In this document: one piece after another, positions 1-64,000 of the stretch | Numbering within the stretch: the first letter of the stretch is position 1 | How the letters are laid out: every line of letters starts with the position of its first letter | Source: Alphaproteobacteria bacterium | GTDB lineage: Bacteria; Pseudomonadota; Alphaproteobacteria; RF32; CAG-239 | DNA: 64,000 nucleotides | Assembly: GCA_045221335.1 (NCBI GenBank) | Contig: JBGUWS010000014.1 | Location: forward strand, 70,261 to 134,260 | Reading direction: 5' to 3' | The notes under the pieces: model-generated | Database searches by the model: none | What the model saw: only the letters and a program-made list of their open reading frames with translations | Told to the model about the DNA's origin: nothing | Made by a program: the position numbers and the translations under genes

Positions 1-39
1 TGATCTTGTAAATGGACAACAAAAAATCACCGACTTACT

Positions 40-903
40 TTATGATTTTATCAAAACAATCGGGAGGACAAGTACAATGGCAATCAGCGCGAATAAAAGC
101 TGATTTTTAAGGCTTTGTTCGTGGTAGCGAATAGCAGAATAAATCATGACCACCGGCACCGAAAGTCTTAAAAATACGGCAACAATCGAAACAGGTAAAA
201 TGTTAATCGAAGCATAAATCACCAAAAATTCGGACATGGCATAAAAAATACCGGCATAAGCAATGTGTTTGTTTTTAAACATATTTTTGAAATCTTGTTT
301 TGAAATACCGTTAGCAAGGCTGACGATAAACATCACTATCGATGATATGAATAAATACGGATACCAGCCGATTTTGGGAATAGCTAAATGATCTGAAACG
401 GTATATGAGGCCATAATAAACATTGTTATGATAAATGCACATTTTGCCTTTTTGGATAGTCTTGATGCATCGCCTTTTATAAAAAAGGCAAGACCCAATA
501 TACCAAACCCCAAAATGGAGCACACCTTAATGATTCCCAGTCCCTCACCAAAAAACAGATTGTTGGCAAGTGCACCGATAGCTAAAGCAATAAAGCTTAA
601 AAATACCGACGAGGATGTACTTTCTTTGTTAACGATTTGCTGGTACTTAATCAGATAAAACAGCGTAGTACCTTTATAAACACCAACTAAAATAAAAGGG
701 GAAAGTAAAACACCGCGCCAATCATTTGTCAACAAATGTCCCAAAAGCGGAAAAGTTAAACCAAGTGCTACCAAAAGCCAGGTACTTGTGAAAGCAGAAG
801 ACATCGATGGTGGAAAATACTTTGCTGCCGGCTTATATAAAATCGGCCTTCCGGCCCAAGCCAAAAGCAACATCAAACCAATAAAAATTTGGAACAATGT
901 CAT
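40..903 (-). CDS. Polytopic integral membrane protein, probably DMT/EamA-like transporter. The ORF-track N-terminal extension to 975 would overlap tRNA-Gly; the Met at 903 has an AAGGA RBS 9 nt upstream.
   Basis: About 10 predicted hydrophobic helices throughout the translation. I re-chose the start codon to avoid the tRNA overlap. Family assignment rests on topology and composition only. Confidence 0.45.
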   Translation of the reverse strand: MTLFQIFIGLMLLLAWAGRPILYKPAAKYFPPSMSSAFTSTWLLVALGLTFPLLGHLLTNDWRGVLLSPFILVGVYKGTTLFYLIKYQQIVNKESTSSSVFLSFIALAIGALANNLFFGEGLGIIKVCSILGFGILGLAFFIKGDASRLSKKAKCAFIITMFIMASYTVSDHLAIPKIGWYPYLFISSIVMFIVSLANGISKQDFKNMFKNKHIAYAGIFYAMSEFLVIYASINILPVSIVAVFLRLSVPVVMIYSAIRYHEQSLKNQLLFALIAIVLVLPIVLIKS

Positions 904-923
904 CCGCATTTTCCTTATAAATC

Positions 924-997
924 TGGAGCAGGCAACGGGAATCGAACCCGCATTAAAAGCTTGGGAAGCTCTCATTCTACCATTGAATTATGCCTGC
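924..997 (-). tRNA. tRNA-Gly (anticodon CCC), 74 nt with encoded CCA
   Basis: Reverse complement reads GCAGGCA-TA-...-AGAGC-TTCCCAA-GCTTT-...-GCGGG-TTCGATT-CCCGT-TGCCTGC-T-CCA. It has a 7-bp acceptor stem, a GGTTCGATTCC T-arm and an anticodon loop TTCCCAA. Confidence 0.85.
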
Positions 998-1168
998 AAA
1001 CGACTAGAATAAGTAGGGACTAGATATATAATTTTTATAAAAAAATGGCAAGGCTATTTGTTTGTAATGTGGATAAAATCAAGAATAAACAAATTTTTTT
1101 CATACAAAAAAGCTTGCAATTGAGAAATTTAAGGCGTACTTTTTTATAAACACAAAAAGGATGACGAT

Positions 1169-1831
1169 ATGAACAAATTAGAAAAAAGTCTCGGCTACAA
1201 ATTCAATAATAAAAAATATCTGCAACAGGCTCTGACGCATTCCAGTGCAACATCGGATATTCATGAAAATTACGAAAGACTGGAGTTTTTGGGTGATAGA
1301 ATTTTGGGACTGACCATCGCTGACATTTTATATACCACATTTCCGGATGAGCCGGAGGGTAGTCTGGCTCAACGTTTCGTTGTTTTGGTATGTAAGGAAA
1401 CCGTAGCAGAAGTTGTCCGTACCCTAGATATAAAAGGCTATATTCAAGCGATTAATACAAATGTTAATGATAAAGACAGTGTGTTGTGTGATGTCGGAGA
1501 GGCCTTAATTGCCGCCATATACAAGGATAGTGGTAGCCTAGATGTAACACAAGATTTTATCAAACGTTGCTGGCAACCTCACATAGATAAGAAATCTCAT
1601 CCTAAAAAAGATTATAAAACATTATTACAAGAACAAGCCGCCGTATTAAAATATCCTGCTCCGGTGTATAAAGTTATCTCCAAAACCGGACCAGAACATG
1701 CACCTATGTTTGTGATGGAAGTATCTCTAAACAACGATTTAAAGGCTTTAGGAAAGGGCTCTTCTAAAAAACAGGCAGAACAAGCCGCCGCCGCATTAAT
1801 GCTTAATACATTGGGAGTAAAAGATGCCTGA
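1169..1831 (+). CDS. rnc: Ribonuclease III
   Basis: RNase III signature ERLEFLGDRILGL, a C-terminal dsRBD-like segment, 220 aa. It overlaps the downstream era gene by 8 nt, the classical rnc-era arrangement. Confidence 0.9.
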   Translation: MNKLEKSLGYKFNNKKYLQQALTHSSATSDIHENYERLEFLGDRILGLTIADILYTTFPDEPEGSLAQRFVVLVCKETVAEVVRTLDIKGYIQAINTNVNDKDSVLCDVGEALIAAIYKDSGSLDVTQDFIKRCWQPHIDKKSHPKKDYKTLLQEQAAVLKYPAPVYKVISKTGPEHAPMFVMEVSLNNDLKALGKGSSKKQAEQAAAALMLNTLGVKDA

Positions 1832-2738
1832 TAATGTGGAAAATGAAAAAACACGTGCCGGTTTTGTTGCCCTGTTAGGTGCCCCAAATGCAGGCAAGTC
1901 AACCTTAACTAACCATTTTGTCGGCTCAAAAGTAAGTATTGTTTCTCCAAAGGCTCAAACAACACGAACAACCGTCAAGGGCATTGGTATATGGCACAAT
2001 ACACAAATTATCTTTTTAGATACACCGGGTATTTTTAAGCCCAAGCGTCGGCTGGATCGAGCAATGGTCGCCTCCGCGTGGAATGGCGTCTTGGATGCTG
2101 ATATTGTAGCTTTAATTGTTGATGCTAAAAAGGGGATTGATCCGGAAACAGAAAGCATCATCAAAAAAATCAAAGAAAATAAACTCAAAGTTATTTTAAT
2201 CATAAATAAAATTGACCTGGTAGCGGATGAACAACTTTTAAGGTTGGCCAAACAATTAAATGAAAGCTATCATTTTGAAGAAACTTTTATGATTTCCGCA
2301 CTCAATAACAAAAAAACAGAAGAACTTTACGATTATCTTGCAGAACATTTGCCTCAGAGTCCGTGGTACTATCCTGAGGAGCAAATGTCTGATTTGCCGT
2401 TAAAACTTTTAGCTGCCGAAATTGTCAGAGAAAAGCTGTTTTTATACCTAAGACAAGAATTACCCTATGCCTTAACGGTCGAACCGGAGTTATGGGATAG
2501 AAGGGAAGATAACAGTATCCGGGCAGAGATGACCATCTATGTGGAACGTTTAGGGCAAAAACAGATCATATTGGGTAAAGGCGGCGCCATGATAAAAAAG
2601 ATAGGCCAGGCGGCACGACTTGAACTTGAGGATTTATTGGAAGAGCGTATACACCTCTTTTTGTTTGTTAAAGTTAGAGAAAATTGGATAGATGATCCGG
2701 CACGCTACACAGACTGGAATCTTGATTTCAAAGCTTGA
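1824..2738 (+). CDS. era: GTPase Era
   Basis: P-loop GAPNAGKSTL, DTPG, NKID G-motifs and a C-terminal KH domain; 304 aa. Confidence 0.9.
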   Translation: MPDNVENEKTRAGFVALLGAPNAGKSTLTNHFVGSKVSIVSPKAQTTRTTVKGIGIWHNTQIIFLDTPGIFKPKRRLDRAMVASAWNGVLDADIVALIVDAKKGIDPETESIIKKIKENKLKVILIINKIDLVADEQLLRLAKQLNESYHFEETFMISALNNKKTEELYDYLAEHLPQSPWYYPEEQMSDLPLKLLAAEIVREKLFLYLRQELPYALTVEPELWDRREDNSIRAEMTIYVERLGQKQIILGKGGAMIKKIGQAARLELEDLLEERIHLFLFVKVRENWIDDPARYTDWNLDFKA

Positions 2739-2757
2739 TGAGAAATGTAATATTTAC

Positions 2758-3633
2758 TTATAAGTCGCACGATAAACAGCAGTCATTTTCTTCAACCTGA
2801 ATGGTACTGTGTGAAATACCGAACTTTTCATCTAAAAGAGCCGTTACCTTTGGAACAATGGTCACATCACAGGACTGAATATGACAATCCAGCGAAACAT
2901 CATGTTCGTTTATATTCCAGATATGGATATGATGTATGCCTTTAACACCCTCAAGCGCTAAAATAGCCTCTTGTACTTCTTCAATGTTAATATTACCGGG
3001 TGCGGCATCCATTAGGATATTAACAATTTTCGGAAAAGAGTACACGGACTGAAATATCATATAAAAAGCAATGCCTAGTGCAATAATACCATCAACATAA
3101 TATACTCCGAAACAAACAATACATAAACCGGAAATAACCACACCAATAGAACCGAAAGCATCAGCGAGATTATGAACAAAAACCATTTTCATATTAGTAT
3201 TGTGATGTGCATCATGATGAGAAATTTTAGCTGTTGCAATATCGATAATAAGCGATAAAACGGCAATCCAAATAACAACCATTCCTTCAATTGCTTGTGG
3301 TGATATCAAACGAAAGACCCCCTCAATCATAAGATAACATCCGGATATAAATAGCAAGATGAGATTAACGAATCCCCCAATGATTTCAGCACGCTTAAAG
3401 CCATAGGTATACTTTGCGGATGCTTTTTTACGACCAATCCTAAAGGCAATAATAGCAATCAAAATTGAAAAAGCATCTGATGTATTATGAAGCGCGTCCC
3501 CCAATAGAGCAACACTACCGGTAATTACTCCGCCGATAAATTCAACAACGGAAAGCACCATATTGATGAGAAAAGACAGAAATAACAGATGAACGGATTT
3601 TTCTTTAACTTCAGAATGGTGATGATGCGACAT
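2758..3633 (-). CDS. Cation diffusion facilitator family metal efflux transporter (CzcD-like)
   Basis: His-rich N terminus (MSHHHHSE), six TM helices with HxxxD-type metal sites (LLGDALHNTSDAF; ADAFGSIG), and a C-terminal cytoplasmic domain. Start chosen at 3633 because of a GGAAAGGA RBS; the ORF track starts it at 3651. Confidence 0.8.
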   Translation of the reverse strand: MSHHHHSEVKEKSVHLLFLSFLINMVLSVVEFIGGVITGSVALLGDALHNTSDAFSILIAIIAFRIGRKKASAKYTYGFKRAEIIGGFVNLILLFISGCYLMIEGVFRLISPQAIEGMVVIWIAVLSLIIDIATAKISHHDAHHNTNMKMVFVHNLADAFGSIGVVISGLCIVCFGVYYVDGIIALGIAFYMIFQSVYSFPKIVNILMDAAPGNINIEEVQEAILALEGVKGIHHIHIWNINEHDVSLDCHIQSCDVTIVPKVTALLDEKFGISHSTIQVEENDCCLSCDL

Positions 3634-3826
3634 AAATATGATCCTTTCCAATACTAAAACACTCTCATGGTAATTTTATCAGACTTAAAATCAAGCATTA
3701 TTTTAAAGTTTTTATCCGACTTTCCAACAGAATAGCAAAACATTTGCTCCGAACGTATTCAAAATAAATAAATTTTACATAGTATAAAGGCTATCTAAAA
3801 TATTTTTGAAAATGTGCTAAAATCAA

Positions 3827-3854
3827 TTGCAATGTAAAAAATAAATTCTATAAT
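3827..3854 (+). promoter_or_regulatory. Candidate sigma70-type promoter for the hydrogenase operon (TTGCAA-16-TATAAT)
   Basis: Read directly: -35 ttgcaa at 3827-3832 and -10 tataat at 3849-3854, about 40 nt upstream of the hydC-like start. Confidence 0.3.
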
Positions 3855-3895
3855 GCGTCAAGAAATAGTATTTAACTTTAATTTAGGAGATAAAA

Positions 3896-4375
3896 ATGGA
3901 TAATGAGCCTTGCTTAGGTTGCCGTATTGGCGATAAATGGCGCAGAAAACGCGGGTCTCTTATTATGGCTCTGCATGAAATTCAAGGAACAAAGGGTTAT
4001 GTTGATTGGAAAGATGCTATGGATTTAGCTCAAACAATGGAAGTCCCTTTAGCACGTATCTACGAAGTGTTAACGTTCTATAACTTTTTTAAGTTAGTTG
4101 CGCCTGGTAAGGCTGTTATCTCTGTTTGTACCGGTACGGCTTGTTTCTTAAAAGGAAATGATAAAGTCTTAGAAAAATTCAAATCAGAACTTAATATTAA
4201 AGAAGGTGAAAGTACACCTGATGGACTGTTTCACTTGCAGGTCGTACGTTGTGTCGGTTGCTGCGGTTTGGCTCCGGTTTGTGTTGTTAATGGTAAAACA
4301 TATGGTCGTATGACACCGGAACAAGTGCCTGAAATCCTAAATGAATGGCGCGAAGTATTTAAAGAGGAGGCTTAA
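3896..4375 (+). CDS. hydC: NADH-dependent [FeFe] hydrogenase small subunit, NuoE/HydC-like thioredoxin-fold [2Fe-2S] protein
   Basis: NuoE-family Cys pattern (CTGTAC...CVGCCGLAP), 159 aa, first gene of a three-gene cluster with NuoF-like and HydA genes. Confidence 0.8.
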   Translation: MDNEPCLGCRIGDKWRRKRGSLIMALHEIQGTKGYVDWKDAMDLAQTMEVPLARIYEVLTFYNFFKLVAPGKAVISVCTGTACFLKGNDKVLEKFKSELNIKEGESTPDGLFHLQVVRCVGCCGLAPVCVVNGKTYGRMTPEQVPEILNEWREVFKEEA

Positions 4376-4378
4376 GCT

Positions 4379-6058
4379 ATGGTAGATATGGCTGAAATTA
4401 ATAAAAGGTTTGATATCCATAACATTGCAAACACAAAACGTGCGGAAATCGAAAAATATGAATGCAGTATTTTTTGCTGCCATTCCACAGCTTGCAAGTC
4501 CTCAGGTAGTGATGATCTGATTGCCTTAATCAGAAAAGTTTTAGAAGAAAATGGTCTAATCGATAAGGTTCGTGTTGTCACCACCGGTTGTATGGGACTT
4601 TGTGCGCATGGTCCACTCATCAGAGTTGAAATAAAAGGCAAAAAGGATATCTTATTTAAACGTGTTGATGCTGAAATTACGCGCACAATTATGGAAAAGT
4701 ATGTTATCCCCGGTATTCAAAGCAAAGAAGACATTGTATTAGATAAAAGTTTGGCAGAACACGTTCTTTCTCTTGACTTACCGTTTTTTACCAAGCAAGA
4801 AAAAGTGGTATTAAAAAATGCCGGACATATTGACCCAGAAGATATTACAGAATATATGGCAAGCGGCGGTTATTTAGCCTTAGAAAAAGCATTAAAAACC
4901 ATGACGCCGCAAGAGGTTGTCGAAGAAATCAAAAAATCCGGTTTACGCGGACGTGGTGGCGGTGGCTTCTCCACAGGTATGAAATGGGAACTGGCAGCCA
5001 AAGTGCCGACTGTCGATGAAAAGTTTATCATCTGTAATGGTGACGAAGGTGATCCGGGAGCCTACATGGATCGTTCTATCTTAGAGGGTGACCCGCATGC
5101 CGTGATTGAAGGCATGATGATTGCAGCATATGCTATCGGGGCAACATCCGGTTGGTTTTATGTCAGAGCAGAATACCCGCTGGCAGTTGAAAGAGTACAA
5201 AAAGCCATCCAAGCTTGTAAGAAGAACAGATTGTTGGGTAACAATATTATGGGTACTGATTTCTCATTTAATATTGATATCCGTTTAGGTGCAGGTGCTT
5301 TCGTTTGTGGTGAGGAAACAGCTCTTATCCATTCAATTGAAGGAATGAGAGGTACGCCTCGTCCCAGACCGCCATATCCGACCAACAAAGGTCTGTGGGA
5401 TAAACCATCCTGTGTAAATAATGTAGAAACACTGGCCAATGTGGCAAAGATTTTACTTAAAGGCGCAGACTGGTTCTCATCTTTTGGTACAGAAACATCA
5501 AAAGGAACAAAGGTATTTGCTTTAACCGGACAAGTTGAAAATTCCGGCTTGATTGAAGTACCAATGGGAACGACCATTGATGAAATTGTTAACGAAATCG
5601 GTGGTGGCGTATCAAAGGGAAAGACATTAAAGGCTGTCCAAACAGGGGGACCTTCAGGTGGCGTTATTCCTGCAAAGTATATGAATATGCCTGTTTGCTA
5701 TGAAGAGTTAAAGAAACTTGGCTCTATTATGGGATCCGGAGGTATGATTGTTATTGATGATTCATCAGACATGGTGGCTTTAGCAAAGTTTTATTTGGAT
5801 TTCACGGTTGATGAATCATGTGGCAAATGTTCACCATGTCGAATTGGCGGTAAACAAATGTTGCTTTTACTTGATAAAATCAATCGCGGACGTGGCAAGA
5901 AGAAAGATTTGGAACTCTTAAAAAAGATTGCTTTTGCCATGCAGAAAGCCTCACTTTGCGGCTTAGGACAAACAGCACCAAATCCTGTCTTATCAACGCT
6001 ACGTTTTTATGAAGAAGAGTACACAAATAAATTGCTTGATGGTCAAGAGAAGGAGTAA
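4379..6058 (+). CDS. hydB: NADH-dependent [FeFe] hydrogenase flavoprotein subunit, NuoF/HydB-like
   Basis: N-terminal [2Fe-2S] thioredoxin-like module, NuoF core with GRGGGGFSTGMKW (FMN/NADH site), SLCGLGQ, and C-terminal ferredoxin-type cysteines (CGKCSPCRIGG). Strong GAGGAGG RBS. Confidence 0.85.
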   Translation: MVDMAEINKRFDIHNIANTKRAEIEKYECSIFCCHSTACKSSGSDDLIALIRKVLEENGLIDKVRVVTTGCMGLCAHGPLIRVEIKGKKDILFKRVDAEITRTIMEKYVIPGIQSKEDIVLDKSLAEHVLSLDLPFFTKQEKVVLKNAGHIDPEDITEYMASGGYLALEKALKTMTPQEVVEEIKKSGLRGRGGGGFSTGMKWELAAKVPTVDEKFIICNGDEGDPGAYMDRSILEGDPHAVIEGMMIAAYAIGATSGWFYVRAEYPLAVERVQKAIQACKKNRLLGNNIMGTDFSFNIDIRLGAGAFVCGEETALIHSIEGMRGTPRPRPPYPTNKGLWDKPSCVNNVETLANVAKILLKGADWFSSFGTETSKGTKVFALTGQVENSGLIEVPMGTTIDEIVNEIGGGVSKGKTLKAVQTGGPSGGVIPAKYMNMPVCYEELKKLGSIMGSGGMIVIDDSSDMVALAKFYLDFTVDESCGKCSPCRIGGKQMLLLLDKINRGRGKKKDLELLKKIAFAMQKASLCGLGQTAPNPVLSTLRFYEEEYTNKLLDGQEKE

Positions 6059-6062
6059 TCAG

Positions 6063-7835
6063 ATGGTTAAATTAAAAATTGATAATATAGAAGTTGAAGT
6101 CAAAGCCGGTACGAGCATTTTAGATGCCGCAAGACTTGCACAAGTTAATATTCCAACTCTTTGCAAACACCCAGATGTTGATCCAAGCGCAGGTTGTGGT
6201 TTATGTATCGTTAAAGTTGGTGGGCGAATTATGCGTTCCTGTTGCACCCCAGTTTCAGAAGGAATGGAAGTTATTACTTCCGATGAAGAATTGATAGAAA
6301 TCAGGAGGACTGTGTTAAAACTGATATTGAGTAATCACCCTAACGATTGCTTAAATTGTTCCAGAAACAATCAATGCGAGTTGCAAGATATTACTGCGGA
6401 GATGAATATTAATCAAAACGAAGTTACCAAGTTGGTTTACATGGAAGCAAAAGATGATACCACCAAAGCAATTGTTTTTGATCCTACAAAATGTATTGTA
6501 TGTGGGAGATGTGTGAATATTTGTCAGAATGTTCAAAATGTTTGGGCATTGAGTTATCATCGCCGTGGCTTTTCAACCAAAATTACTGGATCTAATGATA
6601 CAAAGCTTGGTGATTCACCTTGTATCAGGTGTGGTCAGTGTGCGGCTCACTGTCCAACTGGAGCAATTGCCGATTATGATAATACTCAAAAAGTATCAGC
6701 TCTGATTAATAATAAGGAAAACGTTACGGTTGTTCAAATTGCACCGGCCGTACGTGTGGCTTTGGGCGAAGAATTCGGCTTTAAGTTCGGATCAAACTTA
6801 ACCGGAAAAATTTATGCCGCATTACGTCGTTTAGGTTTTTCTAAGGTGTTTGATACAAACTTTGGCGCGGATTTAACGATCATTGAAGAAGCAACAGAGT
6901 TTGTTAAACGCTTTACAACAAATGATCATTTGCCGATGTTTACTTCCTGCTGTCCGGCATGGGTAGATTATATTGAAAAATACTATCCTCAAAATCTGGA
7001 GAATTTATCTTCATGTAAATCTCCTCACCAGATGGTTGGCGCTATTGCCAAGACATATTGGGCAGAAAAAGCAGGTCTTGACGCCGCAAAAGTCAAGGTT
7101 GTTTCAGTTATGCCTTGTACTGCCAAAAAGTGGGAAATTGAGCGTGATGAAACCATGAGTTCCTCCGGTTATAAAGATGTGGATGAAGTTATTACCACGC
7201 GTGAATTAGCAAAGATGATTAAAGCATCCGGTATTGACTTTAAGAACTTAAAAGAAGAAGAAGCGGATAATCCTTTGGGAGAATACTCTGGTGCGGCCAC
7301 TATTTTTGGTGTAACCGGTGGTGTGATGACCGCAGCTTTAAGAACGGCATATTTTTATATTACTGGCGAAGAGCTTGGAGAACTGAACTTTAAGGATATA
7401 GAAGGTCTTGATGCCGTTAAAGTAGCAGAAGTTGATATAAAAGGAACCAAGGTTCGTATTGCCGTTGTCAATGGTGTTGGCAATGTTACCCCTGTTATGG
7501 AGGCCATTAACAAAGCAAAAGAAGAAGGCTCTGAGCTTCCTTACCACTTTGTTGAAGTGATGGCCTGTCCCGGCGGTTGTATTGCCGGTGGTGGACAGCC
7601 GCGGGTAATGGGTGTCGTATTTGATAAGCCTTGGGGAATCAATGATAAAATTCGTAAACTCCGTTCAAAAGGTTTGAATACAGAAGATGAAGAAGCTAAA
7701 AATCGCTTATCTCACAAAAATGAATCCATTAAGAAATTATATGCGGAGTATTTAGGTGAGGCTGGCGGTAAGAAGTCACACCATCTTTTGCATACGAAGT
7801 ACCACAAGCGTGACTTATATAAAAAAGAATCTTAA
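6063..7835 (+). CDS. hydA: [FeFe] hydrogenase catalytic subunit (H-cluster protein) with N-terminal 2Fe-2S and 4Fe-4S ferredoxin domains
   Basis: H-cluster motifs L1 TSCCPAW, L2 MPCTAKKWE, L3 EVMACPGGCIAGGGQP, plus 2Fe-2S and 2x[4Fe-4S] N-terminal modules. Start moved to 6063 (GGAG RBS, immediately after the hydB stop) rather than the ORF-track 6009. Confidence 0.85.
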   Translation: MVKLKIDNIEVEVKAGTSILDAARLAQVNIPTLCKHPDVDPSAGCGLCIVKVGGRIMRSCCTPVSEGMEVITSDEELIEIRRTVLKLILSNHPNDCLNCSRNNQCELQDITAEMNINQNEVTKLVYMEAKDDTTKAIVFDPTKCIVCGRCVNICQNVQNVWALSYHRRGFSTKITGSNDTKLGDSPCIRCGQCAAHCPTGAIADYDNTQKVSALINNKENVTVVQIAPAVRVALGEEFGFKFGSNLTGKIYAALRRLGFSKVFDTNFGADLTIIEEATEFVKRFTTNDHLPMFTSCCPAWVDYIEKYYPQNLENLSSCKSPHQMVGAIAKTYWAEKAGLDAAKVKVVSVMPCTAKKWEIERDETMSSSGYKDVDEVITTRELAKMIKASGIDFKNLKEEEADNPLGEYSGAATIFGVTGGVMTAALRTAYFYITGEELGELNFKDIEGLDAVKVAEVDIKGTKVRIAVVNGVGNVTPVMEAINKAKEEGSELPYHFVEVMACPGGCIAGGGQPRVMGVVFDKPWGINDKIRKLRSKGLNTEDEEAKNRLSHKNESIKKLYAEYLGEAGGKKSHHLLHTKYHKRDLYKKES

Positions 7836-7903
7836 TAACTTATTTGTTAAACGGCACTCTGCATTGAGTGTCGTTTGGCAATATATCAGATAAAAGGTGA
7901 GAG

Positions 7904-8389
7904 ATGAAAAAAGTATTACTTTTGGTTTTGTTATTGACTGCTTGCACATATCAGCAAACGATTTCTTCATATCATAAAATTGATACTAATGCTCGGACAG
8001 TTGCCGTTGATAGCACTAACATGACAGATATACACTTTGATTTTAAACGAGCTTTAACAGAAGCAGGGTTTGAGATTTACAATAAAAATAATAACGGATA
8101 TGCCGCACGTTATGAGCTTTCCGATGATATTCATAAAGATGATAATGTCAGATGTGGTTTATGGGAAGAAGGCTATACTTATGAGATAACGTTTATTGAT
8201 AAAGTTAAAAAGGCTGAAGCTTTCGGTATACAAGGGCAAGGTTGTCGGGAAAATATCTTAAAAGATTTTACAGCGCTAATCAATAATCGCTACGATGAAA
8301 AGGAGAAAACGGTTGATAAACCTGAAAATAGTGATGCTATGAAAGTTCCAACTTTAAGATCTGATGGCAGAACCTGGTGGGGTAACTGA
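7904..8389 (+). CDS. Lipoprotein of unknown function
   Basis: Signal peptide with lipobox LLTAC; 161 aa. No recognisable domain. Confidence 0.5.
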   Translation: MKKVLLLVLLLTACTYQQTISSYHKIDTNARTVAVDSTNMTDIHFDFKRALTEAGFEIYNKNNNGYAARYELSDDIHKDDNVRCGLWEEGYTYEITFIDKVKKAEAFGIQGQGCRENILKDFTALINNRYDEKEKTVDKPENSDAMKVPTLRSDGRTWWGN

Positions 8390-8561
8390 GGTAGGTAAAT
8401 TTTCTATCCTTCCTCATTTTTTATTAAGGCTTATACTTAATAAAATTATTTCTTTATTTTCAAAGATTAAAACTTTTTTAAGTGCTATATTATATAAAAA
8501 CACTGGATTAATTTATCAAAAATGATTATAGAAATAAAAAGAACAAACGAAAGATGAATAT

Positions 8562-10034
8562 ATGAATACCCCAGAATTAGAAACAAAAAGATTAAAGCGA
8601 GAAGTTTTGGTACGTCTAGTCAAAGCTTTTCTTTCGGATAACTTTGCCGAAAATGCACGACTTATTCCTTATGATATGCGTCCAAAATATTCAGAAGTAC
8701 CTTTTCGGTGTTGTGTTTACAAAGAACGCGGAATTTTACGTGCTAGAACATTAGCAGGATTAGGTTTTTCCATTGAAGAAGATGATGAAAAGACAATGCT
8801 TTCACAATATGCCATAAAAGCATTAGAAAGATCTTGTCCTGATTCAAATCCCTTAACAGTAGTTGAAAGTGCTTGTCATAGCTGTCAGGCGTCAAGAGTC
8901 TACGTTACAGATTTATGTCAAAATTGTGTGGCCCGTCCATGCATGAATACGTGCCGTTTTGGTGCAATTTCTGTTATTAATGGTAAATCTGTGATTGATC
9001 CTCAAAAATGCAAAAAATGCGGCATGTGTATGTCTGTTTGTCCTTATGGAGCAATTATTAAAACTGTTGTTCCTTGTGAAAACTCGTGTCCAGTTGGTGC
9101 TATTGCTAAGGATGAGCGTGGTTTTGCGCGTATTGATAAGGAAAAATGTATCTCGTGTGGCAAGTGTGTGACGGCCTGTCCGTTTGGTGCAGTACATGCC
9201 AAATCTCAGATTATAGATGTATTAAAACATATCAAAGAAAAAAAAGAAGTAATCGCCCTAATTGCACCGGCTCTGATCGGACACCTCGCTTGTCAGCCGG
9301 AACAAATTAAAGACGCACTGCTCAAAATCGGATTTAGTGATGTATATGAAGTAGCTCAAGGAGCGGATGTAACAGCAACAACAGAGGCTAAAGATCTTGA
9401 AAAGAGGCTATCAGAAGGTAGTCCATTTATGACTACATCTTGTTGTGCGGCCTATAACGAGCTGGTTAAAAAACATCTCCCTGAGATCAAACCCTATGTC
9501 TCAGATACGCACACCCCTCTTTATTATACAGCAGAGATTGTTAAAAAACAGCACCCAAAAGCTATAACAGTATTTATCAGCCCTTGTTTTGCAAAACGTC
9601 GTGAAGTTTTAGATAATCCGAATGTTAATTATCTGATGAATTTTGAGGAATTAGGTGCTACATTGATTGCAATGGGTATAGAGATTGAAAATTGCAAAGA
9701 AAAAGAATTTTCATACCAAAGTTCAACGGAAGGTCGTGAATTTGCTCTTTCTGGAGGGGTTGCACGCTCTGTTCAAGCAGCATGGAATGGCAAAAAGGAT
9801 GCCATCAAACCTGTTATTATTAATGGGTTGGATAAATCGTCCATCCGTAACTTAAAAGCTTATGCCAATAGGAGTGCACATCCAGATGGTAATTTGATCG
9901 AAGTCATGAGTTGCTCTGGTGGATGCATTGCCGGAAATGCCTGTCCTGGACCAATCAGCGCAGCGCTAAAAAAAGTAAAAGACTATGGTGAAAAAGGACA
10001 ATCATTAGAAGAAAGAAAGGAAGATTGTAGATGA
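8562..10034 (+). CDS. [FeFe]-hydrogenase-like iron-sulfur protein (ferredoxin-fused HydA paralog with divergent H-cluster motifs)
   Basis: Four ferredoxin-type CxxCxxCxxxCP clusters followed by divergent H-cluster motifs TTSCCAAY, ISPCFAKRRE and EVMSCSGGCIAGNACPG; all four H-cluster Cys, the Lys and the Glu are retained. Its stop overlaps the adhE start (ATGA). Confidence 0.7.
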   Translation: MNTPELETKRLKREVLVRLVKAFLSDNFAENARLIPYDMRPKYSEVPFRCCVYKERGILRARTLAGLGFSIEEDDEKTMLSQYAIKALERSCPDSNPLTVVESACHSCQASRVYVTDLCQNCVARPCMNTCRFGAISVINGKSVIDPQKCKKCGMCMSVCPYGAIIKTVVPCENSCPVGAIAKDERGFARIDKEKCISCGKCVTACPFGAVHAKSQIIDVLKHIKEKKEVIALIAPALIGHLACQPEQIKDALLKIGFSDVYEVAQGADVTATTEAKDLEKRLSEGSPFMTTSCCAAYNELVKKHLPEIKPYVSDTHTPLYYTAEIVKKQHPKAITVFISPCFAKRREVLDNPNVNYLMNFEELGATLIAMGIEIENCKEKEFSYQSSTEGREFALSGGVARSVQAAWNGKKDAIKPVIINGLDKSSIRNLKAYANRSAHPDGNLIEVMSCSGGCIAGNACPGPISAALKKVKDYGEKGQSLEERKEDCR

Positions 10035-12625
10035 TAAAAGTACAAACACTAGAAGACTTAGATAAACTGATAGATCGTGTCCATATTGCACAAAATCAAT
10101 TTGCCACATTTTCAGAGGAAAAAGTTGATGCTATTTTTAAAGCAGCAGCCAAAGCAGCTAATAAAATGCGAATTGATTTGGCAGAAATGGCCGTTGAGGA
10201 AACGGGCATGGGCGTATTAGAAGATAAAATCATCAAAAATCATTTTGCCTCAGAATACATATATAACAAACATAAAGGCGTAAAAACGTGCGGTATAATC
10301 AGTAAAGATAAGACCAACGGTATCAAAGTCGTTGCAGCACCATTAGGTGTACTGGCAGGAATTGTTCCGACGACAAATCCGACCTCTACTGCAATTTTTA
10401 AATCTTTAATATGCTTAAAAACCAGAAATGGAATAATTTTTTCGCCCCACCCGAGAGCAAAAAAATCAACAGTAGCAGCGGCAAAAGTTGTATTGGATGC
10501 AGCAGTTAAAGCTGGCGCACCAAAAGACATAATTGGATGGATAGAAGAACCGTCAATAGAATTATCAAATGCCTTAATGACACATCCGAAAATTCAAGGA
10601 ATTCTAGCAACAGGTGGTCCTGGAATGGTAAAAGCGGCGTATTCAAGCGGTAAACCAGCTTTAGGTGTTGGCTCCGGAAATACACCGGCCATAATTGATG
10701 AAACCGCAGATATTAAATTAGCCGTATCTTCAATTTTAATGTCAAAAACATTCGATAATGGTATGATATGTGCATCAGAGCAATCAATAATAGTTGTGCA
10801 AGATGTCTATGAAGAGGTCAAAAAAGAGTTCATTTATCGCGGTGCCCATTTATTAAATCCGAAGGAGACGGAAGCATTAGGTAAAATCATACTAATTAAC
10901 GGTAGTGTTAATGCGAACATTGTTGGTCAACCAGCACATAAGATTGCATCCATTGCCGGATTCAAAGTTCCTGAAGAATCAAAAATTCTTTTGGCAGAAC
11001 AAACAGATTATAGTCCGAAAAATCCATATGCACATGAAAAACTTTCTCCGATTCTAACCATGTATAAGGCAAAAGATTTTGAATCTGCAACCGAAATAGC
11101 CTTAGCATTAGTAAATAACGGTGGGCTAGGGCACACATCTGTTTTATATACAGATAACAGAATACAGGATAGAATAGATTTTTATGCTAACAAAATGCCA
11201 ACCGGTCGTATTTTAATTAACTCTCCAGCTTCTCAAGGTGGTATTGGAGATTTATATAATTTTCGGTTAGAACCATCGTTAACTCTAGGTTGTGGTTCAT
11301 GGGGTGGCAATTCAGTAAGCGAAAATGTTGGTGTTAAACACCTATTAAACTATAAGACAGTGGCAGAAAGGAGAGAAAATATGTTATGGTTTAGAGTTCC
11401 TCCAAAAATTTATTTTAAGCGTGGATCTACAGAGTTAGCATTGCGTGAATATGAAAATAAAAAACGTGTCTTTATCATAACAGACAGATTCTTGTTTGAT
11501 TCAGGGGCCGTGCGGACGATTACTGACACATTTGAAGAAATGGATATAGACTATCAAATTTTCTTTGATGTTAAGCCTGACCCGACCATATCAACAGCAG
11601 AGCAAGCGTTTACTATGGTTAAAACCTATCAGCCGGATTTAATTGTGGCTTTAGGTGGTGGATCGCCAATGGACGTTGCTAAAATTATATGGTTAATGTA
11701 TGAACAGCCTGAAACAAATTTTGAAGATATTTCAATGAGATTTATGGATATCAGAAAACGTATTTGTTCCATTCCTGAATTAGGCAAAAAAGCAGATTTA
11801 GTTTGCATTCCGACAACATCCGGAACAGGCTCTGAAGTAACACCGTTTTCAGTCATAACAGATGATAAAACACATGTAAAATATGCAATTGCAGATTATG
11901 CCTTAACCCCAAAAATGGCGATTATAGATGCCAATTTTGTTGATGGCATGCCAAAATCTCTGACTGCAGCCGGAGGAATTGATGCATTAGTTCATGCTTT
12001 AGAAGCATATGTATCCGTTATGGCAACAAACTATACTAATTCTCTAGCTTTAGAAGCTATCAAACAAATTTTCCGTTATTTACCAGATTCTTATAAAGAT
12101 GGTGCTAACAATCCCAAAGCACGAGAGAAAATGCACAATGCAGCAACAATTGCCGGCATGGCCTTTGCAAATGCATTTTTAGGCCTATGTCACTCCATGG
12201 CTCACAAACTTGGTGCTATGTATAATATTCCTCATGGTATTGCAAATGCGCTGTTAATTTGTCAGATCATTCGCTTCAATGCAACGGATTGTCCTAAAAA
12301 ACAAGCTGCATTTCCACAATACAAAGCACCAGAGGCCAAAAAGCGTTATGGTCAGATTGCTCATGTTTTATATTTGGCCGATGAAGATGTTCCAGATGAT
12401 GAAAAAGTAAATCGTTTGATTAAGGCTGTTGCTCAATTAAAAGAACAAATAGGTATTCCGGCATCTATTCACGAATGGGGCATTGATGAAAAGACATTTA
12501 AGGATAATTTAGATGAACTTGTAAGATTAGCCTTTGATGATCAATGCACGGGTGCAAATCCGGTATATCCGTTAATGAGCGATATCAAACAAATTTACTT
12601 AGATGCCTATGAAGGTAAATACTAA
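10031..12625 (+). CDS. adhE: Bifunctional acetaldehyde-CoA/alcohol dehydrogenase
   Basis: 864 aa. N-terminal ALDH domain (catalytic Cys in ICASEQS) and C-terminal iron-containing ADH domain ([10 protein letters not shown]; His-rich metal site [14 protein letters not shown]). Confidence 0.9.
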
Positions 12626-12656
12626 AAATAATTGATTTTTAGTTTGAGGTGAAAAT

Positions 12657-12690
12657 AAAAGGGCACAATAACATTGTGTCCTTTTTAATA
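12657..12690 (+). terminator. Rho-independent terminator after adhE
   Basis: Hairpin gggcacaa-taacat-tgtgtcc followed by a T-run. Confidence 0.6.
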
Positions 12691-12747
12691 AATATTAATA
12701 ATTAATCGAATAGACTAAAAAAGTAGCGTTATACAAGGGGCAGGGAA

Positions 12748-13260
12748 ATGGAACCAACACAAGCAATGGTTAATGAATATAAGCTAAAGCAATTTGCTAA
12801 GGCTATGTGCAAAGTTATTGATAGTAAATATAATCCCAAATACGCCTTAAAAATTAAGATAGACCACAATAACATCAATAAAGAGCTCAAACAAAAATGT
12901 ATGGCGCACCCATACAATGTATTAGGGTGGACGTTAACAACCTTTGAGAAGGCATTAGTTGGTAAAAAAAATTGGAAAACAAATCCTGTTCCCTTTTTAT
13001 GGATAAAAGTTGCAGAAAAAGATGGTAAATATCAACACGGATATGTGGTTATAGGGGGAACAAACTACATGTCAGATAAAATCCAAGGAGCAATAGACCG
13101 CGTCAGAGAGCAGTTACTTGGCACCATAGAAGTAAATATGATAAAAATTAACAGCATTGCTGATTTAGAGTTAGATGCCAGTACAATAACATACATCGAT
13201 GCCGAAGGTAACGCCAAGCTTCGTAATGTTATAAGCTCTAAAACTATCTTAGGAATTTAA
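12748..13260 (+). CDS. Hypothetical protein (170 aa), no recognisable motif
   Basis: ORF with an AGGGGCAGGG-type RBS region; nothing recognised. Confidence 0.4.
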   Translation: MEPTQAMVNEYKLKQFAKAMCKVIDSKYNPKYALKIKIDHNNINKELKQKCMAHPYNVLGWTLTTFEKALVGKKNWKTNPVPFLWIKVAEKDGKYQHGYVVIGGTNYMSDKIQGAIDRVREQLLGTIEVNMIKINSIADLELDASTITYIDAEGNAKLRNVISSKTILGI

Positions 13261-13403
13261 CACGTTTTATAAGCTTTTTGATATAAATACTTTTAACGAA
13301 TAATTAAACAATTCGTCCTACCTTGTAAGCATACAATTGGTCACTGGGCTTAATTTAATAGAGCCTGGGATATGAGTTTATATTTTTTTATAGAGGTCGT
13401 AAT

Positions 13404-16400
13404 ATGTGTAAGTATCGTCGTTCTGAAATAGGTTTGTTAAACAGAAGATATCGCAGTGTATTAAAAAAATGCCTGCTGATTAATTGCGGATTGCTCCTTG
13501 TTTCGTCTCCTGTACAAGCTGAAGTATTACCGGTTTTAGGCGATAGCAGTGTAGTTGAATATCAACTGGGTAGCGAAGATGATTACACGTTCAAACTTAT
13601 CGAAAATGGTGTCACCACGTATTATAAGATAAATATTTTAACCGACCTGCTGGATAGCAACCATATTTTGTGGGATAAGGTAGCATCCGCTGGTGAAAAT
13701 ACAATAGGTATAACTCTGCCGCATAATGGTACCGGCACAGAAACGATGTACTTAAAATACTCATATGATGGTAGTGAATGGGGAGCAAGTGTCAGTAACT
13801 TTAAGGATAATACAGTTAGAGCAGCAGCTACGGCTTCCTCTTATACACCCGATAATCCTTTTCCTTTAACTGGTATAACAGATACACAAAAGAAAGTCCT
13901 ATCAGGATTGTACACATATGATAATAAGGTTTACGAAGGAAACTATGTAACCCCGATTGTGCGTCAAAATAGAAGCGGTGGTACAATTTATGCTGCGTTG
14001 TATGGAACAGCACTAAGCAACGTAGTAAATCCAAATAATGAAACTGATTTACATAAAGATCTTGGTGATCTAACTGCTGATTTTATTAATAACTATGTGG
14101 ATGCGGTATCCACAAATTTATCAAGTACAGGTGCAGTTGTCAAGGTGGGTTCATCCTCTAATCTATACATATACGGTGGAGCAGCAGGTAACCCCGGTGC
14201 GATTACGGTGCCATCCGGCGGTGATTTAATAACATCTGATCCTAGTTCTATTCAAAGCTTAACAGGAGAATTTATTGGGAACTATATTACCGGAACGGCC
14301 ATTGTTGCAGATGATGATACAGCAACTTCATTACTGGGAGCTTATGGCGGAGCTCTGGGTAATAGAGGAATAATCGGAACCATTACCGGCTCTTTTATAA
14401 ATAACTACATTGATGTAACAGCAACCGGCGATGGAGCTACAGCCTATGGCTTTGGTGGTGCAGTTTATAACCATGGCACAATCACAACACTTAATGCCAA
14501 TTTCTTATCAAATTATGCAGATCATGGTGGTGCAATTTATAATGATGGAGAAATCACCACCTTATCAGGTAATTTTATTGGTAATAGGGCAACCAACGGA
14601 AATGGTGGCGCAATACATGGTGCCGGCTTTGAAAACATTAATGGTGACTTTATTTCAAATGAAGCCAATGGTAATGGCGGTGCTATCAGTGTAGAGGCTG
14701 AAAACGGCGGGATAATAGAAAATCTACGCGGAGAATTTATAGCCAATCAGGCACTCGATGGTAATGGTGGCGCTTTGTTTATCGGTAATCAATCCGGTGT
14801 TGAACAAGTAACAGGTAATTTTATTGGCAATATAGCAAACTCGGATGGTGGTGCTATCTATATAGAAGACACAGACGAAGCAACGAACATTGTTGCTGAT
14901 ACAGCAGATGTTCTGTTTAGTAATAATACAGCTAATGACAGATATAATGATATCTATCTAAAAGATGTTGAAAATTTCGGATTAAACGCAGCATCAAACC
15001 ATACCATTACATTTAATGGTACAATCGAAGGCGAGACCACTTCAGATACTGTTTTTGCCAATATCAATAGAGGTTCATCAAATACCGGTGGAACTTACGC
15101 TTTTAATAACGAAGTTTCAGGTTTAGGACTGCGTGTTTACAATGGTGCACAAATTAAATTAGGTGTTCATGAGCAGTCAGATGGGACAACAACCGATGGA
15201 TATCTCAATTTGGAAAGTTTTGAAAATGATGCCCAAGGCGGTGAAATCGATGCTATAAACGGAGTATACCGCACGCAGATTTTGGGTAGCAATGTGAAAT
15301 TATTATCAGACTTGGATTATAAAATTGATATTTTAGTTGAAAATAATCTGGTAACCATTTCTGATATGATACAAATTGCATCAACAGACCAGGATTCCGT
15401 TGGTTCCATCAATTTGACAGATATTTTATTTGCCGGTGCATCAGAGGGTGAAGCACTTTATTTTGAAGGCAAGAAACAGATTATCAATAATACCGGTAGC
15501 AATGCTGTTACGCTAAAATTAGCTCAAGAATACACGGCCACAGCTGAAAGCCTTGTAACCGATAAGCTATCTATTGATTCTAAGGATATAAATTGGGATA
15601 CAGGTGTTTATCTCTATGATGAAAGGACTGTAGATTCTAAAAAGTTGGTAGCTGTCGAAGGAGAAAGCGGAATTGTTGACAGCATTGAATGGGTAGACAA
15701 TGGTTCCTTAAGCCCGACAGAAGAAAATATCCGCAATTATGATGCCTTAGTATTCTTGCATCAGACGGATATGTTTGGTACCAATGAAAAGACATTCACG
15801 GATAATTCAACCGGAACCTATAACTTAACAGAAAATCTTGGAGAAACTTATGGCTCTCTATCTGTTATAGGACAAGGTGCAGATGCATCAACATTGAATA
15901 TGAACGGTCATCAAGGTTTTGAAATTGGTGACGGGGCAACCGTAAAATTAGACGGTATATCGGTTAATAGTAATAAAGCCGTGACCTTAGCAGAAGTATC
16001 TGAAGGCGGCTTGCTAAAATTGAATAATGTAGAAATTGCAAGCCCGAAACTGTTTATAACCAATGATGAAAATTTAGAACTAAGCGGTTCTAATACACTT
16101 AATGGTATGATAGATGGTGAGGGAACAACAACAGTTACCGGCGGAGAAACAACCCTAAATGCAGATATCATTCAAGATAATTTGATTATTGCTGACGGTA
16201 CATTAATAACCAATGCAGATAATCTGGAAATTGCTAATGATATTCAAAATGACGGAACATTAACACTAACCGGTGGTAATTTAAGTCAAGGTGTTACCAA
16301 AGCAACAACCGGTGAAGGTGAAGTAACATTAGAAAATAATGTTGTTTTAGCTAATGGTGGTTCTATTTCTGATAATAAATTGGATCTCAAAGATCATAAA

Positions 16401-18824
16401 TTAAGTGTAGAAAACACCGGTGATAATGTACTGGATCTATCCGAATTCAAAAATGAAGCAGGAGCAGAGTTAGATACACAAAACGGTGCCACCCAAAACT
16501 TAAATTTAGGCCAAGCTCTGATTGATAATTTGGAATATGCCTTAGATGTTGATTTAAGTGGTGACGGTACCGCTGATACTTTAACGGTTGCGGATAATTC
16601 AAGCGGAACAGTTAAAATAACATCATTAAATTTCCTCAATCCAACAGCTCCGAATAAGGAATTTGAGATTAATGTTATCAATGGTAGCGGTGTAACTTTA
16701 GAGTTAGATAGAGCTATTACCGCATCTATGTATGCTATCGGAACAACTAGCGAAAGCAAAGCAGATACAATTGCTGCAAATACCTTGTATAATCCGGAAG
16801 GTAATTACTTTGAATATGTAAGACAAGGAGATGTTTTAGGTAAAATAGACTTAACCGAGGATCAGACTGGTATTAAATTAGAAGCAAATGATGTGATCTG
16901 GGGAACATGGGAAAAAGGTGATCCTCTTGGCGATACTATGATGCTTGTCAATACGGATGAAACAAATAGTGTCAAAACCTTCAATTTTGCTACACCTGAT
17001 GATAATTATCAGATCAGCGATAACTTAGGAGCAACAAAAGGTGATTTGGCTGTCAATGGTGTCTCATCAGATAACGGTAAGTCAACTTTAGATTTAAATG
17101 GCCATAGCGGATTTGAGGTAGATGAAAACGCAAGTTTGACTATCCGCAATACCAATGTTATTGGTCAAAATGCCATTGTTTCAAGCGGAGAAGTTACATT
17201 AGATAACACAGATGTTGAAACAGTCACCAACGATGGTACCTTAAATATTGCCAATAATACCACATTTGATGAAATCAGCGGTACTGGAGAAACAAACATC
17301 ACTTCTGATTTGGATTTAGGTGATGGTAAAATATCAGGTAATACGGTCAATGCCACGAATGGTACGGTTAAAGTTGGCAGCAATAATTTGGATCAAGATG
17401 TTGTGCTCAATGCTAAAAATGGTTCAACAATCGAGATTGCAAACAACACTGTTAACATAAAAGAAGCTAATTTTGATCAAGGCTCTGCTTTATCACTTAA
17501 AGTTAATAGTTTAAGTGACTACGGTTCACTTATTGCTAACACAATTAATGTTGAACAAAATGCAACATTAAAAGCAACATTAGCACAAGGGTTGATGGAA
17601 GAAGGGCAGGAGGCAACAATTCAATTGCTCGTTGCAGACAACGATGACTTTAACAACTTTACCGATCAGTTTGAAAACAATATGTATAGTTTTGAAAAAG
17701 ATGGTACCAATGGTGCATATAAAGTAAGAAAAATCAAGACAGCTGATGATGTTGCTAAAGAATATGGAGGAACAAGGACCAATCAAGAAGCAGCAAAGGC
17801 CTACATTGAAGGCGATAGATTTCCTGATGGAGCATCAGGTGAAATTGCCGATGGTCTTGCTGATCTCGCTCAAAATGATGCCAAAGGTTTGTTAAAAGCC
17901 CTAACAGCACTGGCCCCTAATGATTCTCCAGTGTTACAAGGTGTTGTCAGCTATCAGGATGATATCCTGTTTCGTACAGTAGCTCAGCATTTACGTCAGG
18001 CTAAGGATGATAATGTACTGTTACAGAGCTTAACGGATGGATTGTCCTTATGGGTTCGTACATATATGGGAACATCTAAATTAAATGATCATGCCGGTAT
18101 CTATGGATTTGATATGGATAGCAAAGGTATTATCGCTGCGCTTGAAAAGAAGTTGACATCAGTGCTTAAAGCCGGTTTAGGTTATCATTATGATAAGGCA
18201 GATGTAAGCGCTTACTCTCGTGATGTTGATGTTGAGATGAATAAAATATTTGCCTATGCAGAATATAAACCAAGCCAGTTATTTATGCACGCAACAGCAG
18301 GCTACGGCATGTCAGATTATAAAGAAGATAAAATGGCATTAGGTAACACCTATAAAGCTAAGTATGACGTTGATACATTTTCAATGCAAGCTTTAGTTGG
18401 TTACGAACAGGATTACATAACCCCTGAAGCAGGATTAAGATATTATCACATCAAGCGTCGCGGATATAATGATAGCGCAATGCAAAAAGTATCTTCTAAG
18501 GATATGAATGTCTTAGCCGCAGTGGCTGGTTTAAGGGCCGGCAAGGATTATACATTGCCGTCAGGCTACACATTAAGACCGGAAGCTTATATCGGTGTTG
18601 TATATGATATAGTCAGCGATCGTGACAATGCAATTGTAAACTTGGCAAATGGTTCAAGTTATATGGTACATGGTCAAAACTTAAACAAATTTGGTGTAGA
18701 ACTTGGTGCCGGCTTAACAGCAAAATTAATGGATAGTTTATCATTAAATGTCAGCTACATGGGTGGCTTCCGTAGAGATTACAGAAATCATACTGGTATG
18801 ATTGGCTTAAGGTACGACTTCTAA
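13404..18824 (+). CDS. Type Va autotransporter (1806 aa) with Pmp/POMP-repeat beta-helical passenger and C-terminal beta-barrel translocator
   Basis: Signal peptide. Repeated FxxN / GGA[IL] motifs (FIGNRATNGNGGAIHG, FISNEANGNGGAISV, FIANQALDGNGGALFI). C-terminal ~280 aa with autotransporter beta-domain character ending in aromatic ...GLRYDF. Confidence 0.85.
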   Translation: MCKYRRSEIGLLNRRYRSVLKKCLLINCGLLLVSSPVQAEVLPVLGDSSVVEYQLGSEDDYTFKLIENGVTTYYKINILTDLLDSNHILWDKVASAGENTIGITLPHNGTGTETMYLKYSYDGSEWGASVSNFKDNTVRAAATASSYTPDNPFPLTGITDTQKKVLSGLYTYDNKVYEGNYVTPIVRQNRSGGTIYAALYGTALSNVVNPNNETDLHKDLGDLTADFINNYVDAVSTNLSSTGAVVKVGSSSNLYIYGGAAGNPGAITVPSGGDLITSDPSSIQSLTGEFIGNYITGTAIVADDDTATSLLGAYGGALGNRGIIGTITGSFINNYIDVTATGDGATAYGFGGAVYNHGTITTLNANFLSNYADHGGAIYNDGEITTLSGNFIGNRATNGNGGAIHGAGFENINGDFISNEANGNGGAISVEAENGGIIENLRGEFIANQALDGNGGALFIGNQSGVEQVTGNFIGNIANSDGGAIYIEDTDEATNIVADTADVLFSNNTANDRYNDIYLKDVENFGLNAASNHTITFNGTIEGETTSDTVFANINRGSSNTGGTYAFNNEVSGLGLRVYNGAQIKLGVHEQSDGTTTDGYLNLESFENDAQGGEIDAINGVYRTQILGSNVKLLSDLDYKIDILVENNLVTISDMIQIASTDQDSVGSINLTDILFAGASEGEALYFEGKKQIINNTGSNAVTLKLAQEYTATAESLVTDKLSIDSKDINWDTGVYLYDERTVDSKKLVAVEGESGIVDSIEWVDNGSLSPTEENIRNYDALVFLHQTDMFGTNEKTFTDNSTGTYNLTENLGETYGSLSVIGQGADASTLNMNGHQGFEIGDGATVKLDGISVNSNKAVTLAEVSEGGLLKLNNVEIASPKLFITNDENLELSGSNTLNGMIDGEGTTTVTGGETTLNADIIQDNLIIADGTLITNADNLEIANDIQNDGTLTLTGGNLSQGVTKATTGEGEVTLENNVVLANGGSISDNKLDLKDHKLSVENTGDNVLDLSEFKNEAGAELDTQNGATQNLNLGQALIDNLEYALDVDLSGDGTADTLTVADNSSGTVKITSLNFLNPTAPNKEFEINVINGSGVTLELDRAITASMYAIGTTSESKADTIAANTLYNPEGNYFEYVRQGDVLGKIDLTEDQTGIKLEANDVIWGTWEKGDPLGDTMMLVNTDETNSVKTFNFATPDDNYQISDNLGATKGDLAVNGVSSDNGKSTLDLNGHSGFEVDENASLTIRNTNVIGQNAIVSSGEVTLDNTDVETVTNDGTLNIANNTTFDEISGTGETNITSDLDLGDGKISGNTVNATNGTVKVGSNNLDQDVVLNAKNGSTIEIANNTVNIKEANFDQGSALSLKVNSLSDYGSLIANTINVEQNATLKATLAQGLMEEGQEATIQLLVADNDDFNNFTDQFENNMYSFEKDGTNGAYKVRKIKTADDVAKEYGGTRTNQEAAKAYIEGDRFPDGASGEIADGLADLAQNDAKGLLKALTALAPNDSPVLQGVVSYQDDILFRTVAQHLRQAKDDNVLLQSLTDGLSLWVRTYMGTSKLNDHAGIYGFDMDSKGIIAALEKKLTSVLKAGLGYHYDKADVSAYSRDVDVEMNKIFAYAEYKPSQLFMHATAGYGMSDYKEDKMALGNTYKAKYDVDTFSMQALVGYEQDYITPEAGLRYYHIKRRGYNDSAMQKVSSKDMNVLAAVAGLRAGKDYTLPSGYTLRPEAYIGVVYDIVSDRDNAIVNLANGSSYMVHGQNLNKFGVELGAGLTAKLMDSLSLNVSYMGGFRRDYRNHTGMIGLRYDF

Positions 18825-18840
18825 ACCAAACAAGTAAAAG

Positions 18841-18871
18841 AAAATCCCCGTTGCTAAAACGGGGATTTTTC
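18841..18871 (+). terminator. Bidirectional rho-independent terminator (aaaatccccgtt-gctaa-aacggggattttt)
   Basis: Perfect 9-bp stem with flanking A/T runs, lying between convergent genes. Confidence 0.7.
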
Positions 18872-18901
18872 ATAGATATCAGCAAAAATAATTTTGCCTG
18901 A

Positions 18902-20125
18902 TCACGATAATTTTGACACTATACCATCGGCGAGTTTAGGCTCAAACCATGTTGATTTTGGTGGCATCAACATCTTTTTATCAGCCACGGCAATCAGCTC
19001 GCTGACAGCTGTCGGATAAACCATAAAACCAACGCGACCGGCATGTGCATCAACAACCCTCTGAATTTCTTCAGCACCACGGATACCGCCGATAAAATCT
19101 ATTCGTTCCGAATTACGTAAATCTTCAATACCTAAAATATTCTTCAATACCTTGTCACTCAACAAGCTGACGTCAAGCTGAGACACCGGATCAGCAGCCA
19201 TAGGCTCACCGAAATACGTCATGCGGTACCATTGTTTATTCAAATACATGGTGAATTCACCTTTGCGTGAAGGCTTAGCCATTGTAATAGGAGACAATTT
19301 GAAATTTTCACCTAATTTTTGCAAGAATTCTTCTTCACTATAACCGTTTAGATCAAAAACCACCCGATTATAGTCCCAAATTTTCATCTCATCTTCAAAA
19401 TAAGCTACAGCCAAAAAACGAGCACTTTCTGTTGTCCCATCTTCAGCAGCCAACCGTGCCGCTGCAGCCGAGCGATGATGTCCATCAGCAATATACGCTT
19501 CATTTTGGTTATTAAAGGCCTGAGCAATTTGTTTGATTTCATTTTCATCATCAACAATCCAAAGACTATGCCGTACACCATAATCTCCCACAACAGAAAA
19601 AGCAGCTTTTCTTGTTGTAATAATCCGGTGAAGCAAGGCTTTAATTTTAGGCAAGTTTTTATTGATGAGCAAAGCCGGTCCTGTTTGCGCACCGACAGTA
19701 CGTATTTGTTTAACGCGGTCATTTTCCTTAGCAACACGCGTCAACTCATGTCTTTTTATTCGTCCTTCATTATAAGCCTTAACCGAGGCGGCAACCACTA
19801 GCCCCGTTTGAACATGATCTCCCATAATCATCTGATAAACATAAAAACAAGGCTTTTCAGTTTTATAGAGTATACCCTTATCCAATAAGGACTTAAAATT
19901 CTCCGCTGCTTTTTGATAAACCCGTTCTTCATAAGGGGAAACATCCCCCTCGAAGTCTATTTCAGCCTTTGAAATATGCAAAAAACTGTAAGGTTTTCCT
20001 TTAGCTTTAATTTTTGCTTCCTCAGATGACAAAACATCATAAGGGGGAGCAGCAACTTCACTGGCATACGAAGCAGTTGGAACAACCCCGATAAATGGAG
20101 CATAAATCATATTATTGTCATTCAT
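18902..20125 (-). CDS. DUF1015 family protein
   Basis: 407 aa; the N-terminal APPYDV segment and overall composition resemble the widespread DUF1015 family. Function unknown. Confidence 0.6.
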   Translation of the reverse strand: MNDNNMIYAPFIGVVPTASYASEVAAPPYDVLSSEEAKIKAKGKPYSFLHISKAEIDFEGDVSPYEERVYQKAAENFKSLLDKGILYKTEKPCFYVYQMIMGDHVQTGLVVAASVKAYNEGRIKRHELTRVAKENDRVKQIRTVGAQTGPALLINKNLPKIKALLHRIITTRKAAFSVVGDYGVRHSLWIVDDENEIKQIAQAFNNQNEAYIADGHHRSAAAARLAAEDGTTESARFLAVAYFEDEMKIWDYNRVVFDLNGYSEEEFLQKLGENFKLSPITMAKPSRKGEFTMYLNKQWYRMTYFGEPMAADPVSQLDVSLLSDKVLKNILGIEDLRNSERIDFIGGIRGAEEIQRVVDAHAGRVGFMVYPTAVSELIAVADKKMLMPPKSTWFEPKLADGIVSKLS

Positions 20126-20216
20126 TTCAGCATCTCCTGTAAAATTATACTGAAAGTATGATATCTTAATAAATCTATATGTCCATATAAATCAGAAAAT
20201 TGCACATCAAAAACAA

Positions 20217-20768
20217 TTAGTCTCTTTGAGGTTTATAAACAGTACGTCCCAGGGCAACATAGTCTTGCAAAACCTTTATTCCGGCCTCAGATTCAATATT
20301 GCCATAGACAGTAATATTGCGTTTCTTAAACTCTTCTAACCAATTTGGTTTAAATCCTTCATCAAAACCGGTGATTTCTTCAACTTCTTTTGATGGCACA
20401 CTATAATAGATTTTTTTAATTCCGGACCACATAATTCCCCCTAAGCACATAATACAGGGCTCGGCCGTAACATATAAGCTCAAATTGTAAGAGGATAAAT
20501 CATACGTCTCTAATGCCTTTTCAGCAGCTCTGATAGTGTTCATTTCCGCATGATTATGACTGCAAACTTCGGATACAACGCTGTTTGCTTCTTTAGCAAT
20601 CAAATTTCCCTTATCATCATAAATAGCCGCCAAAAAAGGTCCGGAGCCGTTAGCAATATATCGGGGTAACTCCTGCTGTAAACCGGAAATAATTTTTTGT
20701 GCTAAAGATAATTTATTAGGATCTATTTTTTCATTAGCAACAACAGAAAGAAGGGTATTATTTGTCAT
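20217..20768 (-). CDS. CMP/dCMP-type zinc deaminase (nucleoside/tRNA adenosine or guanine deaminase family)
   Basis: Zinc-binding motifs HAEMNTIRAAE and PCIMCLGGI; 183 aa. Confidence 0.7.
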   Translation of the reverse strand: MTNNTLLSVVANEKIDPNKLSLAQKIISGLQQELPRYIANGSGPFLAAIYDDKGNLIAKEANSVVSEVCSHNHAEMNTIRAAEKALETYDLSSYNLSLYVTAEPCIMCLGGIMWSGIKKIYYSVPSKEVEEITGFDEGFKPNWLEEFKKRNITVYGNIESEAGIKVLQDYVALGRTVYKPQRD

Positions 20769-20920
20769 ATCAAAACTCCTTATAACAATAAAAAGTCTAG
20801 GCTAAATGCATTCTTTTTGCAAGCAAAATTTAGCTTTCTCTCACACTCTATTTTAAGAAAAAATAAAATAATACGGCTATATACTACTAAGAGATATTAA
20901 ATCAAAGAGGACTAAAGACT

Positions 20921-22684
20921 GTGTCAATAAAGCCATTTCCAAAAACGGCATTTAAATATCTATTAAACGAATGTATCATGCCATATAAATGGGTGTTTTT
21001 GGTATGTCTTCTGTTAGTATTTGCTGAATCCGGTGTTCAGAATTTACTTAACTGGTTATTTGCACAAGTCATAGACTGCATTAAACAAGGTGTCACACCG
21101 GAGGCTTTGCATCGTGTCTTATGCTTTATTGGCTTGGTTGTTGTGTGCAATTGTATCAATATTTTCCTACCTAAACAGGCTATTATGTATCGGCAAAAAC
21201 ATCTTTATTTTCCGGTTCAAGAACGCATTTACGGGCGTGCACTTTCTTATATTTTCGGGCACTCGGTTAATTATATCATCAATAAGCAGACCGGTACCCT
21301 CCTTGCTAAAACCAATCAGCTTAATTCTCTGCAAGCTATTTTTTCTCTTCTTATTACCCAATTTGGGTGGCAAATAGGTGATATAGGTCTTAAAATTATT
21401 TTACTCTCTATCATTAATTTATGGCTCGGCATTTTATTCATATTGTGTGCCGCACTGGTGGCCTTAGTAAGTTATTATGCCAACAAACCCAGTGACCGCC
21501 TTTCTAACATGAAGGGCAAATCCGAATCTTTATATACTGGCTGGTTGGTAGACACGATCGCCAATATCCGTTTGGTCAAACAATTTAATCATTTAGACTA
21601 TGAAAAAAAGCGCTTATCAACTCTTTTGCAGCAATATATCAAAATCAAAGCAAAAACAATGTTGGTGTGGTTCACCTCCTATACCGGTGTCGGTTGTTTT
21701 ATTCATTTATGTTCAATTATAATGCTGATTTTTTCTGTTTATTTATGGAGTAAATCTTTCATAAATATTGGTGATATTGTGTTTGTTTTATTAACCTTAA
21801 ATGGTGGCTTTATGTGGCTAATGCAATTATGTATAGACTACCGCCATATAAAGAACAATCTATCCTATCTTCAAGCCGGTTTAGAGCCGTTTTATACAGA
21901 GCACGAAATCAAGGATGCCCCCAATGCTAAACCGCTTAAAATTAAAAATGCCGATATCGAATTTAAGAATGTCGGCTTTGCTTACCCTAAGCAAAAGAGA
22001 ATCTTCGATGGCTTTAATCTTAAAATCAAAAATGGTGAAAAAATAGGAATAGTCGGTTTATCCGGTAATGGTAAAACAACACTTATTAATCTGTTACAAC
22101 GCGCTTATGATATAGATGAAGGGCAGATTTTGATTGATGGCCAAGATATCAAAACCGTCACCCAACAAAGCCTGCATCAAAACTTAGCCATCATACCGCA
22201 AGAAACAGTGCTGTTTCATCGCAGCTTAAAAGAAAATATCGGTTATGGACTTAACGTATCGGATAGAAAGATTAAACAAGCCGCAAAAATCGCTTGTGCT
22301 GATGATTTTATCAGAGCAACACCTGACGGGTATGATTCTATGGTCGGAGACAGAGGTTGCAAACTTTCCGGTGGTGAACGGCAACGTATTGCCATAGCTA
22401 GAGCTGTCCTAAGAAAAAGTCCGATTTTGATTTTAGATGAGGCGACATCATCACTTGATAGCCAATCAGAACATATTGTTGCCGAGGCTATTAATAATTT
22501 ACTCGGCAAACAAACAGTTATTGCCATTGCTCATCGTCTTTCTACCCTAAAGAAAATGGATCGAATTATCTATTTGGAACAAGGAAAAGTAGCCGAAGTC
22601 GGTACGTTTGAAGAACTCAAAAAAAAGAAAAACGGCAAATTTGCTAAATTATGGAAACTACAACAGATAGCAAAAAAGGATTAA
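20921..22684 (+). CDS. ABC transporter, fused permease/ATP-binding subunit (exporter type, first of heterodimeric pair)
   Basis: Six-TM N-terminal domain; Walker A GLSGNGKTT, signature LSGGERQRIAIARA, Walker B ILILDEATS. GTG start with an AAAGAGGA RBS. Confidence 0.85.
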   Translation: MSIKPFPKTAFKYLLNECIMPYKWVFLVCLLLVFAESGVQNLLNWLFAQVIDCIKQGVTPEALHRVLCFIGLVVVCNCINIFLPKQAIMYRQKHLYFPVQERIYGRALSYIFGHSVNYIINKQTGTLLAKTNQLNSLQAIFSLLITQFGWQIGDIGLKIILLSIINLWLGILFILCAALVALVSYYANKPSDRLSNMKGKSESLYTGWLVDTIANIRLVKQFNHLDYEKKRLSTLLQQYIKIKAKTMLVWFTSYTGVGCFIHLCSIIMLIFSVYLWSKSFINIGDIVFVLLTLNGGFMWLMQLCIDYRHIKNNLSYLQAGLEPFYTEHEIKDAPNAKPLKIKNADIEFKNVGFAYPKQKRIFDGFNLKIKNGEKIGIVGLSGNGKTTLINLLQRAYDIDEGQILIDGQDIKTVTQQSLHQNLAIIPQETVLFHRSLKENIGYGLNVSDRKIKQAAKIACADDFIRATPDGYDSMVGDRGCKLSGGERQRIAIARAVLRKSPILILDEATSSLDSQSEHIVAEAINNLLGKQTVIAIAHRLSTLKKMDRIIYLEQGKVAEVGTFEELKKKKNGKFAKLWKLQQIAKKD

Positions 22685-22687
22685 GCC

Positions 22688-24466
22688 ATGAAGTTATTTA
22701 AAAATATTCTCCCCATGCGCAAAGTACCAAATCATCCTTTCTTGTTTATTTGGGAAGTTCTATACGGCGCACGCAAATGGGCATTTGTCGGTATCGCTTT
22801 GGCTTTTGGGTTACAATTAATGAAAGTTTTTGTTCCGGTATATTTTTCAAAGATGATTGACTATTTTGCCAAGATTACACCAAAAGAGTTCTCTTGGGCA
22901 AAAATGTGGTGGTTTTTATTAGCCATATTTGTCTCATACATCTGTCAATCTGTATTTAGAATGGTTCGTGAGGTAATAGAAGAAAACAATGTGCGTAACT
23001 TTATGGATGCCAAAATAAAATTGTTTGGCGTAGATTACCTGGCCAAACACTCTGAAAATTATTTCTCTGCGCAAAAAGCCGGCCAACTTTCACAAAAAGT
23101 CATCAGGTGCGCAGGTGACGCCGTTGCGACACATTCAATTATCTCACAATTGTATAGCAATATTTTTCTGATATTGATAAACTTCTTTTATATTGCTCGT
23201 GTTAGTGTCTGGTTTTTATTAATTGTTGTTATCTTTGGCATCGTTTCAGCCTACACTTCTTATAAAGTAAGTTTCAAAATACGCGCCTTATACGAAAAAT
23301 CTGATAATATGTTTGATAATTTTCATGGCATTATTGCAGATAGTATTAGTAACTCCTTAAACATCAAAGCCTCCGGCAGTGAAGAATATGAAATTTCATT
23401 TGTAAAGAAAACTTTTAATCAGTTTAAAGATGCCAGATTAAAATCCATAGATAAATTTCAAAACAGCATTCGTCTACAACAAACCATGGTCTGCTTGTTT
23501 GAAATTAGCGTAATAATGTCGCTTGTCAAATTATGGTATCAAACAAAAATCAGCATCGGTGATGTTACTTTGGTTTTATTGTTGATGAGTACAATCATAT
23601 CCTGTTTTACCCGTATTTTAGAAAATGTTTCCGTGCTCAATCATCTGTTCGGTTCTCTGCAGGCAGCACTGACACCATTTATTATTAAACATGAAATTAT
23701 TGATGTTCCAGATGCTAAAAAACTAAAAATCAGTGGTGGTGAAATAGAATTTAAAAACGTTCAATTCAGTTATAGTAAAAAGAAAGTATTTGATAAGCTG
23801 TCATTAAAAATCAAACCCAGAGAAAAAATAGGTATTGTTGGTATCTCTGGTAGCGGTAAAAGTACATTGATTAATCTGTTGCAACGTGCTTATGATATTC
23901 AATCTGGTGAAATTTTAATAGACGGGCAAAACATTGCTACAGTCAAACAAGATAGTTTGCATGATGCAATTGCCCTTATTCCGCAGGATACATCGCTCTT
24001 TCATCGAACCATCAGCCAAAATATTGCTTATGGCAAAATAAACGCCAAACAAAGCGAGATTGAAAGTGTGGCAAAAAAGGCTCACGCTGATGAATTTATT
24101 AAAGATTTGCCGAAAGATTATCAAACCAAAGTTGGTGAAAAAGGCGTTAAATTATCGGGCGGGCAAAGACAACGTGTGGCGATTGCGCGGGCAATTCTAA
24201 AAAACAGCCCGATATTGATTTTAGATGAGGCAACTTCCGCTCTTGACAGCAAGACCGAAAAATATATTCAACAAGCGATGCAAAACCTCATGAAAAACAA
24301 AACCGTTATTGCCATTGCGCACCGCTTATCAACCCTAAAGGAAATGGATAGAATAATTGTTCTGGATAAAGGTAAAATCATTGAGCAGGGAAAAATTGAA
24401 GATCTGCTCAAATCCAACGGAAAATTCCAGCACTTATGGGAAATACAAAATAAGGTAGATAAATAA
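22688..24466 (+). CDS. ABC transporter, fused permease/ATP-binding subunit (second of heterodimeric pair)
   Basis: Walker A GISGSGKST, signature LSGGQRQRVAIARA, Walker B ILILDEATS. Starts 4 nt after the upstream stop. Confidence 0.85.
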   Translation: MKLFKNILPMRKVPNHPFLFIWEVLYGARKWAFVGIALAFGLQLMKVFVPVYFSKMIDYFAKITPKEFSWAKMWWFLLAIFVSYICQSVFRMVREVIEENNVRNFMDAKIKLFGVDYLAKHSENYFSAQKAGQLSQKVIRCAGDAVATHSIISQLYSNIFLILINFFYIARVSVWFLLIVVIFGIVSAYTSYKVSFKIRALYEKSDNMFDNFHGIIADSISNSLNIKASGSEEYEISFVKKTFNQFKDARLKSIDKFQNSIRLQQTMVCLFEISVIMSLVKLWYQTKISIGDVTLVLLLMSTIISCFTRILENVSVLNHLFGSLQAALTPFIIKHEIIDVPDAKKLKISGGEIEFKNVQFSYSKKKVFDKLSLKIKPREKIGIVGISGSGKSTLINLLQRAYDIQSGEILIDGQNIATVKQDSLHDAIALIPQDTSLFHRTISQNIAYGKINAKQSEIESVAKKAHADEFIKDLPKDYQTKVGEKGVKLSGGQRQRVAIARAILKNSPILILDEATSALDSKTEKYIQQAMQNLMKNKTVIAIAHRLSTLKEMDRIIVLDKGKIIEQGKIEDLLKSNGKFQHLWEIQNKVDK

Positions 24467-24495
24467 AACACACCCCAGAAACGCATTACATAAAG

Positions 24496-25830
24496 TTATC
24501 TTCTCTGTAAAAATCTGTCATAAACCAGTATGATCAAAAGAGAAAGCAACGGACTTGCTACAATACATATTAATCCGTAAAAAGGGTAGGCTACTAATGT
24601 TGCAACCATCGGCAAAATCAGTGCTAAAAAGGCCCCCTGATCTGAAAGTTTTTTCCCATATATACCAAATAATATGGTTGCCAAAGGAATTAGGCTCCAG
24701 GCGACAGAAAAATATCCTAAAGTTGCTACCGAAGGAAAAATTAAGACAATCGCAAATGTAACAAGGGTAAATAATAGCGTAACACCCCGGGCAAGCCAAA
24801 TTTTATTTTCATTATTTAATAAATTATGAGAAATCAGAGCAGAACCGGATACAGATAAGCTATCAAGAGTGGACATGGTCAGAGCCAAAATCATCGCTAA
24901 TCCCAAACTTCCCAACCCCCATGGCATCTTAGAAATAAGTGTAAATAAAGCCATATCAGGTATTTCAATTCCCTTGAGTTGATAAAAAGCATAAACTCCC
25001 AAAAATACCATTAAGGCTTGAATTAAGAATACAATGCCTGCCGTCCAAAAACAAGCGGTACGCGCTATTTTTTCATTTTTGGCAGATAAAACCCTTTGCC
25101 AATCATAGGCGTTTATAATTTTATAAGGAAGAATGCCACACATCATCAGCAAAATCATAGGTAAATTACTCTGATTAAAAGGCATCAGCATTTTTTTTGG
25201 TGTTGCTTCAAGAACGGTAACAAAACTGGTGTCTACCAATAAAAATATGGCAAGTAAAACAAATGTCAAAATAATAAAGCCAAATTGTATGGCATCAGTG
25301 ATGATATCTGTTTTTAATCCGCCTATGATAGAATAAGCTGCAGCAATGGCAAATAGCAAAACGGCAGCAGCAAAATAGCTCATTCCAAATAATGATGACA
25401 ACAGGTAAGATGCCGCAACAACCTGCATTCCAATTCCTATAGCAAGAAAACTCAGTTGAAAAAAGACTATTAATATTTTGTTTTTATTACCAAAACGATG
25501 ACCGTAAAAATCTGCAATGGTTGTAGCGTTAAATTTATCTCCCATGGCACGAATTTTTGGCGCTAGAATACCCAAAAAAACAAGAGATAAGGGAAATCCC
25601 AACATCATAACAAGACCGGTCAATAAAGATCCTTTAACCGCTTCAGAAACAACAAAAACCGTCGCCGGGGCACCAAGAAAAGTCGCTGTACCGGAAAGTA
25701 TCAGCATCAAAAGGGACGTCTTTCTATCGTTTAGGACATAGCTTTTTACCGTTTGTCCGCGACTAACCCAAAAAGTAATGCCGAATATTAATCCTAAATA
25801 CAAACTCAAAATCAGTGCGCTCATTATCAT
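24496..25830 (-). CDS. Sodium:solute symporter family transporter
   Basis: About 12 TM helices; SSF-like GGLKTDIITDAIQ segment; 444 aa. Confidence 0.55.
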   Translation of the reverse strand: MIMSALILSLYLGLIFGITFWVSRGQTVKSYVLNDRKTSLLMLILSGTATFLGAPATVFVVSEAVKGSLLTGLVMMLGFPLSLVFLGILAPKIRAMGDKFNATTIADFYGHRFGNKNKILIVFFQLSFLAIGIGMQVVAASYLLSSLFGMSYFAAAVLLFAIAAAYSIIGGLKTDIITDAIQFGFIILTFVLLAIFLLVDTSFVTVLEATPKKMLMPFNQSNLPMILLMMCGILPYKIINAYDWQRVLSAKNEKIARTACFWTAGIVFLIQALMVFLGVYAFYQLKGIEIPDMALFTLISKMPWGLGSLGLAMILALTMSTLDSLSVSGSALISHNLLNNENKIWLARGVTLLFTLVTFAIVLIFPSVATLGYFSVAWSLIPLATILFGIYGKKLSDQGAFLALILPMVATLVAYPFYGLICIVASPLLSLLIILVYDRFLQRR

Positions 25831-26017
25831 CTCCCTTGTTTAAACTTATTAGATGTTGAATAGGAGAATAAAACAAACACAAAAAGGAAATACTAACAAT
25901 ATTTTTTGTAAAACTGTTTTGCTTAAAAGATTTTTATTATCGTTTCTGATAATTTTTAGACCGTTATCAAAATAGACTTGCAACTTCTTAGTCGGCTTAA
26001 AAATATCCTAAAAAAAC

Positions 26018-26046
26018 TTGACGTTTATAAAACATTTGAATATAAA
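26018..26046 (+). promoter_or_regulatory. Candidate promoter TTGACG-17-TATAAA upstream of the GT2 gene
   Basis: Read directly: -35 at 26018-26023 and -10 at 26041-26046. Confidence 0.3.
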
Positions 26047-26145
26047 CAACACAGGTAGGTGTTATATCAAAAAGCAATAAACTGTTTATCGTAAGGGTAG
26101 TTAATTTGTTTTTGTTTCAAATTTGCTTTTAAGGGGAGCCAGCAA

Positions 26146-27087
26146 ATGTCTAACAATCCTGATTTATCAATTATCGTTCCAATGTATAATGAGCATGAGG
26201 TTATAGATATTTTTTTCAAAGAAATTAGAGCAATTATGAAGAAAATTCCGCAGTACAGTTATGAGATTGTCTGCATAAATGATGGTAGCAAAGATAATAC
26301 ATTAGAAATTCTAAAAAAATATGCTAAAAAGGATAAAAGAGTAAAAATCATCAGTTTCTCCAGAAATTTCCATAAAGAGCAAGCTCTTTTTGCAGGTCTA
26401 GAGAATTGTACTGGAAATGCGGCTATTCCGATAGATGTTGATTTACAAGATCCTCCAGAGGTTATACTAAAATTTGTAAAAAAATGGAAAGAAGGATATG
26501 ATATTGTTTATGGCGTCCGCTCCGAAAGAAATAATGATGGTATGATTAAAAGATTTACAGCCTTAGCTTTTTACAAAATCTACAATTTTATTGCAGATTC
26601 TCCTGTGCCTTATAATACCGGAGATTTCAGATTAATCAATCGTAAGGTCATTGATGCTATCAAAAACATTAAAGAAAAGAAATTATTTATGAAAGGAATT
26701 TTCAATTGGGTCGGATTTAAATCCATAGGTGTTCCCTATAAGAGGCCAGAAAGAGCCGCCGGTAAAACTAAGTGGAACTATTGGAAATTGTGGAATTTCG
26801 CTCTGGATGGCATAACAGCATCAACAACTTTTCCTTTAAGAATATGGACATATGTCGGTGGAACCATTGCCGGAATTTCTTTTTTGTATGCTCTTTACAT
26901 TATTTTAAGAACCATCATTAAAGGTGTAGCTGTTCCGGGATACGCCTCATTGTTAGTTTGTGTTTTATTTTTTGGCGGAATACAACTTCTTGTACTTGGT
27001 ATATTCGGTGAGTATATAGGTCGTATATTTACGGAAGTCAAAAACAGGCCACTTTATATCATTGATGAAAAAATTAATTTTGACTAA
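26146..27087 (+). CDS. GT2 family polyprenyl-phosphate glycosyltransferase (GtrB/ArnC/DPM1-like)
   Basis: N-terminal GT-A domain (IIVPMYNE, DGSKDNT, DVDLQD = DxD) and two C-terminal TM helices; 313 aa. Confidence 0.8.
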   Translation: MSNNPDLSIIVPMYNEHEVIDIFFKEIRAIMKKIPQYSYEIVCINDGSKDNTLEILKKYAKKDKRVKIISFSRNFHKEQALFAGLENCTGNAAIPIDVDLQDPPEVILKFVKKWKEGYDIVYGVRSERNNDGMIKRFTALAFYKIYNFIADSPVPYNTGDFRLINRKVIDAIKNIKEKKLFMKGIFNWVGFKSIGVPYKRPERAAGKTKWNYWKLWNFALDGITASTTFPLRIWTYVGGTIAGISFLYALYIILRTIIKGVAVPGYASLLVCVLFFGGIQLLVLGIFGEYIGRIFTEVKNRPLYIIDEKINFD

Positions 27088-27261
27088 AAGGGTATTGTAT
27101 CAAAAAAATAAGCTCTTTTTTCATTAATTTGGAAAACGCGCCCATTTTTTTTAGAAAATCGAAAACAATAAAAGTGTAACCCTTAAATTATAAAATTATT
27201 AATATTTTTTTTTATCATACAATCAGTTTTGGTAAATAATTTTATAGAAAGGGCCAGCAAT

Positions 27262-27579
27262 ATGGATAATGAGAATAAGGGACTTAAAATAGAACAAACA
27301 AGAGAAGGTTATATGTTAACATGCAAGTTGACAGGATGGCTTGATCCGAATACTTCTCCTGATTTAGTATCAAAGTTAGACTTAAAGGATATAAATATAC
27401 TGGTTTTTGATATGAAAGATGTTGAATACGTGTTTTCATCAGGTATTCGTGCATTTTTAATGTTGCAAAAGATGTTGGAACCTGTCAATGGAACAGTCAA
27501 ATTAATCAACATTTCGGATGATATCCGTAATATTTTTGAATATGCCGGTTTAGAAAGTATGTTAGACATTAAAGCATGA
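27262..27579 (+). CDS. STAS-domain anti-sigma-factor antagonist (HsbA/RsbV/SpoIIAA-like)
   Basis: STAS fold with the conserved phospho-serine context VFSSGIRAFL. ATG at 27262 chosen (GAAAGGG RBS); the ORF track begins at TTG 27229. Its stop overlaps the next gene's start (ATGA). Confidence 0.7.
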   Translation: MDNENKGLKIEQTREGYMLTCKLTGWLDPNTSPDLVSKLDLKDINILVFDMKDVEYVFSSGIRAFLMLQKMLEPVNGTVKLINISDDIRNIFEYAGLESMLDIKA

Positions 27580-29933
27580 TGAAATCTTTCAAATTTTGGA
27601 TAAGTAAACACTCTCTCAAATTTAAGCTAAACGCTGGTATTTTAACATTTATCTGTGTAGCTTTTTTGAGCTTGGCTATATTTATTTCAAAATATTCGGC
27701 ACCAATTCTTAAAGCTCAATTAGATGATAATGCTCAAAAGTCAATTGAAACTTATGTGGCAGATTTTACCCATTTGACTGTGCTGGCAGAACGAGTGATA
27801 TTAAACACAAAAAACACACTCAGTCAGATGTCTGAAGATAATATTAATGCCATCAGGATGCTGTTAAATTCCGCCATAAAAACAGTTATTCATACGGATT
27901 TAGATTTTACGAATGCCTGGCTGTATGTTTTTAATCCTGAAGATGTATCTTCCGGGGATTTATATATCAGTACAGATTATGATGAAGATAATGTCATCGA
28001 CTTTAATGTGGAACATATTAGTAATCTATATGACAGATTTCCATGGTTTAAGGAAGTTCCCAAAAAAGAAGATATTTATTGGTCTGAACCATACTTAGAT
28101 ACCAAAACAAATAAAACGGTTTTTACATGTCTCATACCATTTAAGTTTATCAAACAGACAGATTTTAACGGATTGCTTGCTCTAACAATTGACTTAACTG
28201 ATATCCAAGAAAGTATTAATAATTTCTCATTTTATGAAACCGGAAAATTGATTTTGCTATCAAGAACCGGGTTATACGTAACTTATCCGGATCCTGATGT
28301 GGCCCTGAAACTAACTATTTTTGAATTGGCTGATAAACTTAACGAACCAAAATTAAATTTTATCGGTCAAGAACTTTTAGCCGGACGCGGTGGTCAGGTT
28401 ATCCTTCCAAAGGTTCCCGTTTTCAAAAACTCTCCGGCGGTTTTCTTCTATGCGCCGATAAAAAACTTAGGTTGGGGTTTTGGGCTTGTATATGCTCAAC
28501 ATGAATTTCTAAAGCCGATAAGGCAATTTCAAATCATTATTGCTATTGCTTTACTGGTGAGTGTGCTCTTGTTGATGCTGTTGATCAATTGGATTTGTCA
28601 TTATTCTACCAAACAATTGCTGACACTAAGTCATATTGCTGCACAATATGGTCGTGGAAATTTTGCGCAGAATTTTAAGTTCATACCGGATTCATCTGAT
28701 ATAGGAACTCTTGCTAAGGCGTTATCAAACATGCGGACAAACTTGCTTAATTACCTTGATAAAGAAAGGAAAGCCGCCTCAGAGGAACAAAAAAATCAAA
28801 GTGAATTAGATATTGCAAGACACATTCAAAAATCAGCTTTATCGACAACATATCCAGAAAATTCCGCCTTTAAGATTGCTACCACCATGATACCTGCCAG
28901 ACAAGTTGGGGGAGATTTTTATGATTTCTTCTTTGTTGATGAAAACAAATTTGCGATTGTCATTGCAGATGTCTCCGGCAAAGGAATACCTGCCGCATTA
29001 TATATGATGAAAGCCATTACACTAATAAAAAACATGAGCCGAAGTAAGCGGAGCTTAGATTTTATATTTCAATGTATTAACGAGCAGCTGTGTGAAGGAA
29101 ACGATACCTGCATGTTCGTAACAGCTTTTATGGCATTTATAGATTTGACAAATGGCGAAACAACATATGTTAATGCCGGTCACAATCCGCCGCTTATAGG
29201 TAATAAAGATGGCTATAAATTTATGACCCCAAAAAAGAACATTGTTTTGGGTATTAACCCTAAGGCGACTTTTGTAGAAGAAAAAATCAATTTAAGATTA
29301 GGTGATCATCTGTTTTTATACACCGATGGAGTAACGGAAGCCGAAAATAAATCTTGCAAATTTTATGGGGAAAATCGATTATTAAAAATTTTTGATAAAG
29401 CACATGATAAACCTCAAGATAATATTAATATGGTCCTAAAAAGTATTCAAAAATTTGTAAAAGAAAATCCTCAATCAGATGATATTACCATGCTTGATTT
29501 TGCTTTCTTCGGGCAAAAAGAAAATTTGCTAGAAATCGTCGCCACGATGAATAAATTAGGAAAAGTAGTAACTTGGCTGAAAAATGATATGATTAAACAT
29601 AATGTTTCTGCTAAAGCGCAATTTAATATGATAATGGCCGCTGAAGAAATATTCTCAAATATAGTGTTTTATGCATACCCCAAAAATGAAGAGGGAACTG
29701 TTAAAATTAAAACAGAGCTGAATGATAATATATATTCAGCAACTTTTATGGATAATGGAAAGAAATATAATCCGCTAAAAAATAAAGCTCCGGATACAAA
29801 GGCTGACATAAAAGACAGAAGTATTGGTGGATTAGGCGTGTTCTTAGCTAAGAAAGTTTCAGATACAATAACATATGCATACAAAGATGGATATAATATC
29901 CTAAAGATTGGTGTATATGCCGATAAAAAATGA
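27576..29933 (+). CDS. Membrane sensor: periplasmic Cache-like domain, HAMP, PP2C (SpoIIE/RsbU-type) phosphatase and C-terminal RsbW-type HATPase_c kinase (HsbR-like bifunctional partner-switch enzyme)
   Basis: Two TM helices flank a ~280-aa extracytoplasmic domain. PP2C motifs GGDFYDFFFVDENKFAIVIADVSGKGIPAALYM and YTDGVTEA. C-terminal anti-sigma-kinase-like ATPase (NMIMAAEEIFSNIV..., GGLGVFLAKK). Confidence 0.7.
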   Translation: MMKSFKFWISKHSLKFKLNAGILTFICVAFLSLAIFISKYSAPILKAQLDDNAQKSIETYVADFTHLTVLAERVILNTKNTLSQMSEDNINAIRMLLNSAIKTVIHTDLDFTNAWLYVFNPEDVSSGDLYISTDYDEDNVIDFNVEHISNLYDRFPWFKEVPKKEDIYWSEPYLDTKTNKTVFTCLIPFKFIKQTDFNGLLALTIDLTDIQESINNFSFYETGKLILLSRTGLYVTYPDPDVALKLTIFELADKLNEPKLNFIGQELLAGRGGQVILPKVPVFKNSPAVFFYAPIKNLGWGFGLVYAQHEFLKPIRQFQIIIAIALLVSVLLLMLLINWICHYSTKQLLTLSHIAAQYGRGNFAQNFKFIPDSSDIGTLAKALSNMRTNLLNYLDKERKAASEEQKNQSELDIARHIQKSALSTTYPENSAFKIATTMIPARQVGGDFYDFFFVDENKFAIVIADVSGKGIPAALYMMKAITLIKNMSRSKRSLDFIFQCINEQLCEGNDTCMFVTAFMAFIDLTNGETTYVNAGHNPPLIGNKDGYKFMTPKKNIVLGINPKATFVEEKINLRLGDHLFLYTDGVTEAENKSCKFYGENRLLKIFDKAHDKPQDNINMVLKSIQKFVKENPQSDDITMLDFAFFGQKENLLEIVATMNKLGKVVTWLKNDMIKHNVSAKAQFNMIMAAEEIFSNIVFYAYPKNEEGTVKIKTELNDNIYSATFMDNGKKYNPLKNKAPDTKADIKDRSIGGLGVFLAKKVSDTITYAYKDGYNILKIGVYADKK

Positions 29934-30092
29934 TAGAGATTATTAAAGCTTGATTTTAAATAAAAATTACCATCTCTAATGTTTTTTGGTCTTTGGCCAA
30001 ATTAAGTCAGCGCATTAGAAATAAATTTCTGATTGCAATTCAAATAAAAAAGAGATAGGCTAAACCCACTAATGAAATTTGAGGGAAGTAAA

Positions 30093-30857
30093 ATGAAGCC
30101 TTACGAAGTAGCCTTACATAAATTTTTAGAACGTTACATTCATAAACCATGGTTTGAAGGAGCATTGCTTTGTGGCTCATATTCTTCCGGCAATGAGAAT
30201 AAATTTTCAGATATTGATGTGGTTATTGTTGCATCAAATGATCTTGGCTGGCAGGAAAAGTCAAATTGCTATGTTGATGGATTTTTAATGGAGTATACCA
30301 TAAATCCCATATACAAAATTGAAGAATTTATGCAATCAGGAATAGAGTATCGTTGTCTAACCGATCAGAATATGTTCGCCTATGGCGTTATCTTACATGA
30401 CAAACATGGTGTTATGAAAAAATTGCGGCAAAGATCTTTTCGTGATTTAAACAAAAAAATAAAACCCTTTTCCAAATACTCTAATGACTTTAAGAAATAT
30501 TATTTATGGGATAAATATGACGAGTTGCAATCACTAAAACATGACGGCTATCATACCGATTTGATTTATTGGAAACTAATCAATGATTTAATAGAAACAT
30601 ATTATGACTTTAAGTGTCTGCCGCATGTACCTCTATCCAAAATAGAAAAGATCCTGACCAACAAAGATTTTGCTAGAAGGTATCACGTAACACAGCTACC
30701 GGATAAGAAATTTAATGAATTACTAATGTCCTGTTTTAATGCTGATAAAAAAGAACAAATCAAAGTGGCACAAAAGTTATATGATTATGTTATGAAAGCA
30801 GGTGGCGGTTTTGATATAGGTCAATTTGTCGGCCGCAGAAAGGTAGAGAAAAAATAA
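30093..30857 (+). CDS. Polymerase-beta-type nucleotidyltransferase, aminoglycoside/lincosamide adenylyltransferase-like (ANT/Lnu-like)
   Basis: NTase motif GSYSSGNENKFSDIDVVIV (GS...DxD) at the N terminus plus a ~150-aa helical C-domain, a layout like KNTase/Lnu. Start chosen at 30093 (GAGGGAAG RBS). Substrate unknown. Confidence 0.45.
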   Translation: MKPYEVALHKFLERYIHKPWFEGALLCGSYSSGNENKFSDIDVVIVASNDLGWQEKSNCYVDGFLMEYTINPIYKIEEFMQSGIEYRCLTDQNMFAYGVILHDKHGVMKKLRQRSFRDLNKKIKPFSKYSNDFKKYYLWDKYDELQSLKHDGYHTDLIYWKLINDLIETYYDFKCLPHVPLSKIEKILTNKDFARRYHVTQLPDKKFNELLMSCFNADKKEQIKVAQKLYDYVMKAGGGFDIGQFVGRRKVEKK

Positions 30858-30884
30858 CTAGAAAACTCAGATAACAAGATTTAC

Positions 30885-42400: not shown

Positions 42401-45400
42401 AATAGTAACCAATACGATAGATGGGGGTATAATTTATAACCAATCACAAATTAATTCTATTTCAGGAAAGATTATAAATAATTACATTGAATCTAAAAAT
42501 GCCACATTAAACGGGGGCGTATTATTTAATGATGCGTCTGGTAATATCTTAATGACATCGGATATAGAAAATAACTATGTCAAAGGGGCGGATATTACAA
42601 ACTCTGATGGTGGAATAATTTATAATAGTGGAACATTAACGCTTTCCGATGTTTCTCTTAAAGATAATGCAACAAATTTAGAAAACACAATTTCAAACAG
42701 TGGCAATCTTTCTATAATTGCGAATAATAAGGATGTCGTATTTGCCGGAAACAAAGTCGGTGCAACCATTACTAGAAACGAAACAACAGGAGAAGTTTCC
42801 GTTACGGGTGGAGATGCTTTAGATATAAGAAACAGTGGTAGCAGTGTGCTGAACTTATTTGCTAAAACAGGAAAATCGATAATTTTTGAAGGTGCAATTA
42901 CTGACGATGATAATCAAGCAACAGCAAATATTGGCGGAACATACGATGATAATGGAACAGAAAAAAATTATGAAGGTTCAGTAATATTTAAAAATACAGT
43001 CGCTCTCTCAACATTAAACATCAAAAATAATGCAAATATAATATTAGGAGTGAATGGCACACAATTTGGTTTATTGAATTTAGGAACTTTAACCAATGAT
43101 GCAAAAAATGGATCGATTAATAGTATAAATAATCATATTGAAAATCACCAAATAACGAAAGCCACATTAAATTCAGCCTTAAATATAGGAATAGATATGA
43201 GTGTGGCAACCGATCTAACAACAGAAGCGGATACATTTACTTTAGGTGCGGATAGCACGGGTACATTTAATATCGCAGATCTAAATATGCTCGGGGATGG
43301 TATAGCTGCTTTTAAGGCCTCCACAGAATCTAAAGAAATCATACAGAAAATATTAAATAATGCAAACAGCAACACCATATTAACTCTTTCTAATACGGTT
43401 AAATCCGCTTATGAAGAAGAAATAGCCGATGAACTTGTAGAAGACGTTGATGAAATTACTGGATCAACCGTTAAATATAATGAAAAGTATGGAGAATATG
43501 AACTTACACGTCAAAGAGCGTTGGAAGTATCAATTGTCGGTTCATCACAAGGATTGGCTGATGCAATCAGATGGGCAATAACAGTAACCGATAGTGATAA
43601 AATATATAAAGACGATACTTTGCATCTGATAAATATTGCATCAGGTACAAATAGGGTATTCGATTTTGATGGTACGACAAACACCTTTAATGTAACGGAA
43701 AATACAGGCACAACAGCTGTTGGTAAATTAACAATATTAGGTACGCAAAATGGTACTGCGTACTCAACAATAGATGCTGACGGGCACAGTTTGTTTGATA
43801 TAACGACCTCAGGGGCAGCCGTTGATATACAGAATACAAAAATTAAAAATGCAGAATACATAGCTGATGTCACAAGTGGTAATGTATTGACTTTAAGTAA
43901 CGTGATTATTGATAATACAAATACCAAAGGTATAACCGGAACAGGAACAACGGTCATATCAGGCGGTAAAACGGTATTAAGTGCAGAATCCAACCAAAAT
44001 TTATTGACAATTAATTCAAATGGTGAGCTAGAAAACAATGCAAAGTTCACATTAGCAGATAAAATTTCAAATTCAGGTACACTGACTTCAATTGCCGATA
44101 ATATAGTAACGGAAAATGGTATAGAAAATGAAGGAGTAATAAACTTTATCGGGGGAGAGAATTTAAATAATATCAGTGGTACAAACGGAACAGTTAATTT
44201 TTCTGATACATCAATAAATTCAGGAACAATAGAACAAAAAATAATCACTAATAGCAACAGTTTGACATCTGATGCCGGAACCTTGAAAGCATCAGCAGGC
44301 ATCCAAAATACAGGGAATTTATATCTGACAGGTGGTATAACACAGAGTATAATTTCAGGCGAAAATGGAACTATACATACCATGGGATCAGTAACAATTG
44401 GAAAAGCCATAAATAACAATGTGTTAAGTCTAGATAGTGGAAGTACAAAATTAGGTATAACAGATCTTTCAACAGCCCAAAAATTAGTCATAAACGGGGG
44501 AGATTTAAATCTACAGTATTTATCAAGTACAGAAGATTATAATTTAGGAAACGTTGAAATCTTGGAAGATATGGGACTGGGTATTGATGTCGATTTAACA
44601 GGAAACACCGCAATAAAGAAAGTTGATACAATATCTGCAACAACAGTTTCTGGCTCTAAAAAAATATATATCAATAACTTAAATATAACGGTTCCTAGTC
44701 CCGGAGATGAAGCCCCAACATATTCAAAAGTTGCAGATAATAATCTAAAAGACAGTGTAGATTTAGGCGATAATGCCAAAACACACGTTAACAATATATC
44801 ACAAAATGGTTTTATGATAACTTATGAAAAAGATACAGAAGGAGAAAATACGGGTGGTTTCTTACATCTGACCTACGCGGATCTGGTAACGGCAGCTCGT
44901 GCAACAACAAGATCAAGAATATATGTTATGGGCAGTGCTGATGAGGATGTTGTCAGCCAGTTAGACGAACAGGGTGGAACAGGAATAACAGATAATAATC
45001 ATTTGTTTGGAGGTGTATCTTTAAGTGTAAACGGTACAGGCATTCAATCAATAATTGGTAGTGGTACGACCGGTGGAATACAGTTAGCTGGAACACAAAC
45101 TTTAAGCTTAAATAACATTAAAGAATACACAGGGTTCTCAACGGGTATTACCAATTATGGTACGGTTAATGTCACAAATGTTGATTTTATTGGAAATACA
45201 ATAGATATAAATAATAATACAGTACTTAATTTGTATGGAACAGATGAGCTAAAAACAATAACAGGAGATACCGGTACAATTAATATTGCAAGTTATGTTG
45301 ATGGAGATAATCAAACCATTAATGCAGAAGTAACTTTTGCCACAGACGGAAATATTACTCAAAAAGATATAGTTATTGCAGAGAATAACGTCTTAGAAAA

Positions 45401-48400
45401 TAATGCTAATCTGACAATCTTAAATAAAATTTCCAATAATGGTACCATAACTTCAAAAGCAAATAACATAAGCACCACAAATGGTATTATAAATAATGGT
45501 ATACTCAATTTAACTGGCGGAGAGAACACAAATGCAATAACTGGTACAGATGGCGTTATTTACCTAACTAATACCGGAAGTAACAGTGCCTCAATTACCC
45601 AAAACAGTATAATTAATTCCGGAACATATACAAATAACGGTACAATCAATGGGTTATTTGATAATAGTAATGCAACGTTAGAAAATAATAGTGAAATTAG
45701 TTTAATAACCATGGATGGAGGTAACTTAAATAACGGCACAAACGGTACCATCCTGGCAACAGACTTAATCAGTGGTAATGTAATTAATGCCGGTTCTATA
45801 AACAACACCGGTCGCATGATAATAGAAAGCAGTGACACCTATACAAATACCGGCTATATTGCTAATTCCGGCGATTTAACAATTAAAGGAACAAAAGAAA
45901 TCGGACAGATTACAGGATTAGGGGACTCAACAACAGGAAATATTGTTTTGGGAGATACCTCGACAGATATTTCGACAGTTAACAAAGATATTGCTCAGCA
46001 AACAATAACCTTAAATAATGGAACGCTCAAATTTGCTGCCACAGGTTCTTTAACAGATAATGTTGCATTTATTGGTAACAACGGTACTTTGGATACTCAA
46101 AATAGCACAATAAATACAATATCTCTTGGTGCGGTCACATTAAATAGTAACATTATGTGGGCAATAGACGCTGATTTAGCAAATATGACAGCAGATAATG
46201 TAACCGGCAACGCAAATCCATCCGGTTCAGGAAAATTAGTAATTAATGCAATAAACCTTCTTTCGGACGGTAATTATAAATATATAGAAACCAAAGTTGC
46301 AGATAATAATCTAAAAGGTATTATTGCGTTAGCTTCAGATCAATTTATTGTTAATAATTTAGCTGGAAACGGAAGTTACCTTGTTACTTATCAAGCAAAA
46401 ACGGATGGTGGATATTTAACCTTTGATAATTCTGATATGAATAACCTTGTTATTGCTGCACGAAAAGAAGGTAGTGTTGTTTACAGTATGTCTCAAAATG
46501 AAAGTATCGAAACAGATTTAGCAGCTATTCCCGACGATATAACAAATGCTATAGGTAACCAAATAGCCGATGATTATACAATTAATGGCAATGGTCATAG
46601 CATTGATGGTGCCAACAAAGGTGGTATAATAACTTCTGCAACACAAGTTTTAACATTAAATAATATTAGTGAAGTTAAAGATTTTTCAGGGAATGCAATT
46701 ACGAATGCAGGTACACTAAATATCAATGCGCAAACAACAGATACAGTATTTAACAGCACAGCAGGCATCAAAAATACGGGAGATTTAATCTTAAATGCCG
46801 CAGAAGGCCAAAAAATAACAATTGCCGGAGCAATAACCGATGACACTGTTACTAAAGGGGTAACAACCGTCAAAGGAGATGGAATTACCAATATAAATAA
46901 TAGTATTACTCAAGATAAATTGCTCATTGAATCAGGCACCGTCAATGTTTCTGCCTCAAATTTGAATATAGATGAGTTCATACAAAATGACAGTATTCTA
47001 AATTTAGATGAAGGAATATTAAGTTCAATCATTAAGGGTAATAATGGAACAACAAATATTGTAGGAGAAGTTACTAATAACGCGTCAATCACTCAAAATG
47101 AAATAACTATTGAGGAGACTGCCAAACTGACGACCAATGCCAGTGATATAACCAGTGTAAGCGGTATAGATAACAACGGTACATTAGAGTGGATAGGTTC
47201 AGGAGAAAACAACAATATTATTTTAAGCAGCAATAATGAGGGTATAATAGAAGTTAAAGGCACTGTTCAAAATAATCAAAGCGTGACGCAAAATAAGATT
47301 ATAATAGCCGGTAACAATGCGGAACTAATTTCTAATGCTGATAATTTAAGTACGATTGAGGGAATTGAAAATAACAGTCTTTTAACTTTAACAGGCGGTC
47401 AGAATACCAATAAAATTGATGGTACAGGTAAGCTTGTTATTAAGACAGATAATCAAGTAGAAAATGAAGCGTTGATAAAACAAAAACAAATTACGGTAGA
47501 AGAAGGAACATTGATAAGTGATGTTGCCAATTTAGTAACAACAGAGAATATAAAAGTTTCCGACTTGTTGCGTTTAACCGGAACAGGTGATAATACAAAT
47601 CGAATTATAGGTAACGGTACGACAGAAATTGCGGGAACATTGACAACTTCAAACACAATCAGTTCTAACTTAGCCATTTCAGGAACATTAACAACTTCAG
47701 CTGATAAACTGGATATAGCATCAAAGAGCTTAAAAGGCGCCGGAGGAACATTAGACTTAAGCGTTAATGATAAATATGCAGAGGTGTTAACAGTAAAAGA
47801 GCTTGATCTAAACGAGGGTAATCTTAATTTGATAATAGATGTTGACCTTGCTAACAAGCAAGCTGATCAATTAAATGTAACAAGCATCTCCGGGTCAAAT
47901 AAATTAGTTATAAATGGCTTTAATCTTATAAGTGATGCACAAGAGAATTTACCAATTACAACAACAGTATTAACCGTAAATGACACATCAGAAGCCGAAA
48001 AACTAAGCCAGAATGTAGAGTTACAGGGTGCCCCGGTAACAATCCAAGGTGAAATTCCTGAATATAGCTACCTGGTTTCATATATTGTAAAAGATTTAAC
48101 AGGTAATTTACAATTTGAGTACGCAAATCTGGCAACAGCAATTATTTTTGATGCAGAGCAAAAAGTTTATACAATGGCCAACGAGGAAAGCTTAAGCGAA
48201 GAAAAAGAAATGCAAGGAAAGAATTTAAGCATTTGCGGTAACGGGAACGCCATTACGGGAGACGGAACAAATAACGGTATCAGAATTGGAAATGATCAAA
48301 CATTATCAATTAATGATGTCAACAGTATGCAAGAATTTGATCAAGCCATTGTAAATGATGGTGGTACAGTTAACCTTAAAAATGTAAGTTTCACAAATAA

Positions 48401-50438
48401 CACGGTAGATGTTAATAACAATAGCATATTAAATTTAGAAGGAAATAATGTACTACAAGACGGCATTATCGGAGATAATGGTAAAACAAACATTATTTCA
48501 GGCGAAACAACACTTTCAGGCGAAACAACGCAAGAAACAATTACCGTTTCTGATGCAACATTAAATAATCAAGGAATTATCAGTGCTGCTATCAATAACG
48601 CCGGTACAATTAATAATGAAAACGAACTTAAAATGAACGGCACATCAGTAAATACAGGTAAGATTAGTGGAAATGGCACTTTAACAGTCAATGGAACTCT
48701 AGAAAACACCGAAGATACAGCTTCTATTGTTCAAGATAAAGTACAGATTACGGAAAACGGCGAATTAACATCAGATAATGACAAAATCAGCGCATATATC
48801 GTTAATGACGGTATCTTCAATATGAGCGGTGCGGAAAATAATAATATCGTGGACGGAACAGGAATTGTTAATATTAACTCCAGTATGAGGCTTAATGAAC
48901 AAATAGGAGGAACAAACACGATAAACGTCAATGAAGGTGTATTAACCTTTGCTGATAATGAAGCTTTAGGGAGCAATGTTAAATTAAACGCCAACAAAGG
49001 TAGTTCTATAGACGTCGAAAATAATCAGATGAGCGTAGATCAGGTGGTATTTAAAGAAGGCTCAACCTTAAAATTAAAAGTAAATAGTCTTTCTGATTTT
49101 GGTTCGATTATAGCAAATACAATAAATGTCGAGCAAGGAGCTAATCTGTTTGCTGTTCTAGGGCAGGGATTGATTGAAGTCGGTCAGGAAGGAAGAATTC
49201 AGCTCTTAACAGCTAATAACAGTGATTTTAATAACTTTAGTGACAGTTTTGAAAATAACATGTACCGTTTTGAAAAAGACGGCAAAAATGGTGCATACAT
49301 CATTTCACAAGCCAGAACAGCAGAGGATGTCCTAAAAGAAGCAAATGCCAACAAGGATATTGTTGGTGCTGGACACGCTTGGATAGATGGTTCTCAGTTC
49401 CCGGATGAAAATAGTCAGGAAGTTGCAGATAAACTAACAGAATTAGCACAGACAGATGCCCATAAGCTTATAAAGGCATTAAAAGGTCTTGCACCTAACG
49501 ATGCCCCGATAGTAAAAACCTTAGCAATTGAACGGGCCTCTTATCTGTCAGATATGTTGCAAAATCATATTTATAACCGTTCAGAAGAACAATCCGCACA
49601 AGGTCTCTCATCTAATATTTCAGCACTGGATGCATCAGTTTGGATAAAGACATATGCCGCACGTTCTACCATAGCAGCAGACGATAATGCCGGAGGATTT
49701 AATATCAACCGCCAGGGAGCCGTATTAGGCATAGATAAGAAGGTAAATTCAGATACCTTAGTCGGTATGGGTTATGGTGCGGATACAACAAAAGCAAAAT
49801 CACATGATCACAATGATAAGGTACAAACCCATAGTTTGTTTGCTTATACGCGATATAAGCCAAATGATTGGTACATGGAAAGCTTAGCGGCATACAGCCA
49901 ATCTCAATATAATGAAACAAAGCAAAGTGTTTCAACCATCCGTGCAAAATATGATGTAAAAGACCTATTCTTTAAGGTAGATAACGGTTATGAGTTTAAT
50001 ATAAAAGATGCAATTATAACACCGGAATTGAGCTTAAGATATCATTATATAAAACGAGACGGATATAAAGATAGTGCAGGCCAAAAAGTTGATGCAAATA
50101 ATCTACAGGTCTTCACACCTGTGGTCGGTGTAAAAGCTTCTACAGAATTTGAGATAGATGAAAATAAACTCTCAAGGAAAGCAACCGTAAGGCCGGAAGT
50201 TTATGTTGGGGCAGGATATGATGTCAAATCAGATAATGAAAACTCCTTTGTAAGCTTGCCTAACGGAGAATCTTACGTTTATCATGGCAATCAATTAGAT
50301 AAGTTCTTTATAGAAACAAAAGCCGGTGTCAAAGCAAGTTTCACGGATGATGTTGACGTAGGTCTCTGGTATCTTGGAAATTACCGCGGAAATTACCAAT
50401 CTCACGCAGGAATGGTCGAGCTGAAAGTAAGATTTTAA
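39432..50438 (+). CDS. Giant type Va autotransporter (3668 aa) with Pmp/POMP repeats, reiterated ~38-aa and ~130-aa passenger modules, and C-terminal beta-barrel
   Basis: Signal peptide (LLLGVLANVSYTYA). Many FxxN/GGAI-type repeats and periodic (I/L)SG(D/N)I(S/T)NN...YGG(I/M)IYN units. Four copies of a ~130-aa DVDL... module. C-terminal ~300 aa paralogous to the first autotransporter's translocator, ending ...VELKVRF. Confidence 0.85.
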   Translation: MMKVKYKKVFKLTLLLGVLANVSYTYAAEQYVDDYNSLIAAISGAQDGDIIILNNSIEVTGALSSINKNITIDGQGLYGIYSSSLGGFTVSAGKNVTFKNIGQATVNLETGEVTYVEHSGLQGFHKSYTAALRNNGTLTLDNVVFYGNDGANGHGRAMYNSSSGTILSIKGKFLNNTNGSGTLANYGNIAYVKADFVGNSGGQHGGAILNNKGAKIQEIRDSNFIANSSARSGGAIRNLDGANEVTIYDSLFRFNNSRQGGAIKNSDESKAIIYNSLFDRNYAIYDSPDSPAASRPGGGAISNTDGKVYITDSQFTNNAAENNGGAILSDGLLYIYAKEKDVEFKNNKSLATISNAGANATVSGGVYNDLYLLKNAEINANAGKNIIFNGSVVNAVNTVVLSLNNDASIQGGNYIFNNEVTNGIFNIYNGAAVKFGTYNQVDGSVSYGKLNGVSFSNDTKGGTIDFQNNHIDDQVLTDLTLNSDIDIKLDVDLVNGISDYFSANTYTGNGKLNIVGINILSDNPIDLATKVSNSVLKDAITLSIATVDGPSLSYSILYDTSQNDGGYLRFSSGEMTNLVIVNRAEAKHRFYSLGSDENIAADIAEIGDGSTSIGEMGGVTGTIFTINGNSDYSINGENYAEITVKSGKTLNVDNVGSLEANGDVKAAWQGFKGTLFSVSSGTLNFTGDNVIANNTAIDKESLISNNGGTITVSDGSLNILNNSYHASLINNTNGTIGDFNTLIKSNLVNTGTGSLYGLIYNNAGSGKTAKIGELSGEISNNVITNSNGNLYGGIIYNYSKGTAEIDKITALFQGNQISTSALYGGLIRNQAEGGAVKIGDITGDIKENTLAFKNDTYGAIISNKATTKNAEIGNISGNITNNTINMSGNKSLYGIIQNEGNSGGTAKILGISGDISNNSINGNNNNSLLGGMIYNCAKSANAEIGEISGDIKNNSFKMGSMEGSIISNKNTSGYDAIIDAISGNIEENMIIVTNTIDGGIIYNQSQINSISGKIINNYIESKNATLNGGVLFNDASGNILMTSDIENNYVKGADITNSDGGIIYNSGTLTLSDVSLKDNATNLENTISNSGNLSIIANNKDVVFAGNKVGATITRNETTGEVSVTGGDALDIRNSGSSVLNLFAKTGKSIIFEGAITDDDNQATANIGGTYDDNGTEKNYEGSVIFKNTVALSTLNIKNNANIILGVNGTQFGLLNLGTLTNDAKNGSINSINNHIENHQITKATLNSALNIGIDMSVATDLTTEADTFTLGADSTGTFNIADLNMLGDGIAAFKASTESKEIIQKILNNANSNTILTLSNTVKSAYEEEIADELVEDVDEITGSTVKYNEKYGEYELTRQRALEVSIVGSSQGLADAIRWAITVTDSDKIYKDDTLHLINIASGTNRVFDFDGTTNTFNVTENTGTTAVGKLTILGTQNGTAYSTIDADGHSLFDITTSGAAVDIQNTKIKNAEYIADVTSGNVLTLSNVIIDNTNTKGITGTGTTVISGGKTVLSAESNQNLLTINSNGELENNAKFTLADKISNSGTLTSIADNIVTENGIENEGVINFIGGENLNNISGTNGTVNFSDTSINSGTIEQKIITNSNSLTSDAGTLKASAGIQNTGNLYLTGGITQSIISGENGTIHTMGSVTIGKAINNNVLSLDSGSTKLGITDLSTAQKLVINGGDLNLQYLSSTEDYNLGNVEILEDMGLGIDVDLTGNTAIKKVDTISATTVSGSKKIYINNLNITVPSPGDEAPTYSKVADNNLKDSVDLGDNAKTHVNNISQNGFMITYEKDTEGENTGGFLHLTYADLVTAARATTRSRIYVMGSADEDVVSQLDEQGGTGITDNNHLFGGVSLSVNGTGIQSIIGSGTTGGIQLAGTQTLSLNNIKEYTGFSTGITNYGTVNVTNVDFIGNTIDINNNTVLNLYGTDELKTITGDTGTINIASYVDGDNQTINAEVTFATDGNITQKDIVIAENNVLENNANLTILNKISNNGTITSKANNISTTNGIINNGILNLTGGENTNAITGTDGVIYLTNTGSNSASITQNSIINSGTYTNNGTINGLFDNSNATLENNSEISLITMDGGNLNNGTNGTILATDLISGNVINAGSINNTGRMIIESSDTYTNTGYIANSGDLTIKGTKEIGQITGLGDSTTGNIVLGDTSTDISTVNKDIAQQTITLNNGTLKFAATGSLTDNVAFIGNNGTLDTQNSTINTISLGAVTLNSNIMWAIDADLANMTADNVTGNANPSGSGKLVINAINLLSDGNYKYIETKVADNNLKGIIALASDQFIVNNLAGNGSYLVTYQAKTDGGYLTFDNSDMNNLVIAARKEGSVVYSMSQNESIETDLAAIPDDITNAIGNQIADDYTINGNGHSIDGANKGGIITSATQVLTLNNISEVKDFSGNAITNAGTLNINAQTTDTVFNSTAGIKNTGDLILNAAEGQKITIAGAITDDTVTKGVTTVKGDGITNINNSITQDKLLIESGTVNVSASNLNIDEFIQNDSILNLDEGILSSIIKGNNGTTNIVGEVTNNASITQNEITIEETAKLTTNASDITSVSGIDNNGTLEWIGSGENNNIILSSNNEGIIEVKGTVQNNQSVTQNKIIIAGNNAELISNADNLSTIEGIENNSLLTLTGGQNTNKIDGTGKLVIKTDNQVENEALIKQKQITVEEGTLISDVANLVTTENIKVSDLLRLTGTGDNTNRIIGNGTTEIAGTLTTSNTISSNLAISGTLTTSADKLDIASKSLKGAGGTLDLSVNDKYAEVLTVKELDLNEGNLNLIIDVDLANKQADQLNVTSISGSNKLVINGFNLISDAQENLPITTTVLTVNDTSEAEKLSQNVELQGAPVTIQGEIPEYSYLVSYIVKDLTGNLQFEYANLATAIIFDAEQKVYTMANEESLSEEKEMQGKNLSICGNGNAITGDGTNNGIRIGNDQTLSINDVNSMQEFDQAIVNDGGTVNLKNVSFTNNTVDVNNNSILNLEGNNVLQDGIIGDNGKTNIISGETTLSGETTQETITVSDATLNNQGIISAAINNAGTINNENELKMNGTSVNTGKISGNGTLTVNGTLENTEDTASIVQDKVQITENGELTSDNDKISAYIVNDGIFNMSGAENNNIVDGTGIVNINSSMRLNEQIGGTNTINVNEGVLTFADNEALGSNVKLNANKGSSIDVENNQMSVDQVVFKEGSTLKLKVNSLSDFGSIIANTINVEQGANLFAVLGQGLIEVGQEGRIQLLTANNSDFNNFSDSFENNMYRFEKDGKNGAYIISQARTAEDVLKEANANKDIVGAGHAWIDGSQFPDENSQEVADKLTELAQTDAHKLIKALKGLAPNDAPIVKTLAIERASYLSDMLQNHIYNRSEEQSAQGLSSNISALDASVWIKTYAARSTIAADDNAGGFNINRQGAVLGIDKKVNSDTLVGMGYGADTTKAKSHDHNDKVQTHSLFAYTRYKPNDWYMESLAAYSQSQYNETKQSVSTIRAKYDVKDLFFKVDNGYEFNIKDAIITPELSLRYHYIKRDGYKDSAGQKVDANNLQVFTPVVGVKASTEFEIDENKLSRKATVRPEVYVGAGYDVKSDNENSFVSLPNGESYVYHGNQLDKFFIETKAGVKASFTDDVDVGLWYLGNYRGNYQSHAGMVELKVRF

Positions 50439-50440
50439 AA
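50390..50440 (+). repeat. Direct repeat copy A (3' end of the autotransporter CDS); partner at 51213-51263
   Basis: 51 bp with 3 mismatches versus copy B. Both copies encode NYQSHAGMVELKVRF* (differences synonymous). Confidence 0.8.
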
Positions 50441-50589
50441 TAAATTATTTCGATCATTAAAATAAAAGATAACGATTTTTTATGTTTTTGAGTGTTACGC
50501 ATCTCATCTTGATATTTTAATTGACTAATTAGCGAAAAGATGCCACCATTTCAGAAAAGTGTGTATCGGCAAATAGAACGGAGGCAAAT

Positions 50590-51213
50590 ATGGCAATCGG
50601 TAAAGCACTTAAAAACTTATGGAATTATTTATTTAGTTCTGATGACGAAAATCAGGTCACGCCAGCAGATCCGCAAGAAGATAAAGCCGCAACGAAAAAG
50701 ATATATACATATAAAGATATAGAATTTATTCATGATAACTATAGCGGTATGACTTATGCAAATATGGATTTTAACAATGGCTACCATATGTATATTTCGG
50801 TTGAAGATTACAGTGATGACTTAGAAAACCATGAATCACCAGCCGGATATGAAATAACAATCTTTGATAGCAAAGGCAGAAGGAACAGTACTTGTTTAAA
50901 TAAAGACGGAAAAGATCTTGTTGCATATAACAAAAGTGCCGTGACAACATTGATGAAACAAATTCAACAATTGGATGAAAAAGGGCATATATCCGCAACG
51001 CATGATGCAACGAGGATTCAGGCCAGAAAACAATATTTATTGAAAAAGCAAAAGGATAGAAAAGCATACAAAAAGAGCCATCCGGAAGATGATGTTTCCG
51101 GCGTTATACTTGCTGATGAAATTGCGAAAAGTATTATTTCGGGGAGCGAAAAAAGAAAGATTACTCCTGCAGTTGCCCGTGAATATAAAGCGAAATTGTC
51201 GCGTCATCAATAA
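50590..51213 (+). CDS. Hypothetical protein (207 aa) with acidic N-terminal half and Lys-rich C-terminal half, inserted between duplicated autotransporter 3' ends
   Basis: Strong GGAGG RBS 6 nt upstream. No recognisable domain. Confidence 0.5.
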   Translation: MAIGKALKNLWNYLFSSDDENQVTPADPQEDKAATKKIYTYKDIEFIHDNYSGMTYANMDFNNGYHMYISVEDYSDDLENHESPAGYEITIFDSKGRRNSTCLNKDGKDLVAYNKSAVTTLMKQIQQLDEKGHISATHDATRIQARKQYLLKKQKDRKAYKKSHPEDDVSGVILADEIAKSIISGSEKRKITPAVAREYKAKLSRHQ

Positions 51214-51263
51214 AATTACCAATCTCATGCTGGAATGGTCGAGCTGAAAGTAAGATTTTAAAA
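51213..51263 (+). repeat. Direct repeat copy B (orphan autotransporter 3' end remnant)
   Basis: See copy A. It begins exactly at the stop codon of the 207-aa ORF. Confidence 0.8.
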
Positions 51264-51295
51264 CAAAAAAACCTGTTAAGTATCCAGAAGTATCC

Positions 51296-51464
51296 GCAAT
51301 TCTCGAGCTGAAATTTTTGGATTTTTTGAGCCGGTTAACTTCAGATTGTTATGAATCCGAAGTTGATTTTATGAGATTTTTTGTAAAGCTGGAGTGTGCT
51401 TGCAATACACGAGCCAATCATTTGATTATGGAGATATTTTAAGGTTACGGGGTGGATTTCAGAT
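51296..51464. repeat. Two tandem degenerate copies (R1a, R1b) of an ~85-bp intergenic repeat family
   Basis: Shared core ggagtgNgcttgca....cgag.taaaatttt....tttttaac..atgggtg....gaacca.a.gt.gat..aaat..cagc; related copies at 53023-53100 and 53723-53807. R1b overlaps the last codons of the GT-C gene. Confidence 0.55.
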
Positions 51465-52905
51465 ATGAGAATTTCCCGATTTTTTGATAATCTTTCAGTG
51501 TGTCCATGCTTATAAAATGTTTCTTAAATATCTCTTGTTGGTCGGCATCAAAGGCATCATTTAATGTTTGGTATTCACGCGATGACCAATCGGGGAAATA
51601 ATAAACAAAGTTCATTGGATATTGTTTATTCAACAAGTTTACATCATAATTTGGAATAGGGTGGAAATAAATGTCGTGTACCGCCTCGGTCGGAATATGG
51701 CTCCAATAATATGAAGGGCGTTCGGAAAATATGCCGGAGACAATCGTAATGCCGTATTTTTCTTGATCCAATAACTTCATAATCTTGGATTTATTTAAGG
51801 GTTTAGATAGTGATGATAATCCGATTAGGGTGAAAGATAAGGTGATATAAATAGAAGCGATGAATAGGATTTCTTTTTTATAGATCAGCGGTGCAGCAAC
51901 CATTGCGGCATAAATAATCAGCATCAGATAATGCTGTCCGTAACGACAAATGGAAAAGCATCGGATACCTTCACCGATACATAAAAAGACTAAAATCCAC
52001 CAATAACGATTATGTTTTTTGTTTTTAATATACCAGCAAATAGCGGCTAAAGCCATACCTAAAACCAGCAGAAAATCAAAGAAACAATAATTATATATTT
52101 GACTCCATAACTTAGCAAAAATAGTGTTTAATTGCCAGTTAAGTTCATAGTATTTTTCAAGACAATCTGCTTGCCACAGGGCGTAAATACCGATGCAAAG
52201 TATAAACAACGGAATGATGGCTGCTTTCAGCATATCTTTTATTTTTTGTGGATGACGATAGAGGAAATAACCAATAACCAAAACTATCAGCGCGCCCTGA
52301 AAAACGGTTGTCTGCAAGAATAAAAAGGCAAGGGTAAGCATGATGGCTGCAATTTGCAGATGTTTGAATTTTTTATATCGAAAATAACAGAATAAATAAT
52401 ATAAACCGCAGAAAAAACAACAATGTTGCCAGATATCCGGCCTGATTTGGAATAGACCGCGAACCGTAATATCACTAGCTACCCAAAAATAAAGATTAAG
52501 GCATATCAATGCGCAAATTTTTCCGCCGATGAATTTTTTTTCTATCTTGTAAATATAATAACCGGTTAAAAGCGAAACGCCAAAACAGATTATTCTGCCG
52601 ATATAAACGGCAAGCACAGTGTTATGCGGAATTATTGTTATCATCGGGGCTAAAATATACCATAATAAAGGGTGATGATGCTCGAAAAAATCACGATACG
52701 GCATGTCGCCGAGAGTAATAAAATAGGCGGCGCGCAAATGTTCGATATCATCAAAAATAAATAATTTTGAGGTAAATATTTTGGCTATGGTATAAATAAG
52801 GTTAAGACCCAGCAAAATCAGCAGGATAATGATATCATTGTTTGAATCGGTGCTATTGTCTGTTTTACCAGGTGACAATAGTCGGCGGTTTTTTGTTTCG
52901 GTCAT
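51445..52905 (-). CDS. GT-C fold membrane glycosyltransferase (ArnT/PMT_2-like)
   Basis: About 11 TM helices. First periplasmic loop DDIEHLRAAYF...GDMPYRDFFEHHHPLLWY resembles the ArnT/PMT DE..Y ... YFEKPPLLYW region. Confidence 0.5.
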   Translation of the reverse strand: MTETKNRRLLSPGKTDNSTDSNNDIIILLILLGLNLIYTIAKIFTSKLFIFDDIEHLRAAYFITLGDMPYRDFFEHHHPLLWYILAPMITIIPHNTVLAVYIGRIICFGVSLLTGYYIYKIEKKFIGGKICALICLNLYFWVASDITVRGLFQIRPDIWQHCCFFCGLYYLFCYFRYKKFKHLQIAAIMLTLAFLFLQTTVFQGALIVLVIGYFLYRHPQKIKDMLKAAIIPLFILCIGIYALWQADCLEKYYELNWQLNTIFAKLWSQIYNYCFFDFLLVLGMALAAICWYIKNKKHNRYWWILVFLCIGEGIRCFSICRYGQHYLMLIIYAAMVAAPLIYKKEILFIASIYITLSFTLIGLSSLSKPLNKSKIMKLLDQEKYGITIVSGIFSERPSYYWSHIPTEAVHDIYFHPIPNYDVNLLNKQYPMNFVYYFPDWSSREYQTLNDAFDADQQEIFKKHFISMDTLKDYQKIGKFSYLKSTP

Positions 52906-53022
52906 ACGTGGCCCTCGGTTAATGGTATAATCTTCTTTATTCTAAATAGAATGTGTTTAATAAAATGTAAAATCATTACTGAAAAACATATTAAATAGAC
53001 ATTATAACTGACATAAAAGAGC

Positions 53023-53100
53023 GCTTTGCGAGATAAAATTTGATTGTTTTTAACTTATGGGTGTTATGAACCAAAAGTTGATTATTTAAAATAATCAGCT
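53023..53100. repeat. Copy R2 of the ~85-bp repeat family
   Basis: gcgagataaaatttgattgtttttaacttatgggtgttatgaaccaaaagttgattatttaaaataatcagc. Confidence 0.55.
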
Positions 53101-53176
53101 AAAAAATAAATTTTAGAAACAAAAATTTAAGGATTTTTATCCTAAACTTTTAAAAAAGTTTAATTGTAGGTGTCAC

Positions 53177-53674
53177 ATGATGAAAGAATATAAAATTGCT
53201 ATTAATAAATATATTAAAAGTAAAGGAGAATATTTTATACGAAAGTATTTTGTTTTGCTGGTTTTAGGTATGTTTACGGCAGTGCCTGCAAAGGCGCAAA
53301 TGGCAGATGCATTAGGGACTCTTGCAATTGGTGGCGCGATGGGGGTAAATGATGCAAAAATGATTGCCAAAGGGCAGGGCAGCTTAAACGACTTGCGTTT
53401 TCAAGATGATTTGGTCCGTTTGATTACAGATGTTCAGATGAATTTAAGTGGGCAGAACATGCCGATTGATAAATCGATGATTTCTTTTAACGGCTTTCAA
53501 GGAATTGACTGGAATATCTCAAGCCAAGGTCATGAAACCGTGCTTGAATTTAATCATTTAAATGCGCGATTGTGCCTAGTCTGCAAAAATAATGAAGCTT
53601 CTGTCAATCGTGTGGAAATAAACGGCGGTGGAACATGCGAGGCAGAGGGTAATACTGTTAAAATGTATTTTTAA
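53177..53674 (+). CDS. Small secreted protein of unknown function (165 aa), flanked by repeat copies R2 and R3
   Basis: N-terminal hydrophobic segment with a VPAKA-Q cleavage-like site; AGGTG RBS. Confidence 0.45.
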   Translation: MMKEYKIAINKYIKSKGEYFIRKYFVLLVLGMFTAVPAKAQMADALGTLAIGGAMGVNDAKMIAKGQGSLNDLRFQDDLVRLITDVQMNLSGQNMPIDKSMISFNGFQGIDWNISSQGHETVLEFNHLNARLCLVCKNNEASVNRVEINGGGTCEAEGNTVKMYF

Positions 53675-53722
53675 AAAATATAACAAAAAAACGCCATTTC
53701 TGACGATTTTTGAACTGTGGTC

Positions 53723-53807
53723 GGAGTGAGCTTGCAGTTCTCGAGATAAAATTTTGCATGTTTTTAACTTATGGGTGTTAAGAACCAGAGGTGGAATTAA
53801 AATCAGC
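53723..53807. repeat. Copy R3 of the ~85-bp repeat family
   Basis: ggagtgagcttgcagttctcgagataaaattttgcatgtttttaacttatgggtgttaagaaccagaggtggaattaaaatcagc. Confidence 0.55.
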
Positions 53808-53872
53808 AAAAGCTTGCGGTTTATGATAAAAAATCCTAAATATTAGATATAAATGATTAAAGAGAACTTGTT

Positions 53873-54571
53873 ATGACATTAAATAAATTAGATATTCTTT
53901 CTAAAATGGCATATTTTGCAAAATGCAAAAAAACAGCTATAGTACGTATATTAGAATTTCTCATACCACTAAATGACGAACAATCTGTATTGATGAATAT
54001 TTTTTATAATGCCTATTTTACTTACTGGTTAGGGTTAGTAGATTATTTGATAAAAGATGTTTCTTTTATTAAGCAAGAAGATATAGAAAATATAGTAGGT
54101 TCTAAAGATAATTATTATTACCTTAGAAATCTAAGAAATGCGGTTATTCATAGGGCTGAGGACTTAGCTGATAAAGGAACTGTTATTAATAATACAGATA
54201 TTATAACCCCATTTTCTCCTATAGATGTTATGGATCCATTTGGAAAGAAAAAATACCAACCATTTTATAACAATTTAATACAAATCATATTAAAATGTGA
54301 AGAGATAAATGAAATATGCATAAAATTGATAAAACAATATAATTTGACAGATTATCCTGATCTTACTAAAGAAGAATTTATGGATAGGTGTAATCGTGAT
54401 CCTTATATTTCATCGTATGTAAAAACGGATGAAATATCCGAAAAATCTTGGCAACATTATTATAGCATTAAAAATGATATGAAAAAAGAAAATGTAAAAA
54501 AGATTTTATCTTATTTTGAAACTCTTAATTTATTTCAAGATGCGATAATAAAAGATAATAAGATAGATTAA
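53873..54571 (+). CDS. Hypothetical protein with Rx4H (HEPN-like) motif, candidate Abi-type RNase
   Basis: 232 aa, predicted all-helical, ~26% GC. Motif YYYLRNLRNAVIHRAED fits HEPN Rx4-6H. A paralogous motif occurs in the 248-aa protein at 60432. No other recognisable domain. Confidence 0.4.
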   Translation: MTLNKLDILSKMAYFAKCKKTAIVRILEFLIPLNDEQSVLMNIFYNAYFTYWLGLVDYLIKDVSFIKQEDIENIVGSKDNYYYLRNLRNAVIHRAEDLADKGTVINNTDIITPFSPIDVMDPFGKKKYQPFYNNLIQIILKCEEINEICIKLIKQYNLTDYPDLTKEEFMDRCNRDPYISSYVKTDEISEKSWQHYYSIKNDMKKENVKKILSYFETLNLFQDAIIKDNKID

Positions 54572-54806
54572 ATATTAGCAATAATTTTGGAGTGACTAAA
54601 ATCAAAGGCTAATTTAACTTTTATTTTTCGATAATAGAAGTTTTTCTTCCCTGTATAAGCGATTTTGGTTTTGACATAGGTTTGATTATAAAAGATAGAT
54701 TCGGTTATTATAGGGTAATTTTTGATAAGTTAATAATCGTATGAATTTATTATTTCTAAACTATTGGTGTTTTATTATATCGTAGTTTAATGGAGTGATT
54801 TATCTT

Positions 54807-55919
54807 ATGAAACCAGATATACAAAAAATATTTAGCCAATATGGAATAACCAATAAAATGCATAACGATGCATATGATTGGCAGAAAAAATATTGGGAAA
54901 TTAGTAATGAGATAAGTGGTAAGAATGAATGGGAGGACATTTGTATTGGATTTTTCGCTTATATTACACTATGGACGTTAATATTGTTTGGTTTAGCATT
55001 TCTTGATGATAAATCAAATATTTCTCAAGACTTGCTTGCTTTCCTTATTATTGTAGTTTTATTAAATATATTTTTCTACTTAATGGGAAAGCAAGAAAAT
55101 AAGAAAAAAGAAGAATATAAACATAAAATAGAAAGCCATAAATTAGAAAAAGTTCACCATTCTGAATATGAATACAAAGAACAGAAACTAGCAAGCGATT
55201 ATGAAACTGAATTAAAAAATCTTCAAAGTAAAATATTTAGAAAAAGAGTTAGTGAAACATTTAAGGATAATTTACAAAAATATAATGATTTCATAGATAC
55301 CTGTAGTTATATAAACCATTATCTTGTATTTGCTCACATAAATACTTATGAACATAGAGAATACGCTAAAAAACGAGGTTATTCTCTTGTTACAAATAAT
55401 TATTCTTCTTTAAGTAAAAAAATACTTCCTAAAATTGAAGAAGATTATTCTTCATCTAAGCCTATAGAAAGCAAAAGTATTAAAAGTAAATTTAATCCTC
55501 AAAAAATAGATTGGCTTGAACTTAATAAATCTAATGCCAAATTAGGAGAATATGGGGAAAGCATAATTATAGATTTGGAAAAGGAATATCTGATAGAAAA
55601 CGGATTAAAAGATTTATCTGAAAAAATAGAATGGGTATCACAGACCAAAGGGGACGGAGCAGGATATGATATTTTATCATATGATACAGGCGGAAATTGT
55701 AAATATATAGAAGTTAAAACTACATGTGTGTCGGAAAACGAACCTTTTTATGTAAGTGATAATGAATTGAATTTTATTAAAACACATTTGGATAATTATT
55801 TTATATATCGTTTGTATATCGATAAAAATTCCAATACAGTAAAATTGAGAGTATTTAATTCAAGCGAATTTTTAAACTTTGCTCTTCGTCCTGTATCGTA
55901 TAAAGTTATTTTAAATTAA
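54807..55919 (+). CDS. Membrane-anchored protein with C-terminal DUF3883-like PD-(D/E)xK nuclease domain
   Basis: Two N-terminal TM helices, a K/E-rich coiled-coil linker, and a C-terminal ~130 aa with LGEYGESI, GYDILSYD, IEVKTT and SDNELNFIK. These match, as I recall it, the DUF3883 restriction-endonuclease-like consensus (D...E-V-K). Start moved to ATG 54807 (GGAG RBS). Confidence 0.55.
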   Translation: MKPDIQKIFSQYGITNKMHNDAYDWQKKYWEISNEISGKNEWEDICIGFFAYITLWTLILFGLAFLDDKSNISQDLLAFLIIVVLLNIFFYLMGKQENKKKEEYKHKIESHKLEKVHHSEYEYKEQKLASDYETELKNLQSKIFRKRVSETFKDNLQKYNDFIDTCSYINHYLVFAHINTYEHREYAKKRGYSLVTNNYSSLSKKILPKIEEDYSSSKPIESKSIKSKFNPQKIDWLELNKSNAKLGEYGESIIIDLEKEYLIENGLKDLSEKIEWVSQTKGDGAGYDILSYDTGGNCKYIEVKTTCVSENEPFYVSDNELNFIKTHLDNYFIYRLYIDKNSNTVKLRVFNSSEFLNFALRPVSYKVILN

Positions 55920-56183
55920 CAAATAAAATTTTAGTGCTGTAATCTATAACTCCTTGATTTTCTTATCTTCTCATCCTAAAAAGTTCGAAGATTATTTGGG
56001 GTATGGCTTATTTTATATCAAACATTCGAACTCGCCGAAAGCTATTCCGCATCCGGAAAAGATTTCCAAAGTAACGCATAAACCACTAGAGGTGCCCTTT
56101 GTATATCCCTTAGTATTTGCGCGACTAAATTTGAGATAAGCTTATCTAACACTAGTGTTATTATTGTGTCGGCTCCATACTTT

Positions 56184-56203
56184 AAGGCTTAGAGCCTTTT
56201 TTA
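56184..56203 (+). terminator. Short hairpin + T-run (aaggct-tag-agcctttttt) upstream of fic
   Basis: 6-bp stem followed by T6. It shares the 19-nt string agagccttttttatgaaaa with the terminator after fic. Confidence 0.4.
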
Positions 56204-56295
56204 TGAAAAAAATGTCAATATTCGGGAAATTTTACTTGCTTTTTCGGGAATTATTCGGTAATATTTCGGTAAAGAATAGAGAAAAGGAACATAAA

Positions 56296-57354
56296 ATGCC
56301 CAATATGACAGATATTATAATTACCCCGGATATGCTAAAGAAAATAGCAGAAATAGATGCTTTTAACGGAGCATTCAATAGCGGCGGTATAAAGATTAAG
56401 CCGGAGCAATTAAAAGCCATGAAACGCATTGCTACGATTGAATCTATCGGCTCTTCTAATCGTATTGAGGGCAATAAGCTAAACGATACAGAGGTGGAAG
56501 AAGTCTTTAACCGTATCAGCAAAAAATCTTTTCAAACGCGCGATGAGCAAGAAGTTGCCGGTTATGCCGATTTGCTTTCAACGATTTTTGAAAATTACAA
56601 AGAAATAAATTTATCGGAAAACTACATTCGGCAGTTGCATAAAATTTTGCTTTCATATTCTGACAAAGACGAGCATCATCGCGGCGAATATAAAAAAGAT
56701 TCAAATCGCGTGGCAGCCTTTGATGCCAACGGTAAAGAAATCGGCACGATTTTTGAAACAGCCACGCCGTTTGATACACCGCGTTTAATGCAAGAGCTTG
56801 TTAATTGGACGAACATCAATTTTAACGATGGCTACTTCCACCCGATTATCACTATCGGCGTGTTTGTGGTGCATTTTTTATCAATACACCCTTTTACCGA
56901 CGGAAACGGTAGAATGTCACGTGCATTAACGACCTTGCTTATGCTACAACATGGCTATAATTATATGCCTTATTCATCATTGGAATCAATTATTGAAGCC
57001 AGTAAAGATGCGTATTACAGAGCTCTGCGCGCTACGCAAAAGACAATCTGGAGCGATAAGGTAAATTATGAGCCGTGGCTGACATTTTTTATTACCTCAC
57101 TTGCTAAGCAAAAACGGCATTTAGAAGATAAAATTGCCTTTGCCACTAAAACCGATAATACCAGAATTACCAAAGGCGAGCAAGCCGTTTTAGACCTTTT
57201 TGAAGATAAGACAAATTGGTCGGTGGCAGAAATGGCGGAAACTTTAAGTAAAAACAGTGAGACCGTCAAAAAGACCGTGCAAAATTTAGTAAAGAAAAAT
57301 ATGCTTGAAAAACAAGGCTCCACCAAGGGCACATACTACATTTTGAAGGGGTAA
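56296..57354 (+). CDS. Fic/DOC family protein, class II (N-terminal inhibitory SxxxEG helix) with C-terminal winged-helix domain
   Basis: Canonical Fic motif HPFTDGNGRMSRAL. Upstream inhibitory-helix motif SSNRIEGN, i.e. (S/T)xxxE(G/N). C-terminal ~90 aa wHTH-like. Start chosen at MPNMTD (AAGGAA RBS) rather than the ORF-track 56155. Confidence 0.8.
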   Translation: MPNMTDIIITPDMLKKIAEIDAFNGAFNSGGIKIKPEQLKAMKRIATIESIGSSNRIEGNKLNDTEVEEVFNRISKKSFQTRDEQEVAGYADLLSTIFENYKEINLSENYIRQLHKILLSYSDKDEHHRGEYKKDSNRVAAFDANGKEIGTIFETATPFDTPRLMQELVNWTNINFNDGYFHPIITIGVFVVHFLSIHPFTDGNGRMSRALTTLLMLQHGYNYMPYSSLESIIEASKDAYYRALRATQKTIWSDKVNYEPWLTFFITSLAKQKRHLEDKIAFATKTDNTRITKGEQAVLDLFEDKTNWSVAEMAETLSKNSETVKKTVQNLVKKNMLEKQGSTKGTYYILKG

Positions 57355-57377
57355 AACCTATCGATTCTTTTTTTTCT

Positions 57378-57410
57378 GGCTCTATGTCTTATTGCATAGA
57401 GCCTTTTTTA
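57378..57410 (+). terminator. Rho-independent terminator after fic (ggctctatg-tcttattg-catagagcc + T6)
   Basis: Perfect 9-bp stem and a T-run. Confidence 0.75.
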
Positions 57411-57500
57411 TGAAAATTGGTAAATAAGCTCAATTATCACTTGCTTTTCAGAGTGTTTAGGGTAAAATCGCCATTATATTGTAACTTTTGGGACTTTTAG

Positions 57501-59987
57501 ATGACGATAACACCGGAAGAAAAAGCAAGAGAAAAAATAGATGAACAACTGATAAATGCCGGTTGGATAATACAGAACCGTGAGGATTTTGACCGCACAG
57601 CTAGTTTAGGCGTGGCTGTTCGCGAGTTTTTGATGGACGATAACACAGAAGCTGACTATCTTTTGTTTGTAGATGGCAAAGCCTGCGGTGTTATAGAAGC
57701 AAAGAAAGCCGGTGTTGCTTTAAGTGGTGTTGAAAATCAGTCGCACGGATATGCTTGTCATCTACCGGAATATGTTAAAAATTGGCAGATGCCGTTGCCT
57801 TTTATTTACGAGAGCACTGGTGATGAGACTTTCTTTTGTGACGGGCGAGATAAAATCTGCCGTTCTCGTCGCATTTTTGCCTTTCACTCACCTCAATCAT
57901 TGCTAAATATGCTTGAAGAGGCAAGCACTTTGCGCAATCGCTTACAAAATATGCCTATACTGGAAAAAGGCTCTTTGCGTGATTGTCAATTTGAAGCCAT
58001 TGAAGGCTTAGAAAAATCATTAGCGGAAGGCAATCAAAAAGCACTTATTCAAATGGCTACCGGTGCCGGAAAAACTTTTACGGCTTGTAATTTTTCATAT
58101 CGCTTGCTTAAATATGCCGGAGCGAAGCGTATTTTATTCTTGGTAGACCGCAATAATCTCGGCAAACAGACCAAAAAAGAGTTTGAAAACTTTCGCCTTC
58201 CTGATGTAAATCGCCTGTTTCCGGAAGTTTATATTGCTCAGCACTTGCAACATAATAAGGTTGATTCTGATGCCAAAGTTGTGATTACCACCATTCAACG
58301 GCTTTATTCCATGTTGTGCGGTGAAGAAGATTATGATGAGGCGGACGAAGATGCTTCCGCTTACGAGCTCGGTTCAATGGGTGCGCCTAAAGAAGTTAAT
58401 TATAATTCTGCTCTTCCGCCGGATTATTTCGATTTTATCATAACTGATGAATGTCACCGCAGTATTTACGGCGATTGGCGGCAGGTTTTGGAATATTTTG
58501 ATGCTTTCATTATCGGTTTGACAGCTACGCCATCTAAGCAAACCTTTGGTTATTTTAACCGCAACATTGTTGCTGAATATCCGTATGAACGCTCGGTTGC
58601 TGATGGTGTTAATGTAGATTATCAGGTTTTACGCATTAAAACCAAAATCAGCGAAGATGGTGGCAAAATTGACAAATCTTTTCCTGTGCCATTGCGTAAT
58701 AAGAAAAGCCGTAAGATAACTTATGAGCAGCTGGACGAAGATTTAGAGTATAAAAAGAATGACTTAGACCGTTCTGTCCTCGTGCCAAATCAAATTCGCA
58801 CCATTATGGAGTGTTATAAAAATTCGCTTTATACCGAGCTGTTTCCGGAACGTGAGCCGAATTTTGCGTGGACACCGAAAACGCTTATTTTTGCCAAAGA
58901 TGACAATCATGCCGAAGAGATTGTCCGCATCACAAGAGAAGTTTTCGGGCAAGGCAATGATTTTTGCAAAAAGATTACCTATAACGTTACCGGTGAAAAG
59001 CCGGAAGAACTGATTAAGCAGTTTCGTGTTTCCCCTCTGCCGCGTATTGCCGTAACGGTGGATATGATTGCCACCGGCACGGATATTAAGCCTTTGGAAG
59101 TGGTAATGTTTTTGCGTGATGTTCGCTCATCGCTTTATTATGAGCAGATGAAAGGTCGTGGCGTTCGTTCCATTAATGATACAGACTTAAAGCAGGTAAC
59201 ACCGAATGCCGAAGGTAAAAGTTTCTTTTATTTGATTGATGCCGTTGGTGTAACCGAGAGTAAAAAGACCGCTTCACAACCATTGGAGCGCAAACGCTCG
59301 GTTTCGTTAAAGAAGCTTTTAGAGCAAGTAGCACAAGGCAAAACTGATGATGACACATTGAGCACGCTTGCCGGACGCATTGTCAATATAGAGCGCAACT
59401 TAAATGACGAAGAAAAAGACAAGATAAAAGCTCTAACCGGAGGCAAGCTGTTGCATGAAATTGCCGGCAATATTCTTGATGCCATAGAGCCGGACAAGCT
59501 TGAGGGCAAAACCGCCAAAGAGATAGAAAAAATCAAAGATGATGCGGTTAAACCGTTTAATAAATCAAGTTTGCGGCAAACTTTGCTTGATATGAGTGCC
59601 AAAACCGGCATTTACATTGATGAACTGGCGCAAGATGAAGTTATTTCTGCGGATATCAACGGAGAAAAAGCTAAAAATATCATCACTTCGTTTAAGGAAT
59701 TTATAGAAGCCAATAAAGATGAAATTGACGCACTTTCTATCATTTATAATGTGCAATATGGCAAGAGAAACCTGACTTATGCCAATATCCGTGAACTGGC
59801 AGAAAAAATGCGTGAGGCACGTCCGCCTTTGGCACCGATAGAAATTTGGCGTGCGTTTGAGCTATTAGAAAAAGATAAAGTCCAACATGTTAAAAATCCG
59901 GTGCGGTTGCTGACCAACTTGGTGCAACTGGTGCGTTTTGCCATCGGGCAAGATGATAAATTGGAAGAGTTTGATAAACGAGTTTAA
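57501..59987 (+). CDS. hsdR: Type I restriction enzyme R subunit (N-terminal PD-(D/E)xK nuclease + SF2 helicase + HsdR-type C-terminal helical region), possibly 3'-truncated
   Basis: HSDR_N-like D...EAK (DYLLFVDGKACGVIEAKK). Helicase motifs I QMATGAGKTFTA, II ITDECHRS, III GLTATP, VI QMKGRGVRS. The stop lies exactly where out-of-frame hsdM-homologous sequence begins. Confidence 0.75.
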   Translation: MTITPEEKAREKIDEQLINAGWIIQNREDFDRTASLGVAVREFLMDDNTEADYLLFVDGKACGVIEAKKAGVALSGVENQSHGYACHLPEYVKNWQMPLPFIYESTGDETFFCDGRDKICRSRRIFAFHSPQSLLNMLEEASTLRNRLQNMPILEKGSLRDCQFEAIEGLEKSLAEGNQKALIQMATGAGKTFTACNFSYRLLKYAGAKRILFLVDRNNLGKQTKKEFENFRLPDVNRLFPEVYIAQHLQHNKVDSDAKVVITTIQRLYSMLCGEEDYDEADEDASAYELGSMGAPKEVNYNSALPPDYFDFIITDECHRSIYGDWRQVLEYFDAFIIGLTATPSKQTFGYFNRNIVAEYPYERSVADGVNVDYQVLRIKTKISEDGGKIDKSFPVPLRNKKSRKITYEQLDEDLEYKKNDLDRSVLVPNQIRTIMECYKNSLYTELFPEREPNFAWTPKTLIFAKDDNHAEEIVRITREVFGQGNDFCKKITYNVTGEKPEELIKQFRVSPLPRIAVTVDMIATGTDIKPLEVVMFLRDVRSSLYYEQMKGRGVRSINDTDLKQVTPNAEGKSFFYLIDAVGVTESKKTASQPLERKRSVSLKKLLEQVAQGKTDDDTLSTLAGRIVNIERNLNDEEKDKIKALTGGKLLHEIAGNILDAIEPDKLEGKTAKEIEKIKDDAVKPFNKSSLRQTLLDMSAKTGIYIDELAQDEVISADINGEKAKNIITSFKEFIEANKDEIDALSIIYNVQYGKRNLTYANIRELAEKMREARPPLAPIEIWRAFELLEKDKVQHVKNPVRLLTNLVQLVRFAIGQDDKLEEFDKRV

Positions 59988-60432
59988 TCTGCATACGGTG
60001 TTGCGCTTGCCTACCGGTATTTTTTATGCGCAGGGTGTTAAGGCTAATGTTATTTTCTTTGATAAATATCCGCCACTTGATAAAGGACACCGCACAAATG
60101 ATGTGTGGTTCTATGACTTACGCACCAATATTAATTTAAGCTTGGTTACAAACTCTTTGAATGACAGCCATTTAGCAGACTTTATTAAGTGCTATAATGC
60201 AGATAATATTATGGCGAGGACAGAGAGCGAACGCTTTAAGAAGTTTACTTATGACGAAATTATCAAACGCGATAAGGTAAGCCTTGATATTACTTGGCTC
60301 AAAGACGAGAGTTTAGAGAGTCTTGAAAATCTGCCGGAACCGGAAATTTTGGCAGATGAAATCGTTGATAATCTGGAAACAGCACTGGATTCATTCAAAA
60401 ACGTGCTGACAGAGTTACAGAAAGCAGAGTAA
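59938..60432 (+). pseudogene. hsdM: Remnant of type I methyltransferase gene: C-terminal ~150 codons only, N-terminal catalytic domain deleted
   Basis: The translation from ~59980 (NLHTVLRLPTGIFYAQGVKANVIFFDK...VWFYDLRTN...SLDITWLKD...LPEPEILADE) closely matches the C-terminal region of EcoKI-type HsdM as I recall it. No SAM-binding or NPPY/F region is present upstream. Confidence 0.7.

Positions 60433-64000: not shown

Follow-up and report, generated by a model that had tools for sequence, protein, structure and literature searches.

The 64-kb stretch of DNA analysed here (the window) encodes a monomeric group B [FeFe]-hydrogenase whose gene is directly followed by adhE, and this pairing is conserved throughout a gut and rumen clade of Alphaproteobacteria. 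Probably, the two genes constitute a co-regulated redox-balancing module, in which electrons from ferredoxin would be released as H2 and electrons from NADH would be deposited in ethanol. A previous sequence-only reading of the locus had instead described a hydrogenase-like Fe-S protein that is co-translated with AdhE and might serve as a dedicated electron-transfer or redox-sensing partner for ethanol formation.

Table 1. Positions of the hydrogenase and adhE genes and of neighbouring features in the window
Feature	Position	Strand	Basis
hydC, NuoE-like thioredoxin-type [2Fe-2S] subunit of HydABC-type hydrogenase	3896..4375	+	PF01257 (E 5e-46); NuoE/HoxE-family matches
hydB (HydABC), NuoF-like FMN/NAD(H)-binding subunit	4379..6058	+	Complex1_51K, NADH_4Fe-4S, SLBB; TIGR01959 (E 3e-141)
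hydA, group A [FeFe]-hydrogenase catalytic subunit	6060..7835	+	NF040763, 783.9 bits (cut-off 765); Fe_hyd_lg_C and Fe_hyd_SSU
161-aa lipoprotein-like ORF (signal peptide with Cys, LLTAC)	7904..8389	+	no Pfam/NCBIfam match
AT-rich spacer, 172 nt, 5' of group B gene	8390..8561	+	sequence
Group B (HfsD/CpIII/HydM-type) monomeric [FeFe]-hydrogenase, 490 aa	8562..10034	+	TIGR04105, PF02906, Cys/proton pathway, AF2
Shine-Dalgarno-like AAGGAAG for adhE	10017..10023	+	sequence; in last codons of hydrogenase gene
adhE, bifunctional acetaldehyde-CoA/alcohol dehydrogenase, 864 aa	10031..12625	+	NF010378; Aldedh, Fe-ADH, ADH_Fe_C domains

The group B hydrogenase

The 490-aa protein combines a Cys-rich N-terminal domain (residues ~100-215) with an H-domain (228-458) and reaches 509.9 bits against the NCBIfam profile TIGR04105 (FeFe_hydrog_B1; cut-off 450), in an alignment of nearly full length (residues 7-461 on profile positions 4-458 of 462). 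It also matches PF02906 in Pfam (E 1e-49), while the group A models stay far under their cut-offs (133 vs 406 and 103 vs 765), and a relative in JGI bears the name '[FeFe] hydrogenase (group B1/B3)'. The motifs TTSCCAAY (291-298), SPCFAKRRE (340-348) and EVMSCSGGCIAGNACPG (447-463) are present just as quoted before, including all four H-cluster cysteines (C295, C342, C451 and C455). They had been called divergent, and they do differ from those of group A, but they represent the invariant signature of the group B family in 81 sequences. In all 81, the proton-relay cysteine C294 is kept together with E275, S314, D278 (D/E in all), R282 and the four H-cluster cysteines; K345 and E348 are likewise conserved, and M449 is found in 80 of the 81. 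We take these relay residues to be equivalent to C299/E279/S319/E282/R286 of CpI, the numbering being transferred by aligning the protein with the group A HydA of the window and by reference to the CpI sequence. Since the cut-off of TIGR04105 is passed and a complete proton-transfer pathway is kept, the label 'hydrogenase-like' understates the status of this protein.

The four ferredoxin-type clusters proposed earlier could find their cysteine sets in the N-terminal part, where 18 cysteines are invariant across the 81 sequences, only two canonical CxxCxxCxxxCP motifs being present (C150-C160, C196-C206). This number is enough for four predicted [4Fe-4S] clusters, in line with modelled Bacteroides group B enzymes, for instance that of B. 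fragilis with four accessory [4Fe-4S] clusters (PMC12578642). An AF2 model (pLDDT 78, with low confidence at residues ~40-53 and 105-112) resembles [FeFe]-hydrogenase structures. Its best fold matches are group A enzymes, and neither a sequence search nor a fold search found a solved group B structure.

As motifs, N-terminal cysteines and relay residues are (near-)invariant in the 81 relatives, the protein is predicted to be a catalytic enzyme and not a sensor. Judged from sequence, it is a catalytically competent, ferredoxin-linked and H2-evolving hydrogenase of the HfsD/CpIII/Bacteroides HydM type, for which electron donor and direction of catalysis are deduced from its characterized relatives. 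Phylogeny places it among ordinary monomeric hydrogenases, which is half of what had been named as speaking against the dedicated-partner reading, namely such a placement without an AdhE association; the association is nevertheless kept in the clade. By family assignment, Bacteroides HydM and CpIII of C. pasteurianum belong to the same family; they contain four accessory clusters in addition to the H-cluster, have been shown to produce H2 and are coupled to pyruvate:ferredoxin oxidoreductase (PFOR) and ferredoxin (PMC12578642, PMC8924675). Group B enzymes are in general active H2 producers that are fed by PFOR/ferredoxin and contain four Fe-S clusters (PMC12578642); CpIII is active, and the group B enzyme TsHfsD is the main H2 producer of its organism (PMC8924675). 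Unlike in the window, no linkage to adhE appears for Bacteroides HydM in the text of PMC12578642.

The pairing with adhE

AdhE is covered from residue 3 to 863 by a two-domain, full-length match to NF010378 (1379 bits vs a cut-off of 951), and its translation contains what we take to be the catalytic Cys motif of the ALDH domain and the His motif of the Fe-ADH domain. As had been reported, the adhE start codon (10031-10033) overlaps the hydrogenase stop codon (10032-10034) in an ATGA (...gtagATGAtaa...). Such a 4-nt overlap is the commonest one among bacterial operons and hence unremarkable in itself. The AAGGAAG element is located 7 nt 5' of the adhE ATG, and a GAAAGG/AGGAA element precedes adhE in 13 of 13 related junctions. 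Among the alphaproteobacterial relatives, the 14 junctions between the two genes span -11 to +27 nt: 6 are overlaps and 8 are gaps of +2 to +27 nt. Because the ATGA is not conserved, neither obligatory co-translation nor a dedicated physical partnership is indicated.

The pairing itself withstands comparison. In all 14 gut/rumen alphaproteobacterial loci with enough downstream sequence, adhE lies directly 3' of the group B gene, and within this clade the arrangement is not accidental. Outside the clade, the pairing occurs in 2 of 57 relatives with enough sequence, and 54 of the 57 lack an adhE beside the gene; in the sister (Melainabacteria) lineages, most group B genes are not found next to adhE either. 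Hence, the association with adhE is specific to the lineage rather than a property of the enzyme family. Nothing specific on a hydrogenase-adhE operon in gut Alphaproteobacteria was found in the literature.

The upstream region

The host of the window belongs to a lineage that is uncultured and known from MAGs only. The group B gene lies 727 nt downstream of hydCBA, in agreement with its earlier placement just behind the HydABC operon, and is separated from it by the 161-aa ORF and the AT-rich spacer. HydA displays the canonical motifs TSCCPAW / MPCTAKK / EVMACPGGC; its mechanical ORF begins at 6009, translation probably starts at M18 (6060), and the NF040763 alignment begins at residue 20. 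The 161-aa ORF is 67% identical to L081:4031-4516, which occupies the same place after hydA in that locus. Within the spacer, TGcTATATT (8483-8491, hand-read) is a possible extended -10 element. A scan revealed no convincing sigma-70 promoter (-35/-10) or intrinsic terminator that would delimit the group B gene-adhE unit, and transcription may read through from hydCBA. Directly upstream of the unit, hydABC is found in the window and in the loci L001, L081 and L083, while the sequence 5' of the operon in L002-L005, L007, L010 and L078 yielded no HydABC homologue; in L009, hydABC is inverted and located downstream of the operon.

Neither the spacer nor the downstream 170-aa ORF shows similarity to related loci. 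At the site of the spacer, the relatives hold ~3.4 kb with genes for a 76-aa 2Fe-2S protein, a PAS-domain sensory hydrogenase (HydS), a PP2C phosphatase and an 85-aa 2Fe-2S protein, and the HydS and PP2C genes lie immediately 5' of the group B gene in ~60 of 83 related loci. HydS of L001 harbors PAS_9, the FeS domain PF04060 and an 'SSACP' motif, in which the relay cysteine is absent. By these features, HydS is a separate, predicted group C sensor protein encoded in one operon with the group B gene, which makes the redox-sensing role once suggested for the 490-aa protein unlikely. The operon of the relatives also features a promoter with a predicted Rex-box, a Rex-like palindrome (candidate site TTGTGAAAAAAATCACAA, e.g. 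L006:4712-4729), and often rex after adhE.

None of these elements was recovered from the window. A tblastn search with L001 HydS and PP2C matched the two catalytic hydrogenases alone, without any PP2C in the vicinity of the locus, and the hfsABCD-type arrangement, with a PAS-hydrogenase and a PP2C/SpoIIE phosphatase just 5' of the group B gene, was not found. The 172-nt spacer contains no Rex-like site at up to 4 mismatches, TTGTGAAN4TTCACAA at up to 3 mismatches is absent from the relevant intergenic regions near the window's operons, and the window-wide count of Rex-operator matches is below chance expectation; a rex gene is not present within the 64 kb. The window has thus apparently lost the sensor, PP2C and small 2Fe-2S genes of the operon as well as the Rex box and rex. 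In the absence of sensor and Rex elements, the H2-dependent switch may not operate in the window's organism. A decay of the 490-aa protein after the loss of the sensor gene was considered and rejected, since it deviates at 3 near-invariant columns, no more than its relatives do.

Discussion

In the module that we favor, ferredoxin reduced mainly by PFOR would donate electrons to the group B hydrogenase, which would relay them through the accessory [4Fe-4S] clusters and release them as H2 at the H-cluster. AdhE would convert acetyl-CoA into ethanol and re-oxidize glycolytic NADH. Both enzymes would be transcribed and translated together because they are complementary electron outlets of one fermentation mode, which would be needed when H2 builds up and HydABC, operating on NADH plus ferredoxin, no longer disposes of NADH as H2. 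The two enzymes would be linked by co-regulation within one operon and not as physical or electron-transfer partners. The H2 sensor (HydS-PP2C) and the Rex-box promoter would control this operon in related genomes, while in the window's genome the two enzymes alone would remain, preceded by a new upstream region. The adjacency of the two genes in the clade and the occurrence of sensor and Rex elements in relatives are observed, whereas co-transcription and the physiological switch are inferred. A Pfam search of ORFs of at least 150 aa detected no PFOR, ferredoxin or hydEFG maturase genes in the 64-kb window, so electron donor and maturation are assumed.

Experiments elsewhere have tied this kind of hydrogenase functionally to ethanol formation (PMC6776011, PMC5707799, PMC11837493). 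In Ruminococcus albus 7, an eight-gene cluster encodes the ferredoxin-only hydrogenase HydA2, AdhE, the sensory HydS, a phosphatase and other regulators, and expression of this cluster drops 111-fold if H2 is taken away by a partner, with HydABC remaining on (PMC6776011). As in the window, where the genes are adjacent on the same strand, a ferredoxin-only hydrogenase and AdhE share one cluster and HydABC is separate. The R. albus logic of a high-H2 ethanol mode and a low-H2 acetate mode (PMC6776011) may be shared as well; however, the R. albus hydrogenase belongs to group A1 instead of group B, and its cluster retains the sensor and regulators that the window lacks. By family and by the gene order of its relatives, the window protein can also be likened to HfsD of T. 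saccharolyticum and T. thermosaccharolyticum, likewise group B and ferredoxin-linked. The hfsA-B-C-D order is mirrored in the window's relatives as small Fe-S protein, PAS-hydrogenase, PP2C and group B hydrogenase (PMC5707799, PMC8924675), and hfs is genetically linked to adhE expression and ethanol yield (PMC5707799, PMC11837493, PMC12288451). In T. saccharolyticum, predicted Rex sites are located 5' of both adhE and hfsABCD (PMC5886521). In contrast to the window with adhE inside the operon, Thermoanaerobacterium carries adhE at a separate locus (Tsac_0416 vs Tsac_1550; PMC5886521). The window further differs by lacking hfsA/B/C equivalents and by its alphaproteobacterial host, the hfs host being a Firmicute.

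Thermoanaerobacterium also inspires a competing explanation, which we consider rather unlikely. Here, the group B enzyme would make H2 from ferredoxin and HydABC, running in the confurcation-reverse direction, would re-consume it to provide AdhE with NADH for a near-homoethanol fermentation. Both hydrogenases together would then amount to a ferredoxin:NAD+ oxidoreductase, and the layout hydCBA...group B gene-adhE would represent in nature what the engineered strains had suggested. High ethanol yield depends on both hfsD and hydAB in T. thermosaccharolyticum and T. saccharolyticum; hfsD is sufficient without the other genes of the hfs operon, and H2 cycling was put forward as the reason (PMC11837493, PMC12288451). 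The window matches the sensor-less set-up that gives the ethanologen phenotype (an hfsD-type gene without an hfsB-type gene), with hydABC directly upstream as in three related loci. However, H2 cycling is a mere hypothesis in the source papers too, the adjacency of hydABC varies among the relatives, and no sequence feature tells H2 cycling from simple co-regulation. Conceivably, though with a similarly low probability, an hfs-type H2-sensing operon captured adhE and rex in gut/rumen Alphaproteobacteria and a few other uncultured rumen bacteria, with the window as a stripped derivative that constitutively runs HfsD plus HydABC H2 cycling to ethanol. If so, a single transcription unit would unite H2 sensing by HydS-PP2C, NADH sensing by Rex box and rex, and both electron sinks, while the window, devoid of sensor, small 2Fe-2S genes and Rex box, would follow a route so far inferred only in engineered Thermoanaerobacterium.

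Far less probable is a dedicated physical partnership with AdhE, in which the hydrogenase would assemble during translation by way of the ATGA and feed aldehyde/alcohol reduction with electrons derived from H2 or ferredoxin. The tight adjacency throughout the clade and the overlap in 6 members would fit this proposal, as would the description of group B enzymes as having two 'off-pathway' Fe-S clusters among their four (PMC12578642), which could serve another partner. However, more than half of the junctions are gapped, the same hydrogenase clade mostly occurs without an adjacent adhE in other genomes, and AdhE is an ordinary NAD(H)-dependent enzyme that lacks additional Fe-S or docking domains; on an unsystematic look, no residues specific to adhE-linked hydrogenases were noticed. 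Least credible of all is that the 490-aa protein itself is a redox or H2 sensor regulating adhE rather than a metabolic hydrogenase. Hydrogenase-like sensors that affect adhE expression do exist (HfsB/HydS; PMC5707799), but these are group C proteins with a PAS domain and without the relay cysteine (PMC8924675). The 490-aa protein lacks a PAS or output domain in Pfam and retains TTSCC with Cys294 and the whole proton pathway, and the sensor of the relatives ('SSACP', PAS_9) is a separate gene of the operon.

Recent work has identified group B [FeFe]-hydrogenases as the dominant H2 producers of the human gut, and their connection to other parts of fermentation is understood in few organisms only. 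Without revealing a new enzyme or mechanism, the conserved pairing with adhE and the sensor and Rex elements of the relatives suggest a joint regulation of H2 release and ethanol formation in one uncultured alphaproteobacterial lineage of gut and rumen. This supports an H2-dependent acetate/ethanol switch of the R. albus type and would extend it to another phylum and another hydrogenase group. The sensor-less version in the window could be a natural comparison for engineered hfsB-deletion ethanologens.

Assignment of the Hydrogenase

The 490-aa protein encoded next to adhE matches over its whole length the NCBIfam model TIGR04105, titled 'monomeric [FeFe] hydrogenase, FeFe_hydrog_B1' (509.9 bits vs a cut-off of 450), and scores far under the cut-offs of the group A models. 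Its nearest database relatives (100–56% identity) stem from uncultured gut and rumen Alphaproteobacteria as well as Gastranaerophilales (Melainabacteria), and the named ones are labelled monomeric or group B1/B3 [FeFe] hydrogenases. While the sequence-only reading had considered its motifs divergent, TTSCCA[A/G]Y, SPC[F/V]AK[R/K]xE and E[V/I]MxCxGGC[I/L][A/G]GN show no or almost no variation across 81 aligned sequences; judged by this comparison, the TTSCC, SPC and GGC motifs are a family signature and no peculiarity of the window gene.

All 81 sequences keep the H-cluster ligands C295, C342, C451 and C455, the proton-relay cysteine C294, the equivalents of the proton pathway in Clostridium pasteurianum CpI (E275, S314, D/E278 and R282), K345, E348 and 18 N-terminal cysteines; M449 is kept in 80. 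These N-terminal cysteines would be enough for four accessory [4Fe-4S] clusters, as modelled for Bacteroides group B enzymes (PMC12578642). The window protein departs at three near-invariant columns only (F279L, E281K and C440H), no more than its relatives do. At each of these positions, at least 79 of the 81 sequences agree, and E281K, found in the window alone, adjoins R282, which belongs to the proton-exit pathway. The AlphaFold2 model of the protein (mean pLDDT 78) matches the solved [FeFe]-hydrogenases CbA5H, HydABC HydA, DdH and CpI; searches by sequence and by fold returned no solved group B structure. By experiment, the group B enzymes CpIII and TsHfsD are active as H2 producers (PMC8924675), and those of Bacteroides are coupled to PFOR-reduced ferredoxin (PMC12578642).

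A redox-sensing role, which had also been proposed, is contradicted by the sequence. Sensory [FeFe]-hydrogenases, those of group C, have a PAS domain but no relay cysteine (PMC8924675). Since the 490-aa protein has no PAS domain and keeps this cysteine, it does not appear to be a sensor. In relatives, the sensor is a separate 570-aa gene of the same operon (Fe_hyd_lg_C, PF04060 and PAS_9 domains, motif SSACP) that is followed by a SpoIIE/PP2C phosphatase gene.

Features of the window and of related loci (L handles) that carry group B hydrogenase genes
Feature	Position	Strand	Evidence or remark
hydC, NuoE-like	5' of 490-aa gene
hydB, NuoF-like	5' of 490-aa gene
hydA, group A	5' of 490-aa gene		NF040763, 783.9 bits vs cut-off 765
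Lipoprotein-like ORF, 161 aa	7904–8389		between hydCBA and 490-aa gene
AT-rich spacer, 172 nt	8390–8561		between lipoprotein-like ORF and 490-aa gene
Group B hydrogenase gene, 490 aa	8562–10034	+	ORF call
F279L, E281K, C440H columns	about 9396–9404, 9879–9881
adhE, 864 aa	10031–12625	+	full-length match NF010378, 1379 bits, cut-off 951
ORF, 1806 aa	13404–18824		putative autotransporter barrel
dCache/SpoIIE (PP2C)/HATPase_c_2 protein, 785 aa	27576–29933
ORF, 1820 aa	32966–38428
ORF, 3668 aa	39432–50438
NOV_C/Fic/restriction cluster	54795–61499		possible island
tRNA-Gln	61425–61499
85-aa [2Fe-2S] gene, examples	L081:7747–8004; L082:219–476; L006:4783–5040		5' of group B gene
Rex-box-like sites	L006:4685–4729; L078:2592–2609; L003:2598; L004:2597; L010:2605; L081:4606; L058:2172, 2244		predicted

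The ORFs, the ATGA overlap, the identity of AdhE and the upstream HydABC genes are all present as first read. At the junction (gtagATGAtaa), the adhE ATG shares a four-base overlap with the hydrogenase TGA, and a Shine-Dalgarno-like AAGGAAG lies 7 nt 5' of this ATG. Promoter and terminator scans of the region spanning the group B gene and adhE were uninformative. The mechanical hydA ORF from 6009 runs over the end of the NuoF-like hydB (6058); because the protein aligns to its family only from residue 20 onwards, translation probably starts from the ATG at 6060 (MVKLKIDN...). Elsewhere, the window holds three very large ORFs, of which the 1806-aa one combines a repetitive Gly/Asn-rich passenger-like sequence with a C-terminal part resembling an autotransporter barrel. 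A cluster adjoining tRNA-Gln, which encodes a NOV_C-domain protein, a Fic/DOC protein, a type I restriction R subunit and a truncated N6-methylase fragment, is possibly a defence or mobile island.

Conservation of the Gene Pair

Using tblastn with the window's proteins, the pairing was surveyed in one genome per species (80 loci) and three metagenomic contigs, counting loci with at least 1.5 kb of downstream sequence. The pairing is conserved within the alphaproteobacterial clade that includes the window (67–83% identity), where adhE lies directly downstream in 14/14 loci, but not outside it: among the other, mostly melainabacterial loci (56–64% identity), only two of 57 show this arrangement (L053 and L058). 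In three of all other loci (L059, L061 and L066), adhE lies upstream; just one of these three has 1.5 kb or more of downstream sequence. The junction measures −4 nt in the window, L001 and L002, −8 to −11 nt in L003, L004 and L006, +2 nt in L005 and +10 to +27 nt in the remaining adhE-linked loci, and a ribosome-binding element (GAAAGG/AGGAA) is present at every one. The length thus varies while the ribosome-binding site is always there, which argues that the two genes are a conserved predicted operon pair in the alphaproteobacterial lineage and that the exact overlap is incidental.

L053 and L058 belong to two uncultured rumen bacteria (RUG13696 and RUG13580) branching outside the alphaproteobacterial clade, where the group B-adhE operon is sporadic. 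Their loci share the same six-gene order including adhE (AdhE 71%, hydrogenase 60% identical to the window), which suggests that the whole module was transferred laterally or that adhE was captured independently.

A Larger Operon and Its Apparent Reduction in the Window

Almost all related loci of both phyla contain a five-gene core in the order 76-aa thioredoxin-like 2Fe-2S protein, HydS (the PAS-domain sensor), PP2C, 85-aa thioredoxin-like 2Fe-2S protein and group B hydrogenase. This core parallels Thermoanaerobacterium hfsABCD (PMC5707799), whose TsHfsD is a group B enzyme (PMC8924675). The 85-aa gene, absent from the window and L001, lies directly 5' of the group B gene in about 65 of 83 loci and often overlaps the start of the latter; its product may be a small subunit or electron-transfer partner that has escaped recognition. 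The 785-aa PP2C-type signalling protein encoded elsewhere in the window bears no relation to the hfsC-like phosphatase that the hydrogenase locus lacks.

The adhE-linked loci gain adhE and often rex (L003–L007, L010, L011 and L078), the latter often after adhE. They also carry a Rex-box-like palindrome, e.g. TTGTGAAAAAAATCACAA and variants, about 255 nt 5' of HydS, just 3' of a TTGACA −35 element and about 25–55 nt before the first gene. It occurs in 9/12 alphaproteobacterial loci as well as L053 and L058, and in none of seven Melainabacteria loci without adhE. The predicted Rex box at the operon head, together with rex often following adhE, suggests that these operons of the relatives may be autoregulated and NADH-responsive.

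In the window, the four upstream core genes, the Rex box and rex are all absent. Compared with L081:4520–8001 and L083:4490–8001, from 82–83% identical relatives, its 8390–8561 spacer lacks about 3.4 kb encoding the 76-aa 2Fe-2S protein, the PAS-domain HydS, PP2C and the 85-aa 2Fe-2S protein. Both flanks of this segment are kept, namely the group B-adhE pair and the lipoprotein gene found ahead of the L081 operon (67% identity); hence, the window locus appears to derive from the larger arrangement by a deletion of roughly 3.4 kb. A separate loss of the sensor is seen in L006, where only HydS-PP2C is gone; its Rex box, 85-aa gene and rex remain.

Published work already covers the enzyme family, the hfs-type operon and clusters that join a ferredoxin hydrogenase with AdhE. 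Literature searches found no description of a direct group B-adhE(-rex) operon in gut or rumen Alphaproteobacteria, of the group B-adhE operon in L053 and L058, or of the sensor-less derivative seen in the window.

Two Proposed Electron Sinks

The sequence-only reading had envisaged the hydrogenase as an electron-transfer partner of AdhE. A physical complex of the two finds no support other than the gene adjacency. Alternatively, in a hydrogen cycle, HfsD and reverse HydABC would work together as a ferredoxin:NAD+ oxidoreductase that supplies AdhE. This is compatible with the data, but sequence cannot tell it from co-regulation of two complementary electron sinks, which is the best-supported reading.

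Several known systems follow a related logic. In R. albus, a single cluster encodes a ferredoxin-only hydrogenase, AdhE, HydS and a phosphatase, and its expression drops 111-fold when H2 is held low by a partner, the acetate mode being carried by bifurcating HydABC (PMC6776011). In Thermoanaerobacterium, deletion of hfsA or hfsB leads to higher adhE expression (PMC5707799), high ethanol yield needs hfsD together with hydAB (PMC11837493, PMC12288451), and Rex sites are predicted 5' of both adhE and hfs (PMC5886521). By analogy, the window order, hydCBA followed by the group B gene and adhE, fits this logic. For such co-regulation, we infer co-transcription of the pair, the electron donor and the H2 switch: at low H2, HydABC would oxidise NADH and ferredoxin together, and at high H2, NADH would be channelled into ethanol via AdhE and ferredoxin into H2 via the group B enzyme.

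What the first reader, a model, noticed from the sequence alone, without database searches (positions are those of the whole stretch)
27262..29933. Partner-switching module with a Cache/HAMP-PP2C-HATPase fusion and no adjacent sigma factor
The STAS gene is translationally coupled (ATGA) to a 785-aa membrane protein. That protein carries a periplasmic Cache-like sensor, HAMP, an RsbU/SpoIIE-type PP2C phosphatase and an RsbW-type kinase domain in one polypeptide. This is analogous to Pseudomonas HsbR/HsbA, but with an extracytoplasmic sensor instead of a receiver domain. The output target, whether a sigma factor or another protein, is not encoded nearby.
Basis: partly seen in the sequence, partly recalled or inferred. 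Interest (0 to 1): 0.5.

Follow-up and report, generated by a model that had tools for sequence, protein, structure and literature searches.

The report
Membrane sensor phosphatase-kinase with STAS partner
A small STAS switch protein and a membrane sensor that carries both the phosphatase and the kinase acting on it form a real, conserved two-gene signalling cassette, but it is an uncharacterised member of a very common bacterial family, not a new kind of system.

Summary
A 105-aa STAS gene (27262..27579) overlaps by ATGA a 785-aa gene (27576..29933). That protein reads TM1, periplasmic dCache, TM2, HAMP, signalling helix, PP2C phosphatase, RsbW-type kinase.

All catalytic motifs are invariant in 120 full-length homologues (40-88% identity, gut or bioreactor "Alphaproteobacteria bacterium" MAGs). 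These are the PP2C metal-binding Asp residues and the GHKL N, G1 and G2 boxes. STAS Ser59 aligns with the phospho-Ser of RsbV and SpoIIAA, and it is Ser in 87 of 87 STAS domains encoded within the ~10-kb flanks of related loci.

In 8 of 8 relatives examined the STAS gene sits directly upstream while every flanking gene differs. No sigma factor lies in the 64-kb window, and essentially none lies within 10 kb in 87 related loci.

The PP2C-kinase fusion is very common: 6,790 cluster representatives at E<=1e-30, with varied N-terminal sensors. Unfused three-gene versions exist in other phyla. The best structural match is M. tuberculosis Rv1364c (RsbU+RsbW domains).

New here: a sharply conserved 24-nt element (27185..27208) upstream of the STAS gene in the window and four of its closer relatives.

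Verdict: a sound partner-switching reading, a new member of a known kind, with ligand and output unknown.

The parts
27185..27208 (+). Conserved 24-nt upstream element AAATTATAAAATTATTAATATTTT (consensus AWATTAT-NNANNTN-TTAATATTTT); probably the operator or promoter element of the cassette
   Evidence: It occurs exactly once in the window and once each in L081, L084, L088 and L089. Its 3' end always lies 46-57 nt upstream of the STAS ATG, although the upstream genes differ. Mean pairwise identity is 0.84 in this block against 0.25-0.31 in the flanking 24-nt blocks. No other site exists in the 64-kb window even with 3 mismatches. It is absent from the more distant relatives L082, L085, L086 and L087, which instead carry TTGAC(A/T)-N17-TAnnnT. 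Its function is inferred only.
27218..27223 (+). Candidate -10 hexamer TACAAT, 9 nt after the conserved element
   Evidence: Read directly from the sequence. The four relatives have TAGAAT, TAATAT, TAGAAT and TATTAT 5-6 nt after the element. There is no good -35 hexamer. This is a consensus resemblance only.
27262..27579 (+). STAS single-domain protein (105 aa), anti-sigma-antagonist type; the phospho-acceptor Ser59 codon is 27436-27438
   Evidence: Pfam STAS 39.5 bits; TIGR00377 scores 44.3 bits, which is below its cutoff. A profile of 7 orthologues matches RsbV (6M36_B, E 1.9e-13) and SpoIIAA. Ser59 lies in the column of RsbV 'DS*TG' and SpoIIAA 'DS*SG'. Ser59, Gly61 and Arg63 are invariant in orthologues. 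The Ser is present in 87 of 87 STAS domains encoded in the related loci.
27576..29933 (+). 785-aa membrane sensor with fused PP2C phosphatase and RsbW-type Ser kinase
   Evidence: Intact ORF. More than 120 full-length homologues at 40-88% identity share the same Pfam string. The AF2 model has mean pLDDT 85.7.
27633..27695 (+). TM1 (aa ~20-40)
   Evidence: Kyte-Doolittle hydropathy; part of helix 14-82 in the model.
27708..28511 (+). Periplasmic double-Cache (dCache_1) sensor domain (aa ~45-312)
   Evidence: Pfam MCP-like_PDC_1 and dCache_1. PDB sequence hits to the Mlp24, PctA and Mlp37 ligand-binding domains. Foldseek hits to dCache ligand-binding domains with TM-score 0.7-0.78 relative to the target. 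The amino-acid-binding motif is not intact (one search compared with PMC8915833).
28527..28595 (+). TM2 (aa ~318-340)
   Evidence: Hydropathy; helix 313-359 in the model.
28596..28751 (+). HAMP domain (aa ~341-392)
   Evidence: Pfam HAMP 20.3 bits, below the gathering score of 25. PF00672 is recorded for many homologues. NCBIfam WalK and NarX alignments cover aa 310-408. The model shows helix-loop-helix. Y358, G361 and F363 are invariant or nearly invariant.
28752..28868 (+). Signalling helix / coiled-coil linker into the phosphatase (aa ~393-431)
   Evidence: Continuous helix 374-421 in the model. E410, I413, I417 and Q418 are invariant. A coiled-coil linker is the known regulatory element of RsbU-type PPM phosphatases (PMC12143880).
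28869..29507 (+). PP2C/PPM (SpoIIE-RsbU type) Ser phosphatase domain (aa ~432-644)
   Evidence: Pfam SpoIIE 160 bits. D447, D465, D584, D635 and D636 are invariant within GGDFYD, ADVxGKG, YTDG and SDD. Foldseek hits: RssB, SiaA PP2C, SpoIIE.
29526..29918 (+). RsbW/SpoIIAB-type GHKL Ser kinase (anti-sigma-like) domain (aa ~651-781)
   Evidence: Pfam HATPase_c_2 53.9 bits. NCBIfam RsbW models match below their cutoffs. A profile of this domain hits RsbW 6M36_A at E 7e-8, with N-box, G1 and G2 aligned. E691, N695, D726, G751, G752 and G754 are invariant in 120 sequences. The top Foldseek hit is 3KE6, the RsbU+RsbW domains of Rv1364c.

Best explanation
This is a self-contained two-gene partner-switching cassette. 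One transmembrane protein senses an extracytoplasmic ligand and sets the phosphorylation state of its own STAS partner.

Shown by sequence, structure prediction and comparison: the topology (N-in, periplasmic dCache, C-in); an intact HAMP-like transducer and signalling helix; a PP2C domain with all metal-binding aspartates; an RsbW-type kinase domain with all ATP-binding boxes; a STAS protein whose Ser59 sits in the phospho-acceptor position; translational coupling; strict co-inheritance of the two genes.

Inferred mechanism: the C-terminal kinase domain phosphorylates STAS Ser59 using ATP. Ligand binding at the dCache domain is passed through TM2, HAMP and the coiled-coil linker to switch the dimeric PP2C domain on or off, so the signal sets the ratio of STAS to STAS-P. 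As in RsbV/RsbW and CrsA/CrsR, unphosphorylated STAS then binds the kinase domain.

The output is encoded elsewhere. Either a sigma factor held at the membrane by the kinase domain is released (CrsR/RsbW-like; my estimate about 45%), or the STAS protein itself acts on a non-sigma target (SypA/HsbA/RbaV-like; about 40%).

The ligand is unknown and is probably not an amino acid or amine.

The stated confidence covers the statement that this is a bifunctional phosphatase/kinase sensor controlling STAS Ser59 phosphorylation. It does not cover the identity of the ligand or the output.
For: Domain calls and motifs. The AF2 model with pLDDT 85.7 shows the expected domain order. The top PDB fold hit is the RsbU+RsbW didomain of Rv1364c. 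Ser59 aligns with the phospho-Ser of RsbV and SpoIIAA and is Ser in 87 of 87 STAS domains.

The STAS gene lies immediately upstream in 8 of 8 relatives despite unrelated flanks. Unfused three-gene versions (sensor-PP2C plus a ~140-aa kinase plus STAS) occur in other phyla, which shows the fusion joins two proteins that work together.

Functional precedent for fused PP2C-kinase regulators acting on a STAS partner: HsbR/HsbA and CrsR/CrsA (PMC6482189) and SypE/SypA (PMC8256260). Precedent for linker-mediated control of PPM phosphatases by HAMP and other sensor domains: PMC12143880.
Against: No biochemical data exist for any member of this dCache-type family. HAMP is below Pfam's threshold in this particular protein. 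No target was found: there is no sigma factor in 64 kb or in the relatives' flanks, so the switching step itself is untested. In the related fusion Rv1364c, loss of kinase activity has been reported (title of Sachdeva et al. 2008, seen in the reference list), so conserved domains do not guarantee activity. Here, however, all ATP-binding boxes are invariant.
Confidence: 0.8

Rival explanations
1. Anti-sigma reading (a sub-variant of the best explanation). The membrane-anchored kinase domain is a true anti-sigma factor that holds a distally encoded sigma factor. Dephosphorylated STAS displaces it. The target could even be the primary sigma factor, as reported for Chlamydia RsbW and sigma-66.
For: The kinase domain is most similar to RsbW. 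CrsR and HsbR, which have the same PP2C-kinase didomain, bind RpoS (PMC6482189). The Chlamydia Rsb network controls the primary sigma factor (PMC4552016). In one relative (L087) rpoD lies convergently 324 nt downstream.
Against: No sigma gene is linked in the window or in 87 related loci, apart from that single rpoD case and one gene 9 kb away in L037. For the alphaproteobacterial RbaV/W/Y system no cognate sigma factor could be found, and R. capsulatus lists no SigB/SigF-type sigma factor (PMC3999984). The rest of this genome was not available.
Confidence: 0.4
2. STAS-as-effector reading. The kinase and phosphatase only write and erase the mark. The STAS protein, in one phospho-state, binds and regulates a non-sigma target such as an enzyme, a diguanylate cyclase or an envelope or polysaccharide protein.
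For: Precedents: SypA acts on an unknown non-sigma target (PMC8256260). HsbA binds FlgM or HsbD (PMC6482189). A STAS domain regulates a glycosyltransferase in Anabaena (PMC13555669). RbaV appears to be the determinant output (PMC3999984). The STAS subfamily here carries an invariant Arg63 (S-x-G-x-R) where RsbV and SpoIIAA have Gly.
Against: No candidate target is conserved next to the cassette. The GT2 gene upstream in the window is absent from all 8 relatives.
Confidence: 0.35
3. The neighbouring glycosyltransferase (GT2, 26146..27087) or the nucleotidyltransferase-like gene (30072..30857) is the regulated target, so the locus is a local envelope-modification switch.
For: GT2 ends 174 nt upstream on the same strand. 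There is literature precedent for STAS control of a glycosyltransferase.
Against: Neither neighbour is conserved. The nearest relatives (75% and 78% identity) have CstA/AdhE or unknown/Nudix genes in those positions, and the six others differ again. The conserved upstream element lies between GT2 and the STAS gene and travels with the cassette.
Confidence: 0.04
4. The protein is a degenerate or misannotated sensor, for example a histidine-kinase relative or a pseudo-enzyme, and the STAS adjacency is incidental.
For: NCBI names homologues only as 'SpoIIE family protein phosphatase'. HAMP is below threshold.
Against: There is no HisKA/DHp domain. All catalytic residues of both enzymes are invariant over 120 sequences down to 40% identity. 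STAS adjacency is 8 of 8 in close relatives, and 61 of 80 distant loci carry a STAS ORF within the ~10-kb flanks.
Confidence: 0.02

Closest known systems
HsbR/HsbA (Pseudomonas aeruginosa) and CrsR/CrsA (Shewanella oneidensis)
   Same: One polypeptide carries a PP2C phosphatase followed by an RsbW-type kinase/anti-sigma domain. It acts on a separately encoded single-domain STAS protein. No sigma gene is in the operon (PMC6482189).
   Different: Their input is a cytoplasmic receiver domain fed by a phosphorelay. Here the input is a transmembrane dCache-HAMP module, so the protein is its own receptor.
Rv1364c / MursiF (Mycobacterium tuberculosis), PDB 3KE6
   Same: It has fused RsbU-like PP2C and RsbW-like kinase domains, and it is the best structural match to the model (Foldseek E 1.5e-19).
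   Different: Rv1364c is cytoplasmic, has a PAS input and also fuses the STAS domain. Sequence identity is only about 19%.
Unfused Cache-HAMP-PP2C + RsbW-like kinase + STAS operons (Bacteroidota, Ignavibacteria, Fibrobacter, Desulfobacterota, Synergistota)
   Same: These have the same sensor and phosphatase architecture (26-37% identity) and the same three activities, and they also lack a linked sigma factor.
   Different: The kinase is a separate gene of about 135-147 aa. An NMT1/THI5-like binding-protein gene often lies upstream (8 of 20 loci), and it is absent here.
Chlamydia RsbU/RsbW/RsbV
   Same: A membrane sensor phosphatase with a periplasmic domain controls STAS proteins. No dedicated alternative sigma factor is in the locus, and the primary sigma factor is the proposed target (PMC4552016 and PMC11619594).
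   Different: The kinase is a separate protein and there are two RsbV paralogues. Similarity of the sensor domain was not tested here.
SypE/SypA (Vibrio fischeri)
   Same: A dual Ser kinase/phosphatase controls a STAS protein whose target is not a known sigma factor (PMC8256260).
   Different: As I recall, the SypE domain order is kinase-REC-phosphatase. It is cytoplasmic and sits within a polysaccharide locus.
RbaV/RbaW/RbaY (Rhodobacter capsulatus)
   Same: An alphaproteobacterial partner-switching set in which rbaW overlaps rbaV and no cognate sigma factor has been identified (PMC3999984).
   Different: It consists of three separate proteins, and the phosphatase has a REC input and is encoded elsewhere.

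Membership tests
RsbU/RsbW/RsbV-type partner-switching module | Single-domain STAS protein with a conserved phospho-acceptor Ser | tested here: met
   Pfam STAS. Ser59 aligns with the phospho-Ser of RsbV and SpoIIAA. It is invariant in 9 orthologues and in 87 of 87 STAS domains from the related loci.
RsbU/RsbW/RsbV-type partner-switching module | RsbW/SpoIIAB-type GHKL Ser kinase with N, G1 and G2 boxes | tested here: met
   HATPase_c_2 at 53.9 bits. A profile of the domain hits RsbW 6M36_A at E 7e-8 with the motifs aligned. E691, N695, D726, G751, G752 and G754 are invariant in 120 sequences.
RsbU/RsbW/RsbV-type partner-switching module | PPM/PP2C phosphatase with metal-binding aspartates | tested here: met
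   SpoIIE at 160 bits. D447, D465, D584, D635 and D636 are invariant. Fold hits to RssB, SiaA and SpoIIE.
RsbU/RsbW/RsbV-type partner-switching module | Cognate sigma factor (or other switch target) identified | tested here: not met
   No sigma family matches any window ORF. A phmmer search with RpoD finds none in the window and only 2 hits in 87 loci.
RsbU/RsbW/RsbV-type partner-switching module | Phosphorylation-dependent exchange of binding partners | not testable with these tools
   This needs biochemistry or multimer modelling.
HsbR/CrsR family (REC-PP2C-kinase response regulators) | N-terminal receiver domain fed by a phosphorelay | tested here: not met
   No Response_reg hit. The N-terminal half is TM-dCache-TM-HAMP.
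HsbR/CrsR family (REC-PP2C-kinase response regulators) | PP2C followed by a kinase/anti-sigma domain, with an adjacent STAS gene | tested here: met
   architecture as described in PMC6482189.
HAMP-containing transmembrane receptors | HAMP domain immediately after TM2 | tested here: inconclusive
   20.3 bits against a gathering score of 25 in this protein. PF00672 is recorded in many homologues. The helix-connector-helix in the model and the GNF...DIGxL motif agree with a HAMP domain.
dCache_1AA amino-acid sensors | AA_motif Y121-R126-W128 ... Y144 ... D173 (PctA numbering; PMC8915833) | tested here: not met
   In the alignment to PctA, R126 corresponds to F155 (F or Y across the family), Y129 to F158, and D173 to T204 (T or S across the family). 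Only W157 and Y173 are kept. Motif definition.
Two-component histidine kinases | HisKA/DHp phospho-acceptor domain before the ATPase | tested here: not met
   No HisKA hit. The ATPase is HATPase_c_2 and is preceded by PP2C.

The most novel reading that the evidence does not exclude
In these gut Alphaproteobacteria, which as alphaproteobacteria may lack SigB/SigF-type sigma factors, the cassette may be a one-protein transmembrane serine-phosphorylation pathway. It would be functionally parallel to a two-component system. Its STAS output would control either the housekeeping sigma factor (as proposed for Chlamydia) or a non-transcriptional target. The conserved 24-nt upstream element would be the site through which the pathway autoregulates.
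Probability: 0.15. Interest if true: 0.55.

Novelty: new member of a known kind. Interest (0 to 1): 0.3.

Why it matters
It adds a well-defined family to the catalogue of partner-switching systems: more than 120 sequence clusters, apparently confined to uncultured gut or bioreactor Alphaproteobacteria. In this family one membrane protein combines receptor, phosphatase and kinase. That makes it a compact model for how extracytoplasmic signals reach STAS proteins without a two-component relay.

The comparison with unfused three-gene versions in other phyla documents the gene fusion. The consistent absence of a linked sigma factor underlines that the outputs of most such systems are unknown. None of this is unexpected to specialists. 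The practical value lies in correct annotation and in pointing to a testable ligand and target question.

Tried and rejected
1. Source contig. The exact protein P0001 is not on record in the look-up of encoding contigs, and cluster look-up gave no accession or name. The rest of the genome could therefore not be searched for sigma factors.

2. Genome-contig scan. This was useful for family breadth but not for the close clade.

3. Metagenome scan with the 24-nt motif. It returned 120 AT-rich stretches, none encoding STAS or the fusion protein. These are chance matches, so no regulon information was gained.

4. Motif elsewhere in the window. There are no further sites even with 3 mismatches.

5. 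Rfam on 26900..30200 found nothing.

6. Terminator scan. No convincing intrinsic terminator follows either gene, so the 3' end of the operon is undefined.

7. GT2 or the nucleotidyltransferase-like gene as target: rejected because neither is syntenic (and others).

8. Amino-acid or amine ligand: rejected because the AA_motif is broken.

9. Histidine-kinase reading: rejected because there is no HisKA domain.

10. TTG start at 27229 for the STAS gene: rejected in favour of ATG 27262, which matches the orthologue N-termini and the 105-aa protein on record.
Full report
OBSERVATION

The coordinates are exact. A 105-aa ORF runs from ATG 27262 to TGA 27577-27579. The next ORF starts at ATG 27576, so the junction reads GCATGATGAAA with a 4-nt overlap, and it runs to 29933 (785 aa).

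Pfam assigns STAS to the small protein (39.5 bits). On the large one it finds MCP-like_PDC_1 plus dCache_1 (aa 101-302), SpoIIE/PP2C (aa 456-640, 160 bits) and HATPase_c_2 (aa 656-777, 54 bits). NCBIfam adds sub-cutoff matches to RsbW, SpoIIAB, SpoIIE, SiaA and RssB.

HAMP scores 20.3 bits, below Pfam's gathering score of 25. Three things still support it. The segment shows the canonical GNF connector and DIGxL AS2 motif. The AlphaFold2 model folds it as helix-loop-helix. PF00672 is recorded for many homologues.

Hydropathy shows only two membrane segments, aa ~20-40 and ~318-340, which places aa 41-317 outside the cytoplasm. The AF2 model, built from 120 sequences, has mean pLDDT 85.7. Its domain order is TM1/stalk helix 14-82, dCache 90-311, TM2 plus HAMP 313-421, PP2C 432-644, kinase 651-781.

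ARE THE ENZYMES AND THE SUBSTRATE SITE INTACT?

The database search returned more than 120 full-length homologues at 40-88% identity with the same domain string. Those that carry a name are called 'SpoIIE family protein phosphatase [Alphaproteobacteria bacterium]'.

- Phosphatase: in the 120-sequence alignment the PP2C signature residues are invariant. These are D447 (GGDFYD), D465 (ADVxGKG), D584 (YTDG) and D635/D636 (SDD).
- Kinase: the GHKL residues E691 and N695 (N box), D726 (G1) and G751/G752/G754 (G2) are also invariant. G728 of the G1 box is invariant in the 20-sequence alignment and conserved in at least 90% of the 120 sequences. A profile of the C-terminal domain finds B. subtilis RsbW (6M36_A, E 7e-8). 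The window's EEIFSNIVFYAY, FMDNGKKYN and IGGLGVFL align with RsbW's SEACTNAVQHAY, ADEGDSFD and EGGLGLYL.
- Substrate site: a profile of seven STAS orthologues finds RsbV, SpoIIAA and TM1442. Ser59 in YVFS*SGIR falls in the column of the phospho-serine of RsbV (DS*TG) and SpoIIAA (DS*SG). Ser59, Gly61 and Arg63 are invariant in the orthologues. Across all 87 STAS domains found in the window and in related loci, that column is Ser in 87 of 87.

CONTEXT

Eight relatives were looked up, spanning 42-78% identity (L081-L089). In every one a ~100-aa STAS gene lies directly upstream, overlapping the start codon or ending within about 3 nt of it. Every flanking gene differs between loci:

- MreCD/PBP2/RodA
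- RelA-SpoT/ACPS with FtsH
- an Aas-type gene (Acyltransferase + AMP-binding)
- a PHP gene
- MatE/SodB
- a TPR gene with a convergent rpoD
- CstA with AdhE/hydrogenase
- an unknown gene with a Nudix gene

The window's own neighbours are GT2 (26146..27087) and a nucleotidyltransferase-like gene (30072..30857). Neither is conserved. The pair therefore behaves as a self-contained cassette.

No Pfam sigma family matches any non-overlapping window ORF of 100 aa or more. A phmmer search with the RpoD of L087 against all ORFs of the window and 87 loci found only that RpoD itself and one gene 9 kb away in L037.

HOW COMMON IS THE ARCHITECTURE?

A genome scan found relatives in many phyla: Bacteroidota, Clostridia, Spirochaetota, Fibrobacterota, Desulfobacterota, Ignavibacteria, Synergistota and Proteobacteria. 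Of these 80 loci, 61 have a STAS ORF within the flank held, up to 10 kb.

Simple gene calling showed that many of these are unfused. A sensor-HAMP-PP2C gene of ~640-700 aa is followed or preceded by a separate kinase gene of ~135-147 aa and a STAS gene (L026, L029, L050-L052, L058, L064, L071, L073). Others are fused as in the window (L004, L014, L015, L019, L025, L040, L066, L067).

A Pfam census of 119 neighbours of 20 such loci is led by STAS (13), HATPase_c_2 (11) and NMT1/THI5-like binding proteins (8). No sigma family appears among the 25 families listed, out of 131 matched.

An exhaustive search with only the PP2C+kinase half found 6,790 cluster representatives at E<=1e-30. All of the best 150 carry the PP2C+kinase region near the C-terminal end of proteins of 369-1021 aa, and 148 of them match it as one contiguous stretch. 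The fusion is thus attached to many different N-terminal sensors.

The best solved-structure match to the model is 3KE6, the RsbU+RsbW domains of M. tuberculosis Rv1364c.

SENSOR SPECIFICITY

The nearest solved dCache domains by sequence are the amino-acid chemoreceptors Mlp24, PctA and Mlp37. The amino-acid motif defined by Gumerov et al. is Y121, R126, W128, Y144 and D173 (PMC8915833). It is not intact here. R126 corresponds to F155 (F or Y throughout the family), Y129 to F158 and D173 to T204 (T or S in the family). Only W157 and Y173 are kept. An alpha-amino-acid or amine ligand is therefore unlikely, and the ligand remains unknown.

A NEW DETAIL: A CONSERVED UPSTREAM ELEMENT

Aligning the regions upstream of the STAS gene revealed a 24-nt block, AAATTATAAAATTATTAATATTTT (27185..27208).

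- Its consensus AWATTATNNANNTNTTAATATTTT occurs exactly once in the window and once each in L081, L084, L088 and L089. It always ends 46-57 nt before the STAS ATG, although the upstream genes differ.
- Mean pairwise identity is 0.84 in the block and 0.25-0.31 in adjacent blocks. The 10-nt core has a background density of about 2e-5 per nt in these loci. Five co-positioned copies are far beyond chance.
- A -10-like hexamer follows it (TACAAT at 27218..27223 in the window), but there is no good -35 hexamer.
- The four more distant relatives lack the block. They show TTGAC(A/T)-N17-TAnnnT instead.

I read the block as an operator or promoter element that belongs to the cassette in this subclade. 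That is inference. It has no other copy in the 64-kb window, and a metagenome scan for it returned only chance matches.

MECHANISM

Shown: the anatomy, the intact catalytic sites, the acceptor serine, translational coupling and co-inheritance.

Inferred from established knowledge of RsbU/V/W, SpoIIE/AA/AB, HsbR/HsbA, CrsR/CrsA (PMC6482189), SypE/SypA (PMC8256260) and linker-mediated control of PPM phosphatases (PMC12143880):

1. The kinase domain phosphorylates Ser59.
2. Ligand occupancy of the dCache domain is relayed through TM2, HAMP and the signalling helix to the dimeric PP2C domain, which removes the phosphate.
3. The resulting STAS/STAS-P ratio is the output.
4. Unphosphorylated STAS probably binds the kinase domain.

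It cannot be decided here whether this releases a sigma factor held at the membrane (the CrsR/RsbW model) or whether STAS itself regulates another protein (the SypA/HsbA/RbaV model). In the alphaproteobacterium R. capsulatus, a related Rba system has no identifiable cognate sigma factor (PMC3999984).

COMPARISON AND NOVELTY

The system works like HsbR/HsbA and CrsR/CrsA but is not a member of that receiver-containing family. Structurally its cytoplasmic half resembles Rv1364c. Its closest evolutionary relatives are unfused Cache-HAMP-PP2C/RsbW/STAS operons.

Cache-linked serine phosphatases are a recognised receptor class (PMC4822843). HAMP-linked PPM phosphatases have been noted since Mittenhuber 2002 (cited in PMC12143880). 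I found no paper describing a characterised dCache-HAMP-PP2C-kinase protein.

It is therefore a new, uncharacterised member of a known and very common kind. The missing sigma factor is typical of this class and not anomalous.

Interest is modest (0.3). What remains open is the ligand, the target and the meaning of the conserved upstream element.

Noticed in passing
window 13404..18824, 32966..38428, 39432..50438: Three giant genes lie in the window. Two are autotransporters (1806 aa and 3668 aa, each with a C-terminal beta-domain). The third is an 1820-aa protein whose only Pfam hit is an N-terminal M48 peptidase segment (aa 44-120). A 1773-aa protein with a faint M48 hit also lies about 7 kb from the STAS/fusion pair in relative L089.
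   Followed up: partly
window 3896..12625: A cluster encodes a 2Fe-2S thioredoxin-like ferredoxin, a NuoF-like subunit, two [FeFe]-hydrogenase-type proteins and AdhE. This indicates a fermentative anaerobe. The same cluster sits directly next to the STAS/fusion pair in relative L088, which shows local rearrangement around the cassette.
   Followed up: partly
window ~53000..61500: GC content dips to 0.255 at 54001-56000. The region holds orphan ORFs, a NOV_C-domain protein, a Fic/DOC protein, a type I restriction HsdR gene (57501..59987) and an N6_Mtase fragment (59938..60432), and it ends at tRNA-Gln (61425..61499). It is probably a defence or mobile island.
   Followed up: no
L004, L019, L026, L050, L064, L067 and others (gene directly upstream of the sensor phosphatase): In distant homologues, NMT1/THI5-like periplasmic binding-protein genes are among the neighbours in 8 of 20 loci, and by gene size this appears to be the ~305-330-aa gene immediately upstream of the Cache-HAMP-PP2C gene. 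This hints at a co-sensor or transporter link. It is absent from the window.
   Followed up: no
L011, L014, L017, L028, L031, L034, L045, L050, L065: Mostly in Clostridia-type loci, a protein of about 390-420 aa with a STAS domain accompanies the small STAS gene and the PP2C-kinase gene. It may be a second STAS-bearing component or an output.
   Followed up: no
L087 12664..14745 (-): The housekeeping rpoD gene lies convergently 324 nt downstream of the fusion gene in one relative. This is a single case and probably coincidental, but it is worth noting given the Chlamydia RsbW/sigma-66 precedent.
   Followed up: partly
L081, L084, L087: An Aas-type gene (Acyltransferase + AMP-binding, with an added MFS domain in L087) lies within a few kb of the cassette in three relatives, in differing positions and orientations. 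It is not present near the cassette in the window.
   Followed up: no

Follow-up and report, generated by a model that had tools for sequence, protein, structure and literature searches.

The autotransporter gene and the repeat of its 3' end

The window, i.e. the whole 64-kb stretch of DNA that was analysed, contains an intact gene (39432-50438, plus strand, as are all features below unless stated otherwise) encoding a 3668-aa protein that ends with ...VELKVRF. The host is an uncultured gut or rumen alphaproteobacterium. Classical (type Va) autotransporters combine a C-terminal 12-strand beta-barrel translocator, an N-terminal Sec signal peptide and a C-terminal aromatic residue. In the 3668-aa protein, the Pfam Autotransporter beta-domain (PF03797) was found at aa 3403-3645 (E 9.3e-39), the N-terminus, judged by eye, resembles a signal peptide (MMKVKYKKVFKLTLLLGVLANVSYTYA/AEQ), and the last residue, directly before the stop, is Phe (...KVRF). 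With these three features it is a type Va autotransporter; the first-pass annotation of this DNA had called it an autotransporter.

That annotation had also reported that the end of this gene recurs further downstream, and alignment bears this out: positions 50390-50440 (copy A) are repeated directly at 51213-51263 (copy B), with two mismatches within 51 nt and with copy B starting 823 nt downstream of the start of copy A. No such match is expected by chance (0 in 100 dinucleotide shuffles), and the pair, repeat family D2, is the most similar direct repeat of the whole window. Both mismatches fall on third codon positions and are synonymous (His CAC/CAT at 50405/51228 and Ala GCA/GCT at 50408/51231), and both copies give the same translation, NYQSHAGMVELKVRF followed by a stop; the exact core common to them is 32 nt long (50409-50440 = 51232-51263). 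When the repeat is stretched to 55 nt, a third difference appears (50441 T / 51264 C), which lies 3 nt past the stop codon, and the label 'synonymous' is therefore not applicable to it; the earlier statement that three mismatches are all synonymous holds for the first two.

In this longer form, copy A (50390-50444) comprises the working last 15 codons of the autotransporter gene, its stop codon and 6 nt. Copy B (51213-51267) is a non-coding relic of the same 3' end, covered by no entry in the window's list of open reading frames. Its left edge is abrupt: homology between the copies starts sharply at the stop codon of an upstream gene, ORF207, with which copy B is in frame and which it abuts, and ends 2-6 nt past the autotransporter stop. 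ORF207 and copy B overlap by a single base, the final A of the TAA stop, as had been noticed before; the spacer between the copies (50441-51212) is 772 nt long, not 764 bp as previously counted.

It had further been argued that copy B goes back to a coding end once under selection. Synonymous coding differences are indeed expected for two alleles that diverged under selection, and the probability that two random changes in the 16 codons are both synonymous is 0.043. An outgroup (the related genome L009, see below) assigns one substitution to each copy, and changes in the selected copy A are synonymous by necessity; as there are only two substitutions in total, the pattern is weak evidence for such an origin.

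Where could a second end have come from? The only other autotransporter gene of the window (13404-18824) was considered and rejected as the source of copy B, since it ends very differently (RRDYRNHTGMIGLRYDF and stop, 40% amino acid identity over the last 60 aa), which points to the 3668-aa gene's own lineage instead. Neither a genome scan with an autotransporter-end peptide pattern nor a word-indexed protein search for relatives of the 3668-aa protein gave a match, the latter search missing even the protein itself. A degenerate DNA pattern for MVELKVRF plus stop matched nothing in metagenome or viral contigs and, among genomes, found one related metagenome-assembled genome (MAG), L009, whose contig begins inside a homologous autotransporter gene and continues past the gene end with different DNA. 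The region downstream of this gene family is thus variable. The search for autotransporter alleles lacking the insert, proposed in the first-pass annotation, turned up this one MAG.

ORF207 and the DNA to the right of copy B

Copy A is followed by spacer I (50445-50513), which reaches to the start of homology shared by the ORF207 family and shows weak similarity to the upstream region of the homologue in genome L001 (p about 0.05). Next come the conserved promoter/leader of this family (50514-50589; blastn and alignment) and ORF207 itself (50590-51213), a full-length member of a small family of conserved hypothetical genes, as seen in homologue alignments. The promoter reads TTGACT-17 nt-CACCAT, compared with TTGACA-17 nt-TATATT in homologues, and positions 50514-50543 align by blastn with L001 2685-2714 at 90%. 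The ribosome-binding site recognized earlier, GGAGG, is indeed present 8 nt 5' of the ATG. DNA homology of the family runs from the promoter (about 50514) exactly to the stop codon and no further, and the protein is full length in comparison with all homologues, down to the last residue. ORF207 has no match in Pfam, PHROG or NCBIfam, its AlphaFold2 model is poor (pLDDT 54.7), and a profile search found only that its C-terminal module of ~70 aa occurs also in ankyrin-repeat and other proteins.

No flanking repeats occur around the ORF207 homologues of about ten other contigs; the contexts of these homologues are conserved and chromosomal (SBF transporter - gene - 2-Hacid_dh synteny), and no relatives occur in viral contigs. 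ORF207 had been taken for an inserted gene or cassette. Given the conserved family, its own promoter and the repeat-free, stable chromosomal contexts of its homologues, it does not look like one; it appears resident-like. In three other genomes, a homologue lies near tRNA-Gln or its relic: in L001, the 3' flank of tRNA-Gln (flank F) comes after ORF209, with strong homology to 61258-61424 of the window from 62 nt past the stop; in L006, tRNA-Gln begins 135 nt past the ORF210 stop, in a different orientation; and in L003, a tRNA-Gln relic is located 5 kb from the homologue. A direct ORF207-tRNA-Gln linkage was seen in L001 only.

To the right of copy B lies an island of about 51264-61235, which ends at the native tRNA-Gln flank. 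Its GC content swings between 24 and 44%, its cargo includes defence genes (Fic, type I R-M fragments and a NOV_C protein), and it holds three R2 modules, two tRNA-Gln relic junctions and one foreign-type tRNA-Gln flank. The island is a mosaic, with relics of elements that target tRNA-Gln by means of large serine recombinases. Seen from ORF207, the compositionally foreign DNA lies beyond copy B.

The island starts with a unique spacer, J' (51268-51292), which shows no similarity to tRNA-Gln flanks; its interpretation as a decayed tRNA flank was rejected, as the similarity is not significant. It is followed by R2(a) (51290-51379; nhmmer E 1.7e-16), the first of three ~85-nt modules that elsewhere stand 3' of a tRNA-Gln 3' relic, as an element end. 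A suspected 'third degenerate copy' of the autotransporter end at 51304 (TCGAGCTGAAA) was discarded, with a local-alignment p of about 0.05 and the R2 module as the better explanation. At site b (51388-51411), a tRNA-Gln 3'-end relic (AGCTGGAG) is fused to an element arm (TGTGCTTGCAATACACG); this 24-nt motif was also considered as a sRNA or tRNA gene and rejected, there being no Rfam match and no ARAGORN call. The same junction borders large-serine-recombinase elements in L001, L010, L018, L020 and L021, and elsewhere adjoins genes for 530-aa large serine recombinases; in the short contigs L016, L017 and L019 it occurs without a visible recombinase. A GT39-like glycosyltransferase gene (51445-52905, minus strand), convergent with ORF207, is lineage-typical in Alphaproteobacteria MAGs, and its homologues have no autotransporter gene, ORF207 or tRNA-Gln nearby. 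Further on, a foreign-type tRNA-Gln flank (terminator AAAAAAACGCCATTTCTGACGATTTTTGAACTG), a tRNA relic (TGGTCGGAG) and R2(d) together (53683-53807) form a complete att-type junction as in L003, found up to ...GAGCTTGCA in L016, L018 and L021. The native tRNA-Gln(TTG) gene (61425-61499) and its own 3' flank F (61258-61424) occupy the minus strand at 61258-61499. Since flank F still abuts the intact tRNA gene, the relics are off their canonical position, and parts of the island came in with the tRNA flank of another genome. A domain scan of open reading frames of at least 150 aa in the 38.4-62.4 kb region revealed no recombinase or integrase domain.

Origin of copy B

We consider it about an even chance (a probability of roughly 50%) that copy B is what remains of a second autotransporter end (an allele or a close paralogue), left at an illegitimate junction, with one-sided homologous recombination or deletion of a second gene as the likeliest cause. 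Two blocks of different history would have been joined at the left edge of copy B, one consisting of the autotransporter gene, spacer I and ORF207, and the other of an autotransporter gene's final 51 nt, followed by J', ~10 kb of decayed elements in a mosaic and the native tRNA-Gln flank. The product of homology-facilitated illegitimate recombination has one homologous flank and a junction with 0-10 nt of microhomology, and is an addition or displacement rather than a clean replacement. In the likeliest single event, which may be called '3'-end displacement', the incoming DNA would have carried an alternative arrangement downstream of the same gene, from a close relative's allele or a very recent paralogue. 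It would have been anchored by homology on one side, either within the autotransporter gene or in the flank F/tRNA-Gln region, and its other end joined illegitimately at the ORF207 stop, with at most AAAT-type microhomology. Such a join may explain why the second gene end was kept beside the first one instead of replacing it. The same outcome might be reached if a full second autotransporter gene had stood after ORF207 and had later been deleted except for its last 51 nt.

The junction at 51212/51213 is abrupt, with at most AAAT shared when the L001 sequence serves as a stand-in for the ancestor. Among neutral positions, a junction exactly at the ORF207 stop would be an about 1-in-60 coincidence, which speaks against this reading unless ORF207 was preserved by selection. 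Recombination of autotransporter 3' ends, already suggested by the first-pass annotation, is the part of its proposal that fits best, with the source placed outside the window's other autotransporter gene. As the peptide-pattern, protein and DNA-pattern searches turned up neither a close strain nor either 'parental' arrangement, we infer which allele was the donor, which way the event ran and by which pathway the DNA recombined.

Site-specific integration is the most serious of the alternatives, and we regard it as unlikely. A direct repeat that exactly preserves the end of the target gene is a classical signature of this process, and here the repeat includes the 3' end of the autotransporter gene at both boundaries. 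It ends 2-6 nt past the stop, so that the target gene stays intact. The repeats would then be attL and attR of a small element (spacer I and ORF207) targeting the autotransporter 3' end and bringing a synonymous surrogate end with it, in the manner of e14 or phage 21 in icd, or of a CIME-like remnant without integrase, mobilised in trans. In favour of this idea, a single discrete gene with its own promoter stands between the repeats, and relics of integrative elements abound in the neighbourhood. However, 39-64 kb of the window contain no integrase or recombinase gene in the domain scan of open reading frames, and the recombinases linked to the nearby relics are large serine recombinases aimed at tRNA-Gln, not at the autotransporter gene. 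As far as is known, enzymes of this class leave only ~2-bp crossover repeats. The ORF207 homologues, in their syntenic chromosomal contexts without flanking repeats, and the lack of matches in viral contigs also argue against a mobile unit, and the putative attP would have to abut the ORF207 stop with no spacer at all.

The closest precedent for an integrated element of this sort is the icd/icdC duplication, found in E. coli on either side of phage 21 or prophage e14 (Hill et al. 1989, described in PMC13626634). As in our case, a protein gene has two 3' ends, one functional and the other a displaced fragment; their differences are mostly synonymous, they bracket inserted DNA, and recombination between them restores a hybrid gene. 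On the other hand, e14 spans 15 kb, encodes an integrase of its own and uses a defined att site, while the bracketed unit described here is 772 nt long and holds one conserved chromosomal-type gene and no recombinase.

It is very unlikely that copy B arose by local templated duplication, in which a 51-55-nt gene-end patch would have been copied, by template switching or repair synthesis, into a break after ORF207 in an ancestral autotransporter - spacer I - ORF207 arrangement, and then diverged. In its favour, the same strand offers the source at a distance of just 823 nt, the patch is short and sharply delimited, and the outgroup places one change in each copy. Still, the start of the island at exactly that point would need a separate explanation, about 5% divergence would have accumulated while the patch survived as neutral DNA, and, unlike what is expected of a random patch, its right edge falls on the end of the gene. 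To our knowledge, templated patches of such kind have rarely been documented in bacteria.

A long shot is an integrase-less mini-cassette (promoter and ORF207, in an 823-bp circle) with the repeat as its attachment site, which would be mobilised in trans, target beta-signal-encoding ends of autotransporter genes and bring a synonymous replacement end. If true, this would be a gene-end-targeting system of a kind so far undescribed in outer-membrane protein genes, with a possible link to the cassette-like serine-recombinase/tRNA-Gln modules nearby (R2 repeats). Copy B is nevertheless best read as an ordinary scar of a known kind of recombination and not as the mark of a new mobile cassette.

Least probable, and very unlikely, is an assembly artefact, i.e. 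a metagenome contig stitched from two strain variants, autotransporter-I-ORF207 and autotransporter-J'-island. The window apparently comes from a MAG, as do its relatives, and an independent k=31 assembly (contig L025) breaks exactly at the shared core; it branches there as two strains also would. The same contig matches the right-hand context of copy B at 99.97%. However, to pass from the ORF207 stop into copy B, a de Bruijn path needs junction-spanning k-mers, which must exist in the reads, as the junction shares at most 4 nt with the real gene; strain bubbles yield one path or the other, never both in tandem, and 3 positions differ between the copies.

Transposase target-site duplications are identical direct repeats of about 2-15 bp around an element that carries a transposase gene and has terminal inverted repeats, and integron gene cassettes carry attC with paired inverted core sites, with IntI/attI nearby. 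The first, rightly set aside in the earlier annotation, does not fit a repeat of 51-55 nt that has already diverged (2-3 mismatches), with no terminal inverted repeats, no transposase nearby and no transposase domain in ORF207; the second is rejected because an inverted-repeat scan of the repeat found no arms of at least 12 nt (by eye, only a 5-bp AATCT/AGATT pairing) and the scanned window ORFs include no tyrosine recombinase.

Displaced 3' ends elsewhere and meaning of the scar

In the orphan modules of Rhs, CDI and T6SS effector loci, a short conserved stretch is joined to a different variable toxin tip, together with the cognate immunity gene. The C-terminal (3'-end) displacement in such loci has been ascribed to homology-facilitated illegitimate recombination (Kirchberger et al. 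2017, PMC5361080, citing Jackson et al. 2009), which gives a precedent both for the mechanism and for displaced 3' ends that are retained. Similarly to these loci, the incoming segment would be homology-anchored within or beside the gene of a long secreted protein, the former 3' end would have been pushed downstream, where it is non-expressed and partly identical to the active gene, and a small gene stands between the active end and the relic. Unlike there, the relic consists of the conserved last 15 codons (the closing strand of the beta-barrel), giving the same peptide as the active end and no variable toxin tip; there is no immunity gene logic, as ORF207 is upstream of the relic and without immunity-like annotation; and a single relic is present instead of an array. 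We know of no autotransporter ends acting as diversification modules.

By itself, the copy B scar matters little. It may, however, be a clean and datable sign that DNA immediately downstream of a giant adhesin-type gene was re-joined by non-site-specific recombination beside a tRNA-Gln integration hotspot. It also calls for caution, as a synonymous duplication of a gene end can mimic an att site or a 'cassette' even where the bracketed gene is the resident one and the foreign DNA is found outside the bracket. The 32-nt core could permit RecA-mediated loss of the 823-bp unit, giving an intact hybrid autotransporter end; a simple polymorphism, the deletion of ORF207, is predicted from it. It is the neighbourhood rather than the 51-nt repeat that resembles tRNA-gene integration hotspots with tandem accretion of integrative elements, with its tRNA-Gln 3'-end relics fused to element arms, its defence cargo and its GC mosaicism.

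The duplicated end of the autotransporter gene

The top direct repeat of the 64-kb window is a 51-nt pair with 2 mismatches, 50390-50440 (copy A) and 51213-51263 (copy B), and the expected count of such a repeat in shuffled sequence is 0. Copy A is the genuine end of a 3668-aa type Va autotransporter ORF (39432-50438, forward strand) with a signal-peptide-like N-terminus, a Pfam autotransporter beta-domain and a terminal Phe. None of the ORFs in the window's ORF set lies over copy B; it happens to be in frame with ORF207, the 207-aa gene between the copies (50590-51213, forward strand), the joint reading being …SRHQ*NYQSHAGMVELKVRF*, and both copies translate alike as NYQSHAGMVELKVRF*. The last base of the ORF207 TAA is indeed the first base of copy B, as the first-pass annotation had it. 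Its count of three synonymous mismatches needs amending, as does its 764-bp intervening segment: both differences within the 51 nt are silent third-position changes (His CAC/CAT, Ala GCA/GCT), but the third, 50441 T / 51264 C, lies 3' of the stop codon and appears only when the repeat is extended to 55 nt, and the spacer measures 772 nt. The copies share a perfectly identical core of 32 nt (50409-50440 and 51232-51263), and their homology runs out 2-6 nt past the autotransporter stop. The left border of copy B is abrupt; copy A reads …CACGCA… in its left context, while copy B ends into the segment to its right, J' (51268-51292), as …TAAAAC AAAAAAACC.

It had been proposed from the silent differences that copy B is a once-selected coding end. 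Over these 16 codons the synonymous fraction of single substitutions is 21%, and the probability that 2 random hits in a decaying copy are both silent is P = 0.043. A change that fell in copy A, which is under selection, is however bound to be silent. The only outgroup found (L009) has CAT as in copy B and GCA as in copy A; sharing one state with each copy, it assigns one change to copy A and one to copy B. The silent differences are compatible with two alleles diverged under selection, but fall short of proof.

ORF207, the bracketed gene

No match to ORF207 was found in Pfam, PHROG or NCBIfam. Among 5.8 billion clustered proteins it has, besides its own 100% entry, 10 relatives at 45-67% identity, every one of them aligning over the full length down to the final residue, and at the DNA level the family homology extends from a conserved promoter to the stop codon. 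Most homologues have a stable chromosomal context, with a divergently oriented SBF transporter gene on one side and 2-hydroxyacid dehydrogenase, radical SAM, SDR and tRNA synthetase genes on the other; none of the homologues has flanking repeats and none of the relatives is in a viral contig. Taken together, these features make ORF207 a resident-like lineage gene rather than a cassette, and the direction implied by the earlier picture of an inserted gene is probably reversed.

The ORF207 promoter, from 50514, reads TTGACT-17 nt-CACCAT in the window, as opposed to TTGACA-17 nt-TATATT in relatives; at 50514-50543 the family -35 is thus kept (TTGACT), while the conserved -10, TATATT, is altered to CACCAT. 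Expression may be weak, or may rely on read-through out of the upstream autotransporter gene. A profile search identified its C-terminal ~70 residues as a module that ankyrin-repeat proteins, among others, also carry C-terminally, possibly a shared targeting or secretion module; it spans aa ~140-207 (…SGV.VAD.IA..IISGSEKR.ITP.VA.EY…) and occurs in the protein matches P0125, P0128 and P0133. The AlphaFold2 model (pLDDT 54.7) was too poor for use. Upstream of the homologue in contig L001, positions 2-1492 hold the end of a trimeric-autotransporter-like gene (…AIYRMGLTYAW*) and, after it, an OmpH-like gene; this places an adhesin gene upstream of the ORF207 family in a second genome, though one not homologous to the window's autotransporter.

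The mosaic island and its tRNA-Gln junctions

A 24-nt motif at 51388-51411 matches the DNA 3' of the L001 ORF207 homologue, and a metagenome scan revealed it in five further contexts, all without ORF207. The motif is a junction between TGGCTGGAG, the tRNA-Gln(TTG) 3' end in reverse complement, and an element arm, TGAGCTTGCA…, continued by ATACACGGACTAG or GTTCTCGAG…. It is present in the window (51388-51411 and 53683-53735), in L001 (3612-3635) and in L016, L017, L018, L019 and L021, always 5-10 nt past the tRNA terminator. Intact tRNA-Gln(TTG) genes with the TGGCTGGAG end are found in L006 and in the window at 61425-61499. To the right of the junction, cargo and a gene for a 530-aa large serine recombinase occur in three different contexts (L001/L010/L020, L018 and L021). 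The junction unites a relic of the tRNA-Gln 3' end with the arm of an integrative-element family. The window bears two such relics, at 51388 and 53715; no recombinase gene remains in its island. Beside the second relic lies a foreign-type tRNA-Gln flank and terminator (53683-53724, AAAAAAACGCCATTTCTGACGATTTTTGAACTG), 94% identical to the L021 flank and 90-97% identical to the flanks of L006, L016, L018 and L021, but unlike the window's own (61390-61424); this comparison indicates that the island brought with it part of the tRNA-Gln locus of another organism.

The native flank (61258-61424) still adjoins the intact tRNA-Gln. It is ~90% identical by eye to L001 3445-3611, or 75% over the full local alignment with its weak left part, and the L001 segment begins 62 nt past the stop of the ORF207 homologue. 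The adjacent ORF207 genes are only ~78-81% identical in DNA, below the ~90% of the flank, which contains a long hairpin (GGTCCGTGTAA…TTACACGGAC) and a terminator. The flank may be under constraint, whether as an sRNA or as a region bound by a recombinase. Besides L001, ORF207 homologues lie near tRNA-Gln in L006, where the tRNA begins 135 nt past the stop, and in L003, with a relic 5 kb off.

A module of ~85 nt, R2 (…CGAGATAAAATTT…TTTTTAACTTATGGGTGTTAAGAACCAGAGGT…), has a conserved hairpin-like core and is found at 51290-51379, 53017-53098 and 53727-53807 of the window and at 15631-15717 of L003 (nhmmer E 1e-16 to 1e-21), without a match in Rfam. In the window, small genes (ORF165 and ORF232) lie just downstream of two of the copies. 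A tRNA-Gln relic immediately precedes the module in two cases; R2 could represent the end of an element or serve as a promoter/leader. GC content over 53.6-60.4 kb spans 24-44%, against 35.6% for the whole window. The relic junctions, R2 modules, foreign flank and GC swings together define ~51264-61235 as a mosaic island that separates ORF207 from the tRNA-Gln flank, with copy B as its left-most element. Island genes include those for a NOV_C-domain protein, Fic, HsdR and a truncated HsdM. The last corresponds to a 164-aa ORF (59938-60432) that overlaps the hsdR end and whose match to the N6_Mtase profile is confined to positions 199-295, a sign of island decay. Two 52-nt terminator-like hairpins (56158-56209 and 57365-57416; 75% identical, each followed by TTTTTTATGAAAA) bracket the Fic gene and form another gene-bracketing repeat within the island.

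Origin of the junction

The order of the locus is autotransporter, copy A, spacer I (50445-50513) and ORF207, then copy B, J', the island, the native flank and tRNA-Gln. The simplest reading joins two alternative layouts downstream of a single autotransporter gene or of nearly identical ones, the first continuing into I and ORF207 and the second into J' and the island, each keeping its gene end. A single illegitimate junction would lie at the ORF207 stop, with microhomology of up to AAAT with GGAAATTACC if the ancestral sequence 3' of the stop resembled the TAAAATG of L001, a step that we infer. This is the outcome that homology-facilitated illegitimate recombination would give, a mechanism invoked where T6SS, Rhs and CDI loci have kept a displaced 3' end (PMC5361080). 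Deletion of a second, once complete autotransporter gene save for its last 51 nt would give the same outcome. As genome, protein and metagenome searches found no close strain or other allele of the locus, the pathway and the direction, i.e. which block arrived, are also what we infer. The evidence is stronger for copy B as the relic of a second gene end at a recombination junction than for any one mechanism. The feature is real and non-random. Its kind, a gene end that has been displaced or duplicated, is already known, and it amounts to an ordinary recombination scar bordering the mosaic island associated with tRNA-Gln.

A local templated patch of the gene end is possible, but it leaves unexplained why the island starts at that very point. 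Site-specific integration with att duplication, for which icd/icdC around e14 is a precedent (PMC13626634), would account for the neat preservation of the autotransporter gene end; however, no ORF of 150 aa or more between 38.4 and 62.4 kb has an integrase or other recombinase domain, the supposed cargo, ORF207, is resident-like and lacks such repeats around its homologues elsewhere, and the neighbouring recombinase family is of the wrong type, with tRNA-Gln as its target. With at most 4 nt in common between the ORF207/copy B junction and the real gene, an assembly chimera is unlikely. In an independent assembly, Logan contig L025 (SRR25030094) covers 51234-54448 at 99.97% identity. It stops exactly 30 nt inside the 32-nt core, the behaviour of a graph with k=31 where a true branch occurs. 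The context to the right of copy B is thereby confirmed, but the contig cannot place both copies on a single molecule.

The window's second autotransporter gene was ruled out as the source of copy B, with 40% identity across the last 60 residues. L009, the only related genome recovered, is the Alphaproteobacteria MAG RGIG5112 from roe-deer rumen (GC 36%); its autotransporter end is 76% identical to the window's in the last 72 residues and is followed by DNA unrelated to the window's, so that the region downstream of this autotransporter family is variable. The window and L009 do not share gene order around their autotransporter genes. Upstream of the second autotransporter gene, a 170-aa ORF (12748-13257) is 88% identical to the ORF at L009 7274-7789, which places the window organism close to the RGIG5112 lineage.

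Follow-up and report, generated by a model that had tools for sequence, protein, structure and literature searches.

The four copies of a non-coding element of about 85 nt that lie in the window (the whole 64-kb stretch of alphaproteobacterial DNA analysed here) are best understood as attachment-site-like (att-like) junctions between small cassettes that lack an integrase and are arrayed in tandem at the 3′ end of a tRNA-Gln(UUG) gene, a reading to which we assign a probability of roughly 0.6. The layout of this array finds its simplest explanation in repeated site-specific insertion at the tRNA 3′ end. An earlier, sequence-only reading had proposed that the repeats might be recombination sites delimiting cassettes, mobile miniature elements, or repeated promoter and terminator modules. 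The first option is now the best supported of the three, given that homology between genomes breaks at the element, that cassettes turn over between the window and two related loci (L026 and L009), that the element carries a copy of the tRNA end, and that the array abuts tRNA-Gln.

All four copies, called R1a, R1b, R2 and R3, are real and lie where they had been reported. Comparison within the window aligns R2 (53029-53097) with R3 (53742-53808) at 81% identity over 70 nt (E = 5e-12), and R1a (51296-51369) with R2, and likewise with R3, at 67.6% over 74 nt with gaps (E = 3e-4). R1b matches R3 at 73.5% across 34 nt only (E = 0.09) and is not significant from window evidence alone. As an external test, we scanned the 64 kb with an nhmmer profile that drew on 10 copies from other organisms and was free of window sequence. 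It gave exactly four matches, namely R3, R2, R1a and R1b (Table 1), the next best having E = 0.34. The element family is also present on about 17 contigs of other, uncultured gut and rumen Alphaproteobacteria (metagenome-assembled genomes and metagenomes). Bracketing of the small secreted-protein gene by R2 and R3 is confirmed, with the start of the gene probably at 53180. The supposed overlap of R1b with the 3′ codons of the GT-C gene holds only for its decayed remainder (about 51430-51470), which covers the last five codons, as the alignable part ends 16 nt short of the stop codon (51445-51447). Related modules (leader and LA copies) extend beyond the interval 51296-53807 to which the repeats had originally been assigned.

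Table 1. Features of the cassette array, with positions counted from the first nucleotide of the window
Feature	Position	Strand	Remarks
R1a	51292..51372	+	Decayed module A and module B; farthest copy from the tRNA; directly after an autotransporter 3′-end remnant
R1a, external-profile match	51295-51371	+	E = 7.1e-10
R1b	51388..51470	+	Module A (51388-51429), then strongly decayed module B; B part read by eye only
R1b, external-profile match	51388-51429	+	E = 2.2e-5
GT-C / PMT_2-like membrane glycosyltransferase	51445..52905	-	Between A copy R1b and A.B copy R2; Pfam PMT_2 E = 8e-5, under the curated cut-off
R2	53008..53083	+	5′-truncated module A and module B, then gamma-type leader reaching the secreted-protein gene
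R2, external-profile match	53021-53082	+	E = 5.7e-12
Small secreted-protein gene, 164 aa	53180..53674	+	ORF; cassette flanked by R2 and R3
LA terminator part (AAAAAACGCCATTTCTGACGATTTTTGAACTG)	53677..53720		Abuts R3; LA profile E = 5e-10; LA copy at 53680-53720; terminator-like on the minus strand
R3	53715..53804	+	Best-preserved full element: core TGGTCGGAGTG, modules A and B, beta-type leader to ~53860
R3, external-profile match	53715-53804	+	E = 2.2e-22
232-aa ORF, function unknown	53873..54571	+	Cargo; L009 has a different gene here
Possible internally deleted A.B remnant (fifth copy)	54588-54620	+	By eye only; fused to alpha leader; upstream of the NOV_C gene
Alpha leader	54600-54730	+	Profile from 6 external copies, E = 2e-26
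NOV_C / DUF3883-type nuclease-like defence candidate	54795..55919	+	Pfam NOV_C E = 2e-19; PADLOC PDC-S36 E = 4e-40, PD-T4-1 E = 5e-22
Truncated LA, hairpin part only	55943..56040	+	LA profile positions 20-117, E = 1.4e-12
tRNA-proximal block: SoFic-like Fic protein, HsdR, 164-aa HsdM fragment, 248-aa ORF	56299..61178	+	Pfam Fic, ResIII/EcoEI_R_C, N6_Mtase; PADLOC SoFic E = 3e-49
Full LA, long hairpin and terminator	61265..61430	+	Abuts the tRNA-Gln 3′ end; LA profile match (61274-61430)
tRNA-Gln(UUG), array anchor	61425..61499	-	ARAGORN and Rfam; 3′ end CCAGCCA (TGGCTGG on the plus strand) faces the repeats

The architecture of the element is modular. Module A has the form TGGCTGGAGTGAGCTTGC..TTCTCGAG.TAAAATTTTG, and its first 7-11 nt are a copy of the tRNA-Gln(UUG) 3′ end. 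Module B, TTAAC-N8-GTTAR..GAGGTTGA, is an imperfect inverted repeat. On the plus strand, a full junction consists of a terminator or a ~170-nt left-arm module (LA), the core TGGCTGG-AGTG (7-11 nt), A, B, a leader of the alpha, beta or gamma type, and then cargo. LA, which comprises a hairpin and a terminator, often precedes copies of the element, and a conserved leader often follows them. Both LA stems carry compensatory changes. Known types of site were considered for the modules and rejected on inspection: a sigma-54 promoter in module A (the TGG...TTGC spacing is N4 rather than N5, and TTGC is not conserved), and for module B an alphaproteobacterial LexA box or dif-Xer site (its half-sites are wrongly spaced, at 8 nt versus 6 for dif).

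Individual copies in the window can be matched to particular relatives. R1a has a 10-nt GAGCCGG variant in common with L002 and L013, and R1b, L002 and the second copy in L014 (L014#2) have the variant CAATACACG in common. The initial ~15 nt of the element are missing from R2, and the orthologous copy in L026 (869-949) is intact. R3 is 84.6% identical to its L009 counterpart across 136 nt. The LA terminator part that abuts R3 is nearly identical to the sequence adjoining the genuine tRNA-Gln in L005, L011 and L017. The truncated LA ends where the higher-GC block encoding SoFic and type I restriction-modification proteins starts, with GC content rising from ~0.26 to ~0.40. No match to the A.B profile was obtained at the possible fifth copy.

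The link to the tRNA is specific, as tRNA-Gln(UUG) is the sole tRNA found in module-bearing loci. The window copies lie in a single orientation on its 3′ side. In the window, and equally in L005, L011, L017 and L045, the tRNA gene is on the opposite strand with its 3′ end toward the elements and LA abutting. Full copies open with TGGCTGGAGTG, where the tRNA has TGGCTGGGG(C/T)G. One and the same LA sequence continues into the tRNA in L005 and into A.B in L020 and L006, with the switch falling directly after TGGCTGG. Past the first 11-12 nt, local alignment with 500 shuffles detected no similarity between the element and tRNA-Gln, and thus the boundary is a sharp junction rather than the product of gradual decay. 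A decayed tRNA-Gln copy was rejected on the same finding, and also because both ARAGORN and the Rfam tRNA model miss the copies. Moreover, in at least six contexts (L013, at the ruvC terminator, and L002, L003, L009, L015 and L026), unique chromosomal sequence runs up to the element and gives way to it within about 3 nt of TGGCTGG, which is the look expected of the outermost junction of an array. Longer fragments of genuine tRNA-Gln sit at other array junctions: L015 retains 14 nt, and L013 has ~20 nt that break off in the T-loop. Across the family, direct repeats of the tRNA 3′ end, in the orientation of the gene, mark the boundaries of units. The window’s own tRNA-derived cores are degraded, as the R3 sequence TGGTCGGAGTG illustrates, and no second core match was found in the window.

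Copies in any one locus are always co-oriented, and the cargo between them is different in every locus. Of the matches obtained in searches for the element, 6 of the 11 from metagenomes and one from a genome (L008) are chance hits on an unrelated coding sequence. The cargo consists mostly of restriction-modification and other defence genes, including EcoRI restriction-modification, Dcm with NgoBV, type I and IIG restriction-modification, SoFic, PD-T4-1/PDC-S36, PDC-S18, PDC-S31, PDC-S34, DUF4238 and PIN, which is typical island content. Recurrence between module-bearing loci was limited to three protein families, each seen in just two of the loci, and none of the three commonly neighbours the element. 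Within the window, neither Pfam nor PADLOC gave a match to the 232-aa ORF. The 3.2-kb Logan contig L001 matches the window at 99.97% identity.

The comparison of cassette content that had been suggested, run here between genomes, revealed that gene content differs and that homology starts and stops at the element. Exactly R2, the secreted-protein gene and R3 are common to the window and metagenome contig L026, where a 90%-identical homologue of the protein is likewise encoded between two element copies, and the neighbours on either side differ. The window and L009 have the flanks 53723-53856 and 54641-54728 in common, and the L009 gene between them encodes a 349-aa PDC-S31-like protein. L010 and L012 share module A, a gene, module B and the alpha leader but not the following sequence, and the layout of A, a minus-strand gene and B that surrounds the glycosyltransferase gene of the window recurs in L010, L012 and L021. 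In pairwise BLAST, homology breaks at A, at the core, or where B or the leader ends, and some breakpoints also separate A from B or follow B or the leader. A phage or plasmid origin was rejected: three viral-contig scans with patterns for B, A and the LA-core gave no match, and neither did a blastn search of a full LA-A.B-alpha junction against phages and plasmids.

We envisage that a circular cassette with an LA-core-A-B attachment site would recombine with the CCAGCCA-3′ end of the tRNA gene, in a way that rebuilds the tRNA and supplies it with a terminator. Each insertion would push the previous junction outward, and repeated insertion would generate the order flank-core-[A.B-cargo-LA]-core-[A.B-cargo-LA]-core-tRNA. 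Later on, the repeated modules might recombine homologously, so that cassettes are shuffled or deleted. The modules would also provide each cassette with a terminator and probably with a promoter or leader. A single crossover site does not account for the breakpoints that part A from B or that come after B or the leader. As the cassettes lack a recombinase, an enzyme supplied from elsewhere would be needed, as it is for cis-mobilizable elements (CIMEs).

Integrases do use this exact tRNA position in relatives. Strains of related species differ immediately to the left of TGGCTGG, where DUF6538 + Phage_integrase genes or genes for large serine recombinases are present, and one such locus, L036, has an integrase-proximal arm that shares 81% identity with the sequence flanking an A.B copy in L007. 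However, A.B, LA and alpha modules are absent from the integrase-bearing elements at tRNA-Gln in relatives, and therefore no enzyme is tied to the A.B/LA family. Contexts anchored by MarC in relatives likewise confirm tRNA-Gln as a hotspot, with an LA module only in L045, and so no autonomous A.B/LA element was found. No recombinase gene was detected in the window array by Pfam on the window ORFs or by a regular expression for tyrosine-recombinase box II. The same is true of ~140 kb of module-bearing loci searched by Pfam (86 locus ORFs, judged among the top 25 families listed, plus 10 cargo ORFs), by motif scan, and by tblastn with three tRNA-Gln DUF6538 integrases, and a serine recombinase may still reside in a module-bearing locus. 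Neither an excised circle nor an empty site was seen. That the A.B/LA cassettes themselves were moved by site-specific recombination, and by what enzyme, is something we infer.

A more ambitious version would make A.B and LA the recombination sites of a dedicated, integron-like capture system, with the tRNA-Gln 3′ end as primary site and the recombinase elsewhere in the genome. Such a system would stockpile one-gene defence cassettes, complete with leader and terminator, in a whole clade of gut Alphaproteobacteria. Module B (TTAAC-N8-GTTAR) would then serve as a second crossover site, which would account for genes inserted between A and B. We regard this extended proposal as doubtful.

The most substantial competing explanation dispenses with site-specific recombination altogether. 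The spacer (LA terminator, A.B and leader) would be a conserved module for expression and homology, kept because it ends one cassette and drives or regulates the next, with B as an operator for a shared regulator and with cassettes exchanged by RecA-dependent recombination after DNA uptake. Exchange of this type, between portable blocks of homology, has been proposed for the minimal mobile elements of Neisseria. Several observations fit this explanation. A covarying terminator hairpin with many compensatory changes lies immediately 5′ of many copies, B is an inverted repeat, and in about half of the copies a same-strand ORF of at least 100 aa begins 75-215 nt downstream of B, with a conserved leader between. 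Breakpoints at several module edges, such that the core is not the sole site, and the lack of a recombinase in cis point the same way. On the other hand, a same-strand gene is missing downstream of several copies (R1a and those in L011, L017 and L020), no adjacent consensus sigma-70 promoter could be found for either R2 or R3, and the identity of 70-85% between species is low for efficient homologous recombination. This explanation also leaves unaccounted for the start of the element at the tRNA-Gln 3′ end, the unique flanks that begin so close to that point, and the longer tRNA fragments in the same arrays. We therefore consider it possible but unlikely as the primary explanation. The promoter and terminator role raised by the sequence-only reading survives as a secondary one, supported by the covarying terminator and the conserved leader before ORFs, and fails as an explanation of the tRNA-end identity and the sharp junctions.

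The other explanations have considerably less in their favour. If the element were a small RNA gene on the minus strand, transcribed toward the LA terminator and ending ...CACUCCAGCCA, it could represent an sRNA that mimics a tRNA end or a decayed tRNA-Gln paralogue. The minus strand of each full copy does have a terminator-like hairpin and T-run within ~10 nt, exactly as the genuine tRNA-Gln does, and for module B an 11-pair hairpin is possible in 89% of cells. However, no Rfam family was matched at the gathering threshold or at E values up to 1 (related loci) or 10 (window region), ARAGORN gives no tRNA or tmRNA in the copies, and similarity to tRNA-Gln ends at 11 nt. The RNAalifold covariation term is about 0 (0.01). 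Of 500 shuffles, 85 reach the observed covariation score, the two central pairs are disrupted in 9-10 of the 21 copies, and the folding energies equal those of shuffles. We judge an sRNA to be very unlikely. Spread by transposition, as for a MITE or REP-like miniature element, would agree with a short, non-coding sequence present in multiple copies in many genomes, but this suggestion of the sequence-only reading is not borne out. Terminal inverted repeats and target-site duplications are lacking, the copies are co-oriented in one array beside one tRNA with none in the other ~50 kb of the window, and the module order with LA and leaders is fixed, which together render transposition hardly credible. 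Equally improbable are attC sites of a chromosomal integron, even though one- or two-gene cassettes are separated by conserved repeats and the TTAAC...GTTAR of module B recalls the RYYYAAC/GTTRRRY boxes. The window has neither IntI nor another tyrosine recombinase as judged by Pfam on the scanned ORFs and a motif scan, the boxes are separated by 8 nt instead of bounding an imperfect palindrome of 55-140 nt, and whole elements show no folding advantage over shuffles (z = -1.3 to +0.4 as single-stranded DNA; 0.03 to 0.42 as RNA for R3). Furthermore, orientation varies among the cassettes, which bring a leader and a terminator of their own.

If the repeats are indeed junctions of a tRNA-Gln cassette array, they would constitute a compact, sequence-defined marker of a hotspot for defence and accessory genes in poorly known, uncultured gut and rumen Alphaproteobacteria. 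Profiles for A.B, LA and the leaders would make it possible to locate such arrays in metagenomes and to catalogue very small candidate defence cassettes, and would help to account for the tendency of contigs from this clade to end at the array. The question raised is which enzyme moves integrase-less cassettes of 1-2 kb into a 7-nt tRNA end. Accretion at tRNA and tmRNA genes and cis-mobilizable remnants are already known in general.

Several known systems resemble this array in part. Chromosomal integrons, such as those of Vibrio with their VCR/attC sites, hold one-directional arrays of small cassettes with conserved repeats, cargo rich in genes of defence or unknown function, and a recombinase encoded outside the cassettes. 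The likeness is at the level of outcome (small cassettes, a conserved repeat and defence-rich cargo), since our array has no IntI, attC palindrome or attI/Pc platform, is anchored at a tRNA, includes some inverted cassettes, and equips cassettes with their own leader and terminator. The Neisseria minimal mobile elements share with our loci the presence of alternative genes between the same conserved flanks (the window versus L009, and L010 versus L012), although the flanks here are non-coding modules and not conserved genes.

Among tRNA-anchored islands, those formed by Prochlorococcus tycheposons grow by repeated integration, with older elements pushed inward and partial tRNAs and degenerated elements left scattered (Hackl et al., bioRxiv 10.1101/2020.12.28.424599). 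The proposed growth at a tRNA and the partial tRNA copies are similar here, whereas tycheposons encode tyrosine recombinases and replication modules and use ~40 nt of tRNA as att, and our units lack a recombinase, contain much less tRNA sequence and possess long conserved arms unrelated to tRNA. Streptococcal CIMEs have lost their integration and transfer genes, retain attL and attR, and accrete in tandem at the 3′ end of a target gene by successive integrations (Pavlovic 2004; Bellanger 2011; reviewed in PMC5704250). They thus offer the same picture of integrase-less units in tandem, but CIMEs are decayed ICEs or IMEs of several kb that occur beside functional relatives, and here we find a conserved family of tiny cassettes with arms common to many species and no autonomous relative identified.

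The ssrA islands of Dehalococcoides are likewise tandem units with short direct repeats at the 3′ end of a small-RNA gene, some of them integrase-less. They lie downstream of one such gene, with 20 bp direct repeats of its 3′ end, extra conservation over ~85 bp around each repeat, and one position that consistently differs between the repeats and the genuine gene (McMurdie et al. 2011, PMC3146451). Fifteen of these islands have no integration module and were read as cis-mobilizable elements, and 16 carry a serine integrase (PMC3146451). In contrast, no integration module was seen in any unit of our family, the anchor is tRNA-Gln rather than the tmRNA gene, and the core is 7-11 nt. Our units are also smaller, at 0.6-2.5 kb with one or two genes, and their non-coding arms are longer, with ~170 nt on one side and ~85 nt plus a ~130-nt leader on the other. 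Integrase-less units in arrays of this kind have published precedent in all three of these systems (PMC3146451; PMC5704250; bioRxiv 10.1101/2020.12.28.424599).

Four copies of a repeat of about 85 nt (R1a, R1b, R2 and R3) had been proposed by a sequence-only reading of the window, and the cluster is borne out at those places. As an independent test, an nhmmer profile built from ten copies of other organisms finds all four (E = 2e-22 to 2e-5) and no fifth copy in the 64 kb, where the next best match has E = 0.34; the repeats are therefore real and restricted to this part of the window. Comparison within the window gives 81% identity over 70 nt for R2 and R3 (E = 5e-12), 67.6% with gaps for R1a against either (E = 3e-4), and for R1b a match of 34 nt to the 5' third of R3 only (73.5%, E = 0.09). 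All copies lie on the plus strand within the ~10 kb that run from the end of a gene for a 3668-aa autotransporter to tRNA-Gln(UUG), at the low-GC end of the window (0.26-0.29 around 53-56 kb, with ~35% overall). We believe, with a probability of roughly 0.6, that the repeats are att-like junction modules in an array of integrase-less cassettes anchored at tRNA-Gln, and that they double as terminator and leader units.

Positions of features in the window and in related loci from other genomes or metagenomes (L numbers)
Feature	Position	Strand	Remark
R1a	51295-51371	+	external nhmmer profile, E = 7e-10
R1b	51388-51429	+	external nhmmer profile, E = 2e-5
R2	53021-53082	+	external nhmmer profile, E = 6e-12
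R3	53715-53804	+	external nhmmer profile, E = 2e-22
Left arm (LA), terminator part	53680-53720		abuts R3
LA, truncated	55943-56040
LA next to tRNA-Gln	61274-61430		feature span 61265-61430
Alpha leader	54600-54730		E = 2e-26
tRNA-Gln(UUG)	61425-61499	-	3' end toward repeats
Autotransporter-end repeat copies	50390-50444; 51213-51267
Very large ORF	13404-18824		1806 aa
Very large ORF	32966-38428		1820 aa
Very large ORF	39432-50438		3668 aa
Recombinase/integrase locus at tRNA-Gln, L029	2579-4315
Recombinase/integrase locus at tRNA-Gln, L032	4330-5925
Recombinase/integrase locus at tRNA-Gln, L031	3971-5716
Recombinase/integrase locus at tRNA-Gln, L036	2349-4067
Recombinase/integrase locus at tRNA-Gln, L049	4467-6230

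Alignment of the copies resolves the element into two modules, A (consensus TGGCTGGAGTGAGCTTGC(R)(R)TTCTCGAG(M)TAAAATTTTG) and B (TTAAC-TTNNGGNT-GTTAR-GAAYCNGAGGTTGA), the latter with two imperfect inverted repeats, one nested in the other. Either module can occur alone, and a gene stands between A and B in L010/L012 and L021 (on the opposite strand) and in L006 (on the same strand). The window has the opposite-strand arrangement: R1b, then the minus-strand gene for a membrane glycosyltransferase (GT-C), then R2. Upstream of many copies is LA, a left-arm module of ~170 nt with a long hairpin (GTTCGAA...TTCGAAC) and a terminator hairpin, which is also present in L005, L011, L014, L017, L020 and others. 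TTCGAA motifs are repeated within LA, and both hairpins carry compensatory changes, the variants of the long one being GTCCGTG/CACGGAC in the window and GTTCGGA/TCCGAAC in L011; the module may serve as a protein-binding arm or as a 3'-UTR structure. Downstream of B, leader modules (alpha, beta, gamma and delta) reach almost to the next start codon, and an apparent internally deleted A.B, recognized by eye only, precedes the alpha leader of the window.

A scan of one genome per GTDB species with the degenerate core pattern returned 14 loci, 12 or 13 of them true homologues, and a metagenome scan gave five further true loci and six chance matches; profile searches of the loci found added more diverged copies. 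Several loci hold two or three copies, always in a single orientation within the locus. Nearly all homologous loci of the genome scan belong to MAGs of uncultured Alphaproteobacteria from gut or rumen, with 29-40% GC. Two module-bearing loci are labelled otherwise, L007 as Bacilli and L012 as Gastranaerophilales, which could reflect mis-binning or inter-phylum transfer. No Rfam family matches the element, nor do viral, phage or plasmid sequences.

The only tRNA found in any module-bearing locus is tRNA-Gln(UUG), and in L005, L011, L017 and L045 it is placed and oriented as in the window, with LA abutting. Full copies of A start with TGGCTGGAGTG; the tRNA 3' end, read as its reverse complement, is TGGCTGGGG(C/T)G. 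One and the same LA sequence leads into the tRNA in L005 and into A.B in L020 and L006, and identity stops directly after TGGCTGG. In copies without LA, unrelated chromosomal flanks join the element within ~3 nt of this motif (the ruvC terminator in L013; other genes in L002, L003, L009, L015 and L026). Past the first 11 nt, similarity between element and tRNA is at the level of shuffled sequences; the boundary is a junction rather than a decayed copy of the tRNA gene. At L015 ~440-490 (minus strand) and L013 5200-5225, LA is followed not by A but by a genuine 3' fragment of tRNA-Gln, of 14 nt and of ~20 nt (broken in the T-loop), respectively; these longer fragments imply that the same arrays were also targeted by other, putative integrases that cross over at different positions. 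The cores in the window are degraded (that of R3 is TGGTCGGAGTG), and a core search of the window matches solely the tRNA itself; the link to the tRNA thus draws on the family as a whole rather than on the window by itself.

The genes between modules change from locus to locus. The window and L026 have one block of 89% identity in common, from 53021 (inside A of R2) to 53798 (the end of B in R3), that comprises R2, the secreted-protein gene and R3; the neighbours differ on both sides, with a PolyA_pol/HD-domain (CCA-adding-enzyme-like) gene upstream in L026 where the window has GT-C. The window and L009 agree in their flanks, A.B-beta to the left and alpha to the right, with different genes between, and the alphaproteobacterial L010 and L012 (labelled Gastranaerophilales) are 94% identical over A-gene-B-alpha, with different sequence before and after. 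Cassette units measure 0.6-2.5 kb. No more than three protein families are shared between module-bearing loci, each by just two of them, and none of the three is regularly found next to the element. Cargo is mostly of defence or island type, including EcoRI restriction-modification, Dcm with NgoBV, type I and IIG restriction-modification, McrBC, DUF4238, PIN and bPH-domain proteins, SoFic, and the PADLOC candidates PDC-S18, PDC-S31, PDC-S34 and PD-T4-1/PDC-S36 (the NOV_C gene of the window).

The type I restriction system of the window (57501-60432) is decayed: HsdR keeps its full length (828 aa), but the methylase beside it is a 164-aa C-terminal fragment overlapping the HsdR end, and no specificity subunit is seen. 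Two cargo ORFs of unknown function (53873-54571 and 60432-61178) have in common only a short YxxRNLRNxxxH stretch that resembles the HEPN-like Rx4-6H motif, their pairwise match being non-significant (E = 0.09).

Neither the window nor the module-bearing loci yield a recombinase in Pfam scans, in a scan for a tyrosine-recombinase motif or in tblastn with three integrases. With MarC, the neighbour of the tRNA in the window, as a marker, the equivalent neighbourhood was retrieved in relatives. There, tRNA-Gln(UUG) is an active insertion site, and within one species the sequence immediately left of TGGCTGG varies between strains. Its 3' end is occupied by genes for DUF6538 plus Phage_integrase proteins of ~580 aa (L031, L036, L049) or by ORFs of large serine recombinases that overlap the tRNA end (L029, L032), and these integrase elements contain none of the A.B, LA or alpha modules. 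The integrase-adjacent arm has ATTAGCAG-N4-5-ATTAGCAG repeats in L036 and L049. The L036 arm shares 81% identity with the sequence flanking an A.B copy of L007, a locus without an integrase; this suggests that an integrase-bearing element decayed inside an array.

At the other end of the array, the 3668-aa ORF has GGAI-type repeats and an ending (...VELKVRF) typical of an autotransporter beta-barrel, as read from its translation only. Its last 16 codons, stop and the next 4 nt are duplicated at 95% identity 823 nt downstream, bracketing a 207-aa ORF (50590-51213) that has no Pfam or PADLOC match and that, with its flanking repeats, resembles an insertion accompanied by a long target duplication. 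L001, the sole public contig of this strain, breaks at this repeat. Public contigs of the clade tend to stop at or within the tRNA-Gln array (the start of L027 and L045, both ends of L001). Assemblies would be expected to break there on account of repeats and strain variation.

Recombination sites delimiting cassettes, mobile miniature elements and promoter/terminator modules had all been offered as explanations. The tRNA-end junctions and the cargo turnover make the recombination sites the best reading, even though the module-bearing loci yield no recombinase. An integron-like system dedicated to capture, with a putative recombinase encoded elsewhere, is conceivable but unproven. Identity with integron attC sites is opposed by mixed cassette orientations and the lack of IntI and of a long palindrome. 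Miniature elements of the MITE kind can be set aside, given copies without terminal inverted repeats or target duplications that keep to one site and one orientation. Homologous recombination between modules probably has a share in the mosaic, as further breakpoints are located between A and B and after B or the leader.

Expression modules are plausible as a second role: LA holds a terminator, a conserved leader follows B, and 10 of the 21 distinct B copies are followed after 75-215 nt by the start of an ORF of at least 100 aa (the 75 nt for R3 being taken from coordinates). However, no consensus sigma-70 promoter was found adjoining R2 or R3, and this role leaves the tRNA-end junctions unexplained. 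A structured RNA might be suspected from the B hairpin, which pairs in 89% of cells, but the RNAalifold covariation term is 0.01, 85 of 500 shuffles score at least as high as the hairpin in covariation, 9-10 of 21 copies have its two central pairs broken, and folding energies are the same as those of shuffles.

The closest description to the att-like array proposed here is that of the Dehalococcoides ssrA islands, which are tandem, are bounded by a 20-bp repeat of the gene 3' end with additional conservation over ~85 bp around each of them, and include fifteen units without an integration module, interpreted as cis-mobilizable elements, or CIMEs (PMC3146451). The accretion/CIME concept has been reviewed (PMC5704250), and partial-tRNA arrays in Prochlorococcus islands are described in the tycheposon preprint (bioRxiv 10.1101/2020.12.28.424599). 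In contrast to these systems, the array here is anchored at tRNA-Gln and has a very short core, very small units and long conserved non-coding arms that are common to many species, and no autonomous member was found.

Follow-up and report, generated by a model that had tools for sequence, protein, structure and literature searches.

The defence island and its two unannotated genes

The window analysed here is a 64-kb stretch of DNA in which a mosaic defence island abuts a tRNA-Gln gene. The genes of the island run in the order A, NOV_C protein, SoFic-like Fic, EcoEI-type hsdR, hsdM fragment and B, where A and B are two unannotated genes whose products carry a similar short motif. The features referred to below are as follows.

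53873-54571, + strand: ORF A, 232 aa, member of an unannotated HEPN-like family
54119-54151, + strand: motif YLRNLRNAVIH (ORF A aa 83-93), with the predicted catalytic core R88-N89-x3-H93, then R94
54795-55919, + strand: NOV_C gene, 374 aa, with a C-terminal NOV_C part and a predicted membrane-spanning N-terminal part
56296-57354, + strand: Fic/DOC-family gene (SoFic-like); the likely start is M48 of the listed ORF
57501-59987, + strand: hsdR (EcoEI/EcoAI type), 3′-truncated by a deletion
59938-60432, + strand: hsdM C-terminal remnant, covering Type I methyltransferase profile positions 321-480 of 487
59969-59978, no strand: deletion junction, with about 10 bp of overlap (blastn, window versus comparison locus L056)
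60432-61178, + strand: ORF B, 248 aa, member of a second unannotated HEPN-like family
60762-60794, + strand: motif FIRNLRNYQTH (ORF B aa 111-121), with the predicted catalytic core R116-N117-Y-Q-T-H121
61425-61499, - strand: tRNA-Gln(ttg), a landmark on the right-hand side of the island, with the 3′ end pointing towards it

The two ORFs and their motifs lie where the original prediction had located them, the motif falling at 36-40% of the protein length in ORF A and at 45-49% in ORF B, and its view of the two proteins as all-helical agrees with the predicted structures, which are nearly wholly helical for A as well as for B. The coupling of B to the hsdM remnant had likewise been read correctly: the remnant ORF (59938-60432) has the 3′ end GCAGAGTAATGGTT, and its TAA stop and the ATG of ORF B overlap by one base in the sequence GAGTAATGG (TAATG).

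The condition of the Type I system is apparent from a comparison with L056, a near-identical intact locus (95% identical) from a gut Alphaproteobacteria MAG, which is arranged hsdR-279aa-TPR-hsdS-154aa-59aa-hsdM-B. The window's hsdR is 95.6% identical to that of L056 up to window position 59978, and about 5.5 kb of L056 (3006-8537) are absent from the window. The deletion spans hsdR codon about 826 to the last third of hsdM and has removed the 279-aa gene, the TPR gene, hsdS, two small ORFs and most of hsdM; the truncated hsdR matches the EcoEI_R_C profile over positions 2-88 of 163 only. With hsdS and most of hsdM deleted, the Type I system in the window is dead. Both genes are accordingly found as orphans here, A without a restriction partner and B beside a destroyed Type I system, yet both are under purifying selection, with dN/dS values of 0.14-0.38 for A (0.205 against the homolog at locus L001) and, for B, of 0.115 against L056 and 0.14-0.20 against more distant homologs. 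The dN/dS of the hsdM remnant is 0.056.

In L056 itself, hsdM (8534-9001) contains an in-frame premature stop (..PPLDK*HRTND..), which may be a sequencing or assembly error; in L058, the hsdM frame is intact and ends at the start of B. Considered together with the deletion in the window, this premature stop suggests that one and the same Type I system was inactivated by independent events in two genomes, with B remaining intact in both. Since no terminator-like site was found between hsdR and B, B is probably still co-transcribed with the truncated hsdR. A strong terminator-like site lies after Fic, and a scan for sigma-70 promoters did not rise above background level.

The base composition of the island is uneven, with a GC content of 0.25 at 54-56 kb and of about 0.40 at 57-60 kb, the value for the window being about 35%. 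From its place in the 25% GC segment, which it shares with ORF A, the NOV_C gene looks like a separate recent acquisition, and it falls outside the conserved context of the A family. Its product matches the defence proteins PDC-S36 (E 4e-40) and PD-T4-1 (E 5e-22) in PADLOC; the N-terminal part is hydrophobic and gives weak matches to membrane-protein families at residues 47-167. With L056 as the reference, the Fic gene stands out as an insertion of about 1.17 kb 5′ of hsdR, bordered on either side by a copy of a roughly 40-bp segment (about 56170-56209 and 57378-57417) that holds a terminator-like hairpin, strong at 57378-57403 and partial at 56184-56198.

At the right-hand end, an att-type repeat of the tRNA-Gln 3′ end was considered as an island boundary and dropped, no direct repeat of at least 12 nt being present elsewhere in the window. 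Short intergenic repeats lie around ORF A and the upstream gene for a 165-aa secreted protein (53675-53752, 53029-53073/53742-53787 and 54626-54693), and the L056 island has copies with 76-87% identity in at least three intergenic sites (11052-11120, 15586-15630, 17476-17521 and 15893-15963). Candidate identities for these repeats are terminator or REP-like elements and the boundaries of cassettes. Immediately to the left of the island, an ORF of 3668 aa (39432-50438) has the look, in translation, of an autotransporter-type repeat protein, with a signal-like N-terminus, long Asn/Gly/Thr-rich repeats and a C-terminal part resembling a beta-barrel.

Two protein families with HEPN signatures

In the six frames of the 64-kb window, the pattern [FY][IL]RNLRNxxxH has two matches, solely in ORFs A and B, and it arose in none of 200 codon shuffles of the window; RNLRN was observed twice as compared with 0.125 expected. 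The minimal form RN...H, however, was observed 10 times against 11.9 expected, which is chance frequency. Accordingly, the minimal motif alone carries no meaning in the window, and the significance of the motif must rest on its conservation in homologs.

An exhaustive profile search placed A in a family of about 99 representative clusters at 50% identity, nearly all of 200-260 aa, while the profile search for B gave 41 clusters with identity down to 28%. In 84 A-family sequences, with a mean column identity of 24%, R88 and H93 are 100% conserved and Y83, L87, N89, R94 and P116 are conserved at 90% or more (N89 at 94%, in 84-89 sequences). In the B family, R116, N117, Y118, Q119 and H121 show no variation across 34 sequences with identities as low as 28%. 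R112, the first R of RNLRN, is variable in this family (R/H/K/Q/N), and the identity between the 11-residue stretches of ORFs A and B is therefore partly coincidence; the predicted functional core of the motif is [LF]RNxxxH. Conservation extends to helix 2, where position 57 of A is D/E in 81 of 84 sequences (D57-x3-K61 in the window's subfamily) and position 77 of B is D/E in 29 of 34, with K/R at +4 in 25 of 34.

All named members of both families are annotated as 'hypothetical protein'. Four loci in IMG/VR carry the A family and none the B family, and a tblastn search of 72,556 plasmids with the consensus sequences returned nothing for A and one weak match for B; neither is a phage or plasmid family. 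A protein of 2131 aa, P0058, matches the A-family profile in 12 separate stretches, the best of them at profile positions 132-206. This pattern could point to a protein made of repeats of the C-terminal portion of the A fold, or be an artefact of low sequence complexity.

The HEPN superfamily (Pfam clan CL0291), as defined by Anantharaman et al. 2013 (PMC3710099), comprises small, all-alpha proteins with a core of two alpha-hairpins and a variable insert between helices 2 and 3. In its members, the R of a conserved Rx4-6H motif is directly followed by a polar residue (N/D/H), and helix 2 often has an acidic residue, within Ex3[KR]; the predicted metal-independent RNase site is made of R-N-x3-H at the end of core helix 3 and this acidic residue. 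Both proteins display the motif with its polar residue, as R88-N89-x3-H93 in A and R116-N117-x3-H121 in B, as well as the acidic residue (57 in A, 77 in B), which lies in the second long helix of either model. The AlphaFold model of B (pLDDT 91.5, pTM 0.88) has helices at 11-45 and 51-86, an insert helix at 90-104 and a helix at 107-121 that ends exactly at H121 and is followed by a long loop. This order matches the HEPN topology, so that the modelled B has the fold by which the superfamily is defined, and the structures closest to B are HEPN toxins. The AF2 model of A is less confident (pLDDT 77.3, dropping below 50 over residues 95-117); its elements follow in the same order as in B, and fold searches with it gave non-specific matches.

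Among 24,736 Pfam models, the two best matches to the A-family consensus were HEPN_RiboL-PSP (the Pfam family RiboL-PSP-HEPN/PF18735; E 0.0077, 16.6 bits against a cut-off of 28.4) and DUF4145 (E 0.069, 13.6 bits against 23.1), with both alignments crossing the motif region. Individual members gave further sub-threshold matches, among which HEPN families are enriched: to DUF4145 (five members), Cthe_2314 (three), pEK499_p136 (three) and RiboL-PSP (two) in the A family, and to Apea (two) and pEK499_p136 (one) in the B family, the E values for Cthe_2314, pEK499_p136 and Apea ranging from 5e-4 to 0.03. No HEPN model in Pfam, NCBIfam or PADLOC matched A, B or their family members at the curated threshold. 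When A and B themselves were compared with Pfam, PADLOC, NCBIfam, PHROGs and PDB sequences, only noise appeared (SF3b10, PPP1R21, globin, oligopeptidase B). Profile searches of the PDB sequences based on the two family alignments gave no match, comparison of the family consensus with PADLOC and PHROGs gave nothing usable, and no known family matched the C-terminal half of either protein (about 110-130 aa). By these searches, neither A nor B belongs to an existing curated family.

B is thus very probably a HEPN-fold protein. A is probably one too, in view of its sequence signatures, its sub-threshold HEPN matches in Pfam and its gene context more than of its structure. The suggestion of the original prediction that both are HEPN-like can be retained for the motif and the helix-2 signature of both proteins and for the fold of B, although it does not extend to a match at any curated threshold. 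The same prediction would have put the motif down to chance if neither protein had significant profile similarity to the other or to a HEPN family; at curated thresholds this is nearly the case, and it is conservation in the homologs that excludes chance.

Whether A and B are divergent paralogs, as had been proposed, was addressed by pairwise and profile alignment. BLASTP aligned just the 12-residue motif (E 0.092, not significant), and cross HMM searches scored no more than 12.5 bits. With shallow profiles, built from close homologs only (9 clusters for A and 8 for B among 5.8 billion sequences), hhalign returned a probability of 6.5% over 26 columns; with deep profiles of 84 A-family and 34 B-family sequences, it returned 46% (P 2.1e-4) over 95 of about 240 columns, which span the motif helix and the helix preceding it. 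In global mode the probability was 6.2%, and reversed-profile controls gave P values of 0.21-0.28. Deletion of 13 motif columns from both alignments left P at 0.022, with the register unchanged over helix 2. The N-terminal halves alone gave a P value of 0.0019, while the C-terminal halves showed no signal (P 0.24). Over most of their length, A and B lack the significant pairwise or profile-profile similarity of a single family. Their sequences thus speak for two separate families, not ordinary paralogs, which may have a very remote common ancestry in the N-terminal 100-120 residues. Of the proposed paralogy, possible common descent within the HEPN superfamily is what stands; the BLASTP result, confined to the motif, and the C-terminal halves speak against anything closer. 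That the two genes flank the island is correct as a matter of position, but the A and B families never occur together in 66 other loci, for which reason the idea of A and B as a working pair was dropped.

Genomic contexts of the two families

In six of the eight A-family loci inspected (at least 35% identity), namely L002, L004 and L015-L018, A is located inside a Type I operon, its start lying 0-11 nt past hsdS or past the gene following hsdS. The arrangements are given below.

L001: A homolog after YjiT/YjiV-like genes
L002: hsdM-167aa-hsdS-A-DUF3800
L004: hsdS-A
L015: hsdM-TPR-hsdS-A-hsdR
L016, L017: hsdM-hsdS-A-Fic-hsdR
L018: hsdM-...-hsdS-...-A-hsdR

The Fic proteins of L016/L017 and of the window (56296-57354) have 51.6% identity, indicating that the A-Fic-hsdR order recurs in Gastranaerophilales. 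In the window this order is interrupted by the 25%-GC NOV_C gene, and the hsdR genes of the window and of L016/L017 belong to different families (23% identity). Distant A members (about 25% identity, mainly from Proteobacteria) have variable neighbours and no recurrent partner. A partnership of A with the downstream NOV_C gene was also considered and dropped, because the gene 3′ of the A homolog in L001 is unrelated and the distant loci likewise have no recurrent neighbour.

In the window's own lineage (L056-L059), B lies directly 3′ of hsdM, with a start/stop overlap. The original prediction regarded this as the typical position within hsdM-x-hsdS operons, which is not borne out, since in L056 B comes last, 3′ of hsdM, and not between hsdM and hsdS. 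In L064-66, B is found 12 nt past a Type IIG restriction-methylase fusion; in L060, it stands between Mrr and an Abi-P2 reverse transcriptase; and it also occurs as a solitary gene in recombinase-bearing elements. B is unusually promiscuous in its upstream partners.

Several of these loci have features of their own. In L005 (696-9643), B is the last gene of a Type III-like operon (N6_N4 methylase-AbiTii-Abi_alpha-418aa-ResIII helicase), and the next gene after it is an unannotated one of 248 aa. In L061-L063 (5136-7666), a 614-aa OLD/AriA/GajA-like ATPase is followed after 20 nt by the B-family gene. The two-gene module occurs in three distinct genomic settings, each time beside a large serine recombinase, and is similar to the ATPase-plus-effector pairs of the PARIS/Gabija type, except that the effector is HEPN-like. 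In L060 (9001-11338), the B-family gene is 29 nt 5′ of the Abi-P2-type reverse transcriptase (PADLOC E 1.5e-193), and the island also includes Mrr, a Dcm-type methylase with an HNH gene, a Ser/Thr kinase and a Fic gene.

Possible role of the A and B families

A and B are probably two families of the HEPN superfamily that act as accessory riders on restriction or defence genes, with RNA cleavage of the abortive-infection type as their likely activity. Riding at the 3′ side of such genes, the predicted RNases would form a second line of defence, in which abortive-infection-type cleavage of RNA would back up DNA restriction. By analogy with PrrC, the effector could remain latent as long as the restriction complex is intact and be released once a phage disables that complex; any such coupling of A or B to the complex is putative. 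RNA cleavage as a backup to restriction has been proposed for R-M-linked HEPN genes, on the analogy of PrrC-EcoprrI, links to R-M systems exist for at least 16 HEPN clades, and a 'three-level defence' by R-M, HEPN and DOC has been described (Anantharaman et al. 2013, PMC3710099). The contexts of A and B match this published embedding of HEPN clades in R-M operons, sometimes together with Fic/DOC.

The R-M-linked HEPN families (DUF4145/PF13643, ApeA, pEK499_p136, Cthe_2314) are, like A and B, small and helical, with an Rx4H motif in which N follows the R, a helix-2 acidic residue, a place in R-M operons and sometimes a Fic/DOC neighbour. Together with RiboL-PSP, they account for the only sub-threshold Pfam matches that recur. 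A and B differ from them in that their best Pfam match stays at 16.6 bits, below 28.4, in that their C-terminal halves are unmatched, and in that they are not fused to a restriction endonuclease, a helicase or the ApeA N-terminal domain. With the HepT/HEPN toxins of HEPN-MNT toxin-antitoxin systems (PDB 8xdj, 5yep, 7ae2) they share 7-13% identity and no sequence similarity, and they are about 100 residues longer than HepT, with an extra helical C-terminal region. The HepT motif carries an HxY extension. This extension is absent in the window, where A has HRA and B has HFE, and no MNT nucleotidyltransferase antitoxin was seen beside A or B, whether in the window or in 70 related loci, where the neighbours considered were those called or clustered, part of them covered by a Pfam scan.

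PrrC-EcoprrI and RloC offer a closer likeness in gene arrangement, having in a Type I hsd operon a HEPN RNase gene for which latency has been proposed for as long as restriction is not disabled; Fic/DOC genes are present in RloC-type loci too (PMC3710099), and the window and L016/L017 share three components with them, A, a Fic gene and hsdR. In contrast to PrrC and RloC, which possess an N-terminal ABC-type ATPase domain, A (232 aa) and B (248 aa) are without any ATPase domain, and in L061-63 B follows a separate OLD/AriA-like ATPase instead of being fused to one. For the operon-embedded copies, latency of the PrrC type is an attractive analogy. Strict dependence of this kind is argued against by the intact B beside inactivated hsdM: if the toxin were held by the restriction complex, loss of the complex should kill, and the persistence of B next to a destroyed system is not expected of a toxin silenced in this manner. 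The survival of B next to an inactivated hsdM in two genomes suggests that it is autonomously regulated or of low intrinsic toxicity. More generally, that A and B are intact and under purifying selection while orphaned suggests that they are tolerated, and perhaps functional, without a working restriction partner.

Alternatively, A and B may be HEPN toxins of unrecognised toxin-antitoxin or stand-alone abortive-infection modules, their proximity to restriction genes being mere clustering in islands. This explanation would be consistent with the solitary B copies in recombinase-bearing elements, the variable neighbours of distant A members, the orphaned yet conserved state of both genes in the window and the HEPN toxins that are the nearest structures to B. 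We nevertheless consider it unlikely, as close spacing (0-20 nt) or a start/stop overlap with the restriction gene upstream is seen repeatedly, with unrelated partners and in unrelated lineages, which speaks for co-expression rather than mere clustering, and no conserved small partner gene that could be a candidate antitoxin was found beside either family. It also appears improbable that A and B are non-catalytic helical subunits with an accessory or regulatory task (assembly, specificity, anti-anti-restriction), in which R-N-x3-H serves for binding or is structural. B has four mechanistically different partners (Type I, Type IIG, ResIII helicase and OLD-like ATPase) and, unlike a dedicated subunit, is also solitary in mobile elements; the invariant residues coincide exactly with the catalytic triplet of HEPN proteins and the acidic residue of helix 2, and orphan copies are still under purifying selection.

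That the motif is shared by chance, in AT-rich and Asn/Lys-rich sequence, between unrelated helical proteins without common chemistry would explain the non-significant BLASTP result, the chance frequency of RN...H in the window and the variation of the first R of RNLRN in the B family. It is nonetheless very improbable: neither R nor H varies among the 84 and 34 diverged homologs, the full pattern was absent from all 200 shuffles, the profile signal outlasts masking of the motif in the same register, and both families give sub-threshold matches to several HEPN families.

Starting from the preferred reading of A and B as HEPN riders on restriction genes, it may be speculated that B, and perhaps A, represents a new class of portable plug-in HEPN effector that serves mechanistically unrelated DNA-targeting or ATPase defence modules (Type I, Type IIG, ResIII-type, OLD/AriA-like ATPase, Abi-P2 reverse transcriptase) and, in contrast to PrrC, remains functional and non-toxic after loss of its partner. 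This bolder version is rather doubtful; if true, it would imply intrinsic phage-sensing or self-inhibition in the C-terminal region of roughly 120 residues, which matches nothing known.

Layered defence by HEPN, R-M and Fic/DOC proteins has been known as an idea since the 2013 proposal, which A and B extend. New here are two uncatalogued families, absent from Pfam, NCBIfam, PADLOC and PHROGs. If their role is confirmed, they would be two more HEPN RNase families riding on restriction systems, and would provide two annotation markers for gut MAGs (Alphaproteobacteria, Gastranaerophilales, Elusimicrobia) and many Proteobacteria. The orphaned yet conserved copies constitute a natural test of how far R-M-linked HEPN proteins depend on their restriction partner.
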